In this document: in pieces, positions 1 to 64,000 of the stretch
Layout of the letters: every line of letters starts with the position of its first letter
How positions within the stretch are numbered: position 1 is the stretch's first letter
From: a phage
Strand: one strand, 5' to 3'
DNA: 64,000 nt
Sequence record: PX880099.1
The notes under the pieces: model-generated
Database searches by the model: none
The model's input: the letters and a program-made list of their open reading frames with translations, nothing else
What the model was told of the DNA's origin: nothing
Position numbers and translations under genes: made by a program

Positions 1-1167
1 ACGATCATATTGGATATAAACTCGCTCCTCGGTTACTTGCACGTCTACCACATTTTTAAATGTGTAGGTCTGTTGCGTAGTGTAGAGGACACGAACGACA
101 CTCTTCTTACCTACCGGAGGCTTCTTACGAGGCTTACGGTAACGTGGTTTAGGGTTGTTAGTTGGAAGCCAACCAACAATATCCCGATCATATCCAACAT
201 GACCCCAAGTGAAATGCGTAGCCGATCCACTATCCGTAGTTCCGTCACGAAAGAGAACTTCTACGTGACCACCACAAGGGCGGTGTCCACCATTATTATA
301 GTTGTATTTTGCCGTGCGCGGGAGAATGAAGTATTCTTTAATCGCCCACTCTTCCAGATTGTCGATATTCCAAGTGAATACTGTTCCCTTAGCAACATCT
401 GTTTGACCATTGTTGAAGCGAACCTGCACGAAATCTTCCGAAGGCATAACACCTGTGTTCGGCAGATATTCAAATGCAGTATCTTCCGCTACAAACTGTT
501 CTTCCTCTTGCTCCTCAATACTTGGCACAGGCGCAGCTTCATCGTATTTCGCAGCAAACATATTTTTAAATTCTTGAGCCGTGACTTCTACAAGGCCGCG
601 ATCACCAGTAGCAGCAGAGTGTGGGCGTGGTAAATCCCCAACTTCAATATGCATTGCATCTAAGCCTGCTTGACGATCAAAGAAGATAACCTTGCGGAAT
701 TGTTTATCTTTATATTGTGGCAGTTCATACATACTTGGATCGATTGTCTTCAAACGTTCAGCATCTTCTGGCTTCCAGAAGCTTTTACCTGTTGCAAATC
801 TAAAGTCTACCAGTAGTTTAACAACATCTCCTAATGATAAACTATCTGCATCTACGAAAACGTCTTCGATTCCCAATAACCCTGATTTCTTAAGAATCAA
901 ATCTAACATGTAACCTCCTGTGGTTTGTTCTGCGTCTGGATAACGATCAACACTGGTGCTGGTTACACCGTTTATTTCACCAGTGGAGGCATTGTAGGAA
1001 ATATATGGGAAGGTCATATCGTTCATTGCAAAATCACCTGAACAGGTTGGATCATCTTCTCCCTCCCAGCCATACACCTTCACAATACCTTCACACAATT
1101 TGTCATACACACCAGCGCGACGTGCTGCTTCAGCAACTTCCTGTTTACGGGCAAATTTATTAATCAT
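1..1167 (-). CDS. hypothetical protein, N-terminal 389 codons (gene continues beyond window start)
   Basis: Reverse-strand frame open from ATG at 1165-1167 (AGGAGG upstream) to the window edge, translated by hand without a stop; absent from ORF track because no in-window stop. Confidence 0.55.
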   Translation of the reverse strand, partial: MINKFARKQEVAEAARRAGVYDKLCEGIVKVYGWEGEDDPTCSGDFAMNDMTFPYISYNASTGEINGVTSTSVDRYPDAEQTTGGYMLDLILKKSGLLGIEDVFVDADSLSLGDVVKLLVDFRFATGKSFWKPEDAERLKTIDPSMYELPQYKDKQFRKVIFFDRQAGLDAMHIEVGDLPRPHSAATGDRGLVEVTAQEFKNMFAAKYDEAAPVPSIEEQEEEQFVAEDTAFEYLPNTGVMPSEDFVQVRFNNGQTDVAKGTVFTWNIDNLEEWAIKEYFILPRTAKYNYNNGGHRPCGGHVEVLFRDGTTDSGSATHFTWGHVGYDRDIVGWLPTNNPKPRYRKPRKKPPVGKKSVVRVLYTTQQTYTFKNVVDVQVTEERVYIQYDR

Positions 1168-1717
1168 GATTCCTCCTGTTAATTGCCATAGATGCACGAG
1201 GTTCGGCTATGGCTGTTGCATAAATATATGGATGACCTTGTGGGGACAATCTTGTTCCGAATGACCCTAATTCTAAACCATTCATGTCTTCCACGTCAAG
1301 CCCTATTTCTGTTTCTACAATTCTTGTTTGGACTTTGTAGTAGGTCCAGAAGAAGTATCGCATTTCTTCGGCATACTCTTTCACTTCACCAAAGCTGGGA
1401 TAGAACTCAATCAACTCCAGCTTCAAGAAGATGTTGAAGTGAGAATCATCCAACACTTCCTCTGTGCGGTAACATGGTGTCAGGGCCATGTAGGGATGAC
1501 CAGCGATAAACTCGTAGCCATCCTTTTCCATTTGCAAGAATGATTGCTCGGCACTGGCAACATAAAACTTCCCATTAGGATGCCCCAAAGGAGCATCTTC
1601 TTTGCCAGGTGGCAGTGTGAATGCCAAAATATCTGCATCCACTAAATAAGGAACATCTAACATTTCAGCAAAGCGTCCATAACTCTGGATGGCTTCGGCA
1701 ATCACACCTGTGTTCAT
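1160..1717 (-). CDS. class II aminoacyl-tRNA-synthetase-like catalytic-core protein (function unknown)
   Basis: 185 aa; motif-2-like CYRTEE...ELIEF and motif-3-like GLELGSFGTRL; SD before ATG; start overlaps upstream stop. Confidence 0.4.
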   Translation of the reverse strand: MNTGVIAEAIQSYGRFAEMLDVPYLVDADILAFTLPPGKEDAPLGHPNGKFYVASAEQSFLQMEKDGYEFIAGHPYMALTPCYRTEEVLDDSHFNIFLKLELIEFYPSFGEVKEYAEEMRYFFWTYYKVQTRIVETEIGLDVEDMNGLELGSFGTRLSPQGHPYIYATAIAEPRASMAINRRNHD

Positions 1718-1965
1718 GACCTTCCTCCTGTGCGGAAAGCGCGTTTAGTAATGTTGGACATAATGATTAAATCTTGTAAAGTCATATCTGGGAACTGTTG
1801 TTCTAAAACTCCCTCGACAGCCCCTATAATATCTGACAATTCAACAAGTTGCATTATTTTGCAATCCTGCTCAACAGCATCAAAAAGTTCTTCTACTTCC
1901 TCTTTAATCTTTTCTATGCTGCCATAAGGTTGTTTCTTAATGTCTGTTATGTGATACCCTGCCAT
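1714..1965 (-). CDS. small protein, possibly MazG-like NTP pyrophosphohydrolase fold
   Basis: 83 aa, EEVEELFDAVEQD...LSDIIG pattern; SD before ATG. Confidence 0.3.
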   Translation of the reverse strand: MAGYHITDIKKQPYGSIEKIKEEVEELFDAVEQDCKIMQLVELSDIIGAVEGVLEQQFPDMTLQDLIIMSNITKRAFRTGGRS

Positions 1966-3558
1966 TTAACGATCCTCTCTGATTTGATTAATCTTACGAG
2001 CAAGGGCAGCTATAAGCTTATCTTCTTCAGATACAGGAGCCGTGCTCTTACCTAAACGATGCATGTCTAAAATCTCTTGAACAGTTCGGTTCCATTGCAG
2101 ACATTTAATACAACGTGTATGTGCAACATACAGAAGATTTCGTTCTGATTCTTCAAGACCTACCCACTCACCCTTCTTATCGTAATTAGAAGGGAAGTCA
2201 TTTGCAACAATAACCTGATCCCATTCCAAACCTTTTGATTTGTGGGCTGTAGTTAAAGTAACTTTAGCCGTTGGAGAGTTACGGTGCATACGTAAAGTGT
2301 ATGCAATATTATTAGCTTTACCAGAAACAACAATGTTTAAAAGTCGTTTTGCATCAGGATCTGATTCTGCACACTCTACAAATTCTTCCCAAGAAGTGTA
2401 AGGTAGAACTGTCTCATGCTTAACTTTGTCCAAATCACCTCTACGTAAAGCATTAACACTATCAACCATAGAAATGAAATCTTTGGTATCTACGTTAATA
2501 ATAATCTCTTCTCCGTTAGCGATTCGGTCCATAGCTTCGAGCAACAGGGTCAAATTCTTACGGAAAATAATGGTGTAAGGTTTACTATAATCTACCACAT
2601 CAGAATGAAAACTTCCAGTGACAGTATCATAACCTTTCCCTACCAGCGGATGCTTCAGAGGTGAGCGATCAGAAAGGATCGCATTAGCAATGTCCGCAAC
2701 TTTAGGACCAAAGCGAAAACAAGCTGTCAGAGGCAACTCAACCCCATATGTAGCCGTTTGCTTCATCATGTTCTGGCTTCCACGGAACTGATAAATACTC
2801 TGAAACTCATCACCCACAACAACAATACGTTTAGCCGATTTAGCATTGCGAAGGATAGACAGGAATGCAGGGTTAACATCCTGGAATTCATCTCCAAAAA
2901 TAATATCGTATCCTAAATCTTCTTTACTCAATTCAAAGAGTTTCACATAGGTGTCATGAGTCATAATGGTTTCTGATTTAGGATCAATACGCTCACGCCA
3001 AAGTTGCTTCGCATATTTAACAACTTCGTTAATAAGTTTTTGTTCGTTGATGTTCTTACGTTTAAGATCTGACATATGCACTTTAGGAAAATGTTTATGT
3101 CCAATATGTTCATCGTCAGAAAACTCGTATTTAGCTAAAGTTTGTTTTACCATTAACCCGATCATTGCACGAGTCAGTAGCACTTTACCATTCTTATCAA
3201 TCAAGTTCTGAATCTTGAATTTTTTGGCAATCTCACTACCAGTTCCAGCTACGTTAACATATTGACCTTCTGGACGAGACAATTTGTGTCGAAGGTTTTG
3301 TGGAAGACGCTGGTAACAGATTGAATGTAGCGTTCGGCACATAACATTAGGCGGCATTTTACGTCGAGCTTCCTCTGCCATACTTTTGTTAAACGCCAAG
3401 TATAGAATACTATCATTTGTGCCATTAGCCAACATATACAGCGTTGACGTTTTACCTGATCCAGATTTAGCTTGAATTGTAACGAAACGATTTTCTTGAT
3501 ACCCACTTTCAATAGCGTATTGTTCGTCGGTAGGTGTAAAACTCAATTGTGTAGACAC
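1966..3558 (-). CDS. UvrD/Rep-family SF1 DNA helicase
   Basis: 530 aa; Walker A AKSGSGKT, DEFQD box, VGDEFQSIYQFRGS, KSKGLEWDQV, VAHTRC; GTG start with strong SD. Confidence 0.85.
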   Translation of the reverse strand: MSTQLSFTPTDEQYAIESGYQENRFVTIQAKSGSGKTSTLYMLANGTNDSILYLAFNKSMAEEARRKMPPNVMCRTLHSICYQRLPQNLRHKLSRPEGQYVNVAGTGSEIAKKFKIQNLIDKNGKVLLTRAMIGLMVKQTLAKYEFSDDEHIGHKHFPKVHMSDLKRKNINEQKLINEVVKYAKQLWRERIDPKSETIMTHDTYVKLFELSKEDLGYDIIFGDEFQDVNPAFLSILRNAKSAKRIVVVGDEFQSIYQFRGSQNMMKQTATYGVELPLTACFRFGPKVADIANAILSDRSPLKHPLVGKGYDTVTGSFHSDVVDYSKPYTIIFRKNLTLLLEAMDRIANGEEIIINVDTKDFISMVDSVNALRRGDLDKVKHETVLPYTSWEEFVECAESDPDAKRLLNIVVSGKANNIAYTLRMHRNSPTAKVTLTTAHKSKGLEWDQVIVANDFPSNYDKKGEWVGLEESERNLLYVAHTRCIKCLQWNRTVQEILDMHRLGKSTAPVSEEDKLIAALARKINQIREDR

Positions 3559-3572
3559 GTATTTCTCCTCTC

Positions 3573-4082
3573 TTAATAAAAACTCTTGACAATCCTCATC
3601 ATTTCCTTAGCTCTGCTGGCATAAGGTTCTTTTAGATTAGGTGGCAAATGTGCATTAATGTATCCCATTTGTTTTTCCCATGTCCACTTATCTTTAAATC
3701 TTGGCATGGTATCTCCTGCTAAACTGTTTTCTTTTCGTGTTTGAATAATCCAATTACATGGAAAATGCACACCACCTTTACGGAAGGGAATATAATGTCC
3801 CAATGTGAATGCCTTATTGTTCTTTAAACGTCCAGCTAAATTAAGATTAACAATAAGACTACGAAACACATAGTATTGATAAAGATTGTCAACAGTATAT
3901 ACAGAGTAGTATGCTCTAAGTGCATTATCTCTACTAAGATTACCAACATCCAAACTGCACCAGTTTAAATTACTTGGATCATAGTTGTGATTATCAATCC
4001 ATTCTTCTCTTTCCTCAAATTCTGCATTAACAGCAGATTGCCCTGCTGTAGATACAAAAAGAGAATTTGCATCAAAGAACAT
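3573..4082 (-). CDS. hypothetical protein
   Basis: 169 aa ORF, SD AAGGAGGGAG before ATG. Confidence 0.55.
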   Translation of the reverse strand: MFFDANSLFVSTAGQSAVNAEFEEREEWIDNHNYDPSNLNWCSLDVGNLSRDNALRAYYSVYTVDNLYQYYVFRSLIVNLNLAGRLKNNKAFTLGHYIPFRKGGVHFPCNWIIQTRKENSLAGDTMPRFKDKWTWEKQMGYINAHLPPNLKEPYASRAKEMMRIVKSFY

Positions 4083-4092
4083 ACTCCCTCCT

Positions 4093-4446
4093 TTAGTTTA
4101 CATCGTTTAGAGCATTACCAATCTTTAAGATAATAACATCGTTAAGGGCTTCTTCTCCATTAAGGCCAGAGAAAGCAGGAGTAACGAAAGTTACCATATA
4201 ATAATGGTCTTCTTGTAGGATTGCGATAACGCCGTCTAGTTTAACATCTCCTGTGAAACGAAAAACTTTCAACTTTTGTTCTAAAGGAAGATCTCCTTCA
4301 ACATTTAAAACCATATCTCCAACACCAAACTTTTCTGCCCCGATGTAGATGTAAGCTTGGTCCTCTTTTTTATGATAATACAGTGTTGCTTGTTTGTCTT
4401 GTAGTGTTGTGATACCAAACACATCTACATCAATAATATTTTTCAA
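4093..4446 (-). CDS. hypothetical protein (probable TTG start)
   Basis: Track ORF 4093-4503 overlaps upstream gene by 61 nt; GGAGGAG followed by TTG at 4444-4446 gives a TTGA-coupled start. Confidence 0.4.
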   Translation of the reverse strand: MKNIIDVDVFGITTLQDKQATLYYHKKEDQAYIYIGAEKFGVGDMVLNVEGDLPLEQKLKVFRFTGDVKLDGVIAILQEDHYYMVTFVTPAFSGLNGEEALNDVIILKIGNALNDVN

Positions 4447-4811
4447 AAATTCTCCTCCCAAATCCAATAATTGTCTACATAAGTAGGATGCCTTTTGTCC
4501 CACTCTTTTCTAGCCCAAGCCACGGCTGCTATCAATACATCTCCATGACAAGGTTGAGGGGAGCAGAAGCAAACTAAATCTTTCCCTTCTAGCTCTAATA
4601 AATCTTCAAGAGTGATCTTACCACAACGAATTTGCTCCCACAACCACTCTTTATACCTTTGTATAGTTGATCCTCGTGGTTCATCATCTTTTAACTTAAA
4701 AGGGTTTGCAAACTTGGAGGCTTTTAGTCCCATATGTGGCATTGCTCTACCAATATAAACAGCACCTTCTGGGATTGTTTTGCCTAAATGGTAAAAGTTT
4801 AATACCTTCAT
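4443..4811 (-). CDS. DUF4326-family protein
   Basis: 122 aa; VYIGR...ANPF...CFCSPQPCHGDVL pattern typical of DUF4326. Confidence 0.65.
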   Translation of the reverse strand: MKVLNFYHLGKTIPEGAVYIGRAMPHMGLKASKFANPFKLKDDEPRGSTIQRYKEWLWEQIRCGKITLEDLLELEGKDLVCFCSPQPCHGDVLIAAVAWARKEWDKRHPTYVDNYWIWEENF

Positions 4812-4812
4812 A

Positions 4813-5175
4813 TTAACCTAAACACATACGTGCGATCAGACCTTGAATTAGTTTATCTGCTTCTTCTCGATCATAGTCGGTATCTTCTATACCACCATCT
4901 TCGTCACGATAAACTTTACCTTCCAGGTACCCAGCATCGATCAAACCAATAATCAAATCGAACTGCCAACAAGAATTACCGAAAGGACGTTTTCCACTGA
5001 AACTGTCTTCTTCTTCCCAAAGTGTAGAGAGCAGTCGTCTGAAATATTCACGCACAGTAACAGTGCCAAGATCATCGTCTTCAAAAACAACATCTAAAGC
5101 ATCTGGTTCAGCTTTATCTACAACAGGCACATAACGTTGACCATTAATAACAACATCTACAATCGTTTCTCTCAT
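4813..5175 (-). CDS. hypothetical protein
   Basis: 120 aa ORF, SD GAAGGAGG before ATG. Confidence 0.55.
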   Translation of the reverse strand: MRETIVDVVINGQRYVPVVDKAEPDALDVVFEDDDLGTVTVREYFRRLLSTLWEEEDSFSGKRPFGNSCWQFDLIIGLIDAGYLEGKVYRDEDGGIEDTDYDREEADKLIQGLIARMCLG

Positions 5176-5531
5176 TTTTCCTCCTTCTTGTATTCTAAGA
5201 ACATGTCAACTTCATAAGCTGCCCGTTCATTAAATTTACTAGGATCTACTAAAATAAAAAGTTGTTTATTTATATCTTGAAACTCTTTTACTACAATGTA
5301 AAGGTGTTTCTTACAAGAGAAGCCTGTTGCTTGATAAGCATCGCCCCAATCATCCACACCTTTTAATGTTTCTACATACTTACATTTTATTTTATCTTTA
5401 CCGTCTTGGTAAAGTGCTTCACCTCCGAACCATGTGAAGAATTTAGTGCGATCTGCCCCAACCTTAAAGCCGTCACGAGCAAAAACACCAGTAGAGGCTA
5501 ATAACAGCAAGGCAAACAGCACTTTTCTCAT
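5172..5531 (-). CDS. secreted protein with N-terminal signal peptide
   Basis: MRKVLFALLLLASTGVFA signal-like N-terminus; ATG at 5529-5531 with GAGGAG SD (track start is an upstream GTG). Confidence 0.55.
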   Translation of the reverse strand: MRKVLFALLLLASTGVFARDGFKVGADRTKFFTWFGGEALYQDGKDKIKCKYVETLKGVDDWGDAYQATGFSCKKHLYIVVKEFQDINKQLFILVDPSKFNERAAYEVDMFLEYKKEEK

Positions 5532-5839
5532 CACATCTCCTCGTCGGACTTCAAGGCTTTAGAGAATACTACATTAAACATTTCACCGCAACCATTATTA
5601 ACATAATACATGATGTAATTATCATCTTCGTCTACAGGCGCACGATACTCCAATTCATAACTATACAGATTAGAATTACTTGTGCAACCTTGTGGATACC
5701 AAAAGTAAAGTTCACCACAAGATTCTACCCATTTAAGACCAGTCCGATCTTCAAACACCAATGTAGAAGGGTTTTCTGAATCTTTCACAGCTTCTTCATA
5801 CTGTTGATGTACCATAACTGCTAATGATAATGTACTCAT
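5531..5839 (-). CDS. hypothetical protein
   Basis: ORF with GGAGG SD; start re-picked to ATG (MSTLSL). Confidence 0.5.
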   Translation of the reverse strand: MSTLSLAVMVHQQYEEAVKDSENPSTLVFEDRTGLKWVESCGELYFWYPQGCTSNSNLYSYELEYRAPVDEDDNYIMYYVNNGCGEMFNVVFSKALKSDEEM

Positions 5840-6012
5840 CACGCCTCCAAATAGTGTTTACAAATGACAAAACGCCATGTTTGTTTATAATAGTCTCTTT
5901 TTTCAAGAGCCTCTTTGTAAGAGGGTATACGTTGCGACAGAAGCATCCATTCACAATCTGCACCCATTCTTCCATAAAGCGCGTAACGGATGTTACTTTG
6001 TTTATCTCCCAT
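5839..6012 (-). CDS. small hypothetical protein (57 aa)
   Basis: Hand-translated ORF MGDKQSNIRYALYGRMGADCEW..., AAGGAGG SD; below track length cutoff. Confidence 0.4.
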   Translation of the reverse strand: MGDKQSNIRYALYGRMGADCEWMLLSQRIPSYKEALEKRDYYKQTWRFVICKHYLEA

Positions 6013-6055
6013 AAATGCCTCCTTAATCTTGTTTACAAGTATACCCTCTAATTAG

Positions 6056-6253
6056 TTACACTTTTTCCCAAGTACCAAAAGCACAGGAAGGGTAGATTCC
6101 AACTTGAGGGTTTCCGTTATCATCTTTGAAAGTAAAACTGTTGTTGTCTTTATCAAGAACTGTAGAATAAATCTTACCAACAGTAACGCAGTTGGAAGCT
6201 TGACCCAGTTCAGTAAGAGTAAGACATTTCATTTTCTGTTTCTTTGTAGCCAT
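6056..6253 (-). CDS. hypothetical protein
   Basis: 65 aa ORF, SD AAGGAGAC before ATG. Confidence 0.5.
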   Translation of the reverse strand: MATKKQKMKCLTLTELGQASNCVTVGKIYSTVLDKDNNSFTFKDDNGNPQVGIYPSCAFGTWEKV

Positions 6254-6335
6254 TTATAAAGTCTCCTTAGTAAGTGAATCTTTATTCTCCACAAAGAGCT
6301 TTGCACATGTCAAGTAACTCTTTGTGAGATTAATC

Positions 6336-6605
6336 TTAATGATTGATGATGTTGATGACGATCTTAGTTTCAACCTTAGCCCAACAGGAATCTGCTTCAT
6401 TAAAACGACTATTTGCAATGTATTCTCCTGCACGAGAACCTGTTAAGCAAACTGCACCTGTATCTGTAGCTAAGTAGTAGTCCCGTTCTTGTTCATTTAC
6501 TTCTGAGTTGTAGTAATAGAAAACAGACATAGGTTCAATTTCAGATAAACGGTATAACTTTGGAACAGGGGATTTCTCGATAAACTCAACAGAAGTTTTA
6601 CTCAT
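6336..6605 (-). CDS. hypothetical protein
   Basis: 89 aa ORF, SD AGGAGAA. Confidence 0.5.
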   Translation of the reverse strand: MSKTSVEFIEKSPVPKLYRLSEIEPMSVFYYYNSEVNEQERDYYLATDTGAVCLTGSRAGEYIANSRFNEADSCWAKVETKIVINIINH

Positions 6606-6799
6606 TTGTTTTCTCCTAGATCTAAACTAATTAAGAAGTCACGAAGGATGATCATTTGTTCTGTAGACAATGATAATACACCTTCTCCATAAATATCACC
6701 AGACCATTCAGCAGTTAGATCTAGTGTACCAGTACCAGGAAACCAATCAATAGTGATCTGATTACCATTAGAGTCAGGTAGTATTTCACTGACTAACAT
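6602..6799 (-). CDS. hypothetical protein
   Basis: Start re-picked to internal ATG (MLVSEIL) which has a strong SD AATAGGAGAG; track start lacks SD. Confidence 0.45.
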   Translation of the reverse strand: MLVSEILPDSNGNQITIDWFPGTGTLDLTAEWSGDIYGEGVLSLSTEQMIILRDFLISLDLGENK

Positions 6800-6915
6800 A
6801 ACACACTCTCCTATTATTGTTCTTGATCTTACGATCATCTACCGATAAGAACAAGTACTTAAATCTCTGTTCTTCGAACATCTAACGATAGAGATTAATC
6901 TATTACATAATCTAT

Positions 6916-6972
6916 ACTCGCTATCGCTCGACCCTTCGGGGTTAGGGTAGCATATTTTTTGAAAAAAGTCAA
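6916..6972. repeat. conserved 57-bp element, copy 1 (ACTCGCTATCGCTCG - hairpin - TAGGGTAGCATATTTTTTGAAAAAAGTCAA)
   Basis: About 88 percent identical to 43085-43141; internal hairpin ACCC-TTCG-GGGT differs in sequence but not position from copy 2. Confidence 0.6.
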
Positions 6973-7292
6973 CACTTATTTTTGGTAAGTAGATAAATCA
7001 ATTGTTCACCTGCTTCTGGTGCATATAGTGCTTTAGTATCGAAGTCAAAGAAGTGAGTGACTCCTGTTACTTTGGATGCCTGAATAGATAATCGTGCAAG
7101 CTTAAGCAGATTATCCATTTCTGCAATCTTTGCACGAAACACTGCACGTGTAGCGTCAAAAGCTGCATGTGGCATGTATTTACGATTTAGACTACTACGT
7201 TTAAATTTACGATAATCTGCAATGATCTTGTTACGTTCTTTGTTCAAGTGCTTTACCAGTGCAGTGTATACATGTGGTTCTTTGTTAGCCAT
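6969..7292 (-). CDS. hypothetical basic protein
   Basis: Start re-picked to ATG (MANKEPH) preceded by GAGGAG. Confidence 0.5.
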   Translation of the reverse strand: MANKEPHVYTALVKHLNKERNKIIADYRKFKRSSLNRKYMPHAAFDATRAVFRAKIAEMDNLLKLARLSIQASKVTGVTHFFDFDTKALYAPEAGEQLIYLLTKNKC

Positions 7293-7497
7293 TGTTAATC
7301 TCCTCTTCATATGTTGGTAGTGCATGGTATGCGATCACAGGTGCCAAGTCAAAATAAAAATGACCATTGATAACAGCTATCGTGCCATTGCGTGTTTTGT
7401 TAACTTCACAAAATCCCTTCTTGCCGTTTGCCATGATTACAAGCCACTCTCCGATAGGAACATCCTCGGTACCAGATACTTTAATCCATCCACTCAC
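7285..7497 (-). CDS. hypothetical protein (GTG start)
   Basis: 70 aa ORF, AGGGGAAG SD before GTG. Confidence 0.45.
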   Translation of the reverse strand: MSGWIKVSGTEDVPIGEWLVIMANGKKGFCEVNKTRNGTIAVINGHFYFDLAPVIAYHALPTYEEEINNG

Positions 7498-7751
7498 TTT
7501 ACTTCCCCTTTGTAATCGGACACTATACCAGGTCTTACTTTTGCCTTAAGATGTTTCAACTCTACCATAGGAGTTGCCACTTGTATAGGGCTAACTTCAA
7601 CCTTGTAGATAGTATATTCATAAGTCGCATATTTACCGATGGAATGCAAATACTTAATTGCGTGTTCAGGGGAATCTGCTTCAACATACCCTAAATCTTT
7701 CGTAGTACGACCTTCGGTATCGCCTTCAGTGGTTACGTGATAAAGTGTCAT
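7494..7751 (-). CDS. hypothetical protein
   Basis: 85 aa ORF, SD GAAGGAGG. Confidence 0.5.
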   Translation of the reverse strand: MTLYHVTTEGDTEGRTTKDLGYVEADSPEHAIKYLHSIGKYATYEYTIYKVEVSPIQVATPMVELKHLKAKVRPGIVSDYKGEVK

Positions 7752-8071
7752 AAAACCTCCTTCTGGTTGGCTGCTTCAATCATAACGTTAAGAGTCTCCA
7801 TACCGCTTTCAACTGCTTGAGCAATCTCTTGGAACACTGTTTTCTTAAAGATGTATAAAGATCCTGCCTGTAAGCGTTGCACACAGCATAAGAGGGTTTG
7901 GTGATCCATAACAAAGTCTCCATAAGCACAATCAATTTTCCCTGTGATTGGGTTGTCTCGTGAGCGAGGATCGTATTCTAATGTGATATGCGTTACACCA
8001 GGTAAAGTAACAAACTGACAACGGATGTTGACACGTGGTGCAATTGACACGCTAAACAAACTGTTTGACAT
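7748..8071 (-). CDS. hypothetical protein
   Basis: 107 aa ORF, SD GAGGAGG. Confidence 0.5.
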   Translation of the reverse strand: MSNSLFSVSIAPRVNIRCQFVTLPGVTHITLEYDPRSRDNPITGKIDCAYGDFVMDHQTLLCCVQRLQAGSLYIFKKTVFQEIAQAVESGMETLNVMIEAANQKEVL

Positions 8072-8218
8072 TTAAACCTCCTCGTAGTAAGGCAAAGTTT
8101 TGATCAGCTGTTCTGAAGTGCCATTCTCTGTCCATGTAACCCCGTTGTCAAGAGAAACATACCCTTTCTTATCGATAAATTTACGGAGACAACCAGTGAA
8201 CTTGTTTTTGTAGATCAT
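8072..8218 (-). CDS. small hypothetical protein (48 aa)
   Basis: Hand-translated MIYKNKFTGCLRKF..., fills the gap between flanking genes, ATGA overlap. Confidence 0.4.
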   Translation of the reverse strand: MIYKNKFTGCLRKFIDKKGYVSLDNGVTWTENGTSEQLIKTLPYYEEV

Positions 8219-8649
8219 TTCTTCTTTCCTTTCTTTAATTTGTTGTGACCTTTACCCTTATAAAGCTTGTGATTACGAGCAGATGGGTTATTTTGGTTCT
8301 CCAGTCGGCTAACAGGTGTATTCCAAAGATTTCCTGCTACAAAAGATGCTGCCACAAGTTCTTCCAGGTATACAAAATCCAAAGCAGGTATCTTTGTTTC
8401 CCTCATCTTGCGTTCTACATTAGACAACACGCCTTCTTCCTTACTGTCTTCTTTTTCAATTACAGACCAACCCTCTTCCTGCCAAGCTTCCCCTCTGAAC
8501 CAAGTTTCCATGTTATAACCTTGTTCGTCGAGAATAACACCATCTCGCATCTCAAACCATTCACCACCGCAAAAATAACTGTGCTCAACACGTCTACCTT
8601 CCTTCATTGCTTCTTTAGCTTCGGTCCAAGTCAGTTTGATGTTTTGCAT
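8215..8649 (-). CDS. DUF2829-like protein (possible Tad2-type signal-sequestering anti-defence protein) with basic C-terminal tail
   Basis: N-terminal WTEAKEAMKEGRRV...GEW and later EEGWSVIE resemble DUF2829; first gene after the promoter at 8680-8707. Confidence 0.45.
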   Translation of the reverse strand: MQNIKLTWTEAKEAMKEGRRVEHSYFCGGEWFEMRDGVILDEQGYNMETWFRGEAWQEEGWSVIEKEDSKEEGVLSNVERKMRETKIPALDFVYLEELVAASFVAGNLWNTPVSRLENQNNPSARNHKLYKGKGHNKLKKGKKK

Positions 8650-8679
8650 TTGTTTTCTCCTCTTGTTTTGTATGAGTTG

Positions 8680-8707
8680 ATCTTAACAGGACTAAAAAGC
8701 ATGTCAA
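8680..8707 (-). promoter_or_regulatory. sigma70-type promoter for the minus-strand operon (TTGACA-16-TAAGAT)
   Basis: Reverse complement reads TTGACATGCTTTTTAGTCCTGTTAAGAT, same architecture as the PeSL promoters. Confidence 0.45.
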
Positions 8708-8763
8708 TACTTGATCTGAAATTATTTTCAGGTATCATATATGAACATTAACAAGAGAGGTAG

Positions 8764-9057
8764 ATGATGAACATTACTTTAGCAACTAAGAATATTTCTG
8801 AGACAATTAACGGTTTTGGTGTCATTGTAGCCTTACACGGTAACAACGAGAAATGGTTGGCTTCTTTTGAAGAGGATCGTCAGCACAACATTATTTTAGA
8901 TGCTCCTATAAAAGTTATGCATATCGTTGGTGAAAGCAAAGTGCTCACTTCCTCCCGTTCAAAAGAACAAATTACAAATGAATTAGTAAAACTGCTTGAC
9001 AATGTTCTTAACATGTTTGATAATGCACCCATCGATACAAAACGTGTCTTAATGTGA
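8764..9057 (+). CDS. hypothetical protein
   Basis: 97 aa ORF, SD AGAGAGG. Confidence 0.5.
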   Translation: MMNITLATKNISETINGFGVIVALHGNNEKWLASFEEDRQHNIILDAPIKVMHIVGESKVLTSSRSKEQITNELVKLLDNVLNMFDNAPIDTKRVLM

Positions 9058-9069
9058 GAGGAGAACCAA

Positions 9070-9357
9070 ATGTATTATTCACAAAATGAAGTAGCAAACA
9101 TTAAACTGGCAGTTGGCGATCTTATTGTGTCACCTAACTACCATTGGGATAACACAGACTTGGTTGAAGTAGTAACTCATGTTGGGTTTGAGGGTGTTGT
9201 GCTCTACACCCTGGGTGGAGGTGTTGTTGGGGAAATGGAACGTTATACAACGACCAAGAAACTGGTAAGTTCTTATCGTATGTTCTTGCATCAAGGCTCA
9301 GAAGAGTATGCAACCTTCTTGTTGAAATTGGACGCAGATCGGGAGAAGGCACGATGA
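9070..9357 (+). CDS. hypothetical protein
   Basis: 95 aa ORF, SD GAGAGGAG. Confidence 0.5.
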   Translation: MYYSQNEVANIKLAVGDLIVSPNYHWDNTDLVEVVTHVGFEGVVLYTLGGGVVGEMERYTTTKKLVSSYRMFLHQGSEEYATFLLKLDADREKAR

Positions 9358-9710
9358 AAATTGTACACGATGAAATTCAAATAGAAGAAAGTGACCTGAT
9401 GGATTTGGATGCAGCTTTGGGGAAGGTAATCTATGCAGGAATTAAAGCCTTCCGTGAGAAGGCAAACAATAGCACGTTTGTCATGATCCCCACTAAACTG
9501 ATGCGTGTTTTGTATCCAAATAGAAGTGCGCCGTATACAGATGAAGAAGAGGAGACAGGTAGAAGAGAGTGGTTAAATATTTTAGAAAAGATGGAGAATG
9601 CTTTTATTGATAGTGGTAATCCAGAAATCGTGTATACTGAAGATCAAAGGAAGGCACGGTTAGAGGGCCGTCTTTTATTCGCTAGTTATTTTGATAATCT
9701 TTGGAGCTAA
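9354..9710 (+). CDS. hypothetical protein
   Basis: 118 aa ORF, ATGA overlap with upstream stop. Confidence 0.5.
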   Translation: MKIVHDEIQIEESDLMDLDAALGKVIYAGIKAFREKANNSTFVMIPTKLMRVLYPNRSAPYTDEEEETGRREWLNILEKMENAFIDSGNPEIVYTEDQRKARLEGRLLFASYFDNLWS

Positions 9711-9712
9711 AT

Positions 9713-9889
9713 ATGTCTGAATTCTTCACAATGGCTTTCTTAGGGATCTATCTGATTATTAGTGCTGTTGGCTTAATCATGTCTCTAATAGAGGAAATGG
9801 GAATTAAGTGGAATTGTGCATTCGGTATAGCTCTTATGCTCACTCCGGTTTGGATCTACATCTGCAAAGCAGTTGAACTCATTGGTTAA
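9713..9889 (+). CDS. small membrane protein
   Basis: Hydrophobic MSEFFTMAFLGIYLIISAVGLIM...; start re-picked to ATG after GGAG. Confidence 0.45.
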   Translation: MSEFFTMAFLGIYLIISAVGLIMSLIEEMGIKWNCAFGIALMLTPVWIYICKAVELIG

Positions 9890-9899
9890 TGGAGGTAAT

Positions 9900-10238
9900 A
9901 TGTTTAGTAAAGAAATGAGAGAGGTGATCGCTACTCTGGTAGTAGATCATGGTGTTGAAGTTGAGCGTCACGTTTGGAAAGATGAGCCTCCTTTCTTTGA
10001 TTTGGCATCACGGGCTAAAAGTCACATGTATCTCCTTGAAGATGATAAGGATTTTATTCTGCGTATGCGTTATGATCGAGAGTTTAGAATTCCTCTTGAC
10101 ACAGATCCTGATGATGTAGTATTGTGGTTGGCAGAGCATTTCGCATTTAACGCTCTACATGGAAGAAGTTTTGGTAATGAACGTTGGGATACCATTTGTC
10201 GTAAACATAATATTGAACCAGAATACGGGAGTATGTAA
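9900..10238 (+). CDS. hypothetical protein
   Basis: Start re-picked to ATG (MFSKEM) after AATGGAGG. Confidence 0.5.
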   Translation: MFSKEMREVIATLVVDHGVEVERHVWKDEPPFFDLASRAKSHMYLLEDDKDFILRMRYDREFRIPLDTDPDDVVLWLAEHFAFNALHGRSFGNERWDTICRKHNIEPEYGSM

Positions 10239-10489
10239 TGTTAAGTATCAAACCTAAAATGATTACTGAAGATCAAAAAGATTACATTTATAAATGTGGT
10301 CGGGTGTGGAAAGAATACACTAAAGGTAATGAAGTTATTGTAGTTACGGAACATGCTATTTCTTTATCAGATCTTTTTGGTGATTATTTGCAAGTCATTA
10401 AAATTGGTATTGACAGAGGTTTGGTGCAGGTGTTAACATTATCCCAAGTTGAAGCAGAACACTTAGACAAAATCATTGTCGAGTTCTAA
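10238..10489 (+). CDS. hypothetical protein
   Basis: 83 aa ORF, TAATG overlap. Confidence 0.5.
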   Translation: MLSIKPKMITEDQKDYIYKCGRVWKEYTKGNEVIVVTEHAISLSDLFGDYLQVIKIGIDRGLVQVLTLSQVEAEHLDKIIVEF

Positions 10490-10502
10490 GAGGAGAAAGA
10501 AT

Positions 10503-10667
10503 ATGATCTCTTTAGAATCAATAGCTTTTAAGAAGGGGTATACCGCAGGGTTCAAGTTTGGTATGTTTAATAAAGTAAATCCATATTGTCCAATGACACA
10601 CAAAAAGGAATTCGAAGAATGGGAAGATGGATTTTCTAAAGGCTATCAGGCAAAAGGTTGGTTGTAA
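10503..10667 (+). CDS. small hypothetical protein
   Basis: Start re-picked to ATG (MISLES) after AGAGGAGAAAG. Confidence 0.45.
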   Translation: MISLESIAFKKGYTAGFKFGMFNKVNPYCPMTHKKEFEEWEDGFSKGYQAKGWL

Positions 10668-10676
10668 GGAGAGAAT

Positions 10677-10841
10677 ATGATTTTAAACTTCATCATCAAC
10701 TTGTGTTTGACATTGGGGTTACTCTGTGCAATAGTATCCCCTTTGGTTGGTGAATATTGTTCTGAACTGGCGATGTTTATAGTTCTTGGTGCGGCTATTG
10801 CTAATATGTTTGTCGCTGCGATTTGTATGTTGTGGGAATAG
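10677..10841 (+). CDS. small hydrophobic membrane protein (54 aa)
   Basis: Hand-translated MILNFIINLCLTLGLLCAIV..., SD AAGGAGAG. Confidence 0.4.
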   Translation: MILNFIINLCLTLGLLCAIVSPLVGEYCSELAMFIVLGAAIANMFVAAICMLWE

Positions 10842-10852
10842 GAGGGAAGTTT

Positions 10853-11209
10853 ATGAAAAAACTAATCTTAGCCACATTGCTGGCTACCGTAAGCTTCACC
10901 ACTTACGCTCAAAAATTTGTAGCAGTTAAAACAGATATTGGTAAAGATGTTGTGATCACAGGCAACAAGTTTTACTATACACCTGGGAATGGTGTTCTAG
11001 AAGAGTGTAAAGATGTTGAGGCATATACGGGAAAAGAAGATAACACGGAACGTCCTTTTTATTCGATTATAGCTACTTGCAAAAATGAAATAGTAGCTAT
11101 TAAACAATACAAAGATGCCCCTGGAGGAGAATACTTATTAGTCAAGAATATTAAGAGTGAAAAAACTGCAAAGTTTACAGTAATTATTTTAAAAGGAGAA
11201 ACGTTCTAA
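10853..11209 (+). CDS. secreted protein with signal peptide
   Basis: MKKLILATLLATVSFTTYA signal-like N-terminus; SD GGAGGGAAG. Confidence 0.55.
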   Translation: MKKLILATLLATVSFTTYAQKFVAVKTDIGKDVVITGNKFYYTPGNGVLEECKDVEAYTGKEDNTERPFYSIIATCKNEIVAIKQYKDAPGGEYLLVKNIKSEKTAKFTVIILKGETF

Positions 11210-12348
11210 TGAAATACACTATTTTTGGAGATGTAGCTGTTGTAAATAAGGAATATGGCGTTGAAGCTAATAAACTTCCTGCTGGAGTTTGGGTTGTCAA
11301 CTGCGATCCGCACGGTAACTACTCTTTAGTGCGTGGTGAAAGTTTCTCTCTTCCGAACACTCTTTATGGGGAAACTAAAGATCGCGCCGCACATGTTATT
11401 AAAACATTTGCTCGTCGTAGTAAAGAAGGTAAAAATACTGGGGTGTTACTGACAGGGACAAAAGGCAGTGGTAAGACGATGTTAGCTAAACTTATTAGCA
11501 TGTCTCTAATGTCCACAGAAGGTTTAGGTATTCCAACCATTTTGGTTACACAGCCTTACACAGATGCTGGCTTCTTAGAATTTATGAGTAAAATTACAGA
11601 TCGTGCTGTTGTTTTATTTGACGAATTTGATAAAGTGTACGCTAAGAAAGAAGATCAGGAAGCACTGTTGACCTTGTTGGATGGAACAGGAAGTGGGAAT
11701 AAACTTTACATCCTCACTAAAAATAGTGGTTATATCTCGGAATATTTTGTAAACCGTCCTAGTCGTATCTACTACAGTTTCAATTACGATAAACTGTCTA
11801 GTGAAACTATGTTAGATTACTTGGATAAGAACTTGGTAAATAAAAAGCACGTAGATAACTTCCAACGTTTATGGGATGTTAGCACAGAGTTGTCTTTCGA
11901 TGTTATTCAAGGCATTGTAGAAGAATTGAATTTCTATCCAAAAATGACTTTTAAAGAATGTCTTGAAATGATGGGTATTTCTTTAGGGAACGATGCTAAA
12001 TGGAATGTGGCTTCTATCGTAGCTAATGGCAAAACCTTGAAGGTGAATTGGATCAATAACTGGCACGACTTCACCCCTACTAAGTTTTTGTCGGGCGCTT
12101 GTTCCCTGAACATCTATCTACAAAGTTTGAAAGATGATGAAGTGGAAGCAATGGAAACCAACAGTTATGTTATCCTGGATGAAGATGGTGATCCACATAT
12201 TGATCTATGTGCAACGGCTGATGGTCTAACTTGTGATCTGATTGAAGGTGGTAAGATTCTGGTTATGAGCACTACACCAGGAAACACTTTGCGAGTGGTG
12301 CTGGAGCCTGTAACACAACGTTCCACTACACTTGGTAGCGTGTTCTAA
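11209..12348 (+). CDS. AAA-type ATPase
   Basis: 379 aa; Walker A GTKGSGKT, Walker B VVLFDEFDK. Confidence 0.6.
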   Translation: MKYTIFGDVAVVNKEYGVEANKLPAGVWVVNCDPHGNYSLVRGESFSLPNTLYGETKDRAAHVIKTFARRSKEGKNTGVLLTGTKGSGKTMLAKLISMSLMSTEGLGIPTILVTQPYTDAGFLEFMSKITDRAVVLFDEFDKVYAKKEDQEALLTLLDGTGSGNKLYILTKNSGYISEYFVNRPSRIYYSFNYDKLSSETMLDYLDKNLVNKKHVDNFQRLWDVSTELSFDVIQGIVEELNFYPKMTFKECLEMMGISLGNDAKWNVASIVANGKTLKVNWINNWHDFTPTKFLSGACSLNIYLQSLKDDEVEAMETNSYVILDEDGDPHIDLCATADGLTCDLIEGGKILVMSTTPGNTLRVVLEPVTQRSTTLGSVF

Positions 12349-12353
12349 TAAAG

Positions 12354-12378
12354 ATGCCCCGCAAGGGGCATTTGTTAT
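12354..12378 (+). terminator. rho-independent terminator-like hairpin
   Basis: ATGCCCC-GCAA-GGGGCAT followed by TTGTTAT. Confidence 0.5.
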
Positions 12379-12438
12379 GGAGGGATTTTAGTTATTCTTT
12401 TGTTGTAGGCTCGCACTAATAGCTAAAGGGGGGGAGGT

Positions 12439-13899
12439 GTGCCAAAAATAGTCACTTGGGAACAATATAAAACAGATATAAAACAAGCTTATCAAGGTAA
12501 GTCTTGGACTGTTGTAGATTATATTGAGCCGTGGAACGGCAATAAAACTAAACTTAGATGCATCTGTGCTCTGCATGGAGAATGGAAAACAACAAGCATA
12601 AATACCGCTAAACTAGGGAGGGGTTGTCCAGAATGCGGTAGGGAGATTATAAGTAAAGCAGTATCTATAAACAAATCAAAAACCTGGGAGCAATATAAAG
12701 AAGAAGTGCAAACCACTTACAATCAGGCAGGTAAGTTTTGGACTGTTACAGGATGGCACGGAGAATGGAAAGGATGGAATACTAAACTGGTTTGTTGTTG
12801 TGCTTTACATGGGGAGTGGAGGTCTACTTCTATATCTTCTGCGAAAAACGGGAGTGGATGCAGGAAGTGTATGGGAGAAGCAAACAGAGAAAGAACATCG
12901 ATTGCATGGGAGCAATATAAAGAAGAAGTAGAAGAAGCTTATAAAGAAAAACCCTGGATTGTTAGAGGCTATGTGGAACCGTGGAACGGTTCCCGCACTA
13001 AGTTGATTTGTGAGTGTAAGGTTCATGGTCAATGGTGCACTACCACTGTAAACAGTGCTAAACAAGGGACTGGATGCTACAGTTGTCAAAGAGAAATGAC
13101 GAAACAAAGGAATACAATGGAGGATAAACAACATGTTGAAGATTTTATAAAAGCTTGTCCTGATAATGTAGAGCGTAAATATTATCGTAGCGATAGAGTA
13201 GATAGATTAGGTCGTCAGGTTTACTGGATTGTAGAATGTCCTATATGTGCAGAGGATGATTATTGTAAAGAAGGCTTATGCGATAATAAATTTGAGATGA
13301 AGATGAGTCATTTGAAAAGGGGTGGCCTTCCTTGCCGTTGTTCTAAATATTATCATTACACTCCTGAACAATGGGCCTACCGTATGACCAAAGCTTGCCA
13401 GGAACGAGGGGATCAATTTATAGGATTCATTGATAAGGTAAGCAATAACAGCAAGTTTAAATATCTATGTAGGGAGCATGGAGAGCAAACGATCACACCT
13501 ACCGATTATCTCAATGGGAAAGGTTGTCCAGGCTGTAAGAACAGAAATATGCAAGAATTTTACATCAATATTATTCTTGATGAGTACGGAGAAGACACGG
13601 GAGCTTACAAGTTGGGGATTGCAAAGGACAGTGATATCAGGATCAAAGGGCAGAATGCAAACAACAATTACTCTATGCGCCGTATAGCATTGTTCGATCT
13701 GCCGTCCTACCAAGCTTGCAGGGCGTTAGAGAGTAAGCTAAAGTCTAAGACTGATCAGATTCTACCGTCTATTGGCTGTGTAGAACGCTTGCACATGAAA
13801 GATGGTCATAGTGAAACCTTCCTGCGCGAGGATTTGGCTATCGTCTTAAGTGCTATCAACCAAGCAGGTGGAATAATGAGAGAGGAGGAAACATGTTAG
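12439..13899 (+). CDS. cysteine-rich protein with three tandem about 70-aa modules, probable zinc-binding (GTG start)
   Basis: Module WEQYK...EPWNG..TKL.C.C..HGEW.T......G.GC..C repeated three times, then a Cys-rich C-terminal half. Confidence 0.55.
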   Translation: MPKIVTWEQYKTDIKQAYQGKSWTVVDYIEPWNGNKTKLRCICALHGEWKTTSINTAKLGRGCPECGREIISKAVSINKSKTWEQYKEEVQTTYNQAGKFWTVTGWHGEWKGWNTKLVCCCALHGEWRSTSISSAKNGSGCRKCMGEANRERTSIAWEQYKEEVEEAYKEKPWIVRGYVEPWNGSRTKLICECKVHGQWCTTTVNSAKQGTGCYSCQREMTKQRNTMEDKQHVEDFIKACPDNVERKYYRSDRVDRLGRQVYWIVECPICAEDDYCKEGLCDNKFEMKMSHLKRGGLPCRCSKYYHYTPEQWAYRMTKACQERGDQFIGFIDKVSNNSKFKYLCREHGEQTITPTDYLNGKGCPGCKNRNMQEFYINIILDEYGEDTGAYKLGIAKDSDIRIKGQNANNNYSMRRIALFDLPSYQACRALESKLKSKTDQILPSIGCVERLHMKDGHSETFLREDLAIVLSAINQAGGIMREEETC

Positions 13900-14258
13900 T
13901 TGACGTTCAAATTATGCGCAACGAAAGAATGGACTTCTTTGAAGCAGTAGAGAAACATCTGATCAGATGGGACTATGAATTTGTTCCTGCTGGATGTGGA
14001 CCAGTAGAGCATTTAGCGGAAGACGACGATGTATACATGATCATTCGTCAAGTGTACCAGACAGACCAGTGTGAAGAAACTCCCGAACTGATTTTGTTTG
14101 AGTGTAAAGATCTTGCAAAATATTTTGACTATGGCGGAAAAGAGGGTCATAATCTCTCCAGATACAATAAACGTCTACTTATCTTAGACTACATGCGGAA
14201 CAACAAACACAAACTCATCGACGCAGACGCAGTTTATGGCTACTGGTGGATGGACTAA
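13893..14258 (+). CDS. hypothetical protein
   Basis: 121 aa ORF, SD GAGAGGAGG. Confidence 0.5.
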   Translation: MLVDVQIMRNERMDFFEAVEKHLIRWDYEFVPAGCGPVEHLAEDDDVYMIIRQVYQTDQCEETPELILFECKDLAKYFDYGGKEGHNLSRYNKRLLILDYMRNNKHKLIDADAVYGYWWMD

Positions 14259-14271
14259 CAAAGGAGAAACT

Positions 14272-14451
14272 ATGGCACGTTTAGCAGATCATGAAATCTT
14301 TAAACCTATTCTGAACCACTATGATGAACTTAAAGCAGTGTTGGATTGTTATAGAGAGGATGAAGAACGTTTGGAAGTCAATCTTAAGATAGTTCTGATG
14401 AAAGCTTTTCAAGACGGGCAAGCTAAAGTTTTAGAAGGCATGAAAAAATGA
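14272..14451 (+). CDS. small hypothetical protein
   Basis: Start re-picked to ATG (MARLADHE) after AAAGGAGAA. Confidence 0.45.
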   Translation: MARLADHEIFKPILNHYDELKAVLDCYREDEERLEVNLKIVLMKAFQDGQAKVLEGMKK

Positions 14452-14990
14452 GAATAACTGATGAATATGTATTCTTCTTTTCACATAAAGATGTGTTTAG
14501 TAATTGGTATATTGCACCCTTTACAGAAACTGAACCAGGTTACAATGAGACTTTCTGTTGTGTTGAGCAATATATGATGTGGCGTAAGGCTTTGCTGTTC
14601 AAGGATCATGCGATTGCAGCAGCTATCCTTGATCACTCAACTATACGTGACAACGAGAGGAAACAAGCATACTACAAACGTATGGGTCGAGCGGTATCTG
14701 GTTTTAATAATGATATGTGGGAAGAGAACCGTGAGCGTATTGTTATGCGAGGCTTATGCTTGAAATATGTACAGAATCCAGATTTGTATGCAGACTTACA
14801 CCTTTACCAATACAAAACGTTTGTTGAAGCAAATCCTTACGATAAGGTTTACGGTATTGGAATGGGAATGTATGAACCAGGGGTGCTAAACCCTGCTACC
14901 TGGAAAGGGCAGAATCTTTTAGGCAAATATCATAATAAACTGATCGAAATACTTTTCCCAGACAAAATACCGCAAAGACGATATTTGTGA
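14448..14990 (+). CDS. NADAR-domain (YbiA/DUF1768-like) protein, candidate ADP-ribose-processing enzyme
   Basis: 180 aa; FFFSHKDVFSNWYIAPF, CVEQYMMWRKALLF, W..NRERIVMRGLCLKY.QNPDL, GIGMG...W.GQNLLGK match the NADAR pattern. Confidence 0.7.
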   Translation: MRITDEYVFFFSHKDVFSNWYIAPFTETEPGYNETFCCVEQYMMWRKALLFKDHAIAAAILDHSTIRDNERKQAYYKRMGRAVSGFNNDMWEENRERIVMRGLCLKYVQNPDLYADLHLYQYKTFVEANPYDKVYGIGMGMYEPGVLNPATWKGQNLLGKYHNKLIEILFPDKIPQRRYL

Positions 14991-15233
14991 TATTTTAACT
15001 TTTTTCATTTTTAGAACAAAGGTGTCACTTTGTAGCACAGAAATAAGGCTCCTACAGCACCGTAGAGAGCCTGTTATTTTGTCCTATACAAACCCTTGTC
15101 TTTTTCAGTTTGCATCACTAGGATTCGATCTGAGTGGGTTCCTGAAGGTTTACCAATAAGATTAAAGGTTATATCAAATTCCCACTATCTTTTATCTCAA
15201 AAATCCCTCAAATTATTTAAACTTTTTAAGAAT

Positions 15234-15418
15234 TTACAAAAGTGAAAGTTGAAAACCAAAATTTAAAGTTTAGGAAAATTATCTTAAAATGTTAGATACA
15301 AAACAAAACTCAAAAGTCAAGGAAAATTTTAAAAATTTTGCGCGCCCACAGTATTTAAAGTTTTTTTGCTTTTACAAAAATGAAAGTACAAAAGCAAAAT
15401 TTAAAGTTTACAAAAATT
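15234..15418. repeat. pair of about 48-bp direct repeats (15234-15280 and 15371-15418) in an AT-rich non-coding region
   Basis: TTTACAAAAGTGAAAGTTGAAAACCAAAATTTAAAGTTTAGGAAAATT vs TTTACAAAAATGAAAGTACAAAAGCAAAATTTAAAGTTTACAAAAATT. Confidence 0.6.
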
Positions 15419-15433
15419 TTTATGCAGGTGAAA

Positions 15434-15548
15434 ATGAGAAGAGTTCTCATATGGAAATGCAAATGATAATGATTCGCATTTAAGTTTATAAATGAGATTG
15501 ATTCTTATTTAATAAGGTAAATGACAATCATTCTCATTTAGAGAATGA
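15434..15548. promoter_or_regulatory. cluster of palindromic hairpin or operator-like sites built on ATGAGAA/TTCTCAT and AATGAnAAT..ATTCTCAT (Fur-box-like)
   Basis: ATGAGAA-GAG-TTCTCAT (15434-15450), AAATGC-N15-GCATTT (15455-15481), TCATTCTC-ATTTA-GAGAATGA (15528-15548). Confidence 0.45.
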
Positions 15549-15761
15549 CGCGCAGGGGCGGTGTTTGTCTCGCGCTCCCGTGTCCACTCGCCATGTAATA
15601 AGAATAACAGATCCAGCCAGGAAAGCAAGCGATTATTTTATCTTTACATTTCTTTACAAATATATAGCACCCAGCCTACCGGCGATCAACCTTCCAACCA
15701 GTGCCCCCTGGTATGTTAGCCCCGCCTTTACGCCGTGGGGTGGCGCTTCCTCTTCTGTATG
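15541..15761 (-). ncRNA. candidate structured non-coding transcript from a GC-rich island
   Basis: Strong minus-strand promoter at 15768-15796, then about 220 nt of GC-rich sequence with several short stems and no ORF of 60 aa or more on that strand. Confidence 0.25.
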
Positions 15762-15767
15762 TAAAAC

Positions 15768-15796
15768 AGTATAAGCCCGATCCCTGGGCTTGTCAA
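15768..15796 (-). promoter_or_regulatory. sigma70-type promoter on minus strand (TTGACA-17-TATACT)
   Basis: Reverse complement reads TTGACAAGCCCAGGGATCGGGCTTATACT. Confidence 0.5.
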
Positions 15797-15798
15797 GA

Positions 15799-16065
15799 TT
15801 ATTTTTTGTTTTCTTGCCAGGATAGGACACCTAACCAAAAATACATATCGCCCCGCGCCCCTGGTGGTATCTTGCTTTCCCCGCCGCCACTGCAAGCCCA
15901 TAGATAACCATTTGCGAACGTATCAAAATGATCTATCTCTTCCACCTTATGATCGCCCAGGTTGAGAACGGTTTCAACCTTTAAGCCCGTTGCGCTTGCT
16001 ACCTGGTGCACCGTGCCGCCTTGCCAGCCCAATGAGTGCATAAGGTGTAATGTAGTATTTGTCAT
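15799..16065 (-). CDS. hypothetical protein (GC-rich, compositionally atypical)
   Basis: 88 aa ORF with upstream minus-strand TTGCTA-17-TATTAT promoter and a GCGCC..GGCGC hairpin in the leader. Confidence 0.35.
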   Translation of the reverse strand: MTNTTLHLMHSLGWQGGTVHQVASATGLKVETVLNLGDHKVEEIDHFDTFANGYLWACSGGGESKIPPGARGDMYFWLGVLSWQENKK

Positions 16066-16173
16066 GATATCGCCCTTTCTTTGTTGTGCGCCCTGGTTGG
16101 CGCGGTAGAAAGATAATAGCCCTTTTCTTTATATATAGCAAGCAAAAAGAAAATAAAAAAGATTGAAAAATGG

Positions 16174-16230
16174 TTGACGTTAACCAGGCGGCGGCGTAGT
16201 ATTCATCTTGTAGGGCGGCAATGGTGCCGC
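16174..16230 (+). promoter_or_regulatory. PeSL-like cassette 1: early promoter plus GC hairpin
   Basis: TTGACG-N17-TAGTAT, then GCGGCA-ATGG-TGCCGC. Confidence 0.6.
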
Positions 16231-16251
16231 TCACTATTTGGAGTTAAGATC

Positions 16252-16449
16252 ATGGCAACATTGCACATTGTGGCGAAAGCTGGACAAATCAACGTAGTGG
16301 TAAACGGTTTTACTGAGTTCAGTCACCCCCAGGATGATCATGAAACGGTTTTATCTTTCATTGATTCCCTGTTAGAAATGGGAGTCATTACAGAAGACCA
16401 GCACGCTACAAAATGCAAGCGCGTTAATCAAATTGTAGGAATAGAATAA
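16252..16449 (+). CDS. small early protein
   Basis: 65 aa; start at ATG (MATLHIV); track extension is read-through of the hairpin. Confidence 0.5.
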   Translation: MATLHIVAKAGQINVVVNGFTEFSHPQDDHETVLSFIDSLLEMGVITEDQHATKCKRVNQIVGIE

Positions 16450-16455
16450 AAAGTA

Positions 16456-16515
16456 TTGACAACAAACAACAACCTGATAAGATGTATCACATAGGGCGGC
16501 GGAATGGTCCACCGC
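16456..16515 (+). promoter_or_regulatory. PeSL-like cassette 2
   Basis: TTGACA-16-TAAGAT, hairpin GCGGCGG-AATGGT-CCACCGC, conserved leader CACAACAGAAGAGAGATTATCA. Confidence 0.65.
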
Positions 16516-16540
16516 TCACAACAGAAGAGAGATTATCATC

Positions 16541-16813
16541 ATGGCATCATATAGCGCAACAATGATCGTAGCTGGCACCACTGGTAAACCTATGCGCGGT
16601 GGCGGATCTTTCGCTAATATCAATATTGACGGGCGTTTATCCCTGGACGCAGCGATCACCGTGGCGCGGGAAACATTTAAGAAAGAATGTAAATTCAATA
16701 AACAAGATTATCTCGGTTTTGCTATTGAAAAAACCGCGCGCTTTGTTGATTATAAAAGCCCGAAAATGGTTGACACTACATTAAAAGCGCAAGATGTAGC
16801 GTTTTTGCTTTAA
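16541..16813 (+). CDS. small early protein
   Basis: 90 aa ORF behind PeSL leader. Confidence 0.55.
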   Translation: MASYSATMIVAGTTGKPMRGGGSFANINIDGRLSLDAAITVARETFKKECKFNKQDYLGFAIEKTARFVDYKSPKMVDTTLKAQDVAFLL

Positions 16814-16816
16814 GGC

Positions 16817-16871
16817 TTGACATTAACGAATAATTTGTTAATATGTTACATAAAGCGGGAATAGTTCCCGC
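16817..16871 (+). promoter_or_regulatory. PeSL-like cassette 3
   Basis: TTGACA-16-TAATAT, hairpin GCGGGAA-TAG-TTCCCGC. Confidence 0.65.
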
Positions 16872-16889
16872 TATTTGTAAGGTGGTAGA

Positions 16890-17147
16890 ATGTTTTACAT
16901 CAAATTAAAAGGTCACGTGATCGCGTTCAAAGATAACGCTTTTTACAGATTAGCAAAATATGCGTTAATACATCCCCACTATGTTTATATAAGGGGGCGT
17001 GATGAAATAAATATCTTTGATCAAACAACATGCGAGAACATCGAGATCCGCAAGGTTGGCGTACGTGATTATCGTACATCTTTCTACCCTTGCAAGGATT
17101 CAGCAAGTCTTTTTAAAGTATGCCAATTGTTGAAAAAAGGTGGTTAA
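16890..17147 (+). CDS. small early protein
   Basis: 85 aa ORF. Confidence 0.5.
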   Translation: MFYIKLKGHVIAFKDNAFYRLAKYALIHPHYVYIRGRDEINIFDQTTCENIEIRKVGVRDYRTSFYPCKDSASLFKVCQLLKKGG

Positions 17148-17148
17148 T

Positions 17149-17706
17149 ATGGGCCGCGAATATGTGATCCAGTCTTGGGTAAAACATGAAGCAGATGATC
17201 CGCGCATCATTCCCGATCATCTTATCGATGAATCCACGGGATATAGTGGTGAGCAAATAGGTAACAGATTAGCACGTAGTAACGGCAACGTAAAAGCGCG
17301 TTATGTGCGCCCTGGCTGGCTGGCAAATGGTAACGCTGATTTATCCAGTGCGGAAGATGCGAGCGACGGCGCGAAAGATAATCCTTTGTACAAAGTTGAT
17401 CCAGCTTTTCGTGTCCTGGATGAATACCCCAGCAAGATAGCGGCGCTCGATCAGGCCCTGGAAAGTAAGCGCATCACCTGGACCGCTTACAACATGGCAA
17501 AAAACGTACTTGATGGTAAATTGATTCAAGCTGAAAGAAAATTAGCCAAAATTGCAGCCATAGCCCAGGAGGAAGACGAGGAGACAACGGAAGAGGAAGA
17601 GTACGAAGAGATCCCGCCGTTGTTGTGTGTTGATGCTTTTCCTGATTATCAGCCGACAGAGGAAGAAAAAAGGATCGCACTAGAAAACTTTGAAAATAGT
17701 CTTTGA
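17149..17706 (+). CDS. hypothetical protein with acidic C-terminal tail
   Basis: 185 aa; ATG after AAAGGTGG. Confidence 0.5.
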   Translation: MGREYVIQSWVKHEADDPRIIPDHLIDESTGYSGEQIGNRLARSNGNVKARYVRPGWLANGNADLSSAEDASDGAKDNPLYKVDPAFRVLDEYPSKIAALDQALESKRITWTAYNMAKNVLDGKLIQAERKLAKIAAIAQEEDEETTEEEEYEEIPPLLCVDAFPDYQPTEEEKRIALENFENSL

Positions 17707-17760
17707 CATATCGCCGCCACTGGCATAATATTTACCACGTAGGGCGGCAATGGTGCCGCT
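17704..17760 (+). promoter_or_regulatory. PeSL-like cassette 4
   Basis: TTGACA-17-TAATAT, hairpin GCGGCA-ATGG-TGCCGC. Confidence 0.65.
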
Positions 17761-17788
17761 CATAGTGAAATTATGCAAGAGGCTTACA

Positions 17789-17884
17789 ATGATTAATAAA
17801 GAAAATAGCTTGACGGTTGGAACGATTAACGCTATCATTCTAGCCGTTCCATTTTGGGTTGTAGTAGCGGCTATTATTTTCTAA
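17789..17884 (+). CDS. hydrophobic micro-protein (31 aa)
   Basis: Hand-translated MINKENSLTVGTINAIILAVPFWVVVAAIIF between two PeSLs. Confidence 0.3.
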   Translation: MINKENSLTVGTINAIILAVPFWVVVAAIIF

Positions 17885-17892
17885 AAATATTC

Positions 17893-17953
17893 TTGACAAC
17901 GTTTTTTAATCTGATAAGATGTATCACGTAGGGCGGCGGAATACTTCCCCGCC
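17893..17953 (+). promoter_or_regulatory. PeSL-like cassette 5
   Basis: TTGACA-16-TAAGAT, hairpin GGCGG(C)GGAA-TAC-TTCCCCGCC. Confidence 0.65.
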
Positions 17954-17974
17954 AAAACAAAAAAGGGTAACACA

Positions 17975-18337
17975 ATGAGCAAGCAAATCAATACTATCAT
18001 GTTTAATCTGGTATCTTTCCGCGATGATATGAAAAATTTACCACGTGAAACGGTTGATATTCATGTTTCAGCTTATCGCGCCCTTATTGACATGTTACCG
18101 CTAAAACGTGATCAACATGCCGCTAATATGATGCTTAATGCTATGCTTAAAAAGATGATTCAAACGGATCTTACTCTGGCGTATGAGTATCAAGGGCGCT
18201 TATATGCGACTTACAACAAAGCGGTACCTGGTCTGGGAAGTACCGAAGAGTTGCACGGCTTAAACCTGGATCAAAACACTTGGGATAGTATGCGCCGCGT
18301 TATGGTATGGGCCGAAAGCGGTAAAATTTACGAATAA
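17975..18337 (+). CDS. small early protein
   Basis: 120 aa ORF. Confidence 0.55.
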   Translation: MSKQINTIMFNLVSFRDDMKNLPRETVDIHVSAYRALIDMLPLKRDQHAANMMLNAMLKKMIQTDLTLAYEYQGRLYATYNKAVPGLGSTEELHGLNLDQNTWDSMRRVMVWAESGKIYE

Positions 18338-18343
18338 AAACGG

Positions 18344-18400
18344 TTGACACTGTTTAAACTTCTGGTATAGTTTATCACGTAGGGCGGCAATGGTGCCGCC
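18344..18400 (+). promoter_or_regulatory. PeSL-like cassette 6
   Basis: TTGACA-16-TATAGT, hairpin GGCGGCA-ATGG-TGCCGCC. Confidence 0.65.
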
Positions 18401-18420
18401 AACAATAAAAGGTTAACATC

Positions 18421-18600
18421 ATGGCTATCATTGCAAAAACTGAGATTATAGGTTTAGATTCGATCCTCCTGGCTTATGAGGAAACTTTAAAAATGTATGT
18501 AGTGACCTATGGTGATTATGTGCGTGAATACGAATACATTGATCTTGCTTTCGAATGTTACATTCGCCAGGTCAATAAAGCCTATAATGATTATCGTTAA
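18421..18600 (+). CDS. small early protein (59 aa)
   Basis: Hand-translated MAIIAKTEIIGLDS...; conserved ATGGCTATC start. Confidence 0.45.
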   Translation: MAIIAKTEIIGLDSILLAYEETLKMYVVTYGDYVREYEYIDLAFECYIRQVNKAYNDYR

Positions 18601-18619
18601 AAGTTTTAGTCTTATACTA

Positions 18620-18671
18620 TTGACAATGAGTGATAGTATAAGCATAATAACTTTTATCGGGAATACTTCCC
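18620..18671 (+). promoter_or_regulatory. PeSL-like cassette 7 (shortened hairpin)
   Basis: TTGACA-17-CATAAT, hairpin GGGAA-TAC-TTCCC. Confidence 0.5.
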
Positions 18672-18697
18672 ACTAACCAAAAAGAGAGAGTGACACC

Positions 18698-19063
18698 ATG
18701 GCTATTAATATCAATGTTTCCGCTTATGCTACCCTGGCTAACACGGCTAAAATTGAATTATCCAGCATTGAGGCGGTGCATATTAGCGCCCGTCGCTGGT
18801 TTCAACAGTCCTACGGTAACACATATTTTTCTTTAATGGTTGACGTTGAGATCGGCGGTAAACTGATCGAGGTGGTTAACGTTCCGTTTCAATATGGCTA
18901 TGGTGATCATTTTGATACCGTCGCCCTGGAAGAATTTAGCAAGGTTATCAACCTTGAGGGCAAGGAATTTTCACGCGGCGCGTATCTTTCCCGTTTTTGC
19001 CGTGACAATGGGATCACTGTATACAGTCATGCAAGCGATGTAAAACGTAAAAAAGATTTATAA
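18698..19063 (+). CDS. small early protein
   Basis: 121 aa ORF, MAIN start. Confidence 0.55.
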   Translation: MAININVSAYATLANTAKIELSSIEAVHISARRWFQQSYGNTYFSLMVDVEIGGKLIEVVNVPFQYGYGDHFDTVALEEFSKVINLEGKEFSRGAYLSRFCRDNGITVYSHASDVKRKKDL

Positions 19064-19069
19064 AAAGCA

Positions 19070-19128
19070 TTGACAGCACGAATAAAAAGAGTAAACTGTA
19101 TTACATAGAGAGCGGGAATAGTTCCCGC
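19070..19128 (+). promoter_or_regulatory. PeSL-like cassette 8
   Basis: TTGACA-16-TAAACT, hairpin GCGGGAA-TAG-TTCCCGC. Confidence 0.65.
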
Positions 19129-19152
19129 CTCATTCAAAGAGAGATTATCATC

Positions 19153-19392
19153 ATGGCTATTACTAAAACTTACAACGGTCACAAAAACAAAACTCACTGG
19201 AATGTAAGCCTTTGGATTAATAACGACGAATCATTATATCGGTTGGCGAAAGAATTTATCGCCGCTAATACTAATCGTAATGATGCTGCCCGTGATATGA
19301 TGTTATTCCTGGAACAAACTGGACAAGATAAAACTCCAGACGGTTTCAAGTATAGCACTACAGCGATCCGCGCCGCGATGGTTGGAATGTAA
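19153..19392 (+). CDS. small early protein
   Basis: 79 aa ORF, MAIT start. Confidence 0.55.
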   Translation: MAITKTYNGHKNKTHWNVSLWINNDESLYRLAKEFIAANTNRNDAARDMMLFLEQTGQDKTPDGFKYSTTAIRAAMVGM

Positions 19393-19401
19393 TAAAAACA
19401 G

Positions 19402-19461
19402 TTGACAACGTTTAAAATTAGTGTAAGATGTATCACATAGGGCGGGAAGTGGTTTCCCGCC
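19402..19461 (+). promoter_or_regulatory. PeSL-like cassette 9
   Basis: TTGACA-16-TAAGAT, hairpin GGCGGGAA-GTGGT-TTCCCGCC. Confidence 0.65.
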
Positions 19462-19483
19462 AACAACAGAGAGATTAAAGATT

Positions 19484-19711
19484 ATGGCTATCAATATTGT
19501 TCGCGTATCCGGCACCGTTGGCACTTCCCAGGTTATTGCAGTTGTAACAAACAAAAAGATTAATGATGTATGTGAGATCTTGAATAAGTGGGCTATTGCT
19601 AATTTTGGGGAATATGCAAGCGTCGAGTACATCGAATCCTACCAGGTGCCAACCATCAGCCTGACCGATCTCAACGTTGATCGCCTGTTATGCCTGGATG
19701 AATTAATCTGA
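19484..19711 (+). CDS. small early protein
   Basis: 75 aa ORF, MAIN start. Confidence 0.55.
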   Translation: MAINIVRVSGTVGTSQVIAVVTNKKINDVCEILNKWAIANFGEYASVEYIESYQVPTISLTDLNVDRLLCLDELI

Positions 19712-19720
19712 AAAAGATTG

Positions 19721-19776
19721 TTGACACGGGAAAGAAAAAGAGTAAACTGTATTACGTAGGGCGGCAATAGTGCCGC
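19721..19776 (+). promoter_or_regulatory. PeSL-like cassette 10
   Basis: TTGACA-16-TAAACT, hairpin GCGGCA-ATAG-TGCCGC. Confidence 0.65.
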
Positions 19777-19801
19777 TCACAACAGAAGAGAGATTATCAC
19801 G

Positions 19802-20014
19802 ATGGCTAATATCCGCACACTGTTAAAAAATGCAAGTCAAGTTTTATTTTCTGATCACGATCATTTTAATAAAGATATTACAGGCGTGAAGAATATCAAA
19901 GATGTAAAAAGTGTTATGGGTATATATTGCAATGTTAAACGTGTTGGAACGTTCGGTGATAAAGTATTGTACCAATCAGGTGATTACAATTTTACTTTGA
20001 CGATTATTTCATAA
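19802..20014 (+). CDS. small early protein
   Basis: 70 aa ORF. Confidence 0.55.
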   Translation: MANIRTLLKNASQVLFSDHDHFNKDITGVKNIKDVKSVMGIYCNVKRVGTFGDKVLYQSGDYNFTLTIIS

Positions 20015-20019
20015 AACGC

Positions 20020-20081
20020 TTGCAATACTGCAAAAATAAAGTAAACTGTATTACATCAAGGCGGCGGAATGGTCCACCGCC
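20020..20081 (+). promoter_or_regulatory. PeSL-like cassette 11
   Basis: TTGCAA-16-TAAACT, hairpin GGCGGCGGA-ATGG-TCCACCGCC. Confidence 0.6.
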
Positions 20082-20105
20082 TAACAAAGAGAAGAGGAAA
20101 ATATT

Positions 20106-20273
20106 ATGATCACTTTCGCTACCCGTGAAGCCGCTCGCAACGTTGCACGTAAAGTTAACGCCGCCAACCTGGGCGCTACGCTTAAAGCCCCTGTAAAAGA
20201 TGAATCAGGAAAATGGATCTTCCCTGGTCTACGTCATGCTGACAAGTTAGGTACTTTAAGCCTTAAAAAATAA
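20106..20273 (+). CDS. small early protein (55 aa)
   Basis: Hand-translated MITFATREAARNVARKVNAANLG...; shares its first 16 nt with the gene at 20526. Confidence 0.45.
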   Translation: MITFATREAARNVARKVNAANLGATLKAPVKDESGKWIFPGLRHADKLGTLSLKK

Positions 20274-20276
20274 TCG

Positions 20277-20313
20277 TTGACTTTTCGTTATAGCGCCTTA
20301 TAATGGGCGCTAT
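20277..20313 (+). promoter_or_regulatory. promoter with palindrome overlapping the -10 (operator-like)
   Basis: TTGACT-16-TATAAT; inverted repeat ATAGCGCC-N8-GGCGCTAT spans the -10. Confidence 0.45.
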
Positions 20314-20350
20314 AGAGAAGAGAAACCAGTCACAACAGAGAGAAAATATC

Positions 20351-20512
20351 ATGACCAATAAAGAAAAAGCCATCATTAAAGCACATTATCCACATCTAAC
20401 ATTACGTTTTAAAGCCGATGGATCTGTTATGGCCTCCAGTGGGCGCGGGTATGCTTACGGTTTACTTTACACCGCACAACAAGCGCAAGATCATTTAAAC
20501 GCAGTAAAATAA
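20351..20512 (+). CDS. small early protein (53 aa)
   Basis: ATG (MTNKEKAII) after AGAGAGA; track start is upstream read-through. Confidence 0.45.
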   Translation: MTNKEKAIIKAHYPHLTLRFKADGSVMASSGRGYAYGLLYTAQQAQDHLNAVK

Positions 20513-20525
20513 CAAGGAAACCATT

Positions 20526-20747
20526 ATGATCACTTTCGCTATTGTCGCCGTTGTTGCTGGTCAAGTTTACGTAAATGAGACATTTACTACAGAAGACAAG
20601 GCAGCAGGAGATATAACCGCCGTTTACAATGAGTGCAAGGCAGTAGAAAGGATGTTAGCGCCTTGTATGCTAATGAGTGAACGCCAGGACGGAATAACAG
20701 TATTTACTAACATTGGAACAGGGTACCAAATGGTAGTAACAAAATAA
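20526..20747 (+). CDS. small early protein
   Basis: 73 aa ORF, hydrophobic N-terminus MITFAIVAVVAG. Confidence 0.5.
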   Translation: MITFAIVAVVAGQVYVNETFTTEDKAAGDITAVYNECKAVERMLAPCMLMSERQDGITVFTNIGTGYQMVVTK

Positions 20748-20750
20748 AGC

Positions 20751-20807
20751 TTGACACCGATTTAATTTTTAGTAAACTGTTACAGGTAGGGCGGGAATAG
20801 TTCCCGC
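20751..20807 (+). promoter_or_regulatory. PeSL-like cassette 13
   Basis: TTGACA-16-TAAACT, hairpin GCGGGAA-TAG-TTCCCGC. Confidence 0.65.
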
Positions 20808-20826
20808 TCAAAAAGAGAGAAAGACC

Positions 20827-21180
20827 ATGAAAGCACAAAATGCAATTAAAGAGTACATCCTTGCCGCTATCGATTTTAATGATTACGGTATTACAACCGA
20901 AAAAGAGAAGATCGCGGAATTGATGCGCCGTTTTAATTCCGAGTACTGGTACCCTGATAACCAATCACGTTTTAATTATAGTATTGTTAAAGCACTTGCA
21001 TCATGGTTACAAGGTTTGCCATCAGATATCAATATCGCTTTCGAATATTGGGAAATTGATCGCTTGTTAACATCCTGGGGATACATTAAAGAGAATAGCA
21101 GCGATGATAAAATCCAACGAGAAAGGGAAAATTATTGGCTTTATATTGCAGGCGTGATCCTTGCTTGCTCTTATGAATGA
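20827..21180 (+). CDS. small early protein
   Basis: 117 aa ORF. Confidence 0.55.
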   Translation: MKAQNAIKEYILAAIDFNDYGITTEKEKIAELMRRFNSEYWYPDNQSRFNYSIVKALASWLQGLPSDINIAFEYWEIDRLLTSWGYIKENSSDDKIQRERENYWLYIAGVILACSYE

Positions 21181-21186
21181 TAAACC

Positions 21187-21240
21187 TTGACAATTTTACA
21201 AAACAGTTTAAATTAACAATATAGCGGCAATGGTGCCGCT
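21187..21240 (+). promoter_or_regulatory. PeSL-like cassette 14
   Basis: TTGACA-16-TAAATT, hairpin AGCGGCA-ATGG-TGCCGCT. Confidence 0.6.
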
Positions 21241-21259
21241 CATATGAAGAGGAAACAAA

Positions 21260-21406
21260 ATGAATACATCTAATCGCGCAGAAAAAATTCAATCTTCCAA
21301 GATCCGCAAAGCCTGGAACGAGGAAGTGATCCGCAAAGGCGACAAGCGTAATAAAACAAAGCGCGGGAAGAGTGACAAATATAATTGGATGGATTTAGAG
21401 GATTAA
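21260..21406 (+). CDS. small basic protein (48 aa)
   Basis: Hand-translated MNTSNRAEKIQSSKIRKAWN... Confidence 0.4.
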   Translation: MNTSNRAEKIQSSKIRKAWNEEVIRKGDKRNKTKRGKSDKYNWMDLED

Positions 21407-21414
21407 CATAACAA

Positions 21415-21440
21415 GGGCGCATCAAGCGCCCTTTCTTTTT
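21415..21440 (+). terminator. rho-independent terminator
   Basis: GGGCGC-ATCAA-GCGCCC followed by TTTCTTTTT. Confidence 0.65.
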
Positions 21441-21461
21441 ACATGTAGAGGATAAACAAAA

Positions 21462-21647
21462 ATGACTTTAAACGAGCTTAAAACAGCCTACAACGCAACA
21501 TTAAAAATAGCCGTGCGTTACCGTGATGCGTATGGTTTTATCGCGCAGGGCGTGATCCTGGGCTTTTCTGACGATGGTTTGATCTATGTTGATGCACATC
21601 ACAACAAGGTTAAACCTGAAAACGTCATTAGCATAAAATATCTTTAA
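21462..21647 (+). CDS. small early protein
   Basis: 61 aa ORF. Confidence 0.5.
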   Translation: MTLNELKTAYNATLKIAVRYRDAYGFIAQGVILGFSDDGLIYVDAHHNKVKPENVISIKYL

Positions 21648-21653
21648 AAACGG

Positions 21654-21709
21654 TTGACAGCATAACCAAGTATGATAAGATGTATCACATAGGGCGGGAA
21701 TAGTTCCCG
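21654..21709 (+). promoter_or_regulatory. PeSL-like cassette 15
   Basis: TTGACA-16-TAAGAT, hairpin CGGGAA-TAG-TTCCCG. Confidence 0.6.
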
Positions 21710-21732
21710 ACCACATAAAAGAGAAAAACATT

Positions 21733-21945
21733 ATGACCACTATCACAACAAAACAAGAAAAAATTATTACAGACATTGCCGCAGTAGCCGCTATTGCTAT
21801 TATTGGTACCTACTATGACACCGCGCGACCTTCCTCCTTACATGAGATCGCCGCCGTTGCATCAGTTGGCGTACTGTTTTACGTTGGTAAACGCTATTTA
21901 TCACCAATGATTAACAAGCTGACACCGTGGAAAAATAAAGGTTGA
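21733..21945 (+). CDS. small membrane protein
   Basis: 70 aa, hydrophobic core IAAVAAIAIIGTYY...VGVLFYVG. Confidence 0.5.
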   Translation: MTTITTKQEKIITDIAAVAAIAIIGTYYDTARPSSLHEIAAVASVGVLFYVGKRYLSPMINKLTPWKNKG

Positions 21946-21996
21946 TCCTGTTTTATATTGTGTTATAGTTATCGTGTAGGGCGGCAATGGTGCCGC
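21942..21996 (+). promoter_or_regulatory. PeSL-like cassette 16
   Basis: TTGATC-16-TATAGT, hairpin GCGGCA-ATGG-TGCCGC. Confidence 0.6.
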
Positions 21997-22016
21997 GCCC
22001 CTTTGAGGATGCAATC

Positions 22017-22301
22017 ATGCGTAAAGCTAACACCGTGCTAATGTTTTCCCTGATTAATAATGCCGCTTACTTGTCCAACATGACGCAGGAGGGTAACACA
22101 TTAACGGCAACATTCACCAATAAGCTTGACCGAGTGATCATAATCTCACTGAAAACAGTTAGTAAAGGCTTTTACTCGTTAGCTTATCATTGTATCACTG
22201 ACACCGACGAGACAAGCCAGGACTATAGCGCCCCTTTCCCTGAATCAATGGCACGGGAGATCATCGCCGCCGTTGTAAATGATGGTTTGTTTACTGCATA
22301 A
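22017..22301 (+). CDS. small early protein
   Basis: Start at ATG (MRKANTV); track extension is hairpin read-through. Confidence 0.5.
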   Translation: MRKANTVLMFSLINNAAYLSNMTQEGNTLTATFTNKLDRVIIISLKTVSKGFYSLAYHCITDTDETSQDYSAPFPESMAREIIAAVVNDGLFTA

Positions 22302-22318
22302 AATAATTCAGAAAAGGC

Positions 22319-22375
22319 TTGCAATAATTTTCAGACCGTGTATATTTAATTCATAGGGCGGCGGGAATAGTTTCC
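22319..22375 (+). promoter_or_regulatory. PeSL-like cassette 17 (degenerate hairpin)
   Basis: TTGCAA-16-TATATT, weak GGAA..TTCC stem. Confidence 0.4.
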
Positions 22376-22398
22376 TAAGCAAACGAGAGGATTACACG

Positions 22399-22518
22399 AT
22401 GAGCAAGTATACAGTAGAATACACGGTAGAAAATCCGGCAGTATCCGAAGGTAAAAAGATGACATTTGCCATCAGTATAATCGCTTTCGTTATCACTATC
22501 TTATCAATCATCTTATAA
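22399..22518 (+). CDS. hydrophobic micro-protein (39 aa)
   Basis: Hand-translated MSKYTVEYTVENPAVSEGKKMTFAISIIAFVITILSIIL. Confidence 0.35.
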   Translation: MSKYTVEYTVENPAVSEGKKMTFAISIIAFVITILSIIL

Positions 22519-22528
22519 GGTGCGTACT

Positions 22529-22690
22529 ATGAAAACAACAGACATTATCAAAGAGATCGCCCTTGCCGCTGACGTTGAGATCGAGGAAGTGATCGCGCTC
22601 AACCTTACAGAAAACGATCTGCGCAACTATGAAGCGGAAAGCGTGAAAGCAAGCGGCGCGGTCCTGGCATATAATCCGGCTAACAAGTAA
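22529..22690 (+). CDS. small protein (53 aa)
   Basis: Hand-translated MKTTDIIKEIALAADVEIEEV... Confidence 0.4.
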   Translation: MKTTDIIKEIALAADVEIEEVIALNLTENDLRNYEAESVKASGAVLAYNPANK

Positions 22691-22699
22691 GGGGATAAC

Positions 22700-22810
22700 A
22701 TGAATCCAAAAGATATGCAAGCATGGAAAGGGTACGACGATCTAAGCGCCTTGCGCAATAAGTCAAGCCGTAACCTTAGACGGTTGGAAGCAAAGAAAAA
22801 GAAAAAATAG
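22700..22810 (+). CDS. small basic protein (36 aa)
   Basis: Hand-translated MNPKDMQAWKGYDDLSALRNK...KKKKK. Confidence 0.3.
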   Translation: MNPKDMQAWKGYDDLSALRNKSSRNLRRLEAKKKKK

Positions 22811-22811
22811 T

Positions 22812-22867
22812 TTGACAAGTCCGCCTAGTCTGATAATATGTATCTTGTAGGGCGGCAATGGTGCCGC
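22812..22867 (+). promoter_or_regulatory. PeSL-like cassette 18
   Basis: TTGACA-16-TAATAT, hairpin GCGGCA-ATGG-TGCCGC. Confidence 0.65.
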
Positions 22868-22888
22868 TCACAAGAAGAGAGAAAAATC

Positions 22889-23173
22889 ATGAAAATCACA
22901 AAAAGCCTAACTAATTATGCAGCACGTCGCGGATTATGTTTAACCGTTGAAAACTTAGGGAAAGAAGACTTTTTGTGTTTTTGGGAGCTTGAAAATGATT
23001 GCGAGTGGATGTTTTCTTATTCTATCTGCGAAGATCAAAACGGTTGTTTGTTAACCTGGCGCGGTAATATCTATTTACCGGAAGAAATTAAAGAAGAGTT
23101 ACCAGGTACGATCATGACAGAGAGACAGCTTAAGGAAGTGATCAATTTTGTAGGGCAAAACATTAAAAAATAA
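22889..23173 (+). CDS. small early protein
   Basis: Start at ATG (MKITKSL). Confidence 0.5.
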   Translation: MKITKSLTNYAARRGLCLTVENLGKEDFLCFWELENDCEWMFSYSICEDQNGCLLTWRGNIYLPEEIKEELPGTIMTERQLKEVINFVGQNIKK

Positions 23174-23174
23174 T

Positions 23175-23235
23175 TTGACAGTAGGCAAACAACGTAGTAA
23201 AGTTTATTACATAGAGCGGCGGAATGGTCCACCGC
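23175..23235 (+). promoter_or_regulatory. PeSL-like cassette 19
   Basis: TTGACA-17-TAAAGT, hairpin GCGGCGG-AATGGT-CCACCGC. Confidence 0.6.
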
Positions 23236-23258
23236 TCACAACAGAAGAGAAACAAATC

Positions 23259-23429
23259 ATGATCCCGACTATGTTTTATGTATCGCGCAAAGGTCACAAT
23301 ATTTTTTGGTCTGAAGATTTAAATGAAGCTATGACGTTTGCCCGTGATCGTGTTGCTATCGGTGGCGTTAATATCACCGTGACCGATGAAAACGGCATTG
23401 AATACTATAACGGCGATGATGAAGAGTAA
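23259..23429 (+). CDS. small early protein (56 aa)
   Basis: Start at ATG (MIPTMFYV). Confidence 0.45.
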   Translation: MIPTMFYVSRKGHNIFWSEDLNEAMTFARDRVAIGGVNITVTDENGIEYYNGDDEE

Positions 23430-23473
23430 TCAACAAGGCGGGATTAATTCCGCCTATATTAAAGGGTAATACA

Positions 23474-23611
23474 ATGAAAACTTTCAACGCAACAGCCTCG
23501 ACAATTGGTTATATTATTACAGTGCAAGCCGTGGATCTGGTAGCAGCAGCAAACAAGATTAAAAAGATGATCCCGCCAGGTAGTGAATTTTCCGTTTGGG
23601 AAGTAAAATAA
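23474..23611 (+). CDS. small protein (45 aa)
   Basis: Hand-translated MKTFNATASTIGYIITVQAV... Confidence 0.35.
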   Translation: MKTFNATASTIGYIITVQAVDLVAAANKIKKMIPPGSEFSVWEVK

Positions 23612-23614
23612 ACC

Positions 23615-23676
23615 TTGACAATAATTTGTTATCTGGTAAAGTGTATTACGTAGGGCGGGGCAATGGTGCAACGCCC
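23615..23676 (+). promoter_or_regulatory. PeSL-like cassette 20 (variant hairpin)
   Basis: TTGACA-16-TAAAGT, hairpin GGGCG-N13-CGCCC. Confidence 0.5.
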
Positions 23677-23694
23677 ATTAATGAGGGTAGAATC

Positions 23695-23799
23695 ATGTTA
23701 GAGAAAATTTTCACGGTTGTAATAGTGGGCCTGGCGTTATCGGTTGGAGTGGTTGCAACTATGGCTAACATGATCCTATCTTCCCACGGTATCGGTTAA
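23695..23799 (+). CDS. hydrophobic micro-protein (34 aa)
   Basis: MLEKIFTVVIVGLALSVGVVATMANMILSSHGIG. Confidence 0.35.
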   Translation: MLEKIFTVVIVGLALSVGVVATMANMILSSHGIG

Positions 23800-23809
23800 G
23801 GTGAAACAA

Positions 23810-23971
23810 ATGATCACGAACAAAACAGGCAAAACGGAATTTTTACGCGGCTTACAAGTTGGTAAGCCTGAGATCTGGCATTGCACGAAGTCCGCGCATA
23901 ATGAAATGAAAGATTTCACCGCTACTTTACAACGTGTTAAAATATCTATTACGCAGAAAAAGCCTTATTAG
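23810..23971 (+). CDS. small protein (53 aa)
   Basis: Hand-translated MITNKTGKTEFLRGLQVGKP..., SD AAGGTGA. Confidence 0.4.
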   Translation: MITNKTGKTEFLRGLQVGKPEIWHCTKSAHNEMKDFTATLQRVKISITQKKPY

Positions 23972-24020
23972 TAGTAGAAAACGAGATCCCGCAAACCATT
24001 ATTATTGTCGAGCGTACAGC

Positions 24021-24407
24021 ATGAAAACAGAAATCATTAACGAAATCATCAACGGCTATAAAGAAGCCTTTATTTTTGCTGAATCAGCAAGGGATCATGA
24101 AGGTAATTTTATAGATGACATGACTGATTATGATTTTTCAGATCAAGCCCATCAACGGATCGCCCAGGATGTAACAGCCTTTATTAATGCTAATCTTGCC
24201 GCTATCTCTGAGGCAATGAGCGACGGCGCAACAGCCAACCAGATCGGGAATGATTTACATTTTACCCGTAACGGTCACGGCGTAGGATTTTGGGATCGCC
24301 CTGAAATATACACCACTAACACGGCGAACCGCCTAACAAATGCAGCTAAGTTTATGCCGAACGTGTCGGCTTACATTGGTGAAGATAATTTGATTTATAT
24401 TGAATAA
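24021..24407 (+). CDS. hypothetical protein
   Basis: 128 aa from ATG (MKTEIINEI); weak RBS. Confidence 0.45.
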   Translation: MKTEIINEIINGYKEAFIFAESARDHEGNFIDDMTDYDFSDQAHQRIAQDVTAFINANLAAISEAMSDGATANQIGNDLHFTRNGHGVGFWDRPEIYTTNTANRLTNAAKFMPNVSAYIGEDNLIYIE

Positions 24408-24413
24408 AAAGTA

Positions 24414-24470
24414 TTGACACAGATCGCCAGTGTGCTAATATTTACCACGTAGGGCGGCAATGGTGCCGCC
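24414..24470 (+). promoter_or_regulatory. PeSL-like cassette 21
   Basis: TTGACA-16-TAATAT, hairpin GGCGGCA-ATGG-TGCCGCC. Confidence 0.65.
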
Positions 24471-24488
24471 GATAATGAGGAAAATAAA

Positions 24489-24788
24489 ATGGAAACTATC
24501 GCTATTGTTACCGTAGAAAAACTGGTTGTTGGTGATGTGTTCGCGTTAATGGTGCCTAACAGCAGCAAACTGGGCGCTTATGAAGTGATGGACCATAAAA
24601 ATGAATCATTTGGCGACGGTTGCACAATGGCGGTAAAATCCTTAAAGGATGGAATCATCCGCCAGGCTAACTGGCACAAAGGGAATCAAGTCGGTTTAAT
24701 ATCAGCTAATTTCTTGCCAGAAGAGCAAACGTTAGACCAACTATCAGGCGGTAAGACGTTAGCCGAACTACTGGAAACAGCGATCTAA
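24489..24788 (+). CDS. small early protein
   Basis: 99 aa ORF. Confidence 0.55.
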   Translation: METIAIVTVEKLVVGDVFALMVPNSSKLGAYEVMDHKNESFGDGCTMAVKSLKDGIIRQANWHKGNQVGLISANFLPEEQTLDQLSGGKTLAELLETAI

Positions 24789-24796
24789 TCAACAAA

Positions 24797-24812
24797 GGGG
24801 CGGCAACGCCCC
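24797..24812 (+). other. GNRA-loop hairpin (GGGGCG-GCAA-CGCCCC), intergenic
   Basis: Same design as 25079-25094; no T-tract, so RNA stability or processing element rather than a classical terminator. Confidence 0.45.
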
Positions 24813-24832
24813 ACATCAGAAAGGAAAAGATT

Positions 24833-25069
24833 ATGAGTATTGCAACAGTATTAAACGCCGTTAAAACCGCTGAATCATCCGGCTTGCATGTTGAGCTTAT
24901 AGATCAACCAGGTGGCGATCTCCTTGTCCAGGTTTACCCGCCGAAAGTAGGGGATGATTATTATTGGGCTTATTCTGATACGTTCGAACAAGTAGACACG
25001 AAAGCGATCACGGCTTTTATTTTAAAAGCTATTGAAGAAAATAACTTTCATCATAACATCAATCAATAA
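24833..25069 (+). CDS. small early protein
   Basis: 78 aa ORF, SD AAAGGAAAAG. Confidence 0.55.
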   Translation: MSIATVLNAVKTAESSGLHVELIDQPGGDLLVQVYPPKVGDDYYWAYSDTFEQVDTKAITAFILKAIEENNFHHNINQ

Positions 25070-25078
25070 ACCATAAGC

Positions 25079-25094
25079 GGGGCGGTAACGCCCC
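25079..25094 (+). other. GNRA-loop hairpin (GGGGCG-GTAA-CGCCCC), intergenic
   Basis: Paralogous to 24797-24812. Confidence 0.45.
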
Positions 25095-25123
25095 ATTAAA
25101 CGCAATAGGAAGAGGATAGACGC

Positions 25124-25414
25124 ATGAAAAACATGATCGCAGTAGTTGCCCTAGTTGTTGGTATTAACGCGCCTGTACTGGCTAATGAGTTGTCAGAATC
25201 CATCACGCTAACCGATATCAACGCAATAAACCGGATCGGCGTTAATTATCGCCTATGCCTTGCCGCTAAAACTTTCCAGGACGGCACGACAGAATACCAC
25301 GGATTCGAGGGTATCCGCTGCGGTGAGCTTGCACGCGACCTTAAAGAAGATCCAGACCTTGAGGCCATACCGATGACCGTAAACGGTAAAGCTTACGTAA
25401 ACCGCCAACAATGA
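25124..25414 (+). CDS. secreted small protein (signal peptide)
   Basis: MKNMIAVVALVVGINAPVLA signal-like N-terminus. Confidence 0.55.
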   Translation: MKNMIAVVALVVGINAPVLANELSESITLTDINAINRIGVNYRLCLAAKTFQDGTTEYHGFEGIRCGELARDLKEDPDLEAIPMTVNGKAYVNRQQ

Positions 25415-25545
25415 GAAAGGTAATCATCACAATGGGGATCGTAGTAGCAACGCTGGCGCTTATCCCCTTCATGGTTGAACATGTGCTGATCAGTGTTGTC
25501 CTTGTAGTCAGTGACCTATTGGAAACGGTTGGCACCTGGTTTTAA
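25411..25545 (+). CDS. hydrophobic micro-protein (44 aa)
   Basis: Hand-translated MRKVIITMGIVVATLALIPFMVEHVLISVVLVV..., ATGA-coupled. Confidence 0.35.
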   Translation: MRKVIITMGIVVATLALIPFMVEHVLISVVLVVSDLLETVGTWF

Positions 25546-25719
25546 GATAATAAATAGGGCTTGCAATAGTCCTATTTTTTGTTATACTTATTGAACGGGC
25601 GGCACCTGGGAGCAGGTGAAGATAATCACCGGAAGATCCCGCTATATATCGATAGCTAATACCTATCAAACAACAAAACATCAAAGAGATAAACTATCAA
25701 ATCTTTACAATCCTACCTA

Positions 25720-25778
25720 TTGACACCGGATCACGCTTACATTATTATTTATCACGTAGGGCGGGAATGTTTCCCGCC
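25720..25778 (+). promoter_or_regulatory. PeSL-like cassette 22
   Basis: TTGACA-16/17-TATTAT, perfect hairpin GGCGGGAA-TGT-TTCCCGCC. Confidence 0.65.
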
Positions 25779-25796
25779 TGATTTAGGAGTCATATC

Positions 25797-26030
25797 ATGA
25801 TCGAACAAATTAAAAGCACTAAACCAAATGTTAACGGTAATGTTTCTCACTTTATCGGGGATAATGAAAGAGGTACACCGTACGCCGCCGTAACCGTTCA
25901 ACCGAACGGGGATTATTGGTTTACCGTGTACGGATCTTACTCTTTTGGACGTTCGGCACATGATAAGATCTTGCAAGTGGTTAAGCCTACTGGGAAGAAT
26001 ATCACAGCAGAAAAATTTTATAAAAAATAG
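25797..26030 (+). CDS. small early protein
   Basis: 77 aa ORF, SD AGGAG. Confidence 0.55.
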   Translation: MIEQIKSTKPNVNGNVSHFIGDNERGTPYAAVTVQPNGDYWFTVYGSYSFGRSAHDKILQVVKPTGKNITAEKFYKK

Positions 26031-26031
26031 C

Positions 26032-26089
26032 TTGCTTTATATACCCTGTTAACTTATAGTTATTGCGTAGGGCGAGCAATACAGCAAGC
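26032..26089 (+). promoter_or_regulatory. degenerate PeSL-like promoter
   Basis: TTGCTT-17-TATAGT; flanking inverted repeat GCTTGCT...AGCAAGC. Confidence 0.35.
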
Positions 26090-26108
26090 CCACAAAGAGG
26101 AAAATAAA

Positions 26109-26477
26109 ATGAGCAAATCAGCAATTAAAGCACTTGAAAAAGCACAAGAAGTGATCGCAACGTCAACCACTGGCGCAAAGGTTAATCTCGTTTGTTATCT
26201 GACAGATGAAACTATCCGTAAAAATTGGCGTAATGCTGATTTACTGGCTTGCTTATTGATTAATAGTGTCGCTAATGCTTTCCAGTGTGAAACAGCCGAG
26301 AGCCTGGAGGAAAACTTGTTTGATAATATGGATCAAGCCATTGAAACCTATATACAATCAAACCTGGATAGCTGGAACAGTAAAACATGGCCCGACAATT
26401 TACGCGATACAACTGATCAACTGATCCGCCTTGCCCTGATGGTTGAACGCGATAACGTTTACAACAGCACAAAGTAA
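26109..26477 (+). CDS. small early protein
   Basis: 122 aa ORF, SD AAGAGGAAAA. Confidence 0.55.
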   Translation: MSKSAIKALEKAQEVIATSTTGAKVNLVCYLTDETIRKNWRNADLLACLLINSVANAFQCETAESLEENLFDNMDQAIETYIQSNLDSWNSKTWPDNLRDTTDQLIRLALMVERDNVYNSTK

Positions 26478-26487
26478 GATTATACAA

Positions 26488-26507
26488 GGGCGCACTAAGC
26501 GCCCTTT
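26488..26507 (+). terminator. terminator-like hairpin
   Basis: GGGCGC-ACTAA-GCGCCC followed by TTT. Confidence 0.5.
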
Positions 26508-26542
26508 AACGTAAAGAAATGTAAATAATGCGCTATCCCCTA

Positions 26543-26571
26543 TTGACAGGGGATCGGCGTTATATTATATT
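26543..26571 (+). promoter_or_regulatory. sigma70-type promoter with palindrome over the -35
   Basis: TTGACA-17-TATATT; ATCCCCT-ATTGAC-AGGGGAT inverted repeat. Confidence 0.45.
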
Positions 26572-26616
26572 TAACTTACTGGCAGCAAACAACGAAACGA
26601 AACAAAGGACAACATC

Positions 26617-27036
26617 ATGAACATTAAATCAAATAATCCAGCTTACTCCTTCGATAACGCTTTTTGTCACGGTAGCGCCGCCAAAGGCTTCGAAATCGAT
26701 GGTAAATTGGTTATCGTGAACGTTGACGGGGAAGAGGTTGCAGTGTATCCGGTAAACGATGTTAAAAGCCGTTTACAATGCCGCATGGATGTTACCGCAT
26801 ATCAGCTTGATCCGGTCCGTGTAGTTGCCTTGGTGTTAGAGGAAGAGATCAAAGCAATGCATCACAGTAATAAGTTTATTGGTGACGCGCAGGATAATAT
26901 GAACGTTTGCCGCCATAAAGTTAATGAAGCATTGAAAGAATGCGGTTTTAAGGATCTGATGATTAAACGTGATGAAAAATTCCGCTTTCGTAATGACCTG
27001 GCAAACCGGATCTACTCAATCTATGAAGCGTTATAA
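26617..27036 (+). CDS. hypothetical protein
   Basis: 139 aa ORF, SD AAAGGACAA. Confidence 0.55.
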   Translation: MNIKSNNPAYSFDNAFCHGSAAKGFEIDGKLVIVNVDGEEVAVYPVNDVKSRLQCRMDVTAYQLDPVRVVALVLEEEIKAMHHSNKFIGDAQDNMNVCRHKVNEALKECGFKDLMIKRDEKFRFRNDLANRIYSIYEAL

Positions 27037-27051
27037 TTGACAACAAAACAA

Positions 27052-27077
27052 GGGCGCACCAAGCGCCCTTTCTTTTT
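27052..27077 (+). terminator. rho-independent terminator
   Basis: GGGCGC-ACCAA-GCGCCC followed by TTTCTTTTT; closes the PeSL gene cluster. Confidence 0.65.
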
Positions 27078-27283
27078 GCCCGAACAATATTGATAGCTTT
27101 CGCCTATGAAAAACCGACACAGAACAAAACTGAATAAATCGCGGTATCGAGCTAATCAACCAGCAAACGAATAACCATACCTCCCAGGGTTACAGGCTGT
27201 TAGAGAGCCATTTAGAGCGGTTAAAATCGATCAACAACCAACAACAAACCATCAAAAACACCCTTTTACCTCCTTTCTAGTGC

Positions 27284-27302
27284 AATGATAACCATTATCA
27301 TC
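27284..27302. promoter_or_regulatory. near-consensus Fur-box-like site
   Basis: AATGATAACCATTATCATC, 15 of 16 positions match the core of GATAATGATAATCATTATC. Confidence 0.4.
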
Positions 27303-28037
27303 TACCCATGATTATCTATGCAATATAAGCGCATAATTATAATGTTGATAATAGTTCGCAACAACTAACCAACAAACAACATAAAACAATAAGCAAACTA
27401 ATCATAATCAAAGGAATAATAGCAAGATGATTGATAACGACAAACAATCAAACCATGATGAATACTAAGCAAGATAACGATAACACGACAAAACAACCAA
27501 CTAACGAACAATAACAAACGAAACCATTAAAATAATAACTATTAGCAAAATAGTGCATGAATGAAATCATTACAAAACGAATCATTCATAGAGTCATCAT
27601 TAGCACGCTATGCCGGACACATAGCGAGCTAATAATAAGCCAACTACACCCCAACAATCATAACCATCGGTGATGGTTATTTCTTGTTACTGCGTAGCTT
27701 GCAATAATTGCAAGCGTAATGACGCTTACACTTATTGCGCTGGCTTATTATTAGCATTATATGTAATTACCAAGATCATAACATTAGCGCAATAACAATA
27801 ATCATTGTGGTAATTACGTAAGGAAACAATTAGCATGGCAATAATTATGGGGGCAATGGGAGGATGATTATCATCATTCCGATACATTGCACACTATGCA
27901 CATAATAGAATAAAAAGCAATAATTTTGGGGGCGAAATGTTACCGCCACAGGCGGGAATGTTGAGCAAGTTCTCTTAAACGTAAATAAAATCAGAATAAT
28001 CTTGATTTATTTTAGTTTTTATGTTAATAAACGTTTA

Positions 28038-28056
28038 AATAATAATCATTCTCATA
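28038..28056. promoter_or_regulatory. AATGAnAAT..ATTCTCAT motif copy
   Basis: AATAATAATCATTCTCATA. Confidence 0.35.
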
Positions 28057-28215
28057 TAAATAATAGTCTGCTTGTCATGAGCGGGATTAGTTGACAATGT
28101 TCCGTCATATGATGAGGTTGCCAAGCCATTGATAAATAAGTGTTTGTGTGATTTATAATCAGGTGGCCCACCTTGTCGCTATGTTGGCATGAGCCTTGCA
28201 TAAGTCATTGAATAC

Positions 28216-28236
28216 GAATGATAATTATTCTCATTC
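28216..28236. promoter_or_regulatory. palindromic AATGAnAAT..ATTCTCAT motif copy
   Basis: GAATGA-TAATTATTC-TCATTC. Confidence 0.4.
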
Positions 28237-28576
28237 GCATGATATTTGGGAATTGTCGCTGCGTGGACCTGACGGCCCGAAAATTCGCGTTAAGCACTTC
28301 TTACGTATGCACCATGATTTTTGCCATATCATATTGATTCTATTAGATATTCTTGCCATGATTGCCATGAAACAGGGTGTCCCGAAATAATCTCTCCCCG
28401 TAGATATTTTGGGTTACTTTTTATACAAGAGTGGGGTGTCAAAAATAATCGGTATATATGGGATAATTGATAGGAATCCCCTATGATAATTCGATTGTAA
28501 TTCCCTAAGATTGATCGTATGATGTTGGTGATTAATGATTGCCATGAAAGATGGCTAACGATGAGAGGAGATTATC

Positions 28577-28951
28577 ATGCAAGAGAGTAAAAATGTTCCG
28601 TTGAGCAGTGCAACATTGCTTCGCTTCTATAAAGCATGGATTGCCAACTATCCTGCAATGAATCGCACAACGAGTGGCTTATGTGGTTGTCTGGTAGATT
28701 ATGTAGATGATTTTGTTGGTGAGACAACTAGAGAAGAAGATAGAAGATGGCGTGATCATTTGTTGGACCGTTTGAAATATGAAATGAGGAAACAATTTAC
28801 ATGTGCAGGGTTGGACTACAATCTTCCGTTCAATGCAGATTGCATGGATTACCTTTCAGAGTGTATAAACTTGGCGTGTCATACCAACACGTTACGTCTT
28901 CAATGGGTGAAAGACAGAATTGAAGATGCAAATAATGCTTGCATTGAATAA
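28577..28951 (+). CDS. paralog family A member 1
   Basis: FYKAWI...GLCGCL...NLPF...RLQWVKDRI shared with four other genes. Confidence 0.6.
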   Translation: MQESKNVPLSSATLLRFYKAWIANYPAMNRTTSGLCGCLVDYVDDFVGETTREEDRRWRDHLLDRLKYEMRKQFTCAGLDYNLPFNADCMDYLSECINLACHTNTLRLQWVKDRIEDANNACIE

Positions 28952-29000
28952 AGATGTTTGTATAATGGATGACATAACAGATAGCCAATGAGGAGATGAA

Positions 29001-29210
29001 ATGAAGAATTTGAAAACTGTCACAATGTTCTTGACTAATCCTACACGTGTGCAAGCACTGGCTAAAGCCAGCCGTGTAGCTGTAGAATTCCAAAACTTTA
29101 AGCCGTCCGTTGTGACAGGCAGTGAAACGTGTGTTATCGATTTCATTAACGAATACTTCCGAGGGAATCCGGTTGGTCGTTACTTTATTAAGGGTCTGAA
29201 GGATGCATAG
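29001..29210 (+). CDS. hypothetical protein
   Basis: 69 aa ORF, SD GAGGAG. Confidence 0.5.
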   Translation: MKNLKTVTMFLTNPTRVQALAKASRVAVEFQNFKPSVVTGSETCVIDFINEYFRGNPVGRYFIKGLKDA

Positions 29211-29211
29211 C

Positions 29212-29433
29212 ATGAAACGCATGAAAATTCGTATTGAGAATGATGGTGGTTATAAAGGACTTACCCGTGCAAAATTCCCACTTGTGTTGGAAGCTACGGT
29301 GGAATACAGTGGGCTTGCTCATGTGCGATTCTCGAAGATGATGGAAGTGCAGGAATGGTTTTGGGACGAGATAGATGCACGAGAAGGGGAAGATTATGTT
29401 TTCTTTCCTCACGAATATGAAATTGTTTATTAA
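29212..29433 (+). CDS. hypothetical protein
   Basis: ATG (MKRMKIR) after AAGGA. Confidence 0.45.
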   Translation: MKRMKIRIENDGGYKGLTRAKFPLVLEATVEYSGLAHVRFSKMMEVQEWFWDEIDAREGEDYVFFPHEYEIVY

Positions 29434-29445
29434 AGGTTGTATGCA

Positions 29446-29685
29446 ATGATCACACCACAACAAAATGAAGCAGCAATGGATCTTCTTGATAGTTTGTATT
29501 TCGATAATTGGTACTCTGAATGTGAATGGATGAATATGCAAACTCTGAAAGAGAAGACAAAAGCGTTGATTACAGTAGATCAATTTCTTGCAGAGACGGA
29601 AAGAATGAATTATGATATGGCATCTCGCGCACGACGCGTTTCCATTTTCAATAAAATGTTAGCATTATGGGGAGGTAGAAAATGA
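29446..29685 (+). CDS. hypothetical protein
   Basis: ATG (MITPQQN); track start is TTG. Confidence 0.45.
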   Translation: MITPQQNEAAMDLLDSLYFDNWYSECEWMNMQTLKEKTKALITVDQFLAETERMNYDMASRARRVSIFNKMLALWGGRK

Positions 29686-30143
29686 GACAATTCACTATAC
29701 TGGCAGCTTATGTGCAATGTGTTCACGATTATGTTAGTGCTCATACAGGTTTGCTGGAAGTTACCAGTAAAATTGAAGGTAATATGGGTACTGTCTGTGT
29801 GCAACATACTTTATCCAATGTGCCGTTTAAAGTGTTCACTGTTGTAGCTGCCGATTACAATCGTGTAGATGTGCGTTTCTTGGATCATAATTTTCGTAAC
29901 GCACTAGATAATATCGAAGATTATCTTCCCGTGAAACCTTTGTCATTTCCACCAAGTCGTGCAAATAATGTAGTGACAAATCTTAATGAAAGAAATGTGG
30001 CTATGCACAAAAAAGTCCGTCAACTGAAAATGCTGATGGAAATGCAAGAAGAGATTGAAAAAGAACTGAAAGAAGATTTTGGTATGCTTCCAAAAGACGC
30101 TTTGAAATGGTATGATGAACTAGGAGGAGAAAGTTATGAATAA
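29682..30143 (+). CDS. hypothetical protein
   Basis: 153 aa ORF, SD GGGGAGG. Confidence 0.55.
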   Translation: MRQFTILAAYVQCVHDYVSAHTGLLEVTSKIEGNMGTVCVQHTLSNVPFKVFTVVAADYNRVDVRFLDHNFRNALDNIEDYLPVKPLSFPPSRANNVVTNLNERNVAMHKKVRQLKMLMEMQEEIEKELKEDFGMLPKDALKWYDELGGESYE

Positions 30144-30330
30144 AGGAACTACTGTATATTTAGTGACTAAGAACACCCCAGGTTGGAATCAGTGCACAAC
30201 GACTCCATATAAGATTTGTGCAACACTGGAACTAGCACAACGTGCAGAAGCGGAAGTTGATGCTATGCGATACAGCTACGGGGAGATCATTCCTTTCACT
30301 CTGGAACAAGAAGGAGCACATAGTGTTTAA
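30136..30330 (+). CDS. stand-alone copy of the family-B C-terminal module
   Basis: VYLVTK...LELAQRAEAE...YGEIIPF resembles C-termini of the four family-B genes. Confidence 0.5.
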   Translation: MNKGTTVYLVTKNTPGWNQCTTTPYKICATLELAQRAEAEVDAMRYSYGEIIPFTLEQEGAHSV

Positions 30331-30778
30331 GGTAGGGTTTACTTATAAATTCAAAAGCGTTGCTGACCAAGGAGATATGGCAACACATGACAAAGCAAAT
30401 ATTGCTGTTTGCCAAGCGATTGGAAACGAAGTTTTCAAAGTTATGAATACAGATGATAAGTATGGTCATGTTCTTGAGTTTTATATCAATGGTACCCTCT
30501 ATACAGCAGGTGTTACCCCAGGGTTTAATTCGTATACTTATTTGATTGATAACGAAGAATTTAAATATTTTGAAGAAGTAAAGGAGGAAACAATGGGTAA
30601 AGCAGAACCACAATGGCATGTTGTGATCGTAGGATCAGAGTGTGTAGATGTTTGTTCTAGTTTTGAAAAAGCTTCTGAAGTCGCTACAAAAGCTAAGAAG
30701 GACTATCCGTCGAAGACGGTTGAGATTTACGCTCGTGTTGCAGTAGCAAACGCCACAATCACTATTGATAAGGAGTAA
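30323..30778 (+). CDS. paralog family B member 1 (GTG start)
   Basis: N-terminus (M)FKVGFTYKFKS after AAGGAG; conserved C-terminal VEIYARV. Confidence 0.55.
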   Translation: MFKVGFTYKFKSVADQGDMATHDKANIAVCQAIGNEVFKVMNTDDKYGHVLEFYINGTLYTAGVTPGFNSYTYLIDNEEFKYFEEVKEETMGKAEPQWHVVIVGSECVDVCSSFEKASEVATKAKKDYPSKTVEIYARVAVANATITIDKE

Positions 30779-30783
30779 AGCCA

Positions 30784-31242
30784 ATGTTCAAAGAAGGTCA
30801 TGTCTACCGTTTCCAGGATGAGGATTATATGCGACTATATTCTACCTTTGATAACAGTATTGCGGCTATCATTGGAGAGAATTTTTTCGAGGTGTTGAGC
30901 ACTGATGCAAATGGTAATATCTTGTCAATGGTTGTAATAGGTATGAGAGATGGTATTATCACTGCTGGTGATGGGGATCGTTACATAATCAATTCTGCTC
31001 ATATAGATTATTTTGTTGACGGTGGTGTTCGTGGTGGTCGTGGAAAACCCCAAGAAGAACCTGTTGATACGACAAAAGAAGAGTGGTATGTTGTAATGAC
31101 TGATGACACCTGTATTTCTGGATTTGAAAGTTATGAAGAAGCTTTGAAAGAAGCAGCAGAGCATAAAATGGCTAATCCTACAGAAGAGGTTGAAGTTTAT
31201 AAACGTCTGGTTGTTGCTACCATCGGCGTATCTTTTGTTTAA
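30784..31242 (+). CDS. paralog family B member 2
   Basis: MFKEGHVYRFQ...VEVYKRL. Confidence 0.55.
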   Translation: MFKEGHVYRFQDEDYMRLYSTFDNSIAAIIGENFFEVLSTDANGNILSMVVIGMRDGIITAGDGDRYIINSAHIDYFVDGGVRGGRGKPQEEPVDTTKEEWYVVMTDDTCISGFESYEEALKEAAEHKMANPTEEVEVYKRLVVATIGVSFV

Positions 31243-31254
31243 AAGGGGAATGTT

Positions 31255-32040
31255 ATGTTTAAAGTAGGTTTTGTTTATAATTTCAAATCGGAAGATACCA
31301 AAAAGAATTTTGGTAAAGCTAGTATTCGTAACGCTTTCTTTGTAGGTTGCATTCAAGATAGCAAGTTTAAAGTTTTAGATGTTGATTTTCTAGGTTCTGT
31401 GTCAAAGGTGAAGGTATTAGACACAAATAAGATCATCGAAGGTAGTTCTGGGCTTTTTCCTGAAGGCTATAAGCTTGTAAGTTGTATAGATTATAGTCGT
31501 TTTGAAGAACATCCTCCTGAAGATTATGAGGATTCTCCTACAGGAGGTTGTGTCTTTGTAGAAGGTGGTGTCTATAAGTTTGCAAGTGAACAAGATCGTA
31601 AGCTTTTCGCCAATTATATTGACGGCGGACAAACGACAAACAATGTAAACCGAAAAATTTCCGATCTTATTGGAGATGATCCTTTCGTGATCACAAAGAT
31701 GGTTGGACAAGATGTAACAGCAATCCGTAGGCTTGTATGTAATACAAATCATGTAGCAGGTGAAGGTTGGTTCAAAGAAGCTTGTGCACTGCTAATCAAA
31801 AGCGATAACCCTTACTTTAAAAATATTAAAAATGCTGTTGAGCCTAAACAAGAGGAACCCGCAGCGAATTTTAAACACTATGCTATTGTTAAAGGTATGA
31901 ATGTCCAACTGGTGTCACATTCTTACGAAGAGATCGCCACAGAAGCAAAAAAGATGAAGGAAGAATACCCAATTTCTACTGTTGAGATCTATGAGCGTAT
32001 TGGTGTTGTTAGTATTGAGCCTACTGCGGTAATAAAATAA
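31255..32040 (+). CDS. paralog family B member 3 (internally duplicated)
   Basis: MFKVGFVYNFKS...GGVYKFAS...VEIYERI. Confidence 0.55.
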   Translation: MFKVGFVYNFKSEDTKKNFGKASIRNAFFVGCIQDSKFKVLDVDFLGSVSKVKVLDTNKIIEGSSGLFPEGYKLVSCIDYSRFEEHPPEDYEDSPTGGCVFVEGGVYKFASEQDRKLFANYIDGGQTTNNVNRKISDLIGDDPFVITKMVGQDVTAIRRLVCNTNHVAGEGWFKEACALLIKSDNPYFKNIKNAVEPKQEEPAANFKHYAIVKGMNVQLVSHSYEEIATEAKKMKEEYPISTVEIYERIGVVSIEPTAVIK

Positions 32041-32049
32041 GGAGCTATT

Positions 32050-32487
32050 ATGTTCAAAGCTAATGCTGTTTACTGTTTCAAAAGTAAAGCTGCCTGTGAA
32101 GCTTTCTCTGTGATCTCGGATGAAAATTTCAAAATGGCAGCTTTGATTGAAGGGTCTTGTTTCCGCGTCGAAGATGTTAGTGAATCAGGGTCTGTTTGCT
32201 CATTGACTTTATTGGACAGCGGGGATATTATTGAAGCTGGACAGTATCCGTTCAGAAGTTGGGAGATATTGTTAGCTCGCGGAGAGCGTAACTTTTTTAT
32301 GTGTGTGTCTGCGGGGGAAGTTGTGAAAGAAACTAATGATGTTTCTGTTTACAATTCTGAATTTATAAGTTATAGTGAGTATCAACATCTGGAAGGCATT
32401 GTTGGTCACTTGTTATCTCTGATTGACGTTGAATGTGACCTGCCTGAATCATTGAAAGAAGAATTGAAAGCATTAGATCTGTTATAA
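32050..32487 (+). CDS. paralog family B member 4
   Basis: MFKANAVYCFKS... Confidence 0.55.
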   Translation: MFKANAVYCFKSKAACEAFSVISDENFKMAALIEGSCFRVEDVSESGSVCSLTLLDSGDIIEAGQYPFRSWEILLARGERNFFMCVSAGEVVKETNDVSVYNSEFISYSEYQHLEGIVGHLLSLIDVECDLPESLKEELKALDLL

Positions 32488-32514
32488 TGTTTCGCACAAC
32501 GAAAGGAGAATAAG

Positions 32515-32814
32515 ATGAATCTGACCGAACAGTTACGCCGTATTGCAAAAGAAACTTCCTTCAACTTCCCTGTTGAAGAAGTGATCGAGACATGTTTTGC
32601 TGAAGCACGAGCGGGAAACTTTTCAAGGAATTTCACGCCCTCTGATTTTGGTCTGGATAATTCCCCTACCCACCCAGGGGAGATCTACAATCAGGTGAAG
32701 TGGATGGATGAAGCAGTAGCAATTCTTCGTGAGCGTGGGCTTATTGTTTATAAAGAAATGGATCTGAATGGGGCATACGAGTGGATCACTATTGACTGGT
32801 CGGAGGTGAAATAA
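32515..32814 (+). CDS. hypothetical protein
   Basis: 99 aa ORF, SD AAAGGAGAA. Confidence 0.55.
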   Translation: MNLTEQLRRIAKETSFNFPVEEVIETCFAEARAGNFSRNFTPSDFGLDNSPTHPGEIYNQVKWMDEAVAILRERGLIVYKEMDLNGAYEWITIDWSEVK

Positions 32815-33023
32815 TGGTTACTATCACATTGACAGTTACACAAGAGCAAGCAGAAGAATTACGTGATGCAGTAGCATATATGGGGCGCTCTTATTATATG
32901 CCTCATAAATCACAAGATGTTTTTGCTACAGCCGTTGAGAAAGCTTTAAACAAATACCGAGAAACTCATGCCGTTCCTAAAGTATCAGTAGAAGAGTTTG
33001 GCACTTGGCACGAAGTTCACTAA
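32814..33023 (+). CDS. hypothetical protein
   Basis: 69 aa ORF, SD GGAGGTG. Confidence 0.5.
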   Translation: MVTITLTVTQEQAEELRDAVAYMGRSYYMPHKSQDVFATAVEKALNKYRETHAVPKVSVEEFGTWHEVH

Positions 33024-33033
33024 GGAGGTTTCG

Positions 33034-33267
33034 ATGAAAGGTAACAAGATGAAAGTTAATCAGGTACCGAGCGCATACACTCTGTGGCTTGCGCGAGCGT
33101 TAAACCAGACGATCAAAAATCCTAAGAAGCCAATGAAGAGTGGGAAGAAGTTTATGTCTAAGGGCAAAACAACCTTTGGCTTCACTCGTATGTCTGTTAA
33201 GATGAAAAGACTGGGGTATAAGCCAAACTACGCTCGTTACCCTTCCGAATACAACTGGTTTGATTAA
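33034..33267 (+). CDS. small basic protein
   Basis: ATG (MKGNKMKV) after AAGGAGG. Confidence 0.5.
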   Translation: MKGNKMKVNQVPSAYTLWLARALNQTIKNPKKPMKSGKKFMSKGKTTFGFTRMSVKMKRLGYKPNYARYPSEYNWFD

Positions 33268-33282
33268 AGAGGAGAACAAAAC

Positions 33283-33567
33283 ATGAAAACATCTATTCGC
33301 GTGAAACATGATCCAAACAGCAGTTACCCATACGCGTATGTTGAACGTCATGAAGGAGACTATTACACCATAAAACGTAAAGTCCCAACTGATACAGGGT
33401 TTAACTTCGATGTTATCGCACTGGATGATCAAGGTGTTGATAATCTGGTGAACGCATTACTCGCATTGAAGGAAGTACGACATGAAAATCAGACTAAAGG
33501 TAAAGTGGCTTTCGATTCTTGTGATCGTTTAGCCGAAGAGATTGCCGAATGGCGTGACACTAACTAA
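33283..33567 (+). CDS. hypothetical protein
   Basis: 94 aa ORF, SD AAGAGGAGAA. Confidence 0.55.
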   Translation: MKTSIRVKHDPNSSYPYAYVERHEGDYYTIKRKVPTDTGFNFDVIALDDQGVDNLVNALLALKEVRHENQTKGKVAFDSCDRLAEEIAEWRDTN

Positions 33568-33582
33568 AACAGGAGAAAGATT

Positions 33583-33759
33583 ATGGCTACTTTTCAACAA
33601 CTGAAAGATGTTTCACGTTTAGTAAGAAAAATCCGAGAAGCAGACGCTGCTGTGCGAAATGCACTAACGCCAGCAGAGCGTGAAGATCTTGAAGAGGAGG
33701 TGAAAACAGCCGAGAATGCTTTTGCTGCGTATCTTTCAACACTGTATACAGGAGGTTAA
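33583..33759 (+). CDS. small protein (58 aa)
   Basis: Hand-translated MATFQQLKDVSRLVRKIREAD..., SD CAGGAGAAAG. Confidence 0.45.
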   Translation: MATFQQLKDVSRLVRKIREADAAVRNALTPAEREDLEEEVKTAENAFAAYLSTLYTGG

Positions 33760-34074
33760 ATGTCAGAAGAACTTAAAGAATTTTATCAGGCATATCATAA
33801 CTGGCTATTAGCTGGTGCTCCAGATAATAATCCTTTCTGGCATGATAAAGGGTTATGTAGCTGCCTATATCTTTGGTCTGGTGGTTATGATGACCTAAAT
33901 TATGAAATGCAAATGCAATTCCGCGAAGCAGGTTTGTCTGAAGAATACCCGTTTGATGATGGGGATTGGTTTAAATATGATTTTGCACAAAGAAACGGGC
34001 TGCTACATTTGAATGCTGCTCGTATAAAATGGGTAAAAGATCATGTCACACAGGAGGATGTGCAATGCCTATAG
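33760..34074 (+). CDS. paralog family A member 2
   Basis: FYQAYHNWL...GLCSCL...EYPF...RIKWVKDHV. Confidence 0.6.
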   Translation: MSEELKEFYQAYHNWLLAGAPDNNPFWHDKGLCSCLYLWSGGYDDLNYEMQMQFREAGLSEEYPFDDGDWFKYDFAQRNGLLHLNAARIKWVKDHVTQEDVQCL

Positions 34075-34265
34075 TGTTTGTTTTCTTGGCAATTGTTATG
34101 GTGGTTCTTTTCGCTGTATGGCTTTGGGATTTTGACCCAGGAGCCGCGCAGCAAAGAGCTACAGACTTGAAAGAACAATGTATTGTGCTCAAACATGAAC
34201 GAAATGCGGAGAAATTTCTTGACCTGGAGTGTGATCGCCTTGTAAGATACAAGCAAGATAAATAA
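34065..34265 (+). CDS. small membrane protein
   Basis: MPIVFVFLAIVMVVLFAVWLW after CAGGAGG. Confidence 0.45.
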   Translation: MPIVFVFLAIVMVVLFAVWLWDFDPGAAQQRATDLKEQCIVLKHERNAEKFLDLECDRLVRYKQDK

Positions 34266-34279
34266 CCTTGAGGTGCAAA

Positions 34280-34468
34280 ATGGTAATTGAGATTAAACTT
34301 GAATATGCTGGGGCTGTTGCCTTGATCGCACAAATGCTTGGAGCAAAGATTGAAGAAGTGTATATCAACGCCTGGAGCGTAGAGATTGATGTTCCTATGG
34401 ACAACATTGCTAATCGCTTGCTGGTGGCAGAGTGTGAACGCACCAACATAATCTACAAAGGAACATAA
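34280..34468 (+). CDS. small hypothetical protein
   Basis: ATG (MVIEIKL) after GAGGTG. Confidence 0.45.
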   Translation: MVIEIKLEYAGAVALIAQMLGAKIEEVYINAWSVEIDVPMDNIANRLLVAECERTNIIYKGT

Positions 34469-34469
34469 T

Positions 34470-34691
34470 ATGAAAATTAGAGTTTGTGATGTATTGGGTT
34501 ATGTTGGTTTTGAGAATGTTCAGATTCCTTTTGTTGTTGAAGCACATCTTGTTAGTGAGGATATGACAACATTCTTTGTTACGATAGAAGAAATGTCCAA
34601 AGTTGAGGGATGGGAGTGGTTTGAAGAAGATGTTTGGGAAGGTTGTGATTACGTATTTTTCTCTGACGAAGTGAATGTTCTTGCGGAGTAG
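34470..34691 (+). CDS. hypothetical protein
   Basis: 73 aa ORF. Confidence 0.5.
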   Translation: MKIRVCDVLGYVGFENVQIPFVVEAHLVSEDMTTFFVTIEEMSKVEGWEWFEEDVWEGCDYVFFSDEVNVLAE

Positions 34692-34693
34692 GT

Positions 34694-34900
34694 ATGTCTT
34701 GTTTTACAAAAGCAGTCTCCATATGTAAGAAACAGTATGAAAGTGATTACGGAATATTTAATATTCCAGTAGATCATACAGTGTATTGTTCATGTGGTGG
34801 CAGAATGAAGAAAACAGTGATTTATGCGGATAATGGAGATGAACTTGTTCCAGTTATGGTTTGCAAAGCTTGTCATTCTGTTAAAACATTAAAAGCGTAA
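34694..34900 (+). CDS. small zinc-ribbon-like protein
   Basis: CSCGG...CKACH cysteine pairs. Confidence 0.5.
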   Translation: MSCFTKAVSICKKQYESDYGIFNIPVDHTVYCSCGGRMKKTVIYADNGDELVPVMVCKACHSVKTLKA

Positions 34901-34996
34901 GGAGTCGGGACACCCGACGATTGGAGCTAAAAATTTTGCGTACAACCCTTTCCGCCCAACAGGGGGCGCATCGGGTAAACAAAGAGGAGAGTTTAT

Positions 34997-35395
34997 ATGA
35001 AAAAGATTATCGTAGGTTTATTGTTACTCATTGCATCTCTTGGAACAGCGAATGCATCTCAAGTTTATGAGTGTGTATCAGACGTAGTTGTTAAAAATCT
35101 GAAAGGTGAAGTGATTTCTGGTCCTAAGAAAATGGCTTCTGTTGTCATTAATAAAGACAACTCCTTTATCCTTAAAAATTCGGGTGGTGCTTTGATGAGC
35201 GGTATTCTTCAAAACACAGGAGGAAAGAGTAAAGATGGAAGTTCTATGTACGGTTCACAGCAGTTTATTGGCACTACCGAAGTTGTGATGATGCGCACAG
35301 AGTATCGAGATACTTTAGCTTGGTTTGCATTTCTAAAAAATGATAAAACAATAACGAATGTTCTTACTCTAGAAGCTGATTGTACGCAACGATAA
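34997..35395 (+). CDS. secreted protein (signal peptide)
   Basis: MKKIIVGLLLLIASLGTANA. Confidence 0.55.
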   Translation: MKKIIVGLLLLIASLGTANASQVYECVSDVVVKNLKGEVISGPKKMASVVINKDNSFILKNSGGALMSGILQNTGGKSKDGSSMYGSQQFIGTTEVVMMRTEYRDTLAWFAFLKNDKTITNVLTLEADCTQR

Positions 35396-35403
35396 GGGGA
35401 TTT

Positions 35404-35850
35404 ATGACTAAAGTGAGGCATTACGCTGTAAACTGCAACGATGCTTGGCGTTTGTGTCCTGATGATCCGACAGAAGGCACATTTGTAAGATATGAGGATT
35501 ATAAAGAGTTATCGGATGCTGTGATCGCATTGTTAACTGATATCCGTTCACGTTATCCAGGACAAGATTTCACTTGCCCTCACATCAAACTTCTTGCTTG
35601 TCTGGTAGAAGGTGAGAAAGAAGTGGAAGATGGCTTCAAGCGTGTAGAGTATCAAGGTGAAACTTTAGAGGTTCCTGAATTTGTTAATTATATTGCAACA
35701 GATTCGAGTGGCGAGCGTTATGGCTACAGCCATAAGCCAGAGATTCCTGATTGGATTCCCGCTTGGAGATATTCCGTTAGGACCGGAGACTATATCTTCC
35801 TTGGTGTAGGTAGTAGTAAGGATTGGCGTTTCTCTTTGACAGAGGTTTAA
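35404..35850 (+). CDS. hypothetical protein
   Basis: ATG (MTKVRHY) after AAGGGGA. Confidence 0.5.
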   Translation: MTKVRHYAVNCNDAWRLCPDDPTEGTFVRYEDYKELSDAVIALLTDIRSRYPGQDFTCPHIKLLACLVEGEKEVEDGFKRVEYQGETLEVPEFVNYIATDSSGERYGYSHKPEIPDWIPAWRYSVRTGDYIFLGVGSSKDWRFSLTEV

Positions 35851-35854
35851 TAAT

Positions 35855-36118
35855 ATGGAAGAAACATTACCAGCAGCATATCGTTTGAATGATGAGCGTA
35901 TTTGGGAGTGGACCGACGTTTCTTGTTTTTACCCTGAAATAGTTCAGTATTGGCGAGCGAAAGGGTGTGTTGTAGTTATCAACCCTTGTGGACCAGTGGA
36001 TGAAGATTGCTTGTATCTCGATGGAAAGTGGCACAGTTATTGTCGCTGGCCTTTTGAGTGGATGTGTAAAGAAGATCTCCCAGAGGGTTGGGAGTATCCA
36101 AAAGCAAATAGGAGATAA
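35855..36118 (+). CDS. hypothetical Cys/Trp-rich protein
   Basis: 87 aa ORF. Confidence 0.5.
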   Translation: MEETLPAAYRLNDERIWEWTDVSCFYPEIVQYWRAKGCVVVINPCGPVDEDCLYLDGKWHSYCRWPFEWMCKEDLPEGWEYPKANRR

Positions 36119-36119
36119 T

Positions 36120-36482
36120 ATGTCTAAAGATTTTGTTGAAGTGTTTGTCAAAGATGAAGAAACTGGTTTAGGCACGGGTTTCATTTGTGAAGAAACTTTT
36201 AAACGTGAACAAGAAAAAGCTATCCTTATGCGAAACTATGATCATGCACTAGAACAATGGAAAAATGCAGAACAAAAATGCAAAAACCTTTATGCAGAAA
36301 ATAGAAAACTACAAGATCAAATGGAGTTGTTAGCTATCAGTTTACGATCTCTCATTTTGGCTGTAGAAGATGGTTTTAAAAATCCAGATGGTTTTCCTGT
36401 GAGCGATATTGAACATGATTTGTATCTTGCTCGTGGTGCTTACTTTTATGTTAAACAGAAGTCTGTAGAAGGAGAGAAGTGA
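36120..36482 (+). CDS. hypothetical protein, coiled-coil-like
   Basis: ATG (MSKDFVEV) after AGGAGA. Confidence 0.5.
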   Translation: MSKDFVEVFVKDEETGLGTGFICEETFKREQEKAILMRNYDHALEQWKNAEQKCKNLYAENRKLQDQMELLAISLRSLILAVEDGFKNPDGFPVSDIEHDLYLARGAYFYVKQKSVEGEK

Positions 36483-36679
36483 TGGAAGAAAAACTGGAAC
36501 GTATTATCGAGTTAGCCATGTCTATTGGCTACGACGATTGTTTTCTCCAAACTATTGGAGAAACACAGAACGATTACGACTCTTGGGTGAAAGAGTTGGA
36601 AGAACTCAAAACTTCCTTGATTGCTGACTTTGCTGAAGCAGAGGATAAAGCGGATCGTTACAACTATCTGTGTCGATAA
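36479..36679 (+). CDS. hypothetical protein
   Basis: 66 aa ORF, SD GGAGAG. Confidence 0.5.
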   Translation: MMEEKLERIIELAMSIGYDDCFLQTIGETQNDYDSWVKELEELKTSLIADFAEAEDKADRYNYLCR

Positions 36680-36683
36680 ACCT

Positions 36684-36712
36684 TGACATTTCTTTTATGT
36701 ATGGTATACATA
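36684..36712 (+). promoter_or_regulatory. sigma70-type promoter
   Basis: TTGACA with A/T-rich -10 region (TATACA/TACATA) 15-17 bp downstream. Confidence 0.4.
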
Positions 36713-36740
36713 CATTATCAACACAGATAAGGAGAGAAAA

Positions 36741-37085
36741 ATGATTAAACTCTTATGTGCAGAGTCTTCTGTCGAGTTCCTTAAAGAGGGTAAGCAGTAT
36801 CTAGCTTCCCAAGTTATAGATAATCCAGGTTTGTTTTATATTACAGACGAAGAAGGGGATACCCTGTGTATCTCTTTGATTATGGATTGTGGTCGGTTTC
36901 ATGTAATTGAGGATGACACTATTCGTCTCTTTGAGGTTTCCTACACAAAAGACAATGGTCCTGTCCGTAAATATCAAATTCCAGCAAAATCCGCCTTTAA
37001 CGCATGTGTACGATTAGGTCAAATCTACGGGGACGATAAAGATTGTCGTGAAGATGTATTTATCAACGTGATCGAGGTAAAATAA
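36741..37085 (+). CDS. hypothetical protein
   Basis: 114 aa ORF, SD AAGGAGAG. Confidence 0.55.
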   Translation: MIKLLCAESSVEFLKEGKQYLASQVIDNPGLFYITDEEGDTLCISLIMDCGRFHVIEDDTIRLFEVSYTKDNGPVRKYQIPAKSAFNACVRLGQIYGDDKDCREDVFINVIEVK

Positions 37086-37411
37086 TGAAAACAAGTAAAG
37101 ATTTGATGGAGTTTTATAAAATTTATCTAGCATGGATTGATGTTGGTGCTCCTGATGGTAAACCTTTTCGGCGGGATTGTGGTTTGTGTGCCAACTTGTT
37201 CGATTATGTGCACAGAGGTAATTACAACCCCATTATAACAACCTTGTCAGATGAAATGCACGCACAGTTTTACCATAAAGGGTTGAATCAAGGACTCCCT
37301 TTCAATGAGAACTACGATGCATATGTCTTAGAGTCAGATGCAGATGCCTGTCACCTGAACGTGGACAGAATTAATTGGGTAAGAGATCGTATTGCAGAGG
37401 AGGATGAATAA
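37085..37411 (+). CDS. paralog family A member 3
   Basis: FYKIYLAWI...GLCANL...GLPF...RINWVRDRI. Confidence 0.6.
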   Translation: MKTSKDLMEFYKIYLAWIDVGAPDGKPFRRDCGLCANLFDYVHRGNYNPIITTLSDEMHAQFYHKGLNQGLPFNENYDAYVLESDADACHLNVDRINWVRDRIAEEDE

Positions 37412-37638
37412 TGTCGGATTATAACTGGTATGAACTTGAAGCTGTTTGTCAGTTTTATGATTCAATAGTTCTACGTGATCCAATCTGTCAAGAATTGAGT
37501 CGCCGTGCAAGTGCATTGGCAATCCGTGTTAAAATAAATGGTTGGAACCCAGACTTGGAAAAAGAGTTGGAATTTCTCTTAGAAACAACACGTGTCTTCC
37601 ACAAAGTGTTCCCTGAATGGTTTGAGATGGAAGAATGA
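37411..37638 (+). CDS. hypothetical protein
   Basis: 75 aa ORF, SD GAGGAGGA. Confidence 0.5.
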   Translation: MSDYNWYELEAVCQFYDSIVLRDPICQELSRRASALAIRVKINGWNPDLEKELEFLLETTRVFHKVFPEWFEMEE

Positions 37639-37856
37639 TCATGTGGATTGTGCGTCTTAAGTATGATGGCCCTAATCCTTGGGTGAGAACAGTTTGCGGA
37701 TGTGATACTAAAGAGTCAGCAGATAAAGCTGGAAGAATGATAAGTGCCTTTTATAATAGTAAACCTCTTTGTTTAGAAATGTCTGGTGTGGTTTGTATGA
37801 GCATGTTCGAATACTACTCTTATGAGATCAAAGAACACCAAGGAGAATGGAAATAA
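37635..37856 (+). CDS. hypothetical protein
   Basis: 73 aa ORF, ATGA-coupled. Confidence 0.5.
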   Translation: MIMWIVRLKYDGPNPWVRTVCGCDTKESADKAGRMISAFYNSKPLCLEMSGVVCMSMFEYYSYEIKEHQGEWK

Positions 37857-37860
37857 ATCG

Positions 37861-37889
37861 TTGACAGAAGGATCTGTCTTTGTCATAAT
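37861..37889 (+). promoter_or_regulatory. sigma70-type promoter with GACAGA..TCTGTC palindrome
   Basis: TTGACA-17-CATAAT. Confidence 0.45.
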
Positions 37890-37918
37890 CATCTCATCGA
37901 AACAAAGAGGAGAAAATC

Positions 37919-38332
37919 ATGAAAAAGTTTATTTGCACCCGTTCCACTAACAGTGATATCCTTGTAGGTAAGGTTATCAAAGGAGAACTCTTCCATGCAA
38001 ACGGTAAGAAATATATTCTGCTGAAAGATTCTTTCAACGGGGAATATCCGCGCTGCACTTTCTTCAATTACAACACTCCGTTTGCTTTAGAAGGAGATGC
38101 TTGGGAATGGGCTGAACTCAATCCTTGTTGTGAGGAAGAAGAATCTATGTTCTTAGGTTTAAACGTTTACCGTGTAGATTACACCATGTGCGGAGCGGAA
38201 CATTCTGTTCGCGTAGAAGCCGAATCCAAACTACAAGCACCTTTCAAGGCAGGATTGACTTTGGGTCATTGTTTGGCAAACATTGAAGATGTTGTGATCC
38301 AAAGAGTTGTTTTAGAGAAAGAGGCTATTTGA
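37919..38332 (+). CDS. hypothetical protein
   Basis: 137 aa ORF, SD AGAGGAGAAAA. Confidence 0.55.
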   Translation: MKKFICTRSTNSDILVGKVIKGELFHANGKKYILLKDSFNGEYPRCTFFNYNTPFALEGDAWEWAELNPCCEEEESMFLGLNVYRVDYTMCGAEHSVRVEAESKLQAPFKAGLTLGHCLANIEDVVIQRVVLEKEAI

Positions 38333-38384
38333 GAGAAGACGGCACAATATTTAAATATAAAGATTAACCACAAAGGAGATAGAT

Positions 38385-38684
38385 ATGCAAGTTGAAGACC
38401 TGATCAAAATTTTGAATGAAGCCAAAGAGAAAGGTGCTATCAAGGACTGGAAACGTGAAACAAGTGAAGACCTATCTCACTGTTGCCGAGAATTTTACAT
38501 CGAAGGTATTGCTAACGATCATTATACTATTGAATGGTATATTAACTTAATGACTCTTAAACACGGTTCATTTGAGGTTTGGTTTGATGACATTGATGTA
38601 AATGGTTTTCATCCTGGCTATAAAATCGCTATGCAGTTATCTTATCGTAGAGAAGTTGTAGCACATTTGGGTTTACATAACTAA
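38385..38684 (+). CDS. hypothetical protein
   Basis: 99 aa ORF, SD AAAGGAGA. Confidence 0.55.
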   Translation: MQVEDLIKILNEAKEKGAIKDWKRETSEDLSHCCREFYIEGIANDHYTIEWYINLMTLKHGSFEVWFDDIDVNGFHPGYKIAMQLSYRREVVAHLGLHN

Positions 38685-38694
38685 GGAGAAAAGA

Positions 38695-39018
38695 ATGCAA
38701 GCAGTTGTTAACGAAGCTATTATGAACTTATCCTTCTTGTTAGCTGGTTTAGGAGGTGTTCTCATAGGTTTGGCTCTTATCTGGTGTATTCGTCGATTAA
38801 TCGGGTACCGACAAAAAGGTGTTTCATGTTTTGTATCTTACAATTTTACAACTGCTTACAGCAATGAGGTTGGATCTGGTAATGCTCAAGCATTTTTACC
38901 AACATATCCTCCTACGGTGGAAGATATTCGAAACTTGGAAGTAGAACTTATGGGACTAAGTGATAACTATACATCTCTCGTTATTCAAAATATTTTTCGA
39001 CTAAAACAGGAGGCGTGA
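38695..39018 (+). CDS. membrane-anchored hypothetical protein
   Basis: N-terminal hydrophobic LSFLLAGLGGVLIGLALIWCI. Confidence 0.5.
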   Translation: MQAVVNEAIMNLSFLLAGLGGVLIGLALIWCIRRLIGYRQKGVSCFVSYNFTTAYSNEVGSGNAQAFLPTYPPTVEDIRNLEVELMGLSDNYTSLVIQNIFRLKQEA

Positions 39019-39231
39019 ATGAAGGCACATTACCCTCATCCCTTTGATCCTAAAAACAAAGCCGTAATTCTTCGTCAGTGGCAACGGGTTTGTCGTACTA
39101 AATGTCCAATTAATAGCCAACACAATGTGGACAAGGACTATCTTGGGACATTTGTTGAATACACTTACATAGACAAAAACAAGCGTAAACAACATGTCGA
39201 GGAATACTGTTTAAGAGTAGAATGGCTGTAA
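39019..39231 (+). CDS. hypothetical protein
   Basis: 70 aa ORF, SD CAGGAGG. Confidence 0.5.
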   Translation: MKAHYPHPFDPKNKAVILRQWQRVCRTKCPINSQHNVDKDYLGTFVEYTYIDKNKRKQHVEEYCLRVEWL

Positions 39232-39243
39232 ATAATAAATACC

Positions 39244-39272
39244 TTGACAAGTGTTTATTCGTTTTGTAAAGT
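39244..39272 (+). promoter_or_regulatory. sigma70-type promoter upstream of the recombinase gene
   Basis: TTGACA-17-TAAAGT. Confidence 0.45.
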
Positions 39273-39301
39273 GAGAATACAGCAATGGTTTAGGAGTGGT
39301 T

Positions 39302-39973
39302 ATGAAAAAGTTTGTTGTTTACAGTCGTCTTTCTAAACAGAAAAAAGGTGAGGCACAATATGGTATGGAGAGCCAAGAGAATGATATCCGTTACTTCTTA
39401 GACTCTGTGCCTGATGCGGAAGTTATTGGTCAATTTTCTGAATACTATTCTGGTAAGGGCGATTGGAAGCAACGTAAGGAACTGGTTAAAGCGGTTGAAA
39501 TGTGTAAAGCTACCGGAGCAACTTTATTGGTAGCTAAAGTTGACCGCTTGGGTCGTAACAACGCCTCCGTAGCAACTCTTCTGGAGATGATCGATGTTAA
39601 GATAGCCATCATGCCAGACGCAGATAAAATGGTTATACAGCTTCTATCTGTTCTGGCTGAACAAGAAGTTAGAGGTATTGCTGATCGTATTAAAAAGGGT
39701 CTTGCTGTAGCAAAAAGTAAAGGTGTTTTATTAGGTAGTGCTAATCCTAAAACTGCCGCTGCACGTAGAAAAGGAAAAATGGAATACAACTCTGTTAAAG
39801 CAGACGCTTTTGCAGAGACATTCCGTGAACGCTTGGAGATCCTTAGAGATTTAAATACACCTTACAAAACTATTGCTGAAAAATTCAATAGTAAGAAAAT
39901 AGCAACAGCACGTGGTGGTAAATGGGATGCTAAAACTGTTTCTCGTTTGTGTGCCAGACTTAACATTAAATAG
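39302..39973 (+). CDS. serine recombinase (resolvase/invertase family)
   Basis: 223 aa; VVYSRLSKQ catalytic-serine region, LLVAKVDRLGRN, C-terminal HTH-like segment; ATG after AGGAG. Confidence 0.6.
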   Translation: MKKFVVYSRLSKQKKGEAQYGMESQENDIRYFLDSVPDAEVIGQFSEYYSGKGDWKQRKELVKAVEMCKATGATLLVAKVDRLGRNNASVATLLEMIDVKIAIMPDADKMVIQLLSVLAEQEVRGIADRIKKGLAVAKSKGVLLGSANPKTAAARRKGKMEYNSVKADAFAETFRERLEILRDLNTPYKTIAEKFNSKKIATARGGKWDAKTVSRLCARLNIK

Positions 39974-39981
39974 GAGAGGAT

Positions 39982-40392
39982 ATGAAACAAGAAAATGAAT
40001 CTGTAGATCACTTAATCATGCTGTCAACCCTTTTTGCCGGATGGGACGTATTTTTTGAAAATTTGTTCAATTCTGCTACAGATGGTTCCGATTTTATGCG
40101 GCAGTTTAAACGACGAACTGTTGAGGACTATGCTTTCTATTCAGGTCGGATTGAAAAAGGTTACGAAGATACAAATACAACACTCACCATTAAAGTTTTA
40201 GATGTGATGTTTAGTGTTATAGATGCTATCGACGAAAGTCTTCCGATCCTGGACAATTGTAATACGAAAGCCTATGTTTACAAAATAGCCCGTGCTTATG
40301 TGTCTGCAAACAGTTGTCTTCTTTCCACGCAGATTGCCGTGAACAATCTTGCCAACTTGTTCGACGAAGGAGAAACTTTTTATGACAATTGA
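39982..40392 (+). CDS. hypothetical protein
   Basis: 136 aa ORF, SD AGGAGAGGA. Confidence 0.55.
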   Translation: MKQENESVDHLIMLSTLFAGWDVFFENLFNSATDGSDFMRQFKRRTVEDYAFYSGRIEKGYEDTNTTLTIKVLDVMFSVIDAIDESLPILDNCNTKAYVYKIARAYVSANSCLLSTQIAVNNLANLFDEGETFYDN

Positions 40393-40747
40393 TTTGAAGT
40401 GTAAAAGGATTCTTTTAGATTTCTATAATAATTGGTTAGAACACCTCCGTCTCTTTCCAAGAGAAAGTGGTTACGCTGATGTTGGCTTATGCCGAGGTCT
40501 ACGTATGTATATAAGTGATGAATTTCGGGCCGAGCATTCTTTAGCATATTCTGTTTATGGTATGCAATTAGCCAGTTTTGAAAACGCTGGCTTAGATACA
40601 ACTTTCCCATTTAACACAGCAAAATCTTTTGAGCAAGAGTGTAAGGAAAAACGTTGCATGTTTAATGAAAAACGTGTACAGTGGGTTAAGGATCGAGTTA
40701 AACAACTGGAACAAGAGTTGGATTTCTTCTATGATGAGGCAGAATAA
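40382..40747 (+). CDS. paralog family A member 4
   Basis: ATG (MTIDLKC) after GAAGGAGAA; FYNNWL...GLCRGL...TFPF...RVQWVKDRV. Confidence 0.55.
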   Translation: MTIDLKCKRILLDFYNNWLEHLRLFPRESGYADVGLCRGLRMYISDEFRAEHSLAYSVYGMQLASFENAGLDTTFPFNTAKSFEQECKEKRCMFNEKRVQWVKDRVKQLEQELDFFYDEAE

Positions 40748-41019
40748 TGGATAGACAAACCTTAAAAACAATGGCAGATGCCACTAATTCCCCGTACTTT
40801 GAAAAAGTAAGTAAATTGGTAGCTCAAGCCGCAGAGGAAGGATATTATAACATAAACATCCACAACCCAAGTCTTATACTAGAAATGCCAAGTGATAAGA
40901 AGATACAAGAAAGTATCTGTGAAGGTATTGTTAGTTACTGGCGCGAGCGTGGGTGTGGTGCAAACATGGCTTTAGACAGTGCAAACATTGTAAGATATAT
41001 AAATATTTCTTGGGGGTGA
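40747..41019 (+). CDS. hypothetical protein
   Basis: 90 aa ORF. Confidence 0.5.
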   Translation: MDRQTLKTMADATNSPYFEKVSKLVAQAAEEGYYNINIHNPSLILEMPSDKKIQESICEGIVSYWRERGCGANMALDSANIVRYINISWG

Positions 41020-41023
41020 TTTT

Positions 41024-41635
41024 ATGATTCAATGCACTCATATCCAAATTACTTGGAGAGATGAACTTTACCATTTGGGACAATTTACTGTAGGGGAAAC
41101 ATACCCTATCATTAAACATAATCCTAACATCGCAAACTTTGACAGGATGGTTCTTGTTGAGGACGATCTAGGTCAAACTTATTCTTTAGATCTAAAATAT
41201 CCGTTTTCTTACGGCTACGATTGGATCGTTACTTTTGAAGACGTGGAGGAAAATAAAACAATGAACGAAAAAAATTCTTGGTATTATCGTTGTGAACTGC
41301 CGCCAGTAGGTGAAAAGGTTATCTTTGTTCCTGATTTGGAAAGATATTCTTGGGACAGTTCTTATTCTGTTCCTAAAGAAGGCACCGAAGTTGAAGTTAT
41401 TGCACATCGCACAACTTCGCATGGTAACGATGTAGCAGTTGTTTTCTGGGATGATGAAGGCGCTGCTTGTGCAGGTGGCTTTGTTGCAGGTAATTTTGAA
41501 CCCCTGCCAGATCCTTTGAAGGAGGCAATTTTAGGCGTAGCTTCTTTTGGACTCTCTTACACATCTGCACAGGAGATCGTAGAAGGTATTTTAAACGGTA
41601 CCGTTCCAAACGAAATTTTCAAACAGATTAAATAA
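41024..41635 (+). CDS. hypothetical protein
   Basis: 203 aa ORF. Confidence 0.55.
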   Translation: MIQCTHIQITWRDELYHLGQFTVGETYPIIKHNPNIANFDRMVLVEDDLGQTYSLDLKYPFSYGYDWIVTFEDVEENKTMNEKNSWYYRCELPPVGEKVIFVPDLERYSWDSSYSVPKEGTEVEVIAHRTTSHGNDVAVVFWDDEGAACAGGFVAGNFEPLPDPLKEAILGVASFGLSYTSAQEIVEGILNGTVPNEIFKQIK

Positions 41636-41640
41636 CAGTT

Positions 41641-41668
41641 GCACCCCGTTCTTCGGGGTGTTATTGTA
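41641..41668 (+). terminator. terminator-like hairpin
   Basis: GCACCCCG-TTCTT-CGGGGTG followed by TTATTGTAT. Confidence 0.5.
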
Positions 41669-41686
41669 TACGTAAAGGAGGAGATA

Positions 41687-42025
41687 ATGTATTACACTGA
41701 AGACTACATACTGTATAACTTTTTTAAAGGCTGGTTGAAATGGGCTGAACAAGCTCCTGTCGGAGATTGTGTTTTTCCTTGGGATTCTCGTCAAGGTTTG
41801 TGTCGTTGTTTGGAAGATTGGCTTATAACCACAAACTACAACTCAGAAACTAAGAAATCTACATCACAGAGACTAAAAATGTTATTTGAAGAAGATGGTT
41901 TAGATCCGATTTATCCTTTCGGTGAGGAAAGTTTCCACAATGGTCTTTTCCTTGGCACTCAACATTATGATAAAGATCGTGTAGATTGGGTAAAAGAAAA
42001 GGTAGCACAGTATGAATGGGGTTAA
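41687..42025 (+). CDS. paralog family A member 5
   Basis: ATG (MYYTEDY) after AAGGAGGAG; FFKGWL...GLCRCL...IYPF...RVDWVKEKV. Confidence 0.55.
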   Translation: MYYTEDYILYNFFKGWLKWAEQAPVGDCVFPWDSRQGLCRCLEDWLITTNYNSETKKSTSQRLKMLFEEDGLDPIYPFGEESFHNGLFLGTQHYDKDRVDWVKEKVAQYEWG

Positions 42026-42215
42026 GAATTATCACCGCTGGTTAGAAAGCTATCTTAAGAAATGTGAACTTGGTGTTCCAGGTTATACTTACGACACGGA
42101 CGAGATTCTTGATGAAATGGAAGTTTGGTTTAAAGAGCCTCGTGAACTATTGGCAAATATTCTAATGGCTTGGGATGGTACGGCACAAAGCATCGGAGGA
42201 GGTAGAAATGAGTAA
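42012..42215 (+). CDS. hypothetical protein
   Basis: 67 aa ORF. Confidence 0.45.
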   Translation: MNGVKNYHRWLESYLKKCELGVPGYTYDTDEILDEMEVWFKEPRELLANILMAWDGTAQSIGGGRNE

Positions 42216-42342
42216 GAAATTGTTTAATATTCGTGAGAACCGTGATGGATCGTTCTCTGTAGTCAATGAGTTTAACGTTTCGGTTGGGACTTTTATTACT
42301 AAACGTCAAGCAGAACAAGTAAGAGATACTTTAAACAAGTAA
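42208..42342 (+). CDS. small protein (44 aa)
   Basis: Hand-translated MSKKLFNIRENRDGSFSVVNEF..., SD GGAGGAGG. Confidence 0.4.
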   Translation: MSKKLFNIRENRDGSFSVVNEFNVSVGTFITKRQAEQVRDTLNK

Positions 42343-42359
42343 GTTTTTAAGGGGGACTT

Positions 42360-42779
42360 ATGTTAGGTAACATCAAAGCTTTTTTCAAACGTATTGTTGA
42401 AGGAAGTCCAACAGAAGGTGCATTAGGAAGATCTCTAACAGGAGAACCCCTTGCCATAATTTCTATCAGTCGGCATGGTGGATATTCCATTCGACAAACA
42501 CCTTTAGGTATAGAAGGTAGTATGCTTTCTTGGACAATATCTCAAGTTGGTGATAACAGACTTGCAGCTATAGCGTTACTTCGTGGGGAGTATGACTATT
42601 GTTTATCAGCATCTTGTAAAAAGCACCTCATAGAGCACATTAGAGACAGAGTAGAAAGAGAAGGCGGATACTTCTTCGAAACTAAGAGAAACGAACAAGG
42701 AACTCTTGACTTCACTAAGGTTTACTGGGACAATCATACTCGTCAAACTGTTGAACAACTTCTGGAGGAAAGATGTTAA
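42360..42779 (+). CDS. hypothetical protein
   Basis: 139 aa ORF, SD AAGGGGGA. Confidence 0.55.
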   Translation: MLGNIKAFFKRIVEGSPTEGALGRSLTGEPLAIISISRHGGYSIRQTPLGIEGSMLSWTISQVGDNRLAAIALLRGEYDYCLSASCKKHLIEHIRDRVEREGGYFFETKRNEQGTLDFTKVYWDNHTRQTVEQLLEERC

Positions 42780-42982
42780 AAGCTTTTGCTGTATACTCTA
42801 CTGTAGGATTCTTTTATTGGATTATAGTTATTGTCGGATGTTGGTTAGGTTCTTGTGTTGTGATGGGAGAATGGTTAACATACAATGTATTCGAATGGGA
42901 TGTAGTTTGTAGATCATTACTTGTTATATGGACTGCTATTGTTTGTTGGATAACTGTTAGTCTAACATTAGATCTATATTGA
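42773..42982 (+). CDS. small membrane protein
   Basis: Hydrophobic FAVYSTVGFFYWIIVIVGCWLGSCVVMG. Confidence 0.5.
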   Translation: MLKAFAVYSTVGFFYWIIVIVGCWLGSCVVMGEWLTYNVFEWDVVCRSLLVIWTAIVCWITVSLTLDLY

Positions 42983-43084
42983 TTAATAGATGGTAGATAG
43001 ATGATCATAGTTTATCTACCTTCACTTACGTTTCATACCTCACTATCGTGAGTAACATGAAACATTATTATATAGAAATCTACT

Positions 43085-43141
43085 ACTCGCTATCGCTCGT
43101 AAACATATGTTTAGGGTACCATACTTTTTTGAAAAAGTCAA
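43085..43141. repeat. conserved 57-bp element, copy 2
   Basis: ACTCGCTATCGCTCG - AAACAT/ATGTTT hairpin - TAGGGTACCATACTTTTTTGAAAAAGTCAA; matches 6916-6972. Confidence 0.6.
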
Positions 43142-43275
43142 TGGTGACTCACCTATCAATTATCTGTTTAAGATAAGTCTTACCTATCAATCTAACTCTT
43201 AACTAGTATTGCACCTATAGTAAGACTATTCCTATAGTTATTAACCCTCTTCTTCTGTAGAATGTAATTAGATCC

Positions 43276-43304
43276 TTGACAAACTCACAAAACTTGTGTT
43301 ACAT
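43276..43304 (+). promoter_or_regulatory. sigma70-type promoter
   Basis: TTGACA-17-TTACAT. Confidence 0.4.
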
Positions 43305-43342
43305 TGTGTCTCACAGGTGAATAATACCGAACAGGAGGAAGA

Positions 43343-43558
43343 ATGAGTTCCAATTTTCTATACAAAGCAAAAGATTCACGAGATGGAGAGAACCATTGGT
43401 GGTTGATCACAGAAGATGGTGTTATCATCCTACCGTGGGACGGAGAGACGAAAGTTCAAATATTAGAGAAAGTAAAAGGTGTTAGTTTTAATGTTAGTCA
43501 TGACATAACAACTTTCAAAGCTTTTGCTGTGAATCCTAGTCTTGTTGCTGAATGGTAA
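43343..43558 (+). CDS. hypothetical protein
   Basis: 71 aa ORF, SD CAGGAGGAAG. Confidence 0.55.
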   Translation: MSSNFLYKAKDSRDGENHWWLITEDGVIILPWDGETKVQILEKVKGVSFNVSHDITTFKAFAVNPSLVAEW

Positions 43559-43571
43559 TCCAGGAGAAAAT

Positions 43572-43790
43572 ATGACTAAAATGTATGCAGCCGTTGATAA
43601 GCTGGATGGGTCTGATTCTGTTTTTATTTTGAATAAAATGGGTGTCTTAGTTTATGCCCGAACTTCTCAAAACATAGAACACCAAGTGGAAGCAGCACAA
43701 ATTTTAGAGCAAATAACCCCTCCATACCTATACTCAAATGTTGAGCGTTTTAACGATGCACTTGGTTTGACGTTAATAGCGGAATGGTAA
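43572..43790 (+). CDS. hypothetical protein
   Basis: ATG (MTKMYAAV) after CAGGAGAAAA. Confidence 0.5.
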   Translation: MTKMYAAVDKLDGSDSVFILNKMGVLVYARTSQNIEHQVEAAQILEQITPPYLYSNVERFNDALGLTLIAEW

Positions 43791-43792
43791 TA

Positions 43793-43978
43793 ATGGCGAA
43801 AATGTTGGAAATTGATAATGTCGTAACAATCAACTTTACGTCCATACCTTGCCCCTATTGTGGTGGTGCAGGATATGTTATGGCGGATGTAGGTCAAATT
43901 TACGAGTGTAACCCGTGCAAAACCACAGGCTATATCGAAATAGAATCAGAGGAGAAACACTATGAGCCAAAACGCTAA
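43793..43978 (+). CDS. small zinc-ribbon-like protein
   Basis: CPYCGG...CNPCK. Confidence 0.5.
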   Translation: MAKMLEIDNVVTINFTSIPCPYCGGAGYVMADVGQIYECNPCKTTGYIEIESEEKHYEPKR

Positions 43979-44411
43979 AGAAAAAGAAGTAATCACGGTA
44001 ATCCGTCAGATGGAAGGTGCCGAAAACAACGCTTTTGTTACTAAGATTCTTCTTAATATCTTTGAAGATATTATTTTAAACAATCCTGGTCATAAAGATT
44101 ATCAGTATGATGTTATGATGGGTGCTTTGCTTGAGATTAACAAAAACACTTTTGCTGAATATGAGCAACACATGCTTTTACCAGAGGAAGATCAGGATTA
44201 TTTGTTATCTGGTGCTTTAAGTGCACAAGAAAATTTCTACCACGTTCTTAATATGGCTTATGCAGATGAACTTGCTGTTTCCCTTGAAGAGCGTATTCAA
44301 ATGGTTCGTGATGTGATGAATGAACAAATCCAAGAAGTTGAAGACTTGGTAGCAGAACCTTTAGCAGAAATTCGTGCAGCTATTGAAAAACAAAAAGGAA
44401 CTCAATCATGA
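43962..44411 (+). CDS. hypothetical protein
   Basis: 149 aa ORF, SD AGAGGAGAAA. Confidence 0.55.
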   Translation: MSQNAKEKEVITVIRQMEGAENNAFVTKILLNIFEDIILNNPGHKDYQYDVMMGALLEINKNTFAEYEQHMLLPEEDQDYLLSGALSAQENFYHVLNMAYADELAVSLEERIQMVRDVMNEQIQEVEDLVAEPLAEIRAAIEKQKGTQS

Positions 44412-44575
44412 TGCAAGTAGGTGATGTGGTTTGCCTTAAAGGTGCAAACAAACAAATGACAGTAATAGAAAGTTATGGTGAATCTTGTAAAGTAACTTGG
44501 TTCGATGAAAACGGGGAATTGCAACACGCCATATTCGATCAAAAAGCTTTGAGGAAGGTTGAAGAAAAAGAATGA
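44408..44575 (+). CDS. YodC/DUF2158-like small protein (55 aa)
   Basis: Hand-translated MMQVGDVVCLKGANKQMTVIESYGE... Confidence 0.45.
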   Translation: MMQVGDVVCLKGANKQMTVIESYGESCKVTWFDENGELQHAIFDQKALRKVEEKE

Positions 44576-44835
44576 GCCATCCGTCAATATTTTTCTGTTT
44601 TGTAGATCTTGAAAACGAGTCTTTAATCGTTGATAGTGAGGGTTACTTCACTTATTGGGAATCCGAGCACGAAACTATAAGTGTAGTGAAAGAAATTATG
44701 CAAACCAATCCAAGCCTACCAGCGCATAAGTACGGTATTGCAAAAGTGTTTGTTACTAAAACAGAGTACACAAAAGAGCGAAGCACTTTGTACCATAATA
44801 TTGAAGTGATTCACTATTTCAAAGATGTTATTTAG
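44572..44835 (+). CDS. hypothetical protein
   Basis: 87 aa ORF, ATGA-coupled. Confidence 0.5.
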   Translation: MSHPSIFFCFVDLENESLIVDSEGYFTYWESEHETISVVKEIMQTNPSLPAHKYGIAKVFVTKTEYTKERSTLYHNIEVIHYFKDVI

Positions 44836-44843
44836 GAGGTTAT

Positions 44844-45452
44844 ATGGAAGAGAAGATTTGGGATGGTAAAGATCCTTTAGAAGTTGGACACGTAGCGCGT
44901 GTCAAAAAATCTACTACGGGTCCTGGTTTTTCTGGTTTGTATCATATACCAGAAGAAGGTCAGCACGTTACAATTTTGGCTCGTGACAAACAAAACGGAG
45001 CAACGCCTGTGTGGATTGTTCGTTGGTATGACAAAGATCTTAACATTTGCTTGTCACCTATTATGGCTCATTTGCTGGAAGCCCCTTGCTCTGAAGAAGC
45101 TCTCATTTTTGTTTCTGCTTTTCAGAAAGCCACAGGTTTAACATTAGATGCAAAAGATGTGCAAAAAGCACTTGACATTATTGAGGAAGACAACGATACT
45201 ACATCTAACGACGAACTGGTTGAAGTTACAATATTATCTTCAGCAGATATCCGAGAGATTGAGAATTGTGATTTTCCAATCACATTTAAAATGTCGCAGA
45301 AAGACGTGCAGTCATCTGGAAGTTGTTTTGGCATACCTCGTTGGTTTTTTGATTCTATCAAAAATTCTACTACAGAGGGATCAGACTATGATCAAGATGA
45401 CATGCTTTGGTTCTTAAAAAACCGAGAGATTGTTCTCTCACCACTTAAGTAA
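44844..45452 (+). CDS. hypothetical protein
   Basis: 202 aa ORF, SD TAGGAGGTT. Confidence 0.55.
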   Translation: MEEKIWDGKDPLEVGHVARVKKSTTGPGFSGLYHIPEEGQHVTILARDKQNGATPVWIVRWYDKDLNICLSPIMAHLLEAPCSEEALIFVSAFQKATGLTLDAKDVQKALDIIEEDNDTTSNDELVEVTILSSADIREIENCDFPITFKMSQKDVQSSGSCFGIPRWFFDSIKNSTTEGSDYDQDDMLWFLKNREIVLSPLK

Positions 45453-45461
45453 GGAGAAATA

Positions 45462-45563
45462 ATGGTTTCATTTATCGTAGGTGTAGTTGTAGGCTATCTT
45501 ATTAACAAATATCAAGACGTTATCACGGCAAAAGTAAAAGACATTTTAGACTCATCTAAATAA
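45462..45563 (+). CDS. micro-protein (33 aa) with hydrophobic N-terminus
   Basis: Hand-translated MVSFIVGVVVGYLINKYQDVITAKVKDILDSSK, SD AAGGAGAAA. Confidence 0.35.
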   Translation: MVSFIVGVVVGYLINKYQDVITAKVKDILDSSK

Positions 45564-45572
45564 TCTATCAAA

Positions 45573-45600
45573 GCTGCATCTTCAATAGGTGCAGCCTTTT
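45573..45600 (+). terminator. rho-independent terminator
   Basis: GCTGCA-N11-TGCAGC followed by CTTTT. Confidence 0.5.
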
Positions 45601-45615
45601 AAAAGGAGATATGGC

Positions 45616-45789
45616 ATGACTAAACGCACTGATTTTAAATGTATGCATTGTGGGAAATCTTTTGGGGATCATCAAGCTCGCACATTCAACTGTCCACGTA
45701 AAGGTCGCGGAAATTTTAAAGGTTTTAATCCCGCACATGTTTATTCTCCAGATTACGATAAGCCAGAAGAAGAAAAATTTGTTATTTAA
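45616..45789 (+). CDS. small zinc-finger-like protein
   Basis: ATG (MTKRTDF) after AAAAGGAGA; CMHCGKSF...H...CPRKG. Confidence 0.45.
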   Translation: MTKRTDFKCMHCGKSFGDHQARTFNCPRKGRGNFKGFNPAHVYSPDYDKPEEEKFVI

Positions 45790-45801
45790 TAAGGAGGTCA
45801 T

Positions 45802-46083
45802 ATGGAACTCGTTCAAGAATTGTATAATGCTTTAGGAGCAAAAGGAAAAGATTGGCCCGAACATGCGCTTATTGCTATAAGAGACTCCGATGGTGAGATT
45901 AAGTTTTCAAGCGTAAGTAAAGAGCACATCGTAGAAACAAAACTGGGTATTTACATGCGTGGAACTTATTGCTTATTCAACACCAGAATGGTAGAAGCCC
46001 CTGTTATCGAGGATGGAACAAAAGGTTGCCCCACAATCGTAACAAAATCTGAATATGAGAAGTTTTTCTACGCTAAGGCTTGA
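45802..46083 (+). CDS. hypothetical protein
   Basis: 93 aa ORF, SD AAGGAGGT. Confidence 0.55.
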   Translation: MELVQELYNALGAKGKDWPEHALIAIRDSDGEIKFSSVSKEHIVETKLGIYMRGTYCLFNTRMVEAPVIEDGTKGCPTIVTKSEYEKFFYAKA

Positions 46084-46127
46084 CACAGAAACAATACTAT
46101 AGGATAGTGATCCTATCGTAGCAATAG

Positions 46128-46150
46128 AACCCGCTTCGGCGGGTTTTTTC
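46128..46150 (+). terminator. strong rho-independent terminator
   Basis: AACCCGC-TTCG-GCGGGTT followed by TTTTT; same hairpin recurs at 50869-50890 on the other strand. Confidence 0.7.
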
Positions 46151-46174
46151 ATATCTGTAGCAATAGGAGGTCGT

Positions 46175-46405
46175 GTGTTAAATAAAATCGAAGAAGGTTG
46201 TATGGCATTTTTGGTAGATAACCCGTTTCCCTTTATGGTTAAGGTCCATGTAGGAGAGTATTTAGGTTATGACGAATGGGATTGTAGTATCAATAGTGAA
46301 ATGCACCACTACCAACCAACAATACTTAAGACGGATCAAATGGCGCGTATTACAGTAGAGGATGAATTGATCATTGAGTTATACGAGAGAGCACTACACA
46401 AGTAA
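46175..46405 (+). CDS. hypothetical protein (GTG start)
   Basis: 76 aa ORF, AGGAGG before GTG. Confidence 0.45.
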   Translation: MLNKIEEGCMAFLVDNPFPFMVKVHVGEYLGYDEWDCSINSEMHHYQPTILKTDQMARITVEDELIIELYERALHK

Positions 46406-46450
46406 GCTAGAACCCACCTAAATCGAACAGAGACGCTCTAAAATAGAAAA

Positions 46451-46479
46451 GGCACCCACTTGGGTGCCTTTGTTTTATT
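46451..46479 (+). terminator. terminator at the convergence of plus and minus blocks
   Basis: GGCACCC-ACTT-GGGTGCC followed by TTTGTTTTATT. Confidence 0.6.
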
Positions 46480-46747
46480 CTTCGTTAGATTGCGTCTCAG
46501 ACGCGTTAAATTCGGTTTCAGTACAACTTGCTAGGTAACTTATATTTTGCATCACTACGACTACAGGTGTTTGAAGTTTATCTTCTAGCCCCGCAGCCAC
46601 TTGAGCCAAGGCATTATCAATATTTGATTTCCTAACGCCTGTTCCATGTCCTGTTGCCAAGTAAAGATTACCTTCCCCTTTTTGTGTAGCATTAGCAAAG
46701 TAGTAAACGTAATGTGCAAGGTAGTAATCACGGATTTCTTCAGTCAT
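46475..46747 (-). CDS. hypothetical protein
   Basis: 90 aa ORF, SD AGGAG. Confidence 0.5.
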   Translation of the reverse strand: MTEEIRDYYLAHYVYYFANATQKGEGNLYLATGHGTGVRKSNIDNALAQVAAGLEDKLQTPVVVVMQNISYLASCTETEFNASETQSNEE

Positions 46748-46758
46748 TTTATTCTCCT

Positions 46759-46781
46759 AATAAGAAAGGGGCCGAAGCCCC
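46759..46781 (-). terminator. terminator-like hairpin GGGGC-CGAA-GCCCC
   Basis: On the minus strand followed by TTTCTTATT; identical stem-loop recurs at 58868-58886. Confidence 0.5.
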
Positions 46782-46790
46782 TTGAGTGGT

Positions 46791-47606
46791 TTATTTGTTT
46801 AAGTGGTCTTCGACCATTTTAATGAAACCTTCATTGCTGAAGGCTGTTGCAGCTTTTTCTCGGTAAACAAAAACTCCACGATCTTCATAGAGAAGTGTTT
46901 CTTCGTAATTAACTCCAGGGTTAACTACAACCATTTTTGTACCCATACTAAGCGCAGGGAATAATTCCCAATTAAAATTGATAACTTGGTTTGAACATCC
47001 TACTACTACAACCAAATCTTGCATGGTCAAAGTATCGAACAAGTGAGCCATATCTGCATACAAAGGTGCAGCCTCACCAAAAAATACAACATTAGGCTTC
47101 ACCCAGTTATAATCATCTATGTTTATACTATTGTAACCAATATCTACCAGTGTTTTGTAATCTCCAGGATGCATACGGTAAACTACTTCAGGAAGATATC
47201 CGTGCACGTGAATAACAGAATCTCTGTCTACACCTGCTCGCTCTAATAGATCATCAACGTTTGTCGTCAAGTTTACTACTTGGTTAGGATATTCCTTAAA
47301 CCACTTTGCTATTTGAATATGTGCAGCATTAGGTTGTACATCTTTAAGCTCAACACGTCTTTTGTTATAAAATTCGTGTGTTTTGGCATACAAATCCATA
47401 CCGTTCTCGTCTACACCACCGACCACTGGAAGATCTGGAGATGTTCTAACACGATAACCTGCTTGGAAAGCTCCAATATCGCAGACCTCTTCTAAATCAT
47501 ATTCTTCCCATAAGGCACGACCACTATCGGTGTCTGTTCGGAATGTTCTAATCCCACTATCTGCACTTAAACCTGCACCGCTTACAAAAATCACTCGTCT
47601 TGGCAT
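46791..47606 (-). CDS. Sir2-family (sirtuin-like) NAD-dependent enzyme lacking an obvious zinc ribbon
   Basis: 271 aa; FVSGAGLSADSGIRTFR, TTNVDDL, VIHVHG, VVFFGE, VVVVGCS. Confidence 0.7.
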   Translation of the reverse strand: MPRRVIFVSGAGLSADSGIRTFRTDTDSGRALWEEYDLEEVCDIGAFQAGYRVRTSPDLPVVGGVDENGMDLYAKTHEFYNKRRVELKDVQPNAAHIQIAKWFKEYPNQVVNLTTNVDDLLERAGVDRDSVIHVHGYLPEVVYRMHPGDYKTLVDIGYNSINIDDYNWVKPNVVFFGEAAPLYADMAHLFDTLTMQDLVVVVGCSNQVINFNWELFPALSMGTKMVVVNPGVNYEETLLYEDRGVFVYREKAATAFSNEGFIKMVEDHLNK

Positions 47607-48082
47607 TCTTCCTCCTCATAATCATCATAATCTTCGTCATCCAAATCGTACACTTCGTCTTGAGAATAACTCACTTCAAAGTAAATATCAAACTCCGCAA
47701 ACAAACGTAGAATGTTGGACATGCTATAATAATTATCGTAGGCAGATTCAGCTTCATAGTAAACATAAAGCAAATGGTTAGCCTTATCATCTTCCAAATA
47801 TTTCCCGTCTGCATACGCATAGTCTGCATATGCTTTACCTGCATCTTCCACAAGAGAACGATCAAGCAGAGTAGGAAATGGTTTCTCTTTTTCTTTTAGT
47901 TTGCTCACCAACCAGTGTGCAATATCATGCCAATCTGCATCCTCTCCGCTGAAGCAGCTTGCGATTTCGCCAAACTTGGCATCTCCTAAGTCTCCGCTAA
48001 TAGTGATCATGGTTGAACTATTGTAACCACAAGTTTCGCAATTTGAACAACTGTTGTGCACATGAATTTCTACTTGAAACAT
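47591..48082 (-). CDS. hypothetical protein with Cys-rich N-terminus and acidic C-terminal tail
   Basis: 163 aa ORF, SD AGGAGGGAAT. Confidence 0.5.
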   Translation of the reverse strand: MFQVEIHVHNSCSNCETCGYNSSTMITISGDLGDAKFGEIASCFSGEDADWHDIAHWLVSKLKEKEKPFPTLLDRSLVEDAGKAYADYAYADGKYLEDDKANHLLYVYYEAESAYDNYYSMSNILRLFAEFDIYFEVSYSQDEVYDLDDEDYDDYEEEECQDE

Positions 48083-48140
48083 ATTCCCTCCTATAAAAGA
48101 AAAGCCCCCTGAAACAGGAGGCTTTGTTCAGATATCGGCA

Positions 48141-48794
48141 CTATACCAGACTTTCAAGGTATTTGTCAAGGGCTTCTTGATCACCTTGACAAACATAGCA
48201 ACGGAAGTCTTGAGCCGAAGGTTGTTTATTTTCATCCCAGTCCCAATAAACATTACCCTTATAACGTGAACCAGGAAACTCAAAAGAGGCTGTATGTGTA
48301 ATGTATCCTGGGCCACCAGTGAAATCACAGAATGAGAATTGGGGGTATGCCGCCTTTACTGCCTCAATAAACCAAGCTTTACGATCTAAAGCTTCATTGA
48401 TGCTATACGCATGTCTCTCCATTTCTTCCCACGTTTTCCAGACACTTCTTTCATCAGGAGAAAAGACAAGCCATTCTGGAAGGTAGAGAGTGTCATAGTA
48501 ATCATCATATTCGATCTCGGAGGCGCACGAGGCTGACTCCTCCAGTCTTGAGTAATCAAAAGCAGAATATACCCACCAACCATCTTCCAGTAAGGCTTTG
48601 ATAGGGACGAAGCCTTTATCAGCATATTGATCGAATTGTTTGACACGGTGGCTTGTGCAGTCTTCAAACTCACATTCTAAACGATATGACCCTTTTCGAC
48701 GAGCCTCAAGACCGTGTGTACTGAAAATAACAACACTTCCTTCACCATCATTACGATCTACTTGATAAGCAACTACTGGTTTTGAATTTGACAT
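48141..48794 (-). CDS. hypothetical protein
   Basis: 217 aa ORF, SD AAGGAGAAA. Confidence 0.55.
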   Translation of the reverse strand: MSNSKPVVAYQVDRNDGEGSVVIFSTHGLEARRKGSYRLECEFEDCTSHRVKQFDQYADKGFVPIKALLEDGWWVYSAFDYSRLEESASCASEIEYDDYYDTLYLPEWLVFSPDERSVWKTWEEMERHAYSINEALDRKAWFIEAVKAAYPQFSFCDFTGGPGYITHTASFEFPGSRYKGNVYWDWDENKQPSAQDFRCYVCQGDQEALDKYLESLV

Positions 48795-49477
48795 TATTTC
48801 TCCTTATCTAGAAGATTATTAGACAAAAACACTGCACGGGCAAAACCACGTGCTGTTAGTGATCTAAGTTGTTTTGTTTTTGCACTAGCTCCACCTAAGC
48901 TTTTCCAACCCCAGAAGCAGCCTATATGATCTACTGGTTTCTTCACTGGTTGAACAAAACCATTGCCGTGCCAAATACAAGTTTTCTTTGTATACCCATC
49001 ACGGGTAGGCATTTTAGGATGAAAGCTTCCTTCCTCTTCAAACAAATACCCACCATACTCATAAGGATCAAAGTAAAAATCGGGTTTACGCCATAAGGTT
49101 GAAAGTTTACCTACTGGGTTCTCAATCATCCAAGGAACATTATATTTGTTACCCAAAGCTTCCACTACACGAATATTAGCTAAAGCTTCATCTAATTCCT
49201 CTGTGCTACGTTCGTGTTTGCTACCACTACCTGCTAACATAGTGCAAGGTGGAAATCCAAAAATAATATCGGGTTTAGGTATCCCATAATCTTCAGGGTT
49301 GAATGTAGAATCTATCCAGGCATTCACATAGGTTATGTTTGGGTGCTCCATCCTAACCTCGTATTTACCGTGATCCCCTTCATCAGCGTTTACACAAAAA
49401 CACTTGTGACCTGCTTCGGCATAACGTAACACCATGATCCCAGATCCGTCAAACATAGACAAAACTGTTTTACTCAT
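48794..49477 (-). CDS. compact DNA (cytosine-5)-methyltransferase-like protein
   Basis: 227 aa from ATG (MSKTVL) after GGAGGGG; motif I LSMFDGSG, motif IV FGFPPC, ENPVG. Confidence 0.55.
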   Translation of the reverse strand: MSKTVLSMFDGSGIMVLRYAEAGHKCFCVNADEGDHGKYEVRMEHPNITYVNAWIDSTFNPEDYGIPKPDIIFGFPPCTMLAGSGSKHERSTEELDEALANIRVVEALGNKYNVPWMIENPVGKLSTLWRKPDFYFDPYEYGGYLFEEEGSFHPKMPTRDGYTKKTCIWHGNGFVQPVKKPVDHIGCFWGWKSLGGASAKTKQLRSLTARGFARAVFLSNNLLDKEK

Positions 49478-49865
49478 TACCCCTCCATTCAAGACAAGCC
49501 ATAACTTTACGCCAATCACTTTCTGTAAGAAAAATCTCGTTTGCTTTCTTCCACAAATCTAAATCGTGAAGGGTTGGAATACGATATGTTAGTTCACAGA
49601 ATCTATGCTCTTCTTCTGTAATATAACCAAAATGCAGAGCCACATCGTGAAACCAACACCAACCATGCATCTCTCGAACAACATGGTCATGTTGAGACAT
49701 TGTTTTATGCCGTAAACCTAACCAACAAGGAACGGATACTTTAGTAGTCTTTAATCTGTGATCAACAGTATTAGAGTATTCAATAATAGCTGTCAGTTTC
49801 AATCGTGCTTTTTCTAAATCCTCATGCGTCACTTTGAAATAACTTTCTGAAAGATATCCACACAT
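49470..49865 (-). CDS. hypothetical protein
   Basis: ATG (MCGYLSE) after GAAGGAGG; track start is TTG. Confidence 0.5.
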   Translation of the reverse strand: MCGYLSESYFKVTHEDLEKARLKLTAIIEYSNTVDHRLKTTKVSVPCWLGLRHKTMSQHDHVVREMHGWCWFHDVALHFGYITEEEHRFCELTYRIPTLHDLDLWKKANEIFLTESDWRKVMACLEWRGNE

Positions 49866-49866
49866 A

Positions 49867-50808
49867 TTAATAACCTCCTTCAAAAGGCTTTACTACATGT
49901 TGATTAGCTTTAAAACGTTCAACATAGTCGTTTTCACCCATGTTTTCATATAGTTTAGTAACAACATAAAAGTTTTCCCAAGCATATTCCCTAAACCAAC
50001 CACTAGTGATGGATGTGCAGACTTTAGATAAAGCCATTATAAAACTTTGCTTAGGGGTTGGACCTCCGATCTCTTCACCGAAAGGAATTTGTGAACGTTC
50101 CAAAGCCAAAACACACGCTTCTTCATAAACACCTAACAGGCGCACATGTTTTGGTTGAGCAAAAAACTTTTCTTTGCTGGTCATAACTTCACTTCCATCT
50201 TTCATATAAGATTTATATGCTGGAGCATCCATTACCGCGATTGCTTCATGGATAGAATCATGATCATAAACATACGGAACCTCATCACCTTTAAAGAAGT
50301 CTTTACTTTTTACGTTTAAGTTTGGATGAGAGTAAGTGTATGTTTCTTTCTCACGCAACTCATAAATACTCTTAAGATTTTCTGGGATCTTTGCGCCCAG
50401 TGATCGCATGAAATGAATATCTTTCATAGTTTTAAAGAAGTGAGGACTATCCTTTTTAAAACGATGACTCATTTTAAGAAGGTAGAGCACATCTAAAGGA
50501 GCAACAACGTGTCCAGCGTAAGTTCGACGAATATCATCAGAGTCTTCACAATAACTAATCAAAGCTTCTGTGCTATCTCCTTGAGAAGCAATATCGTATT
50601 CCAAATGTGCACCAGCTATCATTTTGACATGGCCTTTGTTCCCTTTACGTTCTACAAGTTCAACAAACTCATCTTGAGAGAACATTTTTGATAATTCTTC
50701 CCACTCTTGTTCTGTACACAGGTAATCTAGATCTACACAAGGGCGATACAAGTCTTTTCCCATGTCCATAGCATGAATTTGTAATGCACGGCTACCAATT
50801 AACACCAT
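49867..50808 (-). CDS. hypothetical protein, fold unassigned
   Basis: 313 aa ORF, SD GAGGAGAAA; N-terminal IGSRAL...DLD loosely reminiscent of a nucleotidyltransferase motif. Confidence 0.5.
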   Translation of the reverse strand: MVLIGSRALQIHAMDMGKDLYRPCVDLDYLCTEQEWEELSKMFSQDEFVELVERKGNKGHVKMIAGAHLEYDIASQGDSTEALISYCEDSDDIRRTYAGHVVAPLDVLYLLKMSHRFKKDSPHFFKTMKDIHFMRSLGAKIPENLKSIYELREKETYTYSHPNLNVKSKDFFKGDEVPYVYDHDSIHEAIAVMDAPAYKSYMKDGSEVMTSKEKFFAQPKHVRLLGVYEEACVLALERSQIPFGEEIGGPTPKQSFIMALSKVCTSITSGWFREYAWENFYVVTKLYENMGENDYVERFKANQHVVKPFEGGY

Positions 50809-50838
50809 AATATTTCTCCTCTATTGGTTGATAGGTTA

Positions 50839-50868
50839 AGTTTATCAAGCTTCCAGATTCCTGTCAAT
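50839..50868 (-). promoter_or_regulatory. sigma70-type promoter (TTGACA-17/18-TAAACT) on minus strand
   Basis: Reverse complement TTGACAGGAATCTGGAAGCTTGATAAACT just downstream of the terminator. Confidence 0.45.
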
Positions 50869-50890
50869 AAAAAACCCGCCGAAGCGGGTT
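50869..50890 (-). terminator. rho-independent terminator (ACCCGC-TTCG-GCGGGT plus T-run)
   Basis: Same sequence as the plus-strand terminator at 46128-46150. Confidence 0.65.
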
Positions 50891-50898
50891 ATTATTTA

Positions 50899-51171
50899 CT
50901 AACACATTGAGGAAGAAGAGATCCAAACACCTCTTGTGGTTAAACCATTTTCATCCAACTCTACACCATAATCTTCACAAATGAAATCAATATAGTGATC
51001 TGCGGCTGGCGTTCCTGTAGGGTAATAAGTTTCTCCGTTACCGTAGTCACCTATCCAAGCTTGTTCCTGGAACTGTTCACAAAGTTCTTCAATTTCCTTA
51101 CGAAACTTTCTTTGTGCTTGTTCCATCTCTTTAACTTTCTTTTTTATCAGCAGTTCGCCTTCAGATTCCAC
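50899..51171 (-). CDS. paralog family C member 1, small acidic protein (GTG start)
   Basis: C-terminus GVWISSSSMC shared with two neighbours. Confidence 0.5.
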   Translation of the reverse strand: MESEGELLIKKKVKEMEQAQRKFRKEIEELCEQFQEQAWIGDYGNGETYYPTGTPAADHYIDFICEDYGVELDENGLTTRGVWISSSSMC

Positions 51172-51180
51172 AATCTCTCC

Positions 51181-51399
51181 TTAACAGCTACTACTGTGCC
51201 AAACGCCTTGAGAATTAACGACGAAACCATCATCACCTTCACCATAACAAGAAGAGGATTGCCAATCTTCAAAACAGATTGCGTCATTTTCTAAACTAAG
51301 ACCAAAACCAGCATCTTCAGCTTCTTTTGTAAGTTCGTCCACTAAAGCCATAATAGCTTGGGCTTTTTCAGTTAATTCTTCAACATTACGATCACTCAT
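51181..51399 (-). CDS. paralog family C member 2, small acidic protein
   Basis: ATG (MSDRNVEE) after GGAGGAG; C-terminus GVWHSSSC. Confidence 0.5.
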   Translation of the reverse strand: MSDRNVEELTEKAQAIMALVDELTKEAEDAGFGLSLENDAICFEDWQSSSCYGEGDDGFVVNSQGVWHSSSC

Positions 51400-51674
51400 T
51401 AGTATTTCTCCTCCGGTTGGAAAACTGAACGACAAGCCCACATACTAGCTTCTTTTAAATGTTTAATAGCACAACGGATTTGATCAATACGTTCGTATGC
51501 AAGATCTAATTCTTTTTCTGTGCCGTCAAAAGACCCATGATATGCTTCACAATACTCTTCCTCTAAAGCTTTGAAGATTAAACCTAAACGCTCTTCTGCA
51601 TCTTTAATAGCGTTAACCTTGCCAATCTTATCGTCAGTATGCGCCTTATAACCTTTGATATCTTCGATTCCCAC
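51399..51674 (-). CDS. hypothetical protein (GTG start)
   Basis: GTG after TAGGAGG; track start is TTG. Confidence 0.4.
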   Translation of the reverse strand: MGIEDIKGYKAHTDDKIGKVNAIKDAEERLGLIFKALEEEYCEAYHGSFDGTEKELDLAYERIDQIRCAIKHLKEASMWACRSVFQPEEKY

Positions 51675-51685
51675 TTTACCTCCTA

Positions 51686-51883
51686 TTAACAACTTAAAGA
51701 AGATGGATGCCAATTTGTTCCAGTATTCTCATTTTCATCTTCTGGATCATAATAACCACCCATCCCATATTCAGGGGAGAAACGGAAACCTTTACCAGTC
51801 TCATCTGCTAACTGCTCTGCTTCCGCTAAAGCCTCATAAGCTGCTTTTACGGCTTCTTCTACTGTTTTAAACTTGGTCGTCAT
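51686..51883 (-). CDS. paralog family C member 3, small acidic protein
   Basis: C-terminus NWHPSSLSC; SD GGAGAGGAG. Confidence 0.5.
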   Translation of the reverse strand: MTTKFKTVEEAVKAAYEALAEAEQLADETGKGFRFSPEYGMGGYYDPEDENENTGTNWHPSSLSC

Positions 51884-52157
51884 AAAATTTCTCCTCTCCT
51901 AAAGACATGTTGACATGAAATGCACGATATGTAAATTCGTTGTCCGTTGTGTTTGAATAAAACTCAAATTGAACAACACCGTCTTGAGAAGACAGATACA
52001 TGCCAATTTGAACTGTTCCTTCTGGTACCAGGTAAGCATACTCTGGACGTAGTGTTACATTGTAAAAATAAAGTTCCCCAACACCCATTTCATCCCAAGC
52101 TTCCCAAGCGGTAACGAAGTTACTTTCAAAACTTGTTACTGATCCGAACTCTGCCAT
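51867..52157 (-). CDS. hypothetical protein
   Basis: 96 aa ORF, SD GAGGAGG. Confidence 0.5.
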   Translation of the reverse strand: MAEFGSVTSFESNFVTAWEAWDEMGVGELYFYNVTLRPEYAYLVPEGTVQIGMYLSSQDGVVQFEFYSNTTDNEFTYRAFHVNMSLGEEKFYDDQV

Positions 52158-52648
52158 AAAACCTCCTCAATCTTGTAGTTTGACTCCATCTCCAACACAT
52201 TTCCACGAACGTCTCTCCGAAGAAAGGCATAAGCTTTATTAGGTATTGTAGACTCATATTTAACCATATCTGGCACAGCAAAAGATACTACTACTCCTGC
52301 TGGGCTTCTGTCAAGAGCCTTATTAATATTTCTAAGGATATCGTTAGCCAAGATTTCTGCCAATTCTCCAAGAACAGTTTCGGTTATATCTTTATATCCC
52401 ATTAAGTATTTGTTGATATCTTTCATCTCTGTATTGTTCAGAGTATAGTCCAAAGGATAGAAATTCAAAGCGGAGTCACTTTTATGTGTCCACATGAAAT
52501 GCACCCGATCCGAGCAGAATCGTAACCCTCTGTGAAGAATATCTTCTACAACAGGGAGAATTTCTTTTGTCACATCATTAACCATGTTGTAATCTAAGAT
52601 TTCTGCCAAGTTTGTTCTTTGTTCACCACGTTTACGTTTAGGAATCAC
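52136..52648 (-). CDS. hypothetical protein (GTG start)
   Basis: 170 aa ORF. Confidence 0.45.
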   Translation of the reverse strand: MIPKRKRGEQRTNLAEILDYNMVNDVTKEILPVVEDILHRGLRFCSDRVHFMWTHKSDSALNFYPLDYTLNNTEMKDINKYLMGYKDITETVLGELAEILANDILRNINKALDRSPAGVVVSFAVPDMVKYESTIPNKAYAFLRRDVRGNVLEMESNYKIEEVLWQSSDQ

Positions 52649-53219
52649 TTGTTATTGCCCTCATTACCAAAGGTCGTAGAAAATCGTAAATCTCTTGTTT
52701 TGTTTTCCCACGAATGTTTAAACAAGGAACATTATTGGCTTTAGCTATCTTCCAAGCCGTAGCTGTTCCACCTTTTGCATCTCCATGTTTATCAGTATTA
52801 GCACAAGCCAACAAGAAACATGATGGAGCAGGATTCTCCAAATCTCTACCTAACACTTGATGCACATTACGTTGGTGCAATTTTCTAGCACCCTGCTTAA
52901 GCTTTTCATAGGCTGGGTGAACATCTTTGATCCATTGCACAGAGATAGCATAGTTCATTGTATCTGGTTTTGCAAGAACAATAACATCCCCTGGAATCTG
53001 ATTACCTTTGAAATTTTCCCAAGGAACATAAATCTCCTTGTTAGTAGGATTTTCAGACTCTTGGACACCTGTTTCAAAAGCAGAATCACTACCCTCTGCC
53101 TTCCCAGACCTTAATTTAAACCCAAGGTTTGAAAGCCATTTCCCTATGCCTACCATCAAAGCCCACTCTTCTTCGGATATGTCTCTACTTCCAACTCCCG
53201 TATAGAACAGTTCTGCCAT
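52638..53219 (-). CDS. DprA/SLOG-like Rossmann-fold protein
   Basis: ATG (MAELFYTGVGSR) after GAGGTG; TGVGSRDIS and LRSGKAEGSDSAFETG resemble the DprA nucleotide-binding core. Confidence 0.4.
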   Translation of the reverse strand: MAELFYTGVGSRDISEEEWALMVGIGKWLSNLGFKLRSGKAEGSDSAFETGVQESENPTNKEIYVPWENFKGNQIPGDVIVLAKPDTMNYAISVQWIKDVHPAYEKLKQGARKLHQRNVHQVLGRDLENPAPSCFLLACANTDKHGDAKGGTATAWKIAKANNVPCLNIRGKTKQEIYDFLRPLVMRAITSDS

Positions 53220-53226
53220 AATCACC

Positions 53227-53535
53227 TCAACAAGTAATTTCAAAAGGTGTATAGGGTTCCGTATTTCTCATGATCCAAGGACTGCTAGGATTGCTCGGAT
53301 CATAAGGACCGAAAGGTTTTATGGTAGGTTGTGTTTCTTTCTTCTGAATCTCTTCAAAAATACGACGAAGTTCAGAATATTCTTGATCCACCATAAGATT
53401 CGGTGCATCTGATTCTACAGCTTGCAGGTTATTTTCCTTAAAAACAACCTCACGAACAAGATTAACATCCTCTGTTTCTAAGATAACTTCTTTACGGATA
53501 TTACCTACACTTTGAATAATTGTAATCTTATACAT
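53227..53535 (-). CDS. hypothetical protein
   Basis: 102 aa ORF, SD GAGGAGG. Confidence 0.5.
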   Translation of the reverse strand: MYKITIIQSVGNIRKEVILETEDVNLVREVVFKENNLQAVESDAPNLMVDQEYSELRRIFEEIQKKETQPTIKPFGPYDPSNPSSPWIMRNTEPYTPFEITC

Positions 53536-54278
53536 TAATCCTCCTCAAGAGTTGAATAAAATTGAAGACCACCGTCCATATCGAAATAAGCAAATGTTAA
53601 GTTATTATTGAACACAGATCCAGTATCCATATAAACACGATTCGCATTGATAATAGGTGTTTTTACATAAGAGTGTCCATGAAACACATAATCCACACCC
53701 ATCACAACAGGAAGTTTCATTCCCTCTTTAGCACAGTCTACCATGTCTCTGTCCCACATAAGTGCTTCAGCAAAACGGTTTTCCTGTGTTTTTGTCATCT
53801 TCAAAATGTATTCTGGAATATCTGTTACAGGGAGATATTCCAAAGAAGATGGATACCCACCATGAATAAACGCAAGTTTCATGCCTCTGTAGTTAACAAT
53901 GAGAACAACAGGTAAATCTTCTGTCATCATTGCTAAGGCTGTAGCTCCTTCTTCACCACATTCTTCAAGGACCGTATATCCTCCATTTTGATACCAACAC
54001 TCGAAGTAGCTACGATCTCCTTCCAGCATACCTTTAATCATCATATCTTCATGATTTCCACGAACAGCGTAGCGATTGTGTTTACGAGTAAATTCTAAAA
54101 CACAACGAAAGTTTTGCTTTCCACGGTCAGTAAGATCTCCTAAAGATACAACTACATCTGTATCTCGGATACCTAACTTTGCCTTTCCTTTTTCATACAA
54201 ATTATAACAACCGTGTAGATCTCCAATTATAAAAAGATCTTGATCGCTTTTAACAGTAATTTCTCTGTGTATGATCAC
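53535..54278 (-). CDS. Ser/Thr protein phosphatase (calcineurin-like metallophosphoesterase)
   Basis: GDLHG, GDLTDRG, GNHE motifs; GTG start after GAGGAGGA. Confidence 0.8.
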   Translation of the reverse strand: MIIHREITVKSDQDLFIIGDLHGCYNLYEKGKAKLGIRDTDVVVSLGDLTDRGKQNFRCVLEFTRKHNRYAVRGNHEDMMIKGMLEGDRSYFECWYQNGGYTVLEECGEEGATALAMMTEDLPVVLIVNYRGMKLAFIHGGYPSSLEYLPVTDIPEYILKMTKTQENRFAEALMWDRDMVDCAKEGMKLPVVMGVDYVFHGHSYVKTPIINANRVYMDTGSVFNNNLTFAYFDMDGGLQFYSTLEED

Positions 54279-54604
54279 TTATCCTCCTCAAAATCTAAGA
54301 AAATAAAAATATTTACCTTTCCTTCAATCTCTTGTTCTAAAACAAGATCGGCAAATTCTGCATAAGCTTTCTCTTCAACTTTTTCAATATGTTCTGCGGC
54401 ATCTTTAAAAGGTGTATCCCCATCCACCTTTACTAATAAGAAAAGAGATCGCATTTCGACGCTTTTACTGTTACGAGGAAGGAAATCTACAGCTTCAACA
54501 ATTCTCCAACCCAAATAGCCAGGGGTTTTATGAATCTCCCCTAAATACTTTTCTAAGATTTTACGACCCTCGTCGATAAGGGCTTGTTCTGTAGTAATTT
54601 CCAT
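54275..54604 (-). CDS. hypothetical protein
   Basis: 109 aa ORF, SD GAGGAGGAAGG. Confidence 0.5.
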   Translation of the reverse strand: MEITTEQALIDEGRKILEKYLGEIHKTPGYLGWRIVEAVDFLPRNSKSVEMRSLFLLVKVDGDTPFKDAAEHIEKVEEKAYAEFADLVLEQEIEGKVNIFIFLDFEEDK

Positions 54605-54614
54605 TCCTTCCTCC

Positions 54615-55205
54615 TCAAATTATTAACGAAACCGCATGACTAAATCTTGGTTCAGATATAACCTCTGCTACAGTCACATATGTATCGTGCAGCCAAAAAG
54701 ATTCTACTCTACAAACACAAATACCGTTGATAATGAAATCTACACAGGATTTATTATTTTCGCACACCTGTTGACTATAAACAACCCCTAAAGAGTCATA
54801 AAGTGATCTCACTGTTGCTATCATTTCATCTGTTTCGTCTTCCTGTGAAACAAAGAAAACGAATACAGACAAGTTATTAGCGAAAGTATTGCTATTCTCT
54901 ACTTCAACCGACTTACAAGGTAAAAAGGAGTAATATTTACCGCTAGGTATCAATTTCGCCTCAACCTGGTTAAGTATGCTTTGAGATGGTTTTGTTACAT
55001 AAAAAAGATTTTCTGTTGGGTTTTCAACATTACTCCTTACTATGCAACGAGTGGGGTTCGAAGGATCAAAAACATGATCGAAATCGACACACACAGGTAA
55101 GTTAACAACTTTAAACTTTTTGCTAAGAATGCTTACTGCTGTAAAAATCAAACCAGCATTTATTTTGCCAGTGAAAGTTGAACGCATAACTACTCCTCGG
55201 ATCAT
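54615..55205 (-). CDS. hypothetical protein
   Basis: 196 aa ORF, ATGA-coupled. Confidence 0.5.
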   Translation of the reverse strand: MIRGVVMRSTFTGKINAGLIFTAVSILSKKFKVVNLPVCVDFDHVFDPSNPTRCIVRSNVENPTENLFYVTKPSQSILNQVEAKLIPSGKYYSFLPCKSVEVENSNTFANNLSVFVFFVSQEDETDEMIATVRSLYDSLGVVYSQQVCENNKSCVDFIINGICVCRVESFWLHDTYVTVAEVISEPRFSHAVSLII

Positions 55206-55396
55206 TCTACCAAAGAGAATTCCGCCTCTTCCAGGTAGATTACAGACCTTGTTGCATGATATTTAACGCTCCAGAAATTACCTTCGCGCCGTAAAAGTAT
55301 CTCATTCACATCAAGATTGCTTAGAAAAACCATATAACTTAAAGCTTGTTGACGCGTTGAGAATTGTTTCTCTAAAAGTTCTTCTCCGCTCTGCAT
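55202..55396 (-). CDS. hypothetical protein
   Basis: 64 aa ORF, SD AAGGAGGG. Confidence 0.5.
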   Translation of the reverse strand: MQSGEELLEKQFSTRQQALSYMVFLSNLDVNEILLRREGNFWSVKYHATRSVIYLEEAEFSLVE

Positions 55397-55407
55397 AATC
55401 CCTCCTT

Positions 55408-55434
55408 AAAATACTCCCTCCGAAAAGGGAGTAT
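55408..55434 (-). terminator. terminator-like hairpin
   Basis: ATACTCCC-N8-GGGAGTAT; followed on minus strand by ATTTTAAGG. Confidence 0.4.
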
Positions 55435-55441
55435 AAGTATA

Positions 55442-55645
55442 TCACGTAGTTGTTATGTTGTCTTCTTGGATACTAGAATCCACTTCTGCAAACATATCTT
55501 CTGCACTGTAATTATTTCCAGTCCAGCGTGATAAAAGGACAGCACCAATCTCTTTTGCATGAGATTCGGACTCCGCATAAACGTTAGTCCCAGTGTCACC
55601 TTTTTTCTTTTCATGTGCATAAATGCAGTAATAATTGTAAGCCAT
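55442..55645 (-). CDS. hypothetical protein
   Basis: 67 aa ORF. Confidence 0.5.
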   Translation of the reverse strand: MAYNYYCIYAHEKKKGDTGTNVYAESESHAKEIGAVLLSRWTGNNYSAEDMFAEVDSSIQEDNITTT

Positions 55646-55881
55646 TAGTCTTCCCAGTCATTGTCCTCGGTAGAGTGAACCAAAGCTCGCACGATACCAC
55701 CGTAATCTACTGCCTGATTTGCAGCATGTTCGGCATAAACTTCAATGGCTTTTTTGAAGAAAAGAGCAGTAGCTGCTTCAATATTATCCATTTCGCCATC
55801 TACATCAGTAGAAAGTGAAAGGTTGAGGCTTTCATCTACTTCATCAAAATCAATAGCCACTGTCATAATTAGTTTACCCAT
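55645..55881 (-). CDS. hypothetical acidic protein
   Basis: 78 aa ORF, SD AAGGAGTG. Confidence 0.5.
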   Translation of the reverse strand: MGKLIMTVAIDFDEVDESLNLSLSTDVDGEMDNIEAATALFFKKAIEVYAEHAANQAVDYGGIVRALVHSTEDNDWED

Positions 55882-55893
55882 AGTTCACACTCC

Positions 55894-56403
55894 TTAAACA
55901 AAATAAAATGGTTGAGAGAGGCCCAAACGATTCTTTGGGTCGTATACATACCAAGCGTATGCTGTCTTATCTGTTCCACCTGCAACAAACGAAGGCCGTT
56001 CTGAAAGGACTATAAGGTTCGTTGGTGGATTCTTTTGATGGAACTCTCGTCGTTTCTTTGACTCCAAGAAGCCCAACCGAAGAAGATAAATACAAACATC
56101 CGCCTCTTTTAAGCTCTTTTCCAAGAACTCCATTGCTAACTTGAATGGAGGATTTGTGATTATAATGTCGGGACGATTTTCCCATTCATGACTAAAATAA
56201 TCTTTACCTTCTTCAAGTTCACAATATTCTGAACCTTCAGGAAAATGGCGATAAATCGCTTCAGCTTCACCTCTACAAGGTTCTGCAAAAACCCAACCTT
56301 CTTCCTTTAGATTTTTGAAATCTATAACACTAAACAAACTATTGATTGCTTTTTGCGGTGTCGGATAATAATCGCTCGTTGGGCGATCATAATCTAATGC
56401 CAT
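55894..56403 (-). CDS. small SAM-dependent methyltransferase-like protein with NPPF motif (candidate N6-adenine or N4-cytosine DNA MTase)
   Basis: 169 aa; IIITNPPF catalytic-type motif; SD AGAGGAGA. Confidence 0.45.
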   Translation of the reverse strand: MALDYDRPTSDYYPTPQKAINSLFSVIDFKNLKEEGWVFAEPCRGEAEAIYRHFPEGSEYCELEEGKDYFSHEWENRPDIIITNPPFKLAMEFLEKSLKEADVCIYLLRLGFLESKKRREFHQKNPPTNLIVLSERPSFVAGGTDKTAYAWYVYDPKNRLGLSQPFYFV

Positions 56404-56821
56404 CTAAAATCTCCTCTTTTGTAATATTATCCAACTCTTTAAAGGATGAAATCTCATTTAATAATCCTATTTGATCAGCCTCTAGAGGATAAGTGTTTTT
56501 ATCTGTTTTTCTAGACAGAATATCTTCAACAAACTTATCAATAGCCAAAGAAGAATCATAAAATTTTAAAAGTTGGTAATCCATAGGAGATATTTTGTCA
56601 TCTCTTAGAAATATTTCTAACATGTTTTCAGGAGTATCGTGGTTTAGTTTATGTTCACCAAAAATATTAACTTCGTAAACATCTTTGCCAAACCAACGTT
56701 TTTTCTTTTCAACAGTATAGGTTTTTGCCACCAGACCATCTAAACAGTTTCTTGCCCTCTTACATGTTTGACGGTAAGAGTGGATAGCGCCTTCAACAAA
56801 CTTAGCAGGAACTTGTAACAT
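56387..56821 (-). CDS. hypothetical protein
   Basis: 144 aa ORF, SD TAGGAGA. Confidence 0.5.
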   Translation of the reverse strand: MLQVPAKFVEGAIHSYRQTCKRARNCLDGLVAKTYTVEKKKRWFGKDVYEVNIFGEHKLNHDTPENMLEIFLRDDKISPMDYQLLKFYDSSLAIDKFVEDILSRKTDKNTYPLEADQIGLLNEISSFKELDNITKEEILDGIRL

Positions 56822-56837
56822 TATTAATCTCCTATGT

Positions 56838-56861
56838 TTAAGAAATGCCCCCGAAGGGGCA
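56838..56861 (-). terminator. terminator hairpin GCCCC-TTCG-GGGGC (minus strand)
   Basis: Followed on minus strand by TTTCTTAAA. Confidence 0.5.
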
Positions 56862-56866
56862 GTTTG

Positions 56867-57559
56867 TTAAATAGCGGTTCCTTCGAAATCCGCCACATTT
56901 ACGAGATTAATATTTTCAGATTTAGAAGTCAAGTTGTTTTCTGCAACAGATTTTTCTTCAGTATCCGCCTCGTTACCTGCCACGTTACGAGGTTCTTCTT
57001 CACCGTAGGGATTACCGAATTTCAAAAGATTGATTAATTCTTCTTTGGAGAAGTTTTCTAAATCATCGTCTGTTAATTCAATAATCTCGTCTTGTTCTTC
57101 AATAAATGTTTCACCACCAGAAAAAGCATCTCGCTTTTTAGCTACTTCCATAGCCTGTTCTGGTGTTGCCCCTGCATCAAGAGCAGCTAAAGCAAAGTCT
57201 GACCCACTCCCCACTGCATAATATTCTTCATCAATCGGATATGCACGTGTTGGGTTGTTACCTTCGTGCAGGAAAATACGTCCGTCTGGATGAACAACAA
57301 GTGCAATAAACTCTTCATCTTCTTTGTCTGGATCAGAATGAATCATCAAACCAGGGACAGCATCGCGTGCTGCTTCGCACTGTAGATTTTGTTCAAACCA
57401 TTGAAAGAAAGAAAGCACGGAGGTCAGACGACCAGCACCACCTACAAGGTAATCTCCAATTTTTCGGACCTTTTTGAAATTAATAGAATCTACACGTCCA
57501 CCAAAAGTTACCTTACCATCACTCAAAATCTTATTTTTGGTTGCAATAATTGTCGTCAC
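56867..57559 (-). CDS. HslV/proteasome-beta-like Ntn hydrolase with acidic C-terminal extension
   Basis: N-terminus M-TTIIATKNKI (Thr right after initiator), KVRKIG, GGAGR, VGSGSDFALAA pattern; GTG start after GAGGAGG. Confidence 0.55.
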   Translation of the reverse strand: MTTIIATKNKILSDGKVTFGGRVDSINFKKVRKIGDYLVGGAGRLTSVLSFFQWFEQNLQCEAARDAVPGLMIHSDPDKEDEEFIALVVHPDGRIFLHEGNNPTRAYPIDEEYYAVGSGSDFALAALDAGATPEQAMEVAKKRDAFSGGETFIEEQDEIIELTDDDLENFSKEELINLLKFGNPYGEEEPRNVAGNEADTEEKSVAENNLTSKSENINLVNVADFEGTAI

Positions 57560-58059
57560 TATTCTTCCTCCTCTGTTAATGTTTTAAGAACCGCTTTCCC
57601 GCCATTCACATATTTGCAGATGTATTCTATCGCACGTAGTGTCTCTTTGTCAACAAAAATTTGATCAGACGTTGCGAGCGGGTTATTAAGAAGATCACTG
57701 CAATCACGAACAAGCAGTGCTTTCTTATTAAACAAATTACTTAAGAACAGTAACTTCGCCTCTTCTTCTGTTATATGCAGAAGGCTAGGATCGGAGCCAG
57801 CTATTCCTATTATACAATCAAACAAGCTTTCTTTACTATCAGAAAGTTCTTGAAAATGGTTTAAAAGCCAATCTTCTCCTAGACACCAACATTTAAACAT
57901 TTCCAGTTTATCTCGGAGGGTCATATTCTCTAAAGTAAGAGCAATCTCTTTTTCAATATGGTTTACACAAATTTGACGAAATTCGTTAGGTTTTACGAGT
58001 CCCGTTTGATAGCACTCATCTATACCGCTTCTTCCGATAGCTATTGTTGCTACACCCAT
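57559..58059 (-). CDS. hypothetical protein
   Basis: ATG (MGVATIA) after AAGGAGG; track start is TTG. Confidence 0.5.
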   Translation of the reverse strand: MGVATIAIGRSGIDECYQTGLVKPNEFRQICVNHIEKEIALTLENMTLRDKLEMFKCWCLGEDWLLNHFQELSDSKESLFDCIIGIAGSDPSLLHITEEEAKLLFLSNLFNKKALLVRDCSDLLNNPLATSDQIFVDKETLRAIEYICKYVNGGKAVLKTLTEEEE

Positions 58060-58094
58060 CAATCCTCCTTATAAATGGCTTCCCTGCCATGTTA

Positions 58095-58853
58095 TTAAAT
58101 AAACACTTCAGTAATCAGTTTAGACAAACGTCCACGTTTATTATCGTCCGTTGTCAGTTCAACGTATCCAATAAAATCTACAATTGGCTCACGAACACCT
58201 TCTTCATTTTCTGGATACAAAAGTTCCAAAATTTGATGCAGACCATTGCTACGTTTTTTAATTGCATATGTCTGGCGAACATCGCCTAATACAATAACAT
58301 GCGTATTAATACCTGCACGTTCAATAAGAAGTTTAAGTGTTTCTGTTGACATAAGTTGTGCTTCGTCAATAATGACGATTGTATTATCCAGGGTAGCCCC
58401 CAACAAATAGTTAGGAATATTCAATTCGATCTTACCTGATCCAATATCGTTTTCCAATTTGTTGGCTGTCATGAATTGCTGGAAAATACGTTTTGTAGAT
58501 TCATAGTGTGCTGCTAGTTTATCTGTTTTATCCCCAGACAAGAAACCAATCTGGTCATCTCCGACTTCAGTAGGGTTCTTAATAAAAAGTAGTTTACGGA
58601 AGTCTCCTGAACGAAGCATCTGCAAAGCTTTCCATAAAGCAACAGAGGTTTTACCAGTCCCTGCCGGAGCATTTACAACAGTCAGATCATTCCAAATCAT
58701 ACTTTGAACAATCTTATTTTGGTCCCCTTCAGGCATAAATTCATCTAAACGGTAATCGTCATTACCTACCGCTTTTGCTGCATAACGGCTTTCAATCTTT
58801 GCTGAATTAGCCAGTTTCTGCCGTTGTGTTTTAGCTGCGGTTTTATTTCCCAT
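58095..58853 (-). CDS. phoH: PhoH-like ATPase
   Basis: APAGTGKTSVAL Walker A, IVIIDEAQLMS Walker B; ATG (MGNKTAA) after AAGGAG; track N-terminal extension overlaps a terminator hairpin. Confidence 0.8.
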   Translation of the reverse strand: MGNKTAAKTQRQKLANSAKIESRYAAKAVGNDDYRLDEFMPEGDQNKIVQSMIWNDLTVVNAPAGTGKTSVALWKALQMLRSGDFRKLLFIKNPTEVGDDQIGFLSGDKTDKLAAHYESTKRIFQQFMTANKLENDIGSGKIELNIPNYLLGATLDNTIVIIDEAQLMSTETLKLLIERAGINTHVIVLGDVRQTYAIKKRSNGLHQILELLYPENEEGVREPIVDFIGYVELTTDDNKRGRLSKLITEVFI

Positions 58854-58867
58854 AGTAGCACTCCTTT

Positions 58868-58886
58868 TAGAAGGGGCCGAAGCCCC
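58868..58886 (-). terminator. hairpin GGGGC-CGAA-GCCCC downstream of lysozyme gene
   Basis: Identical stem-loop to 46759-46781. Confidence 0.45.
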
Positions 58887-58890
58887 TTTA

Positions 58891-59391
58891 TTAGTTGTAA
58901 GCATCTAAAGTTCCAGAAGTCAGAACTTTAATTACTCGTTCAGCACGGTTTGGCGTCTGGCTATACCATCGGCTTTTACGCATGTTTTTACCTGCTTGAG
59001 TATAATATGCATTGCTGATTAAAGTCAAGCTATTTTGAAACCCTTCAGCACCTTTTAACCCCAACTGGAAAACCATGTTGATTATTCCCAATTTACGAGT
59101 ATCACTAACCTTATCATAGATTGGTGATAAGATAGTACTGTTTTTTATGTCTCTCTTCACTTTTGCAACATCGTCAGCAAAGATTTGACGGGCTTCTTTT
59201 TCTGTGATAACTCCATTAGTCTTACGACCAAGAAGATTATCTAAGATTTGAATAGCCTTTGCTTTATCTTTTATTTTAGTCAGAAGGTGTCCTATGCCGA
59301 CTGTCCAATAACCAAGATGGTCTTGATAAACAGTAAGCTTCAGTCCTTCATCGACTCGTAGCATATCAAACTCATCTACTACTTTAGCCAT
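58891..59391 (-). CDS. T4-type lysozyme (endolysin, GH24-like)
   Basis: LRVDEGLKLTVYQDHLGYWTVGIGHLLTK, INMVFQLG, KSRWYSQTPNRAERV closely parallel T4 lysozyme. Confidence 0.85.
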   Translation of the reverse strand: MAKVVDEFDMLRVDEGLKLTVYQDHLGYWTVGIGHLLTKIKDKAKAIQILDNLLGRKTNGVITEKEARQIFADDVAKVKRDIKNSTILSPIYDKVSDTRKLGIINMVFQLGLKGAEGFQNSLTLISNAYYTQAGKNMRKSRWYSQTPNRAERVIKVLTSGTLDAYN

Positions 59392-59398
59392 TTACTTC

Positions 59399-59548
59399 CT
59401 ATTCGTCGTCTCCTACTCCGTGATCCAACTCGTTAAACAACAGATGTTCTGGAGAAGTTTCACGTTTTGGTTTCGTTTTCTTTATGTTGGACTTCAGCTC
59501 ATTTGCCAAAGCACGAGAAAAGATCTTACGTTTCTGTTTACTTTTCAT
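59399..59548 (-). CDS. small basic protein (49 aa)
   Basis: Hand-translated MKSKQKRKIFSRALANELKS..., SD GGAGTAA. Confidence 0.4.
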   Translation of the reverse strand: MKSKQKRKIFSRALANELKSNIKKTKPKRETSPEHLLFNELDHGVGDDE

Positions 59549-59553
59549 AATTG

Positions 59554-59814
59554 TTACTCCGCAATTTGAGCCATGAGATCACGCAGTTCGGTAAAACCGC
59601 CTACGTATGTTACCTCCCCGTTCACTTCAGACAGAATTTGTGGAAATGTGCGTGGAGGAACTCCGGTAAGATCAACAACTGTTTTAGTCATTGATTCTAA
59701 ATCATAGTCTTGGTCAAGACTTAAATATTCAAACTGTTTATTGCGCATAGTCAATAGTTGTTTTGACATTTCACAAAATTGACAGTTAGGTTTACCAAAA
59801 ATTACAAATTCCAT
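59554..59814 (-). CDS. nrdC: glutaredoxin-like protein (NrdC-type)
   Basis: 86 aa; CQFC active-site CxxC, GGF..LR C-terminal region. Confidence 0.7.
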   Translation of the reverse strand: MEFVIFGKPNCQFCEMSKQLLTMRNKQFEYLSLDQDYDLESMTKTVVDLTGVPPRTFPQILSEVNGEVTYVGGFTELRDLMAQIAE

Positions 59815-60656
59815 TACCTCTCCTTATTAAGTAATACTGCTAAAGACTGTTCAATACCTTTATTTAAATCTGATTTTGTAAGATAGTGACTGGTTACTAG
59901 TTGTGACTTCACCGGACGTGCTGCTGGAGCATTATAGGTTGAAGCTGATACCGCCGATATCTTAACAGGTTCTGGCATCTGTGTCAAGATCTTTTCCGCA
60001 AACTCCGCCCAAGAAATAAGATGGCTTCCTGCAAAATGGTAAGTCTTAACAGACCTTGACCAACCTGTTTTTAATACTTCAAAAATAGCTTCTGCTAAAT
60101 CTGGAGCATATGTTGGACAAGAGAACTGATCAGCAACAATAATAAAATCACGTTGTCCATCATTATAGCGAGACAACATGGTTTTTAGAAAGTTATTTCC
60201 AAATTCGCTATATACCGAGGCTGTTCGAATAATATATGCATTTGGGTTAACTCCTCGCACCATTTTTTCACCAAGTTCTTTCGTATACCCATAATTGTTT
60301 ATTGGGTTAGGTGTAGTATCTTCAAAAATAGGATGAGAATAATTAAAAATATAGTCTGTGGAAATATGCACAAAATCAATTTTAAGTTTGCTGCACACTG
60401 CCGCAATATTTGCAGGGCCATAAGCATTAACAGCCAAAGCAGTAGCAAAATCTTGTTCGGCTTTATCTACAGCCGTATAAGCGGCGCAATTAATAACACC
60501 ATCTACATAATCTTCAATAATAGCGTTTCGCACAGCTTCAAAATTTGTAATATCTACACGTTCTTTAGGATAAATTAAAGATACATTTGCAGGGGCAACT
60601 TTACGTAAAGCTTGTCCCAGTTGTCCATTACCACCCAATACCAAATATGTTAGCAT
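59814..60656 (-). CDS. rmlD: dTDP-4-dehydrorhamnose reductase
   Basis: LVLGGNGQLG Rossmann N-terminus, overall RfbD/RmlD pattern; last gene of the four-gene operon. Confidence 0.85.
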   Translation of the reverse strand: MLTYLVLGGNGQLGQALRKVAPANVSLIYPKERVDITNFEAVRNAIIEDYVDGVINCAAYTAVDKAEQDFATALAVNAYGPANIAAVCSKLKIDFVHISTDYIFNYSHPIFEDTTPNPINNYGYTKELGEKMVRGVNPNAYIIRTASVYSEFGNNFLKTMLSRYNDGQRDFIIVADQFSCPTYAPDLAEAIFEVLKTGWSRSVKTYHFAGSHLISWAEFAEKILTQMPEPVKISAVSASTYNAPAARPVKSQLVTSHYLTKSDLNKGIEQSLAVLLNKER

Positions 60657-61216
60657 ACACCCTCGCTACGTAACTGTTGAAAAGATTTAGCCATTGCATC
60701 TTTTGTTGATAGGATAGGTTTAAAACCTTCATCAAAAATCATATCGAAGCCCCAATCGATCCCTATATCAGGATCATCCCAACGTAAACTTTGTTCACTA
60801 GAAGGGTCGTATGGAGTTGTGCATTTGTATTCAAAGATAGCATCCATACTCAAAACTATAAAACCATGTGCCAAACCAGGTGGAAGCCAAAACTGCGTAT
60901 GGTGTCGTGCACGAAGAACAACACCGTCCCAAGCACCGTAAGTAGGACTATCTTTACGTAAGTCTACAGCGAAATCCAATACTTCACCACTTACACAACG
61001 AACAAGCTTACCTTGCGGATTATTTGTTTGAAAGTGCATTCCTCGCAAAACACCGAAGTTTGATTTAGACATGTTATCTTGAACGAAAGTTTGTCTACCA
61101 ATAATATCTTCGTATTTTTGTTCATTATATGTTTCTAAAAAGAAACCACGGTCATCTTTATAAACGTCTGGTTTGATAATTACCGCACCTTCAATTTTTG
61201 TTTTTTCTACTTTCAT
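60650..61216 (-). CDS. rmlC: dTDP-4-dehydrorhamnose 3,5-epimerase
   Basis: ATG ([10 protein letters not shown]) after GGAGGGAAA; [24 protein letters not shown] cupin motifs. Confidence 0.85.
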
Positions 61217-62091
61217 TTTCCCTCCGCTAATTTGAGTAGGTATTGCCCGTACTCTGTTTTCTTCAGTGAGTTTCCATGATAGACCAAAGTCTCTAAAGAA
61301 ATCCACCCTTTTTTGAAAGCAATTTCTTCCAGGCACGCAATCTTCAATCCTTGACAGTTCTCAATAGTCTGCACGAATTGACCAGCTTCCATCAGACTGG
61401 CGTGTGTTCCTGTGTCAAGCCAAGTAAATCCTCGTCCGAGAACTTCTACTTGTAACTTCCTGTCTTCGAGGTAGCTGCGATTGATATCGGTGATCTCCAG
61501 TTCTCCACGCGCGGAAGGGGTTACTTCTAATGCACGTTGAATAACAGAGTTATCATAGAAATACAAACCTGTGACAGCATAATCTGATTTAGGATTTTCA
61601 GGTTTCTCTTCAATAGAAATAACTTGACGATTACTCCCAAATTCAACCACACCGAATCGTTCAGGATCTTTCACCAAACACCCGAAGATACAAGCTCCGC
61701 CCCAAACATCTACCATCTCACTAGCGTTAATCAGTAGTTTACCAAAGCTTTGTCCGAAGAACAGGTTGTCACCTAAAATAAGAGCAACAGAGTCTTCTCC
61801 GATAAAATCTTTACCGATGATGAAAGCGTCCGCAAGACCTCGTGGCTCGGATTGGATTGCGTAAGTGAGTTTTATCCCAAACATAGACCCATCTCCAAGA
61901 AGATGCTCAAAGTCTTCCTGATCGCCTGGTGTGGTGATGATTAAGATATCCTTAATGTCAGCCAACATCAATACCGATAAAGGGTAGTAGATCATGGGTT
62001 TGTCATACACAGGGAGCAATTGCTTGCTCACACTGCGTGTTACCGGATGAAGGCGGGTTCCACTTCCTCCCGCCAAAATAATACCTTTCAT
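61213..62091 (-). CDS. rmlA: glucose-1-phosphate thymidylyltransferase
   Basis: [18 protein letters not shown]...LGDN, full-length RmlA pattern. Confidence 0.9.
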
Positions 62092-62099
62092 AACCCTCC

Positions 62100-63092
62100 T
62101 TAAATCTTCTCACTCCACCATTGAGGGTTGTTTAAGTACCATTCAATCGTTGAGTAGAGATCTTGTTCAAATGTAGAGTTTGCACTCCAACCCAGTTCAG
62201 ACTCTATTTTAGAAGGATTGATTTCATAACGCAAGTCATGTCCTTTACGATCTTCAACAAAAGTTATCAAGTTGGAAGAAGGGTAGGTTCCTGCTTCTGG
62301 ATGTACAGCATCCATGTAGTCACAAACCATATAGATGATCTCCATATTGGTTTTGGGATTACGTGTTCCAACATTATACGTTTGACCTGGTTCTCCACCT
62401 GTTGCCACTTGAAGAATAGCTCGCGCATGATCCTCAACAAAAAGCCAGTCTCGCACCTGATCGCCTTTACCATACACCGGAATCTCTTTATTCGTCAAGA
62501 TACTTGTGATGATTTTTGGGATCAGCTTTTCTGGATGTTGATAAGGTCCAAAGTTATTGGAGCAGTTGGTTATCACAACAGGTAAACCGTAGGTACGGTA
62601 CCAAGCTTTCACAAGATGGTCAGATGCTGCCTTAGACGCACTGTACGGGCTTGAAGGGGCATAAGCTGTCTCTTCGGTAAAGGGAACGCCAGAGTCTGCC
62701 ATATCGCCGTACACTTCGTCTGTGGAGACGTGTACGAACATCTTCAGTTTATTTTTTGGGAGGAGCCTTGCAGCTTCCAATAAATTGTATGTGCCAATAA
62801 TATTGGAGTCGATGAAAACTCGTGGATTCTTGATAGAATTATCCACATGACTCTCTGCCGCTAAGTGAATGATGAAATCGGGATTGCACTCTACTACTAA
62901 ACTTTTGACCTGGGTTTCGTTTGCCAAATCTGTTATGCTTAGTTTAACGTGAGTGATATCGCCTACATTCTCAATATCTGCTGCATAGCCCATCTTATCA
63001 ACGACAAAAACTTCGTTATTGGGATCTTGACAAAGAGAGCGCACCACGGCACTCCCAATAAAACCAAGACCACCTGTTACCAGATAGCGCAT
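62100..63092 (-). CDS. rmlB: dTDP-glucose 4,6-dehydratase
   Basis: [22 protein letters not shown] catalytic triad region. Confidence 0.9.
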
Positions 63093-63101
63093 CAGTTCTC
63101 C

Positions 63102-63428
63102 TTACCAGACATGTTGAGAAATAATAGTTTCCGTTTTAATGTTATATTTTTCAAGTAGCTTTGCATAGGCTTCTTTTGCATTCTCATTCAATTGCTCAAG
63201 ATCTACAGCTATGCTTCCTTCTCCGCCTTCTAAATCAAGGCCATATATGCAATAAGACTCATCCGCATCGTAGAAAGGAGAGATGCGGCTTAAGTCAAGA
63301 CCTTCTTGTAAGAACCAGTTAAAATCTCCGTCAAATTCTTCTTCAATTCTAGGATCTTCTCCTACAGCCTCTTCCCACTTATTAAAAGGTGCACCCTGTA
63401 ACATACGCCATTCGATATCAATACCCAT
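63102..63428 (-). CDS. hypothetical acidic protein
   Basis: 108 aa ORF. Confidence 0.5.
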   Translation of the reverse strand: MGIDIEWRMLQGAPFNKWEEAVGEDPRIEEEFDGDFNWFLQEGLDLSRISPFYDADESYCIYGLDLEGGEGSIAVDLEQLNENAKEAYAKLLEKYNIKTETIISQHVW

Positions 63429-63582
63429 TTTTCATCTCCTCCTCTTCTTGAGCAGCTTTAATAATTGCTTCATAAATATCGTAAGCAATGCCTCCACAAC
63501 ATCTAGCTTCGAAAGCTATTGCTTCTGCAATGTGATCTGTTAATTCTCGTGGAATGCGAACATACTCTTTTTCACTCTCCAT
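63418..63582 (-). CDS. small protein (54 aa)
   Basis: Hand-translated MESEKEYVRIPRELTDHIAEAIAFEARCCGG..., SD GGAGG. Confidence 0.4.
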   Translation of the reverse strand: MESEKEYVRIPRELTDHIAEAIAFEARCCGGIAYDIYEAIIKAAQEEEEMKNGY

Positions 63583-63724
63583 CTTCTACCTCCAACCCTT
63601 CTTTTTCAAAGACTACTACTCGTCCCTCACCATGACAATTCAGGCAAGGAAATGTTACCATAATTTCCACTTCCATCTGTCCCGTCCCACCGCACACAGG
63701 ACAAAAAATAAGTTTTTCAGCCAC
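63572..63724 (-). CDS. small zinc-ribbon-like protein (50 aa, GTG start)
   Basis: Hand-translated (M)AEKLIFCPVCGGTGQMEVEIMVTFPCLNCHGEG..., AAGGAGG before GTG. Confidence 0.35.
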   Translation of the reverse strand: MAEKLIFCPVCGGTGQMEVEIMVTFPCLNCHGEGRVVVFEKEGLEVEDGE

Positions 63725-63933
63725 TATTCCTCCTTAATTATTTCAAATTTGGCAACACCATTTACAATAATATGACCACAAGACATAACTCCTAGCCAAG
63801 GATCGCCGTTTTTCTTCAGGCGTTTACCGAATACATCACAAAAACCATTCTTCATTTCAGAGGCTTCATAAGAAGCCCCTTTATCAAAAACGTCTTTGAA
63901 TGTGTCAATTATACCAACACATTTCAAAATCAT
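63724..63933 (-). CDS. hypothetical protein
   Basis: 69 aa ORF. Confidence 0.5.
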   Translation of the reverse strand: MILKCVGIIDTFKDVFDKGASYEASEMKNGFCDVFGKRLKKNGDPWLGVMSCGHIIVNGVAKFEIIKEE

Positions 63934-64000
63934 TCGAAGTCAAGCTCCTCATCATCAGAGAGATCTTTGTTAGCTGAATTCAATTTGTAGTTAGTTAACT
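63930..64000 (-). CDS. 3' end of a gene that starts beyond the window end
   Basis: Reverse-strand frame open from the window edge to a stop at 63930-63932 (...DDEELDFE*). Confidence 0.3.
   Translation of the reverse strand, partial: LTNYKLNSANKDLSDDEELDFE

Follow-up and report, generated by a model that had tools for sequence, protein, structure and literature searches.

The DNA analysed here, a window of 64,000 nucleotides in all, comes from a Phapecoctavirus, a phAPEC8-like myophage of E. coli with a genome of about 150-151 kb. Between the last right-end gene (26617-27036) and the first early gene (28577) lies a tract in which positions 27037-28195 hold no open reading frame (ORF) of at least 60 aa on either strand, as an earlier note on this DNA had observed, and in which the sole ORF of that size has a TTG start and encodes 64 aa (28196-28390). 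The same gap of 1.5-2 kb is unannotated in all relatives. Some depositors have nonetheless annotated 6-12 tiny ORFs here, which would suit an array of unannotated small protein genes, the alternative that the earlier note had set against its own reading. However, none of the 15 tract ORFs of at least 30 aa remained open across genera (0/15), each being broken by frameshifts and stops in other genera, and the cross-genus alignment contains many indels whose lengths are not divisible by three. With no ORF conserved between genera, hidden small genes were rejected as a candidate, and we accord them hardly any probability. Searches of the tract for tRNAs, tmRNA, and known RNA families returned none.

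The features placed in the tract, together with one cluster outside it, are as follows.

15431-15540, unstranded: second cluster of Fur-like boxes, outside the tract, at 15431 (weak), 15460, 15489 (minus strand), and 15518
27045-27075, plus strand: intrinsic terminator of the last right-end gene; stem 27050-27070 of 8 pairs (6 GC), followed by TTTCTTTTT
27100-27600, plus strand: G-poor, A/C-rich spacer of the right genome end, its composition extreme for the window
27282-27304, unstranded: Fur-like box 1 (GCAATGATAACCATTATCATCTA), 23.8 bits with a relatives-only matrix; 1 mismatch to the 7-1-7 motif and 15/16 matches to the Fur core
27541-27834, unstranded: ATTAGC iterons at 27541, 27599, 27628 (minus strand), 27750, 27783, and 27829
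27606-27626, unstranded: hairpin H1, 7-bp stem and conserved loop CCGGACA
27628-27755, unstranded: nested multi-arm palindrome; closing helix P1 of 15 bp (27628-27642 with 27741-27755) enclosing the arms P2/P2b with hairpin H2 (27660-27680), the invariant hairpin H3 (27697-27715), and P4 (27716-27720 with 27734-27738; conserved loop CGCTTACA)
27960-27967, plus strand: left boundary word GTTG/AGCA (unique right part / first repeat base); TGTTGAGC invariant in all lineages
27964-28292, unstranded: direct terminal repeat of 328/329 bp, in single copy in the window
28036-28058, unstranded: Fur-like box 2, 25.5 bits, about 75 bp into the repeat from its left edge; 2 mismatches, core 14/16
28215-28237, unstranded: Fur-like box 3, 24.3 bits, about 70 bp short of the right repeat edge; 1 mismatch, core 14/16
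28289-28296, plus strand: right boundary word GTT(A)/AGCA; TCGCGTTAAGCA invariant
28293-28576, plus strand: left-end leader upstream of the first early gene, with blocks conserved across genera

The terminal repeat and the nested palindrome (27606-27755), the most constrained element of the tract, had been overlooked in the earlier note.

By the records of relatives, the physical genome ends are located inside the ORF-free tract. The terminal repeat of phage Schickermooser has been published as 328 bp (PMC6563267), and in its record both ends bear an exact repeat of 329 bp; a repeat at both ends is likewise present in the records of BI-EHEC, WPEC4, and Mt1B1_P17, which makes four. The records of Schickermooser, BI-EHEC, WPEC4, Ro121lw, and Mt1B1_P17 (the last reversed) start at 27964, and five Phapecoctavirus records end at 28291 (28291/2). 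Furthermore, BME3, a sister-genus phage with termini mapped by PhageTerm, has its ends in the same invariant words (GTTG/AGC and GCGTT/AAGCA), one end of its record starting directly after TTTGTTG and the other finishing in ATCGCGTT. These record ends were used instead of the BME3 "DTR-L" annotation, which is shifted by 73 nt and lies next to an irregular join. The two boundary words are related to each other and lie 328 apart here and 341-343 apart in Justusliebigvirus, in agreement with the published PhageTerm value of 342 for BME3. The ends are fixed and defined by sequence, in that the five Phapecoctavirus records and BME3 all break at the same invariant words. It is conceivable that some of the five were re-oriented so as to agree with an earlier record, although the BME3 ends, being based on PhageTerm, speak against this. 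Since the window holds one repeat copy, the ends of its own virion DNA are deduced from these relatives (96-98% identity). The word GTTRAGCA occurs 10 times in the window (4.6 expected), so it cannot suffice alone for cleavage and was dropped as a unique cleavage signal.

We consider it likely that this phage packages unit genomes bearing a short direct terminal repeat and that the tract serves as the control region of its chromosome ends (the concatemer junction) and of end processing. A packaging region or genome termini had been among the options raised in the earlier note, and the terminal repeat does fall within the tract. Regions of this type are already known; the cis-elements of this one have not been described before. 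To the left of the repeat, at the right genome end, lie the terminator, the G-poor spacer, one Fur-type box, and the multi-arm palindrome with its ATTAGC iterons; the repeat itself contains two Fur-type boxes at conserved distances from its edges, and to its right follows the leader of the first early genes. The terminator is conserved across all lineages and is annotated as such in phAPEC8 and Schickermooser. Within the leader, TTGCCATGA occurs twice (28353-28370), as do GGGTGTC..AAATAATC (28375 and 28434) and a 24-nt unit (28462-28511) related to 27089-27117. A search for conserved sigma-70 promoters in the repeat and leader gave weak matches only.

The pairing of the palindrome is supported by compensatory changes. 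Across 13 sequences, 95.1% of its cells were paired and 16 pairs had changed on both sides, a level reached by 0 of 500 shuffles, while slid controls paired at 24-47%; in hairpin H1, all 91 cells were Watson-Crick, with two-sided changes in 3 of the 7 pairs. The palindrome is at least 99% identical in 48 records, and its right arm has two alternative pairings with covariation in both. This is the covariation looked for in a structured RNA; however, the strictness of the pairing (637 G-C or A-T cells, 3 G-U, and 8 A-C) fits pairing at the DNA level equally well or better. Because the complementarity is strictly Watson-Crick, both strands can fold, as seen in fold z scores of -6.3 (plus strand) and -7.4 (minus strand) for RNA and of -9.1 and -11.1 for single-stranded DNA, and the balance of G-U to A-C cells means that no strand is preferred. 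The covariation is drawn from about five lineages, all of one subfamily, and some of it could be mimicked by inverted repeats evolving in concert. Scans of IMG/VR and JGI metagenomes for distant homologues of the palindrome added none, and 15 metagenome matches were set aside as chance matches without the flanking blocks. As for the iterons, the six ATTAGC copies in about 300 nt compare with about 0.23 expected from the window-wide density, and copies flank the palindrome in every genus, with 2-9 per genome.

Replication would produce concatemers with one copy of the repeat per junction, as the window shows, and terminase would then cut at both boundary words with duplication of the repeat as in T7. 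The nested palindrome and iterons would act in cis as DNA-level signals for recognition or end processing during packaging, comparable to T7 pac and its hairpin intermediate and to lambda cosB.

Iterons and an extrudable palindrome by an easily melted AT-rich stretch could also recruit an initiator or primosome and so mark a replication origin, a reading that is compatible with a packaging role. The iterons do vary in number, the palindrome is stable as single-stranded DNA on both strands, the strand-asymmetric stretch gives dense GTT on the minus strand, and T7 has secondary origins near its ends. We nevertheless think an origin unlikely, given that DnaA boxes (TTWTNCACA) are absent from the tract, none being found between 20394 and 33981, that no identifiable initiator gene is adjacent, and that packaging is the simpler explanation for an element at the exact genome end. 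The neighboring proteins were also considered as terminase or DNA-binding candidates and discarded; all are of unknown function.

Three known systems resemble the tract in part. The T7 concatemer junction, with its 160-bp repeat, flanking noncoding repeats, and pac sequences, resembles this one in having a short exact direct repeat with fixed ends, a single copy per junction that needs duplication during packaging, noncoding flanks on both sides, early genes that read inward from the left end, and a hairpin-forming sequence beside the repeat. It differs in that the phage described here is a 150-kb myovirus without a phage RNA polymerase pause site at the junction, that the palindrome, 209 bp away from the repeat, has several nested arms, and that Fur-type boxes lie inside the repeat; moreover, there is no sequence similarity to T7. 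In lambda cosB, terminase-binding repeats lie beside the cut site, and the ATTAGC copies are likewise short repeated words on one side of a cut site and in both orientations. The two are unrelated in sequence, and ATTAGC is a purely putative binding site for terminase. The terminal hairpins of parvoviruses and AAV consist of small palindromes nested in a larger one, and their A-B-B'-C-C'-A' architecture, in which a long helix closes off short hairpins close to a genome end, is shared by the palindrome described here; unlike them, it belongs to a double-stranded phage genome, lies about 540 bp inside the end rather than at the terminus, and is found in a phage for which rolling-hairpin replication has no evidence. 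For T7, the repeat is duplicated through a hairpin intermediate, and a hairpin-forming sequence beside the repeat has been implicated in processing (PMC4281155).

The spacer that precedes these elements is unusual in composition. The strand bias toward A and C that the earlier note ascribed to the entire region holds for about 27100-27670 (A 44%, C 23%, G 12.6%, T 20%), to which it is confined; 27670-28576 has no such bias. The A+C content there peaks at 0.703 over 300 nt, the highest in the window and about 4.9 SD above the mean. Between genera, spacer identity in the alignment is about 65% and G-poverty alone is kept (G 9-13%, C > G), the excess of A over T being specific to this genus group. 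Of the recurring words named earlier, CAA (z 2.4) and GATAA (z 3.1) exceed dinucleotide shuffles of the tract, as does AAC (z 5.2), but ACA is not enriched (z -1.3). The longest ARN run in the tract is 5 triplets, which is ordinary (rank 134 of 1,270 windows). Because ARN runs and ACA stay within compositional expectation, the suggestion that the tract encodes an Hfq ligand or a MazF target fails. No periodicity was seen in the spacer or tract, and periodic tandem units of about 128 nt, hinted at by repeat family D2, were rejected (no offset peak; tiny arrays only from TRF). Identity to phiWec186 is high across the A/C stretch and drops stepwise at about 27760; it was discarded as proof of selection, since the drop resembles a mosaic boundary, and such a boundary near 27760 may account for the apparent conservation. 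If transcribed, the G-poor untranslated stretch would be a good Rho substrate that shields the junction from read-through, which is the weakest step of the proposed mechanism; the C/G ratio lies at about 1.3-1.9 across all lineages, YC dimers show no enrichment, and the window has its largest C-G excess elsewhere.

The spacer might alternatively form the unstructured part, about 500 nt and A/C-rich, of a long noncoding RNA that acts as a sponge or regulator and has the nested element as its structured 3' domain. A G-poor stretch would indeed be unstructured next to a strongly folding element, the hairpins at 27050-27070 and 27660-27680 frame it, and one U-G pair in P4 is permissible on the plus strand only. 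Against this, hairpin 27660-27680 is an inner arm of the palindrome with a T-run that is not conserved, the nearly strict Watson-Crick pairing and the even better fold of the minus strand do not favor RNA, and neither ARN nor ACA is enriched. The consensus scan, the only method applied here, found no convincing conserved promoter and no defined transcription unit (promoter and terminator) around the tract. A search of Rfam gave nothing at the gathering threshold; matches below it were to eukaryotic and archaeal snoRNA and miRNA families and to a phage Mu sRNA (Mu-gpT-DE), all irrelevant and far below the cut-offs. We judge a long noncoding RNA decidedly unlikely.

The three Fur-like sites reported earlier (27284-27302, 28038-28056, and 28216-28236) were confirmed as sequences (repeat family D1), and the name Fur box is apt at that level, given enrichment of the motif in the window and retrieval of E. 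coli Fur promoters by the box matrix. Allowing up to 2 mismatches, TGATAATNATTATCA occurs at 7 window sites (0.78 expected), and both sites with 1 mismatch fall in the tract. The boxes are positionally conserved in four lineages: a box lies at the place of box 1 in 6/6 genomes of the cross-genus alignment, the offset of box 2 from the boundary is +75 to +103 in all genera, and box 3 reads AATGATAATTATTCTCATT in the window and likewise in phiWec186, VEcB, inny, and arall and is missing in Tr1. When the phage-box matrix was run on 26 kb of E. coli DNA, its top four matches were in fepB-entC (twice), fepD-entS, and fepA-fes, three divergent promoters known to be regulated by Fur; the ent/fep regions make up 2.8% of the sequence scanned, and non-Fur intergenic regions scored at most 5.4. 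Compared with these operators (entC, fepA-fes, and fepD-entS), the phage boxes are similar in having 0-2 mismatches to TGATAAT-N-ATTATCA and up to 15/16 matches to the classical core, and they differ in their mostly ATTCTCA right half, their location at the chromosome ends of a virulent phage, and the lack of a recognizable strong promoter. A consensus scan found no strong promoter over the boxes, unlike typical Fur operators; overlapping promoter matches of 8-9/12 came mostly from the TATCAT/GATAAT of the box itself. The second cluster (15431-15540) scores 24-29 bits, and its core matches T5-like terminal repeats.

From these similarities, we infer that the boxes would be bound by a host protein of the Fur family, most likely Fur. 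It is possible, though doubtful, that they are instead the target of a phage-encoded regulator, for example the small terminase subunit or an early repressor, and only look like Fur boxes. Most right half-sites read ATTCTCA instead of ATTATCA, and this variant is conserved; boxes are limited to two noncoding regions of the window; and the weak copy at 15431-15453 contains ATGAGAAGAGTTCTCAT, a center unlike that of Fur boxes. Conversely, the box matrix is specific in retrieving the Fur operators of E. coli, a perfect AATGATAATCATTATCA is present in VEcB and inny, and the same boxes occur in unrelated T5-like siphoviruses, which makes a shared host protein the easier explanation.

The T5 palindromes palE, palG, and palI match the box matrix at 26-32 bits and adjoin the region where the injection-stop signal maps, and the left terminal repeat of a T5-like phage also contains the same boxes. 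For T5, an untranslated region that is conserved and rich in palindromes has been described at the terminal repeat (bioRxiv 10.1101/866236). Like that region (Repeat Region 3, with iss), the tract is long (1.2-1.7 kb), conserved, untranslated, and tied to the terminal repeat, and it has nested inverted repeats and a palindrome cluster of the palE/palG/palI sequence family. In contrast, T5 has eight paired DnaA boxes, of which the tract has none, and a repeat of 10 kb rather than 329 bp; its boxes lie at the inner repeat boundary, whereas those of the tract lie within 75 bp of the physical ends; and two-step injection is a property of T5. Box clusters bound by a host protein might pause or stage DNA delivery in the manner of the T5 injection stop: T5 has the same boxes beside a nick and shear point at 7.9%, the second cluster here is separated from the right end by 12.8 kb, or about 8.5% of a genome of 151 kb, and both regions are long, conserved, and untranslated. 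Without paired DnaA boxes or a repeat of T5 length, and with no supporting evidence for two-step injection in this subfamily, such a checkpoint seems quite improbable. More broadly, we raise only tentatively the notion that in at least two unrelated lineages of virulent enterobacterial phages (Stephanstirmvirinae and T5-like phages) the chromosome ends recruit host Fur or another protein of that family, with gating by iron or Fur or with titration of Fur.

Genome-end regions determine how a phage packages its DNA and delivers it into the cell, and they set the proper point at which to open an assembly. For this group of phages, widely used in therapy against E. coli and Klebsiella, only the length of the repeat had been reported; the base-level map presented here, comprising cut-site words, a covariation-supported palindrome, iterons, and operator-like boxes, provides direct targets for engineering and packaging studies. 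The link to Fur boxes would have the wider reach, tying the chromosome ends of a virulent phage to the iron regulator of its host. Were it to hold, the palindromes beside the T5 injection-stop site would be Fur sites, and either iron status or Fur occupancy would gate a step linked to the ends (DNA entry, early transcription, or packaging) or replicating phage DNA would titrate Fur. Fur would also be a concrete candidate host factor to test at the palindromes near the T5 injection-stop signal, which have long lacked an explanation.

The region 26600-29000 matched 167 phage records at 93-98% identity in a record search, nearly all of them Phapecoctavirus (phAPEC8-like members of the Stephanstirmvirinae with genomes of ~150 kb). 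An equivalent gap of 1.5-2 kb is found in every relative, between a phAPEC8_0017 homologue on one side and the next small early gene on the other, and is either unannotated or populated with tiny ORFs placed there by automatic pipelines. The ORF desert that the earlier note described at 27080-28576 (the tract) is indeed non-coding, with 15 of 15 ORFs of at least 30 aa gaining frameshifts and stops in other genera. In phAPEC8 (5981-6325), UP17, and Schickermooser, the left-end leader is followed by an extra 345-bp gene, phAPEC8_0018, ahead of the first early gene. This gene is absent from the window (28576-28577) and DE16; its presence in some genomes and absence from others marks a variable insertion site directly after the leader. 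The tract also occurs, at 81-95% identity to E. coli Phapecoctavirus, in records MG065650, OR584014, and OP562383, whose labels name Campylobacter, Pseudomonas, and Acinetobacter phages; of the three, OR584014 is the most divergent and groups with phiWec186. These host labels look doubtful, and the records may represent contaminating coliphages.

When the tract alone was used as the query, many independently deposited records proved to start or stop within it. The terminal repeat of Schickermooser, reported as 328 bp (Korf et al., PMC6563267), is found in its record as identical 329-bp copies at the two ends, which map to 27964-28292 (the repeat). The BI-EHEC, WPEC4, and Mt1B1_P17 (reversed) records start at 27964 and end at 28291, and that of Ro121lw runs from 27964 round to 27963. 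In a six-genome alignment covering four lineages, both repeat edges fall within invariant words, TGTTG/AGC and TCGCGTT/AAGCA (slash, edge), with the common core GTTR/AGCA. The word-to-word distance is 328 bp in the window and 341-343 bp in the sister genus Justusliebigvirus, for one member of which, BME3, PhageTerm gave a repeat length of 342 bp (PMC12210895). The BME3 record ends exactly in ...ATCGCGTT and AGCCTAC..., and TTTGTTG directly precedes AGCCTAC at the inner copy of the boundary, near the record's opposite end. The annotated BME3 feature "DTR-L" (PP239276, 146957-147298) is shifted by 73 nt relative to the true repeat, includes Ns, and borders a join that leads into the interior of the hairpin H1 described below, which suggests an assembly or annotation artefact at that end. 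The positions at which the record actually ends are correct. Together, the record ends, invariant words, and repeat lengths identify the tract as a concatemer junction in a collapsed assembly. Genome termini or a packaging region had been one option offered from the sequence, and the relatives' record ends at 27964 and 28291/28292 support it. We infer the ends of this genome from its relatives, which would order the tract as right genome end, one repeat copy, and left genome end. The boundary 8-mer occurs 10 times in the window (4.6 expected) and, being non-unique, is insufficient as the whole recognition signal. A third copy of the boundary word, GTTGAGCA, lies at 28600-28607, 24 bp inside the first early gene and 308 bp beyond the right edge of the repeat.

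Conservation within the tract is highest at 27590-27770, an element that the earlier note missed; its identity is at least 99% in 48 records, compared with 92-98% for the whole tract. It holds a nested, multi-arm palindrome:

27606-26, hairpin H1
27628-42 / 27741-55, closing helix P1 (15 bp)
27660-80, P2/H2 arm, within P1
27697-27715, H3 hairpin, invariant, within P1
P4 arm, within P1

Across 13 sequences from about five lineages of a single subfamily, 95.1% of cells in the fold are paired and 16 of the 52 pairs have changed on both sides; none of 500 shuffles matched the observed pairing and covariation, and slid partners paired at only 24-47%. Examples include GCTATG/CATAGC to CCTACG/CGTAGG and, in P1, AAGCC/GGCTT to AACGC/GCGTT, ACCGC/GCGGT, or AACAC/GTGTT, while arall has an A-T pair swapped to T-A and KP2025 keeps the pairing of H2 with a different sequence. 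Two alternative pairings that exclude one another are available to the right arm, and both show some covariation. Pairs are almost wholly strict Watson-Crick (637 G-C/A-T cells versus 3 G-U and 8 A-C), and both strands fold far better than shuffles (z of -6.3 and -7.4 as RNA, -9.1 and -11.1 as DNA). The conserved fold could alternatively act as RNA. However, folding is strand-symmetric, promoter and terminator scans found no transcription unit over the element, and Rfam gave no match, and a DNA-level signal, in the form of a cruciform or of hairpins in either of the single strands, therefore appears the better reading. No homologues of the palindrome were found in IMG/VR or metagenomes. Around this putative DNA signal, ATTAGC occurs six times in ~300 nt, the two arms of P1 form an inverted pair of this word, and Klebsiella relatives have up to nine copies; this iteron-like behaviour points to a bound protein.

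The A/C bias first noticed in the tract is real and the most extreme in the window but is limited to ~27100-27670. A G-poor top strand (G 9-13%, C>G) is common to all genera, and the strong A>T bias is limited to this genus group. Against dinucleotide shuffles of the tract, the proposed recurring words CAA (z 2.4) and GATAA (z 3.1) are enriched, as is AAC (z 5.2), but ACA is not (z -1.3), nor are ARN runs. Neither periodicity in the tract nor YC-dimer enrichment in the G-poor untranslated stretch was found. Identity to phiWec186 is 91-96% over the upstream gene, A/C stretch, and palindrome and 77-83% over the spacer, repeat, and leader. This step, at ~27760 and immediately to the right of the palindrome, resembles a mosaic boundary left by recombination, which may explain why the A/C stretch is so similar to that of phiWec186.

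The three Fur-like sites that had been noted (27284-27302, 28038-28056, and 28216-28236) are present, and the 7-1-7 Fur motif with up to two mismatches occurs at seven sites in the window versus 0.78 expected. The right-end stretch has one box per lineage (two in Justusliebigvirus), and the repeat has a pair, 75-103 bp from its left edge and ~70 bp from its right edge, in all lineages but Tr1, which is without the second; a perfect AATGATAATCATTATCA is found in VEcB and inny. We searched 26 kb of E. coli K-12, comprising the ent-fep cluster, with a weight matrix derived from phage boxes only, and its top four hits were in fepB-entC (23.1 and 15.4 bits), fepD-entS (16.0), and fepA-fes (14.8), Fur-regulated divergent promoters that make up 2.8% of the scan; other intergenic regions reached at most 5.4 bits. 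Since the phage matrix retrieves these promoters, the tract boxes are Fur boxes by sequence. No strong promoter overlapping them was found. A second matrix, from relatives only, gave exactly six strong boxes (at least 23.8 bits) in the window, three in the tract and three at 15460-15540 in another non-coding region; shuffles gave 0.3 hits of at least 15 bits.

This second cluster has 84-86% identity over 55 nt to T5-like phages, within an annotated left terminal repeat, and in T5 (AY587007) the matrix selects three palindromes annotated as E, G, and I (9473-9631), immediately to the left of the 7.9% nick. A comparative study by Davison (bioRxiv 10.1101/866236) described this T5 region as conserved and untranslated, with nested repeats, DnaA boxes, palindromes of unknown function, and an injection-stop signal; that study does not mention Fur, and we found no paper tying Fur to the T5 palindromes. 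The tract differs in having no DnaA boxes and in its 329-bp repeat, compared with 10 kb in T5. Because the boxes are common to unrelated phages with the same hosts, we regard a host protein as a likelier candidate binding factor than one encoded by the phage. T5-like saus47N has four sites of this family (record 9150-9670), which, like E/G/I, adjoin DnaA boxes and the 7.9% nick. The gene-free region 14990-15560 holds the three strong boxes and one weak one, two ~50-nt repeat units (TTTACAAAA.TGAAAGT...AAATTTAAAGTTTA; 15233-15290 and 15371-15420), and 10 promoter-like sites versus 2.4 expected (fourfold). Its distance from the right genome end is 12.8 kb, ~8.5% of the genome and near the 7.9% of the T5 first-step-transfer boundary. 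The adjacent 15560-15800, a mostly unannotated stretch, is shared at ~70-86% identity by roughly 290 phage records of many genera (including Justusliebigvirus, phiTE, Cronobacter CR8, and Klebsiella, Proteus, and Salmonella phages). A near-consensus minus-strand promoter (TTGACA-17-TATACT, 15796-15768) and a minus-strand terminator-like hairpin formed from one Fur-like box (15549-15527) are present; Rfam gave no match for 15560-15800, and its fold z reaches only -2.05. The stretch may represent either a small gene or a ~235-nt small RNA. The phAPEC8 "PHIRE promoters" (746-765 and 2161-2180) are copies of a GC-rich hairpin, GTAGGGCGGCAATGGTGCCGCC, just after sigma-70-like promoters, with an inverted copy in the window at ~16240-16260, and appear to be hairpins, in RNA or DNA, and not promoters.

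Building on the established end positions, conserved words, fold, iterons, and boxes, we propose that concatemers would carry one repeat per junction and that terminase would cut at both GTTR/AGCA words, with repeat duplication following the pattern of T7, for which a hairpin intermediate is known (PMC4281155). On the side of the right end, the iterons together with the palindrome would serve as a recognition or processing module, and the boxes may recruit Fur to both chromosome ends and the 15.5-kb region. Most speculatively, the G-poor untranslated stretch, if transcribed, could be a Rho substrate, shielding the junction from transcription that continues out of the upstream gene block.

In sum, the tract is of an ordinary kind, a phage terminal control region, whose terminal repeat was already published and whose cis-elements had not been described before. 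The lead that reaches beyond this phage is that, judged from sequence, two phage families appear to carry Fur-type boxes at their chromosome ends.

Follow-up and report, generated by a model that had tools for sequence, protein, structure and literature searches.

Five small genes lie scattered through part of a 64,000-nucleotide stretch of DNA (the window) from a Phapecoctavirus, a phAPEC8-like E. coli myovirus. They raise two questions, namely whether they form a single family and, if so, what such a family does for the phage. A preliminary description took them to be a diverged five-member family of dispersed paralogs, suggested that families of this kind often target a variable host factor or serve as an anti-defence arsenal, and named alignment, dN/dS analysis and structure prediction as checks. 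We designate the genes A1–A5.

An open reading frame is present on the plus strand at each of the five positions (Table 1), in every case with an ATG start and an upstream Shine–Dalgarno-like sequence. A1 is the first gene past an ORF-poor stretch of about 1.5 kb, and the ATG of A4 overlaps the 3' end of the upstream gene. The start of A5 is assigned to this ATG and not to the TTG of a longer open reading frame from 41639, because a terminator-like hairpin (41641-41661) and then the ribosome-binding site AAGGAGGAG precede the ATG.

Table 1. The five family members in the window, with their matches, their orthologs in phage records (at the amino-acid identity given) and dN/dS among orthologs.
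Gene	Length (aa)	Coordinates	Strand	Features and profile matches	Orthologs	dN/dS
A1	124	28577..28951	+	RBS GAGAGGAG; phrog_2510 E 2.3e-25	77 records, >=80%	0.12-0.45
A2	104	33760..34074	+	phrog_2510 E 4e-29	62 records, all >=95%	0.009-0.023 at dS 0.34-0.44
A3	108	37085..37411	+	phrog_2510 E 3.4e-32	63 records, 80-100%	0.13-0.28
A4	121	40382..40747	+	phrog_2510 E 2.2e-26	65 records, >=95%	0-0.06
A5	112	41687..42025	+	phrog_2510 E 4.1e-27; leave-one-out E 3.3e-14	65 records, >=80%	0.05-0.09

The relationship among the five products is clear. BLASTP gave significant matches for all ten pairs (E 4.6e-5 to 2.8e-22), a MAFFT alignment contains 16 invariant columns, and a profile built from four copies recovers the fifth among the ORFs of the window with E values of 3e-14 to 5e-24, the runner-up having E > 0.1. 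A family-wide HMM matches A1–A5 (E 5e-22 to 5e-34) and nothing else in the 64 kb window, which therefore holds no sixth copy. The low pairwise identity, 23-39%, might suggest that the shared residues arose by chance or that the ORFs are not genes. Given the E values above, a family of well over a thousand clusters, dN/dS far under 1 at dS up to 0.48, confident structural models and a ribosome-binding site ahead of each copy, we regard this as vanishingly improbable. By these comparisons A1–A5 are true paralogs of one small helical protein, long diverged.

The preliminary description had listed four motifs at fixed spacing. The motifs are indeed shared, but their form needed revision. FY..W carries a three-residue insertion in A2 and A3 (FY..Y..W) and reads FF..W in A5, the most divergent copy, which also has WVKEK. 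In (Y/L)PF the PF is retained and the preceding residue is L, Y or F, while R..WV(K/R)D..(V/I) is actually R..WV(K/R)(D/E).(V/I), with one residue and not two between D/E and V/I. The signature of the wider family (A3 numbering) comprises F10, Y11, W17, G33-L34-C35, L38, F62, L67, P72-F73, N92, R95 and W98-V99, and all of these except Y11, W17 and N92 are invariant in A1–A5. Trp17 is present in all five paralogs and adjoins an indel, so that it does not fall in one invariant MAFFT column; the other two exceptions are confined to A5, which has F in place of Y11 and D in place of N92.

A1–A5 lie within an array of small genes of about 18 kb, all on one strand, where they are scattered among unrelated genes, as had been described, save for a second family with two members (29203-29433 and 34470-34691) shortly downstream of A1 and A2, respectively. 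We considered and rejected duplication of a multi-gene cassette: this is the sole extra pair shared, the intervening genes are unrelated and no DNA-level repeats joining A1–A5 were found. The same block carries a tandem 'GoF-like' family (30242-32487) that is likewise multi-copy; it differs from A1–A5 in being unrelated in sequence, tandem rather than dispersed and larger (145-261 aa). The structural half of the original interpretation, a diverged multi-copy family in a small-gene region, thus holds.

All five paralogs match phrog_2510 over the first ~110 profile positions (E 2.3e-25 to 3.4e-32); the profile is 219 positions long because two-domain members exist. PHROG 2510 is catalogued as "unknown function", as are the weaker matches PHROGs 6418, 27059 and 2176. 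Its entry carries no structure or description, and the multi-copy expansion in the Stephanstirmvirinae is unrecorded there. Pfam, NCBIfam and PADLOC gave no match to A1–A5 over threshold (the top score was 16 bits, where 27 are required), and distant kinship to Pfam was rejected, with no recurrent Pfam family among 112 members at E <= 1. The PDB contains neither a sequence nor a fold match for the family.

The family is large and, as far as sources are visible, confined to phages. It comprises at least 1,651 clusters at 50% identity, to which a second profile search, of a 5.8-billion-protein set, made few additions. Phages, phage-like contigs and phage-plasmids account for all members with a visible source; in a survey of 72,556 plasmids one matched, and that one is a phage-plasmid. 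Many virulent phages carry the domain. N4-like, T7-like, rV5-related and Pakpunavirus phages are represented, and the hosts of the phages behind the 211 domains that we analysed are alpha-, beta- and gammaproteobacteria. The paralogs are mildly acidic (pI 4.5-5.3; family median 5.4, maximum 10.4).

A familiar member is gp3 of phage N4 (YP_950481; NC_008720 1214-1528; HMM E 7.6e-23), which shares the GLC, LPFN and CHLN..R..W motifs. Its gene is small and is flanked by the early genes gp2 and gp15 (PMC4496689) in the left-end part of the N4 genome that vRNAP transcribes. N4, a podovirus, has RNA polymerases of its own and a single copy; the window phage, by contrast, is a myovirus of 150 kb and has five. 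Elsewhere, KP8 gp007 has annotated early promoters on either side, and Rhizobium phage Palo has its copy in the left-end region. The literature searched held no report of a function for N4 gp3, and no functional study was found there under the PHROG identifier, the accessions, N4 gp3 or Stephanstirmvirinae. The Pseudomonas N4-like phage LUZ7 was considered as a source of functional data and set aside, its early region being without a family member.

Structure prediction gives a confident five-helix domain. The AlphaFold2 models of A3, the copy nearest the family consensus (pLDDT 93.9, pTM 0.86; helices 5-19, 34-43, 50-64, 77-85 and 93-107), and of A1 (pLDDT 92.1; helices 12-22, 35-47, 53-76, 89-97 and 105-123) are all-alpha with the same helix order, and BFVD models of family members match this fold with TM values of 0.7-0.85. 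The indel region is the H2-H3 hairpin, formed by 10+15 residues in A3 and 13+24 in A1; it is longest in A1 and shortest in A2. Over the 211 domains, conservation follows a single stripe per helix together with the helix caps and the PF turn. Such a stripe is the pattern of a core, leaving the remaining surface free to vary, helical periodicity alone being our guide to whether the conserved polar residues and the variable modules are buried or exposed. Asn92-Pro93, Ser4 and Gly33 look like helix caps.

The conserved polar residues deserve attention. Cys35, placed in the first turn of helix 2 after an invariant glycine, is present in 206 of 208 domains and Arg95 in 209 of 210; Asn92, Gln61, Glu57, Glu83 and Tyr80 each occur in ~80-94% of the 211. 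About ten such positions exceed what a pure scaffold would usually need, which points to a putative shared pocket or active site. On this basis the proteins could be small enzymes, or binders of a small molecule or metal such as a signal 'sponge', with Cys35, Arg95, Asn92, Gln61, Glu57, Glu83 and usually His90 lining a common pocket, and with paralogs and fusions that differ in ligand or oligomerize. The frequent two- and three-domain fusions and tandem genes described below are those expected of proteins that act as oligomers. Against this, His90 occurs in just 71% of domains and is replaced by Met in the strongly conserved A4, the conserved residues share the periodicity of the core stripe, several look like caps, and a zinc site failed. 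In the proposed site C35/C37/C89/H90, residues 37 and 89 vary independently (Fisher p = 0.87) without compensatory swaps, and a zinc-binding domain in general was rejected, since only Cys35 is invariant and 32 of 211 domains offer one Cys/His candidate ligand. Overall we consider an enzyme or ligand binder unlikely.

Copy number ranges from two to nine in the Stephanstirmvirinae and from one to nine across the family. In other phage lineages tandem genes or two- to three-domain fusions were seen in 21 of the best 150 representatives. The fusion partners are the family domain itself, DUF551 and PHROGs 2381, 8364, 924 and 7704; we discarded them as a clue to function, all those other than the domain itself being of unknown function.

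Each window copy has orthologs in some 62-77 phage records and groups with near-identical orthologs on a long branch of the tree. On this tree the duplications that gave A1–A5 are old, and the dN/dS analysis indicates purifying selection on every copy (~0.01-0.45). The long branches, the near-identical orthologs and these ratios together imply that the copies are not redundant. A2, A4 (which has an acidic C-terminal tail) and A5 are nearly invariant over ~62-65 records (dN/dS 0.00-0.09), which is unlike arms-race behaviour. A1 represents the most variable subfamily, with near-invariant termini and hypervariable residues 41-64 and 86-104 that contain indels. One member, P0016, is a chimera, with residues 1-85 those of P0028 (72/73) and 86-124 those of A1 (39/39); P0023 and P0036 are comparable. 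Judged from these mosaics, the variable modules of the A1 subfamily are shuffled by recombination.

The near-invariance of three copies is also what co-adapted internal partners would display. The paralogs might then be adaptors or cofactors of the phage's own transcription, replication or nucleotide metabolism, each with a different phage partner. That each copy is near-core in the genus (62-77 records) fits such a role, as does the position of N4 gp3 among the middle-transcription machinery genes gp1, gp2, gp15 and gp16. We nevertheless think it quite improbable. The phages that carry the family, N4-like, T7-like, rV5-related and Pakpunavirus, replicate and transcribe their genomes by unrelated strategies, and besides the domain itself and DUF551 neither neighbours nor fusion partners proved to be conserved. 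Moreover, the copy number of one to nine and the absence of the family from the LUZ7 early region and from the 50 kb scanned of Bas54 argue that it is not a general requirement. Bas54 belongs to a related subfamily; the scan covered 86.4-136.3 kb.

The reading that we favour, tentatively, is that early in infection the proteins bind host or defence proteins that differ from copy to copy, by means of a variable helical hairpin on a conserved scaffold. The diverged copies of this phage-specific domain of ~100 residues would be expressed from an early or delayed-early block of small genes. Each would act as a stoichiometric binder in which the H2-H3 hairpin, variable in length, and a variable H4 region are displayed on a conserved helical core. 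Through these elements each copy would recognize a different host protein, the targets possibly including defence proteins, and would block or redirect it early in infection, so that several copies would cover several targets. A host-directed or arms-race role fits because the family occurs in phage-only contexts and early-type regions, reaches two to nine copies and, in A1, has shuffled modules. We infer the binding of host proteins, the use of the variable elements as the binding surface and the timing of expression in the window phage. The family-A block is without the repeated promoter-hairpin cassettes seen in the neighbouring 16-26 kb region, and the timing is therefore uncertain. The near-invariance of A2, A4 and A5 across the genus, unlike that of typical arms-race proteins, counts against this reading, as do the many conserved polar residues. 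The 'anti-defence arsenal' of the preliminary description is plausible as a putative function.

How do the paralogs compare with known proteins of this type? Ocr, AsiA, Gam/gp5.9, Acb2 and Tad1/Tad2 are small phage anti-defence or host-takeover proteins with solved structures, and the family resembles them in type, being of ~100 residues, early and phage-specific; some of the set are helical and oligomeric. A1–A5 gave no sequence or fold match to known anti-defence, defence or host-takeover proteins, and no fold match to the solved sponges Acb2, Tad1 and Tad2. A DNA mimic of the Ocr/ArdA type was rejected, the pI values being only 4.5-5.3 here and as high as 10.4 in the family, with no fold match in the PDB. 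The sole functional label on record for the family belongs to CAM6581850.1, which clusters with A1 at 90% identity and is called 'Anti-restriction nuclease', the name of T4 Arn, an inhibitor of McrBC. Arn is similarly a small, acidic, early phage protein, but homology is absent (hhalign probability 0.06%, E 0.76; BLASTP E 9.1) and we discount the label. HIDEN-SEQ is the single genetic screen of relevance that we located; its new anti-defence gene bas54_0140, of similar size and near a long intergenic region, is not a member (E 3.1).

A broader proposal joins the two kinds of conservation. The N4 gp3/PHROG 2510 domain could be an unrecognized fold serving virulent proteobacterial phages as a modular platform for counter-defence or host capture. 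Its conserved Cys-Arg face would perform one common act, either catalysis or the binding of a conserved host machine or of a ligand, the shuffled H2-H3 and H4 elements would choose the target, and phAPEC8-like phages would keep five to nine copies as an arsenal. Taken as a whole, we hold this to be doubtful.

PHROG 2510 is thus a large, confidently folded, phage-only family that is nevertheless without a Pfam entry, a structural relative or an assigned function, and its members occur in the classical model phage N4 as well as in E. coli and Klebsiella phages of relevance to therapy. Repeated amplification in dispersed, tandem and fused forms, together with the shuffling of modules in A1, makes its members good candidates for early host-interaction proteins of a new class. 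Should the copies be ordinary dispensable accessory genes, five genes would still be annotated in each of ~65-77 related phage records. With N4 as a single-copy system and the phAPEC8-like phages as a multi-copy one, the function of the family is directly testable.

The five small genes that the preliminary description took for a dispersed paralogous family, A1–A5, are open reading frames at the positions proposed for them and are true paralogs. Every one of the ten pairs is significant by BLASTP (E 4.6e-5 to 2.8e-22, identity 23–39%), and in leave-one-out searches the omitted copy is recovered by a profile of the other four at E 3e-14 to 5e-24. With these profiles every other ORF of the window stays at E 0.1 or above, and a broader family HMM again gives exactly five matches. 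The alignment contains 16 invariant columns; the motifs originally described are correct in substance, with small errors of spacing. No nucleotide-level repeats join the copies, from which we conclude that the duplications are old. The start of A5 was placed at its ATG rather than at an upstream TTG because of a terminator-like hairpin (41641–41661) and the ribosome-binding site AAGGAGGAG.

Features of the family-A block and its surroundings (window coordinates)
Feature	Position	Strand	Remarks
A1	28577-28951	+	ATG, Shine-Dalgarno-like sequence
A2	33760-34074	+	ATG, Shine-Dalgarno-like sequence
A3	37085-37411	+	ATG, Shine-Dalgarno-like sequence
A4	40382-40747	+	ATG, Shine-Dalgarno-like sequence
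A5	41687-42025	+	ATG, Shine-Dalgarno-like sequence
Bidirectional terminators	27050-27070, 46448-46471		Strong GC hairpins, T runs on both strands; flank the 28.5-46.4 kb block
Further bidirectional terminators	21413, 26486		GC hairpins, T runs on both strands
Four tandem paralogs	30242-32487	+	178, 152, 261, 145 aa; last three begin MFK.G/N.VY.F
Second, two-member family	29203-29433, 34470-34691	+	76 and 73 aa; BLASTP E 1e-11
Serine recombinase/DNA invertase-like gene	39296-39973	+	225 aa; between A3 and A4, inside the small-gene block

Over the 15 kb around family A the window is 96–98% identical to many genomes of Phapecoctavirus, a Stephanstirmvirinae genus of phAPEC8-like E. coli myoviruses with genomes of ~150 kb. 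A1–A5 lie in a one-strand array of about 60 small genes, nearly all hypothetical in GenBank, which is bounded by strong bidirectional terminator hairpins; the sequence AAGGGCGCA.CAAGCGCCCTT occurs three times. The tandem paralogs are called 'goF mRNA metabolism modulator' in some records, and the recombinase-like gene is a 'DNA invertase' or 'resolvase' in the annotation of relatives. The two-member family has one gene a few hundred bases downstream of A1 and the other similarly placed after A2, with unrelated intervening genes, and may be the remnant of an old segmental duplication.

Immediately upstream of A1 is an ORF-poor, A/C-rich stretch of ~1.5 kb (27070–28570, with AACAA runs) that has no Rfam or tRNA match. 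It has counterparts in phAPEC8 (5512–7022), phiWec188 and ZCKP1, the numbering of several GenBank records begins there, and a possible role for it is that of origin, terminus or other cis-acting element. In Bas54, a related Vequintavirus, an intergenic region of ~2 kb (its coordinates give about 2.5 kb) is free of transposon insertions (bioRxiv 10.1101/2025.11.20.689424). The region 16100–25800 (+) carries at least 15 copies, 300–1600 nt apart, of a cassette in which a sigma-70-like promoter (TTGACA, 17 nt spacer, TAnAAT) is directly followed by a conserved 'TATCACGTAGGGCGGCAATGGTGCCGC' GC hairpin, a ribosome-binding site and a small gene. In this it resembles an immediate-early region whose genes have a 5'-leader structure in common; no such cassettes occur in the family-A block.

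A1–A5 belong to PHROG 2510 (E 1e-25 to 1e-32), a family already catalogued, as function unknown. The five proteins, mildly acidic with pI 4.5–5.3, match nothing in Pfam, NCBIfam, PADLOC or PDB sequences; across 112 diverse members there is no recurrent Pfam family, even at weak scores, and we found no paper that says what any of them does. Searching 1.84 billion representative proteins with a profile gave 1,651 clusters at E ≤ 1e-3 (684 at E ≤ 1e-10). By tblastn, members occur in 262 phage records, including Stephanstirmvirinae, N4-like phages of Klebsiella, Achromobacter, Erwinia and E. coli, T7-like phages of Rhizobium and Ralstonia, Delftia PhiW-14 and Pseudomonas phiPMW. A BFVD fold search added uncharacterised members in Burkholderia, Pectobacterium and Pseudomonas Pakpunavirus. 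Of 72,556 plasmids a single one has a match, and it is a phage-plasmid. The family is large and phage-specific, and its predicted fold has no match in the PDB.

In several phages the member lies in an early-type region. Coliphage N4 gp3 clearly belongs to the family (E 7.6e-23) and is flanked by the early genes gp2 and gp15 (PMC4496689); the Klebsiella phage KP8 member, gp007, has annotated early promoters on either side, and that of Rhizobium phage Palo is in the left-end region before the primase. Metagenomic members lie in runs of small genes that lack annotation, or in a small insertion within a tail module. No members were found in the LUZ7 early region or in the 50 kb of Bas54 scanned, and the 99-residue anti-defence gene bas54_0140 from a Bas54 transposon screen (bioRxiv 10.1101/2025.11.20.689424) was rejected as a member. 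One record in the A1 cluster bears the name 'Anti-restriction nuclease'; the comparison showed no relationship of the family to T4 Arn (hhalign probability 0.06%, BLASTP E ~9).

Some records deserve comment. In Escherichia phage Bas79 (PQ850629) the member is an unannotated ORF at 3893–4294 (+; HMM E 1.4e-27), in place of which an overlapping minus-strand ORF, Bas79_0090, is annotated, probably a mis-call. 'Campylobacter phage' B15 and A150 and 'Acinetobacter phage' vB_AbaM_ABPW7 (MG065650, MG065639 and OP562383) match this region of the E. coli phage group: B15 and ABPW7 at 96–97% identity across the 15 kb around family A, A150 as a Justusliebigvirus with family members. Their host labels look doubtful.

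HMM scans of related genomes gave five copies in the window and in vB_Ec-G1, seven in phAPEC8 (gp245, 244, 233, 222, 219, 214 and 211), nine in phiWec188, six in ZCKP1, two to four in Justusliebigvirus genomes and nine domains on eight genes in Citrobacter phage Tr1. Two phAPEC8 members, gp245 (7022–7366) and gp219 (14770–15090), are absent from the window, where the gp219 position (37856–38332) holds a promoter-like site (37861–37889, 11/12 match) and a different 137-residue gene; this position is a local gene-replacement hotspot. On the neighbour-joining tree, A1–A5 separately cluster at the ends of long branches with near-identical phAPEC8 orthologs, joined in three of the five cases (A2, A4 and A5) by ZCKP1 orthologs. 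The dN/dS comparison proposed earlier gave 0–0.45 across orthologs: 0.009–0.023 for A2, 0–0.06 for A4, 0.05–0.09 for A5, 0.13–0.28 for A3 and 0.12–0.45 for A1. For each copy, orthologs at ≥ 80% amino-acid identity occur in 62–77 phage records, about as many as the genus sample comprises. Tree, dN/dS and ortholog counts therefore indicate that A1–A5 are long-kept, non-redundant and near-core, while extra copies come and go.

Duplication extends beyond Stephanstirmvirinae as adjacent gene pairs, and two- or three-domain fusions number 21 among the best 150 representatives. The A1 subfamily is a mosaic, with nearly invariant termini and hypervariable residues 41–64 and 86–104. One relative, P0016, is a chimera that matches another, P0028, over residues 1–85 (72/73) and A1 over residues 86–124 (39/39); P0023 and P0036 are similar chimeras. 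Two others, P0013 (phage BI-EHEC) and P0038, are apparently frameshifted variants of the A4 and A1 orthologs, respectively, whose C-termini diverge past the PFN motif; sequencing errors or decay of the gene copies could explain them.

Structure prediction, also suggested earlier, gave confident AlphaFold2 models of a five-helix domain for A3 (pLDDT 93.9, pTM 0.86) and A1 (pLDDT 92.1, pTM 0.85). Paralogs vary in length at the hairpin formed by helices 2 and 3, these helices having 10 and 15 residues in A3 versus 13 and 24 in A1. Over 211 domains (A3 numbering) Cys35, Pro72, Phe73 and Arg95 are essentially invariant; Leu7, Phe10, Tyr11, Gly33, Leu34, Gln61, Phe62, Leu67, Asn92, Trp98 and Val99 are more than 90% conserved; Glu57, Asn74, Tyr80 and Glu83 are kept in about three quarters or more and His90 in 71%. 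Most conserved positions either form one stripe per helix, a core pattern, or resemble helix caps (Ser4, Gly33, Asn92-Pro93). With so many polar residues conserved, a common pocket or active site stays under consideration. The single invariant cysteine, which sits at a helix N-terminus, and the invariant arginine speak against a pure scaffold and suggest a common chemical or ligand-binding role, a reading that we nevertheless consider unlikely. A zinc-site model failed when tested.

The best fit, which we hold tentatively, is a family of binders: the conserved helical scaffold would offer its variable elements to a range of partners early in infection, and each genome would keep several copies with their own specialisations. 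This agrees only in spirit with the earlier suggestion of variable host-factor targeting or an anti-defence arsenal, and three almost frozen copies speak against a simple arms race. That the proteins are internal cofactors serving the phage's own machinery seems to us more improbable still than a pocket or enzyme; the remaining probability belongs to something not considered.

Expanded families of small early genes are frequent in large virulent phages, and a five-copy family is therefore unsurprising in kind. A1–A5 represent the amplification of a phage-specific family to five conserved copies. We regard the family as of moderate interest: a well-defined, testable candidate, for which N4 gp3 offers the entry point.

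Follow-up and report, generated by a model that had tools for sequence, protein, structure and literature searches.

The gene at 39302–39973 of the stretch of phage DNA analysed here (record PX880099.1; 64,000 nt, hereafter the window) is predicted to encode a free-standing serine site-specific recombinase of 223 aa that appears catalytically intact. The source phage is a Phapecoctavirus (phAPEC8-like), a strictly virulent myovirus of E. coli, and sequence comparison within the genus shows a core gene under very strong purifying selection. The gene has a putative host-type promoter of its own and lies in the early gene block. The recombinase does not appear to be an invertase of the Hin/Gin type that flips a host-range switch. 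Our best guess, made by analogy and with low confidence, is that it may act in a resolvase-like manner at a one-per-genome site on replicating phage DNA. The annotation as a recombinase is already public and the enzyme is of an ordinary kind; no functional study of the gene or of its short subfamily was found in the literature searched.

The features recognized at the locus are the following:

39244–39272, plus strand: predicted sigma-70-type promoter (TTGACA 39244–39249, 17-nt spacer, TAAAGT 39267–39272; 10/12 matches)
39292–39296, plus strand: ribosome-binding site AGGAG, read from the sequence, 5 nt before the ATG
39302–39973, plus strand: open reading frame of the short serine recombinase (223 aa), ending in TAG 39971–39973
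39302–39727, plus strand: catalytic (Resolvase) domain, residues 1–142, from the Pfam match, invariant residues and model superposition
39626–39718, plus strand: long helix E, residues 109–139 (helix H109-139 of the AlphaFold2 model)
39746–39958, plus strand: predicted C-terminal helical DNA-binding domain, residues 149–219, a truncated 'Recombinase'/HTH_62-like helix-turn-helix

The open reading frame on the plus strand may begin at GTG 39296 or at ATG 39302. The latter is the likely start, because the AGGAG lies 5 nt upstream of it and the orthologous proteins begin with MKKF or MKF. The promoter is the second-best sigma-70-like site in 6 kb and falls within a 70-bp gap (39232–39301), the only sizeable intergenic gap in those 6 kb. 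Promoter-like matches in the same 6 kb were in no excess (15 found vs 16.5 expected from shuffles), so the promoter is supported by its position in the gap and by its equivalents, with TTGACA and a spacer of 16 or 17 nt, which precede the orthologous gene in eight further lineages of phages (L002-L005, L007, L009, L012, L028). The sequence-only reading had described a recombinase with its own promoter among small hypothetical genes of a lytic-looking block, and this description held: all of the neighbouring ORFs (10/10) belong to PHROGs of unknown function, and the phage is virulent. The GC content and GC3 of the recombinase gene match those of the neighbouring genes.

The protein is a member of the serine recombinase superfamily by its profile match, its catalytic residues and its fold, including helix E, in agreement with the earlier naming of a resolvase- or invertase-type enzyme. 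Residues 5–142 match the Resolvase profile PF00239 (E 5.2e-18, 66 bits vs a cut-off of 23.3). The best PHROG match was PHROG 125, 'DNA invertase' (2.6e-32), with PHROG 95, 'integrase', at 7.6e-22, and the best sequence matches among solved structures were chains of the Tn3/gamma-delta resolvases (E about 1e-6). The motif Y7-x-R9-x-S11 is present, with the Ser11 codon at 39332–39334, as are D81-R82 and R85; the DRLGR block aligns to the DRLGR of Tn3/gamma-delta, and the corresponding gamma-delta residues are R8, S10, D67, R68 and R71, those of the N-terminal motif being taken from established numbering. The AlphaFold2 model has a mean pLDDT of 88.8. It can be superposed on the catalytic domains of Sin, gamma-delta and TP901-1, with a TM of up to 0.73 when the target is used for normalisation, and the best full-length structural match was the large serine recombinase Bxb1. 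In the gamma-delta resolvase and Sin structures, helix E runs across the minor groove of the DNA and makes up the interface for synapsis.

The C-terminal region is modelled as four helices (H149-172, H175-183, H188-197 and H210-219). The only C-terminal profile match was to PF07508 (Recombinase), a weak and partial one (residues 187–216, profile positions 19–48 of 102, 18.2 bits, below the 21.1 cut-off); no match to HTH_7 (PF02796) was obtained at E <= 1, and none to a zinc-ribbon domain in the profile search. Among 27 family members, PF07508 was matched by 15 and HTH_62 by two. Of the 'Recombinase' domain found in the large serine recombinases, only the first helices have a counterpart in this helix-turn-helix. 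Scores against the NCBIfam models XisF and Ccr were far under their cut-offs, and similarity to the Bacteroides invertase Mpi, which is trans-acting, was weak (22.6 bits vs a cut-off of 272). The protein fits a short 'recombinase family protein' group of about 215–240 aa with a catalytic domain and an RD-like helix-turn-helix, which is an operational grouping, the recombinase being claimed by no curated family. Ninety-three relatives of 213–258 aa have this short architecture (coverage 92–100%), and the family comprises about 3,900 clusters at E <= 1e-30, mostly of 215–240 aa and matching profile positions 1–223.

The recombinase shares with the large serine recombinases (Bxb1, phiC31, TP901-1, A118) the Y-x-R-x-S motif with a spaced S..Q after it, the catalytic fold, helix E and the first helix-turn-helix of the recombinase domain. 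Those proteins, however, are 450–600 aa long. What follows in their recombinase domain is missing here, as are the zinc ribbon and coiled coil that set the attP/attB choice and the directionality of the large enzymes. With Tn3/gamma-delta resolvase and Sin it has in common the size class, the catalytic domain and the proposed reaction (resolution between directly repeated sites), whereas their HTH_7-type C-terminus and a neighbouring transposase are missing; moreover, a Tn3-type res region of about 120 bp with three sub-sites would not fit into the 70 bp available upstream. The IS607-type transposases carry a MerR-like helix-turn-helix at the N-terminus and the catalytic domain at the C-terminus, in contrast to the N-terminal catalytic domain here, and often have a TnpB partner, whereas no TnpB-like neighbour is found at this locus. 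Two relatives score only 26.5–30.1 bits against NF033518 (cut-off 110), to which the window protein has no match.

The serine and arginines of the active site, whose loss would have told against the sequence-only reading, are conserved throughout: Y7, R9, S11, Q25, R58, D81, R82 and R85 are invariant in alignment A1 (27 sequences), down to about 30% identity. The gene was present in all 65 Phapecoctavirus records (65/65); in about 60 of them it is single-copy and fixed in position and its protein is 100% identical. Codon differences from six sister phapecoctaviruses were 54 synonymous and 0 non-synonymous, vs 93 synonymous to 33 non-synonymous for six neighbouring genes. Isolates differ by numerous gene-sized indels in the block around it, and the recombinase is the most constrained gene of this fast-changing early block.

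Orthologues are found in the phAPEC8-like phages and in phi92 (gp053; also Paula_0014), with the same length, domains and own promoter and no difference in kind; the Justusliebigvirus orthologue is 57% identical. They are annotated in public records as 'serine recombinase', 'resolvase' or 'DNA invertase', with some mislabelled as an ABC-transporter protein. More distant relatives occur in varied settings. In one prophage, a relative of 43% identity lies 1 kb from a large serine recombinase of 448 aa encoded separately, and in satellite-like elements the relative adjoins a primase and a tyrosine integrase is also carried; because separate integrases co-occur with them, these relatives are not integrases. 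On viral contigs the relatives are grouped with ERF, Dcm, a DnaA_C helix-turn-helix and DUF1376. Full-length relatives of 33–40% identity were also found on 109 plasmids, 92 of them non-mobilizable; some of these plasmids are only 5.8–10 kb in size with Rep and ParA-like genes as the only other recognisable genes, the 5.8-kb examples including pMaD11 and a Klebsiella plasmid, and two have dyad motifs just upstream of the recombinase relative.

The tentative proposal of a resolvase-type reaction comes from these distant relatives, namely those on 6-kb Rep/ParA plasmids and those in early modules of phages and satellites that have a separate integrase. The other option named by the sequence-only reading, the resolution of replication intermediates, is the one favoured here, on indirect evidence. 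If the enzyme behaves like all serine recombinases studied so far, two of its dimers would bind a short dyad-symmetric site and synapse into a tetramer, Ser11 would cut all four strands with formation of 5'-phosphoserine links, and one half of the tetramer would rotate by 180 degrees before religation of the ends. The target site would occur once per genome copy and so would be invisible as a repeat in the window. During replication of the phage DNA, recombination of one copy of the site with another would separate or circularise genome units, and the full-length plasmid relatives presumably carry out the same type of reaction, a suggestion drawn from gene content and from proteins sharing 33–40% identity. 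Linear genomes with direct terminal repeats are normally packaged from concatemers; there is therefore no obvious need for a resolvase, which counts against the proposed role. The genome of this phage is linear with 329-bp direct terminal repeats (PMC12695924).

The phage DNA that was examined yielded no cognate recombinase site, and several candidates were rejected. The sequence-only reading had pointed to a 57-bp element pair as the only repeated candidate site, an assignment that did not survive. The best-matching pairs (16468–16530 with 23188–23250, and 17715–17768 with 24425–24478) belong to a family of at least 15 promoter-plus-hairpin cassettes, each with a sigma-70 promoter and a 5' GC hairpin, all on the plus strand 13–23 kb upstream of the recombinase and with stems that vary by compensatory changes. 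These repeats are accordingly read as putative early promoters and not as recombinase sites. A dyad over the recombinase promoter (39234–39259) is weak (9/11 per arm), AT-rich and overlaps the -35 box; it matches the general early-promoter consensus of the phage, ATAAAyCTTGACA, and lacks conservation in L004, a relative of 75% identity. The orthologue of Shewanella phage 1/40 is preceded by a 32-bp dyad, of which each locus has only one copy. Putative candidate regions for binding are 27600–27760, 28212–28240 and 39234–39259. Dyads were 1.4-fold denser upstream of recombinase genes than locus-wide, a difference that is uninformative, and a 'repeat_region' 1.9 kb downstream in phage nieznany proved to be a trivial internal 22-nt imperfect tandem. 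An integron-like cassette system was also discarded: the indel junctions lie at ribosome-binding sites and first codons of paralogous genes, with overlaps of 4–14 nt, and have no common dyad core. The gene-sized indels fit homology-driven shuffling.

It is also conceivable, at a clearly lower level of confidence than the resolvase-type guess, that a core, early and minimal recombinase of strictly virulent myoviruses may carry out a programmed reaction undescribed for lytic phages, which could take two alternative forms. The first would be a Cre-like circularisation or unit-length resolution at or near the 329-bp terminal repeat and the non-coding region at 27.0–28.6 kb. Cre-loxP of phage P1 is a functional analogy only, Cre being a tyrosine recombinase of an unrelated family. 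With one site per genome, Cre resolves dimers and is able to circularise incoming DNA that is terminally redundant. P1, for its part, is a temperate phage maintained as a plasmid, and any such site inside the 329-bp terminal repeat here would be hypothetical.

In the second form the enzyme would target DNA of the host, a prophage or a satellite for rearrangement or breakage, serving as a weapon of takeover or counter-defence. More broadly, a recombinase that rearranges, excises or breaks chromosomal, prophage, satellite or plasmid DNA of the host or of a competitor is an unlikely alternative that nonetheless has several points in its favour. The gene lies in the early block, the usual home of takeover and anti-defence genes, and the cognate site did not emerge from the phage DNA. 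Its homologue in ICP1 has an accessory distribution, being absent from about 74 of about 82 records and confined to the 2017 DRC lineage. Host invertible DNA can be relevant to phages, since Pin-family inversions in E. coli are reported to affect phage adsorption (PMC12529663). However, anti-defence genes are usually patchy, whereas the recombinase is universal in its genus and the most constrained of its block, and the C-terminal domain is unlike that of Pin, Hin and Gin, which makes shared sites unlikely. A PADLOC search of the recombinase also gave no match.

A selfish single-gene cassette, that is, a mobile or moron-like recombinase with its promoter that moves between phages with little benefit to them, is rather improbable. 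The recombinase is the only gene that the window has in common, within about 6 kb, with the loci of phi92-like, Klebsiella, Vibrio, Shewanella and ICP1 phages, and where it lies and which way it points with respect to the phosphatase/methylase cluster vary between genera, with Phapecoctavirus differing from its phi92-like and Klebsiella relatives. Such variation is as compatible with an accessory, self-contained cassette as with a housekeeping gene. The very large size of the family and the clean one-gene presence/absence in ICP1, between the promoter/RBS and ORF39, would also suit a cassette. Against this, the gene is single-copy, fixed in position and invariant in protein sequence across the phapecoctaviruses, with the codon changes and the neighbour-like GC and GC3 given above, and no terminal repeats or target duplications were found flanking it. 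The ICP1 isolates without the gene retain the last ~20 nt of the ORF, which looks like loss and not insertion. These isolates are viable and lytic, and the function is therefore dispensable at least in the ICP1 lineage.

A catalytically silent DNA-binding regulator derived from a recombinase would account for the failure of the scans to find target repeats and would suit an early gene, as these are often regulators, but all of the catalytic residues, including the nucleophile Ser11, are invariant, which is unexpected of a protein that only binds DNA and renders this reading very improbable.

A DNA invertase behind a programmed switch, whether of host range, the leading idea of the sequence-only reading, or of gene expression, now appears less credible still. 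The PHROG 125 label, the use of the same name in several GenBank records and the weak similarity to Mpi, which shows that invertases can act at distant sites, are in its favour. Hin, Gin, Cin and Pin are likewise small phage-borne serine recombinases and bear the same PHROG label. Unlike them, the recombinase here has no HTH_7 domain, no flanking inverted sites, which in such systems are a pair of 26–34 bp each, and no invertible tail-fibre segment. Exact inverted repeats longer than 16 nt (hairpins excluded) were absent within 5 kb on either side of the gene in the window and 84 related loci, with the exception of L047, in which a 21-nt inverted pair with arms 143 nt apart lies about 2.5 kb upstream of the gene; the remainder of this 85-locus scan gave chance-level 13–16-mers. 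The check put forward earlier, a search for inverted repeats flanking segments elsewhere, gave no support within the window either: the best inverted pairs across it were 71–88% matches or terminator hairpins. The tail-fibre genes are all on one strand. A 24-kb tail-fibre block and a 25-kb block around the recombinase were each collinear in the 60 genomes listed from phage records, and likewise in six genomes compared locally, and both orientations of a segment were not seen among isolates in either block; the comparison covers these two blocks of the 150-kb genome. The WPEC1, WPEC2, WPEC4 and WPEC6 records, in which the sequence matched at 10–12 'places', were considered as rearrangements and rejected, since they consist of strings of ~152-nt pieces from unrelated positions, in both orientations and joined head to tail, which are almost certainly read-length assembly artefacts and not recombination products.

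Least credible of all is an integrase for rare or cryptic lysogeny, for which the N-terminal two thirds related to the large serine integrases and the PHROG 95 match might be cited, but which is opposed by the 223-aa length with no full recombinase domain, zinc ribbon or coiled coil, by the separate integrases that accompany the relatives, by the description of the phage subfamily as virulent, and by the absence of any blastn match to the gene, and hence of an integrated prophage copy, in 5,426 complete genomes of E. coli.

The gene is carried by all of the phAPEC8-like and phi92-like phages, which have been widely proposed for therapy, and therapeutic-phage screens flag recombinase genes as markers of a temperate lifestyle. 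It therefore matters for such use that this recombinase looks unlike an integrase and unlike an invertase. Its family, made up of short serine recombinases, is very large and uncharacterised; identifying the target site would explain what a lytic phage gains from site-specific recombination, and genome engineering could acquire a compact enzyme of about 220 aa.

Some minor observations concern the genome termini and the non-coding DNA. The REC record has no terminal repeats and is cut in the non-coding region. No Fur box was matched within 3 mismatches in the terminal repeat, and an Rfam search of the non-coding terminus region returned nothing above threshold. The non-coding region at 27.0–28.6 kb is structured and conserved.

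The window comes from the genome of a phAPEC8-like phage (Phapecoctavirus, Stephanstirmvirinae). Its segment 38000-41500 has 99.3% identity with Shigella phage SF1-1 and 99.1% with Escherichia phage DE16, and 63 records cover at least 80% of that segment at identities of 95-99% or better. A serine recombinase with its own promoter, lying among small hypothetical genes, had been proposed at 39244-39973 by a sequence-only reading. This was confirmed by a Resolvase match, a promoter-like site and the surroundings of the gene, where each of the ten neighbouring ORFs falls in a PHROG without known function. The interval begins at the promoter-like site and ends at the recombinase stop codon:

39244-39272, + strand, promoter-like site TTGACA-17-TAAAGT
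39292-39296, + strand, AGGAG
39302-39973, + strand, 223-aa recombinase (ATG start at 39302, stop codon at 39971-39973)

The GC content and GC3 of the gene match those of its neighbours. A 70-aa ORF upstream (39019-39231) is named 'ABC transporter ATP-binding protein' in several records, and in LR597654 and OR062526 this name has been placed on the recombinase itself. Because near-identical genomes also carry the names Campylobacter phage B15, Acinetobacter phage ABPW7 and Klebsiella phage ZCKP1 in public records, these host labels are doubtful.

The Pfam Resolvase catalytic domain matches residues 5-142 of the protein (E 5e-18), while residues 187-216 weakly match the 'Recombinase' domain found in large serine recombinases, over its first third. 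Matches were also found to PHROG 125 'DNA invertase' and to the solved structures of Tn3/gamma-delta resolvase and Sin. Ninety-three full-length relatives (213-258 aa) were gathered, and 27 of these, from 81% down to ~30% identity, were aligned. Y7, R9, S11, G21, Q25, R58, D81, R82 and R85 are invariant in this alignment, and on the basis of the motif and the DRLGR alignment they are assigned to the nucleophile motif (Tyr-x-Arg-x-Ser) and the Asp-Arg..Arg cluster of gamma-delta resolvase. The doubt raised beforehand, that the catalytic serine and arginines might not be conserved, therefore falls away. In the AlphaFold2 model (mean pLDDT 88.8) the catalytic fold is followed by a long helix E (109-139) and by a C-terminal domain of four helices; its best structural matches are the large serine recombinase Bxb1, over the whole length, and the catalytic domains of Sin, gamma-delta and TP901-1.

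Against six sister phages, in comparisons that share ancestry, the recombinase showed 54 synonymous and 0 non-synonymous codon differences, and six neighbouring genes together gave 93 : 33. The gene was present in 65 of 65 Phapecoctavirus records, and the block surrounding it is full of gene-sized insertions and deletions. As judged from sequence, this is an intact serine recombinase in the early block with a predicted host-type promoter, strongly constrained and without flanking repeats, and a functional core gene of Phapecoctavirus.

The enzyme class is ordinary, and the names serine recombinase, resolvase and DNA invertase are already in public records. No NCBIfam equivalog came near its cut-off (YneB, 32.5 bits vs 175; XisF, 27 vs 375; Mpi, 23 vs 272). 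HTH_7 was not found in the protein, which is therefore not of the Hin/Gin/Cin/Pin or Tn3 type by architecture. Its length of 223 aa and the missing zinc ribbon, coiled coil and remainder of the recombinase domain exclude it from the large serine integrases, and since its catalytic domain is N-terminal it is not IS607-like. It falls in a very large uncharacterised 'recombinase family protein' group of ~215-240 aa, comprising ~3,900 clusters (50% identity, E <= 1e-30), most of which match the profile end to end. P0094-P0101 and other database proteins of 400-900 aa match this profile in 2-7 separate stretches, and may be either tandem fusions or artefacts of gene calling or assembly. Closest among known proteins are phi92 gp053 and its other orthologues, themselves uncharacterised, followed by the large serine recombinases, with which the N-terminal two thirds are in common; Tn3/gamma-delta/Sin resolvases are alike in size and proposed reaction, whereas Hin/Gin invertases are alike in name only. 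The points of interest are why a strictly virulent phage family retains a recombinase that is more tightly constrained than any other gene of its early region, and how large the family of uncharacterised short recombinases is.

Following the chemistry common to studied serine recombinases, dimers would bind a short dyad site, two site-bound dimers would synapse, Ser11 would cut all four strands to give 5'-phosphoserine links, and one half would rotate 180 degrees before the ends were rejoined. From its context, we tentatively suggest that the substrate is the phage's own replicating DNA, with a site once per genome copy, leading to resolution or circularisation of genome units. Full-length relatives were found on 109 plasmids (92 non-mobilizable), several of which, at 5.8-10 kb, carry only Rep and ParA-like genes as other recognisable genes. 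On such small replicons a serine recombinase would most simply be a multimer-resolution enzyme; two small plasmids have dyad motifs up to 70 bp upstream of the recombinase gene. Against such a reaction in the phage, its linear genome ends in direct terminal repeats of 329 bp, phages with direct terminal repeats normally package from concatemers, most ICP1 (Vibrio phage) records are without the gene, and sequence scans of the window found no recombinase target site.

A dyad scan of the 64 kb (14-nt arms, up to 2 mismatches, spacer 0-6) gave six distinct sites, no more than in Markov controls, three of which lie around the genome terminus:

27040-28575, 1.5-kb non-coding AT-rich region with the physical genome ends
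27590-27775, multi-stem element ~200 nt left of the terminal repeat, outer stem 27628-27642 / 27741-27755
27600-27632, candidate dyad
27703-27736, candidate dyad
27964-28292, 329-bp terminal repeat, mapped from the Schickermooser record, whose two 329-bp ends are identical
28212-28240, candidate dyad

Terminal repeats have been reported for the subfamily (PMC12695924), and many GenBank records begin within 27750-28220. The 1.5-kb region is conserved in blocks among Phapecoctavirus, Justusliebigvirus and a Klebsiella phage; those at both repeat boundaries are kept in three lineages (..ATGTTGAGC / AAGTTCTC.. and ..AAAATCGCGTT / AAGCAC.., the stroke marking the boundary). The multi-stem element has a 15-bp outer stem around three hairpins; comparison of Phapecoctavirus, Justusliebigvirus and Klebsiella phage FKP3 shows compensatory double changes at six pairs. 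An Rfam search of it gave no family match; it may act as an origin or a packaging signal, or may be an RNA. The terminus region is not tied specifically to the recombinase, and a packaging or replication role could equally apply.

An action on host or competitor DNA is doubtful, and that the gene is a selfish cassette is somewhat more so. A TTGACA-N16/17 promoter of its own precedes every orthologue examined (phi92-like Justusliebigvirus, Klebsiella phages, a Vibrio phage, Shewanella phage 1/40 and ICP1), and within ~6 kb the recombinase is the only gene common to the window and those loci. It lies in a same-strand lysozyme-PhoH-methylase-...-phosphatase series in phi92-like and Klebsiella phages, whereas the phosphatase homologue of the window is 14 kb away on the opposite strand; the recombinase has therefore moved as a self-contained unit at least once. 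Only 8 of ~82 ICP1 records, all of the DRC 2017 lineage, carry it. In the other isolates, exactly this position holds the same promoter, followed by an orphan ribosome-binding site (GAGGA) that runs into the final ~20 nt of the ORF (ICP1 loci L003, 4996-5738, vs L094, 4905-4915). The recombinase is dispensable in ICP1, and its absence from most isolates probably reflects loss. A second small ORF beside it (L003, 5768-5938) is lineage-specific and reuses the ORF39 ribosome-binding site. A non-catalytic regulator is improbable for a protein with an invariant nucleophile motif.

Slightly less credible still is an invertase, although an invertible host-range switch had been suggested. The inverted-repeat search proposed with it found no convincing inverted pair window-wide, the longest being 71-88% matches tens of kilobases apart, and within 5 kb of the gene, in the window and 84 related loci, exact inverted repeats were at the chance level of 13-16 nt, except in one relative (L047) with a 21-nt pair ~2.5 kb upstream of its recombinase gene. 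The sole perfect 22-nt inverted pair (46128-46149 / 50869-50890) is a self-complementary terminator hairpin ending two convergent gene blocks; it flanks a 4.7-kb block of minus-strand genes that is inverted in no isolate compared. Identical intrinsic-terminator hairpins are reused also at 21405/26478/27042 and 46766/58871. Tail, tail-fibre and baseplate genes of near-identical SF1-1 are all on one strand, and its tail region has no opposed alternative fibre ends. The orientation survey across isolates covered a 24-kb tail block, which has a single one-strand match in each of the other 59 records listed, and a 25-kb block around the recombinase, which likewise has a single one-strand place except in records starting inside it. 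Local alignments to six genomes were fully collinear.

The WPEC1, WPEC2, WPEC4 and WPEC6 records appear rearranged, with strings of ~152-nt pieces from unrelated positions in both orientations (window 7223-7375, 21775-21923, 24515-24667, 54526-54679 and 63250-63403). The pieces, joined head to tail (WPEC2 PV691511.1, 133300-144800 and 3108-3260; likewise in the other three), increase the genome sizes to 155-161 kb. We take them for read-length assembly artefacts and not for recombination products.

An integrase is the least likely alternative: a blastn search of 5,426 complete E. coli genomes gave no match to the gene, hence no evidence of integration. Its more distant relatives, at 33-45% identity, are not integrases. 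In one prophage, a large serine recombinase of 448 aa is encoded separately, 1 kb from the relative; in satellite-like elements the relative adjoins a primase and a tyrosine integrase is also carried, and in viral contigs it is accompanied by ERF, C5 methylase, a DnaA-C HTH protein, DUF1376 and a tyrosine recombinase.

A 57-bp element pair had also been offered as the candidate site, and was taken here as the best repeated pairs of about that size in the window:

16468-16530 / 23188-23250, + strand, repeat pair, 63 nt, 87%, 35-nt exact core
17715-17768 / 24425-24478, + strand, repeat pair, 54 nt, 87%
16210, 16491, 17739, 17928, 18379, 19437, 19756, 20786, + strand, examples of cassette copies
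21689, 21976, 22847, 23211, 23650, 24449, 25756, + strand, further cassette copies

Both pairs belong to a family of at least 15 elements at 16.2-26.1 kb (16186-26100), all direct copies on the + strand. Every copy begins with an A-rich tract, followed by TTGACA, a 17-nt spacer and a -10 hexamer; a GC hairpin starts ~7 nt further on, and its stem varies between copies by compensatory changes (GGCGGCA/TGCCGCC, GGCGGGAA/TTCCCGCC, GCGGCGGA/TCCACCGC). These cassettes are predicted to be early promoters with a 5' transcript hairpin. They lie 13-23 kb from the recombinase, and were rejected as its target since 15 direct copies acting as sites would delete the early region. Promoter-stem-loop cassettes, which those of the window appear to resemble, have been proposed as drivers of gene shuffling in T4-type phages.

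Variation in the early block was also surveyed:

28577-28951, 33760-34074, 37085-37411, 40349-40747, 41639-42025, five phrog_2510 paralogues (function unknown)
30131-30781, 31266-32047, 32817-33032, 33277-33562, 36102-38546, examples of gene-sized indels

The paralogues, with the C-terminal motif ..FPF..RVxWVKDR.. in common, are spread on both sides of the recombinase, and the same family adjoins the recombinase of a 75%-identical relative (L004). Close relatives differ by clean gene-sized insertions or deletions in 28596-38546, with junctions at ribosome-binding sites or first codons of adjacent paralogous genes (4-14-nt overlaps), which suggests cassette shuffling driven by short homology. 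Elsewhere, the ORF at 12439-13899 (486 aa) contains three diverged ~225-nt direct repeats (WEQYK.. modules) at 12457-12989, and an apparently non-coding stretch at 15209-15418 holds a pair of 72-nt direct repeats, 82% identical and 138 nt apart.
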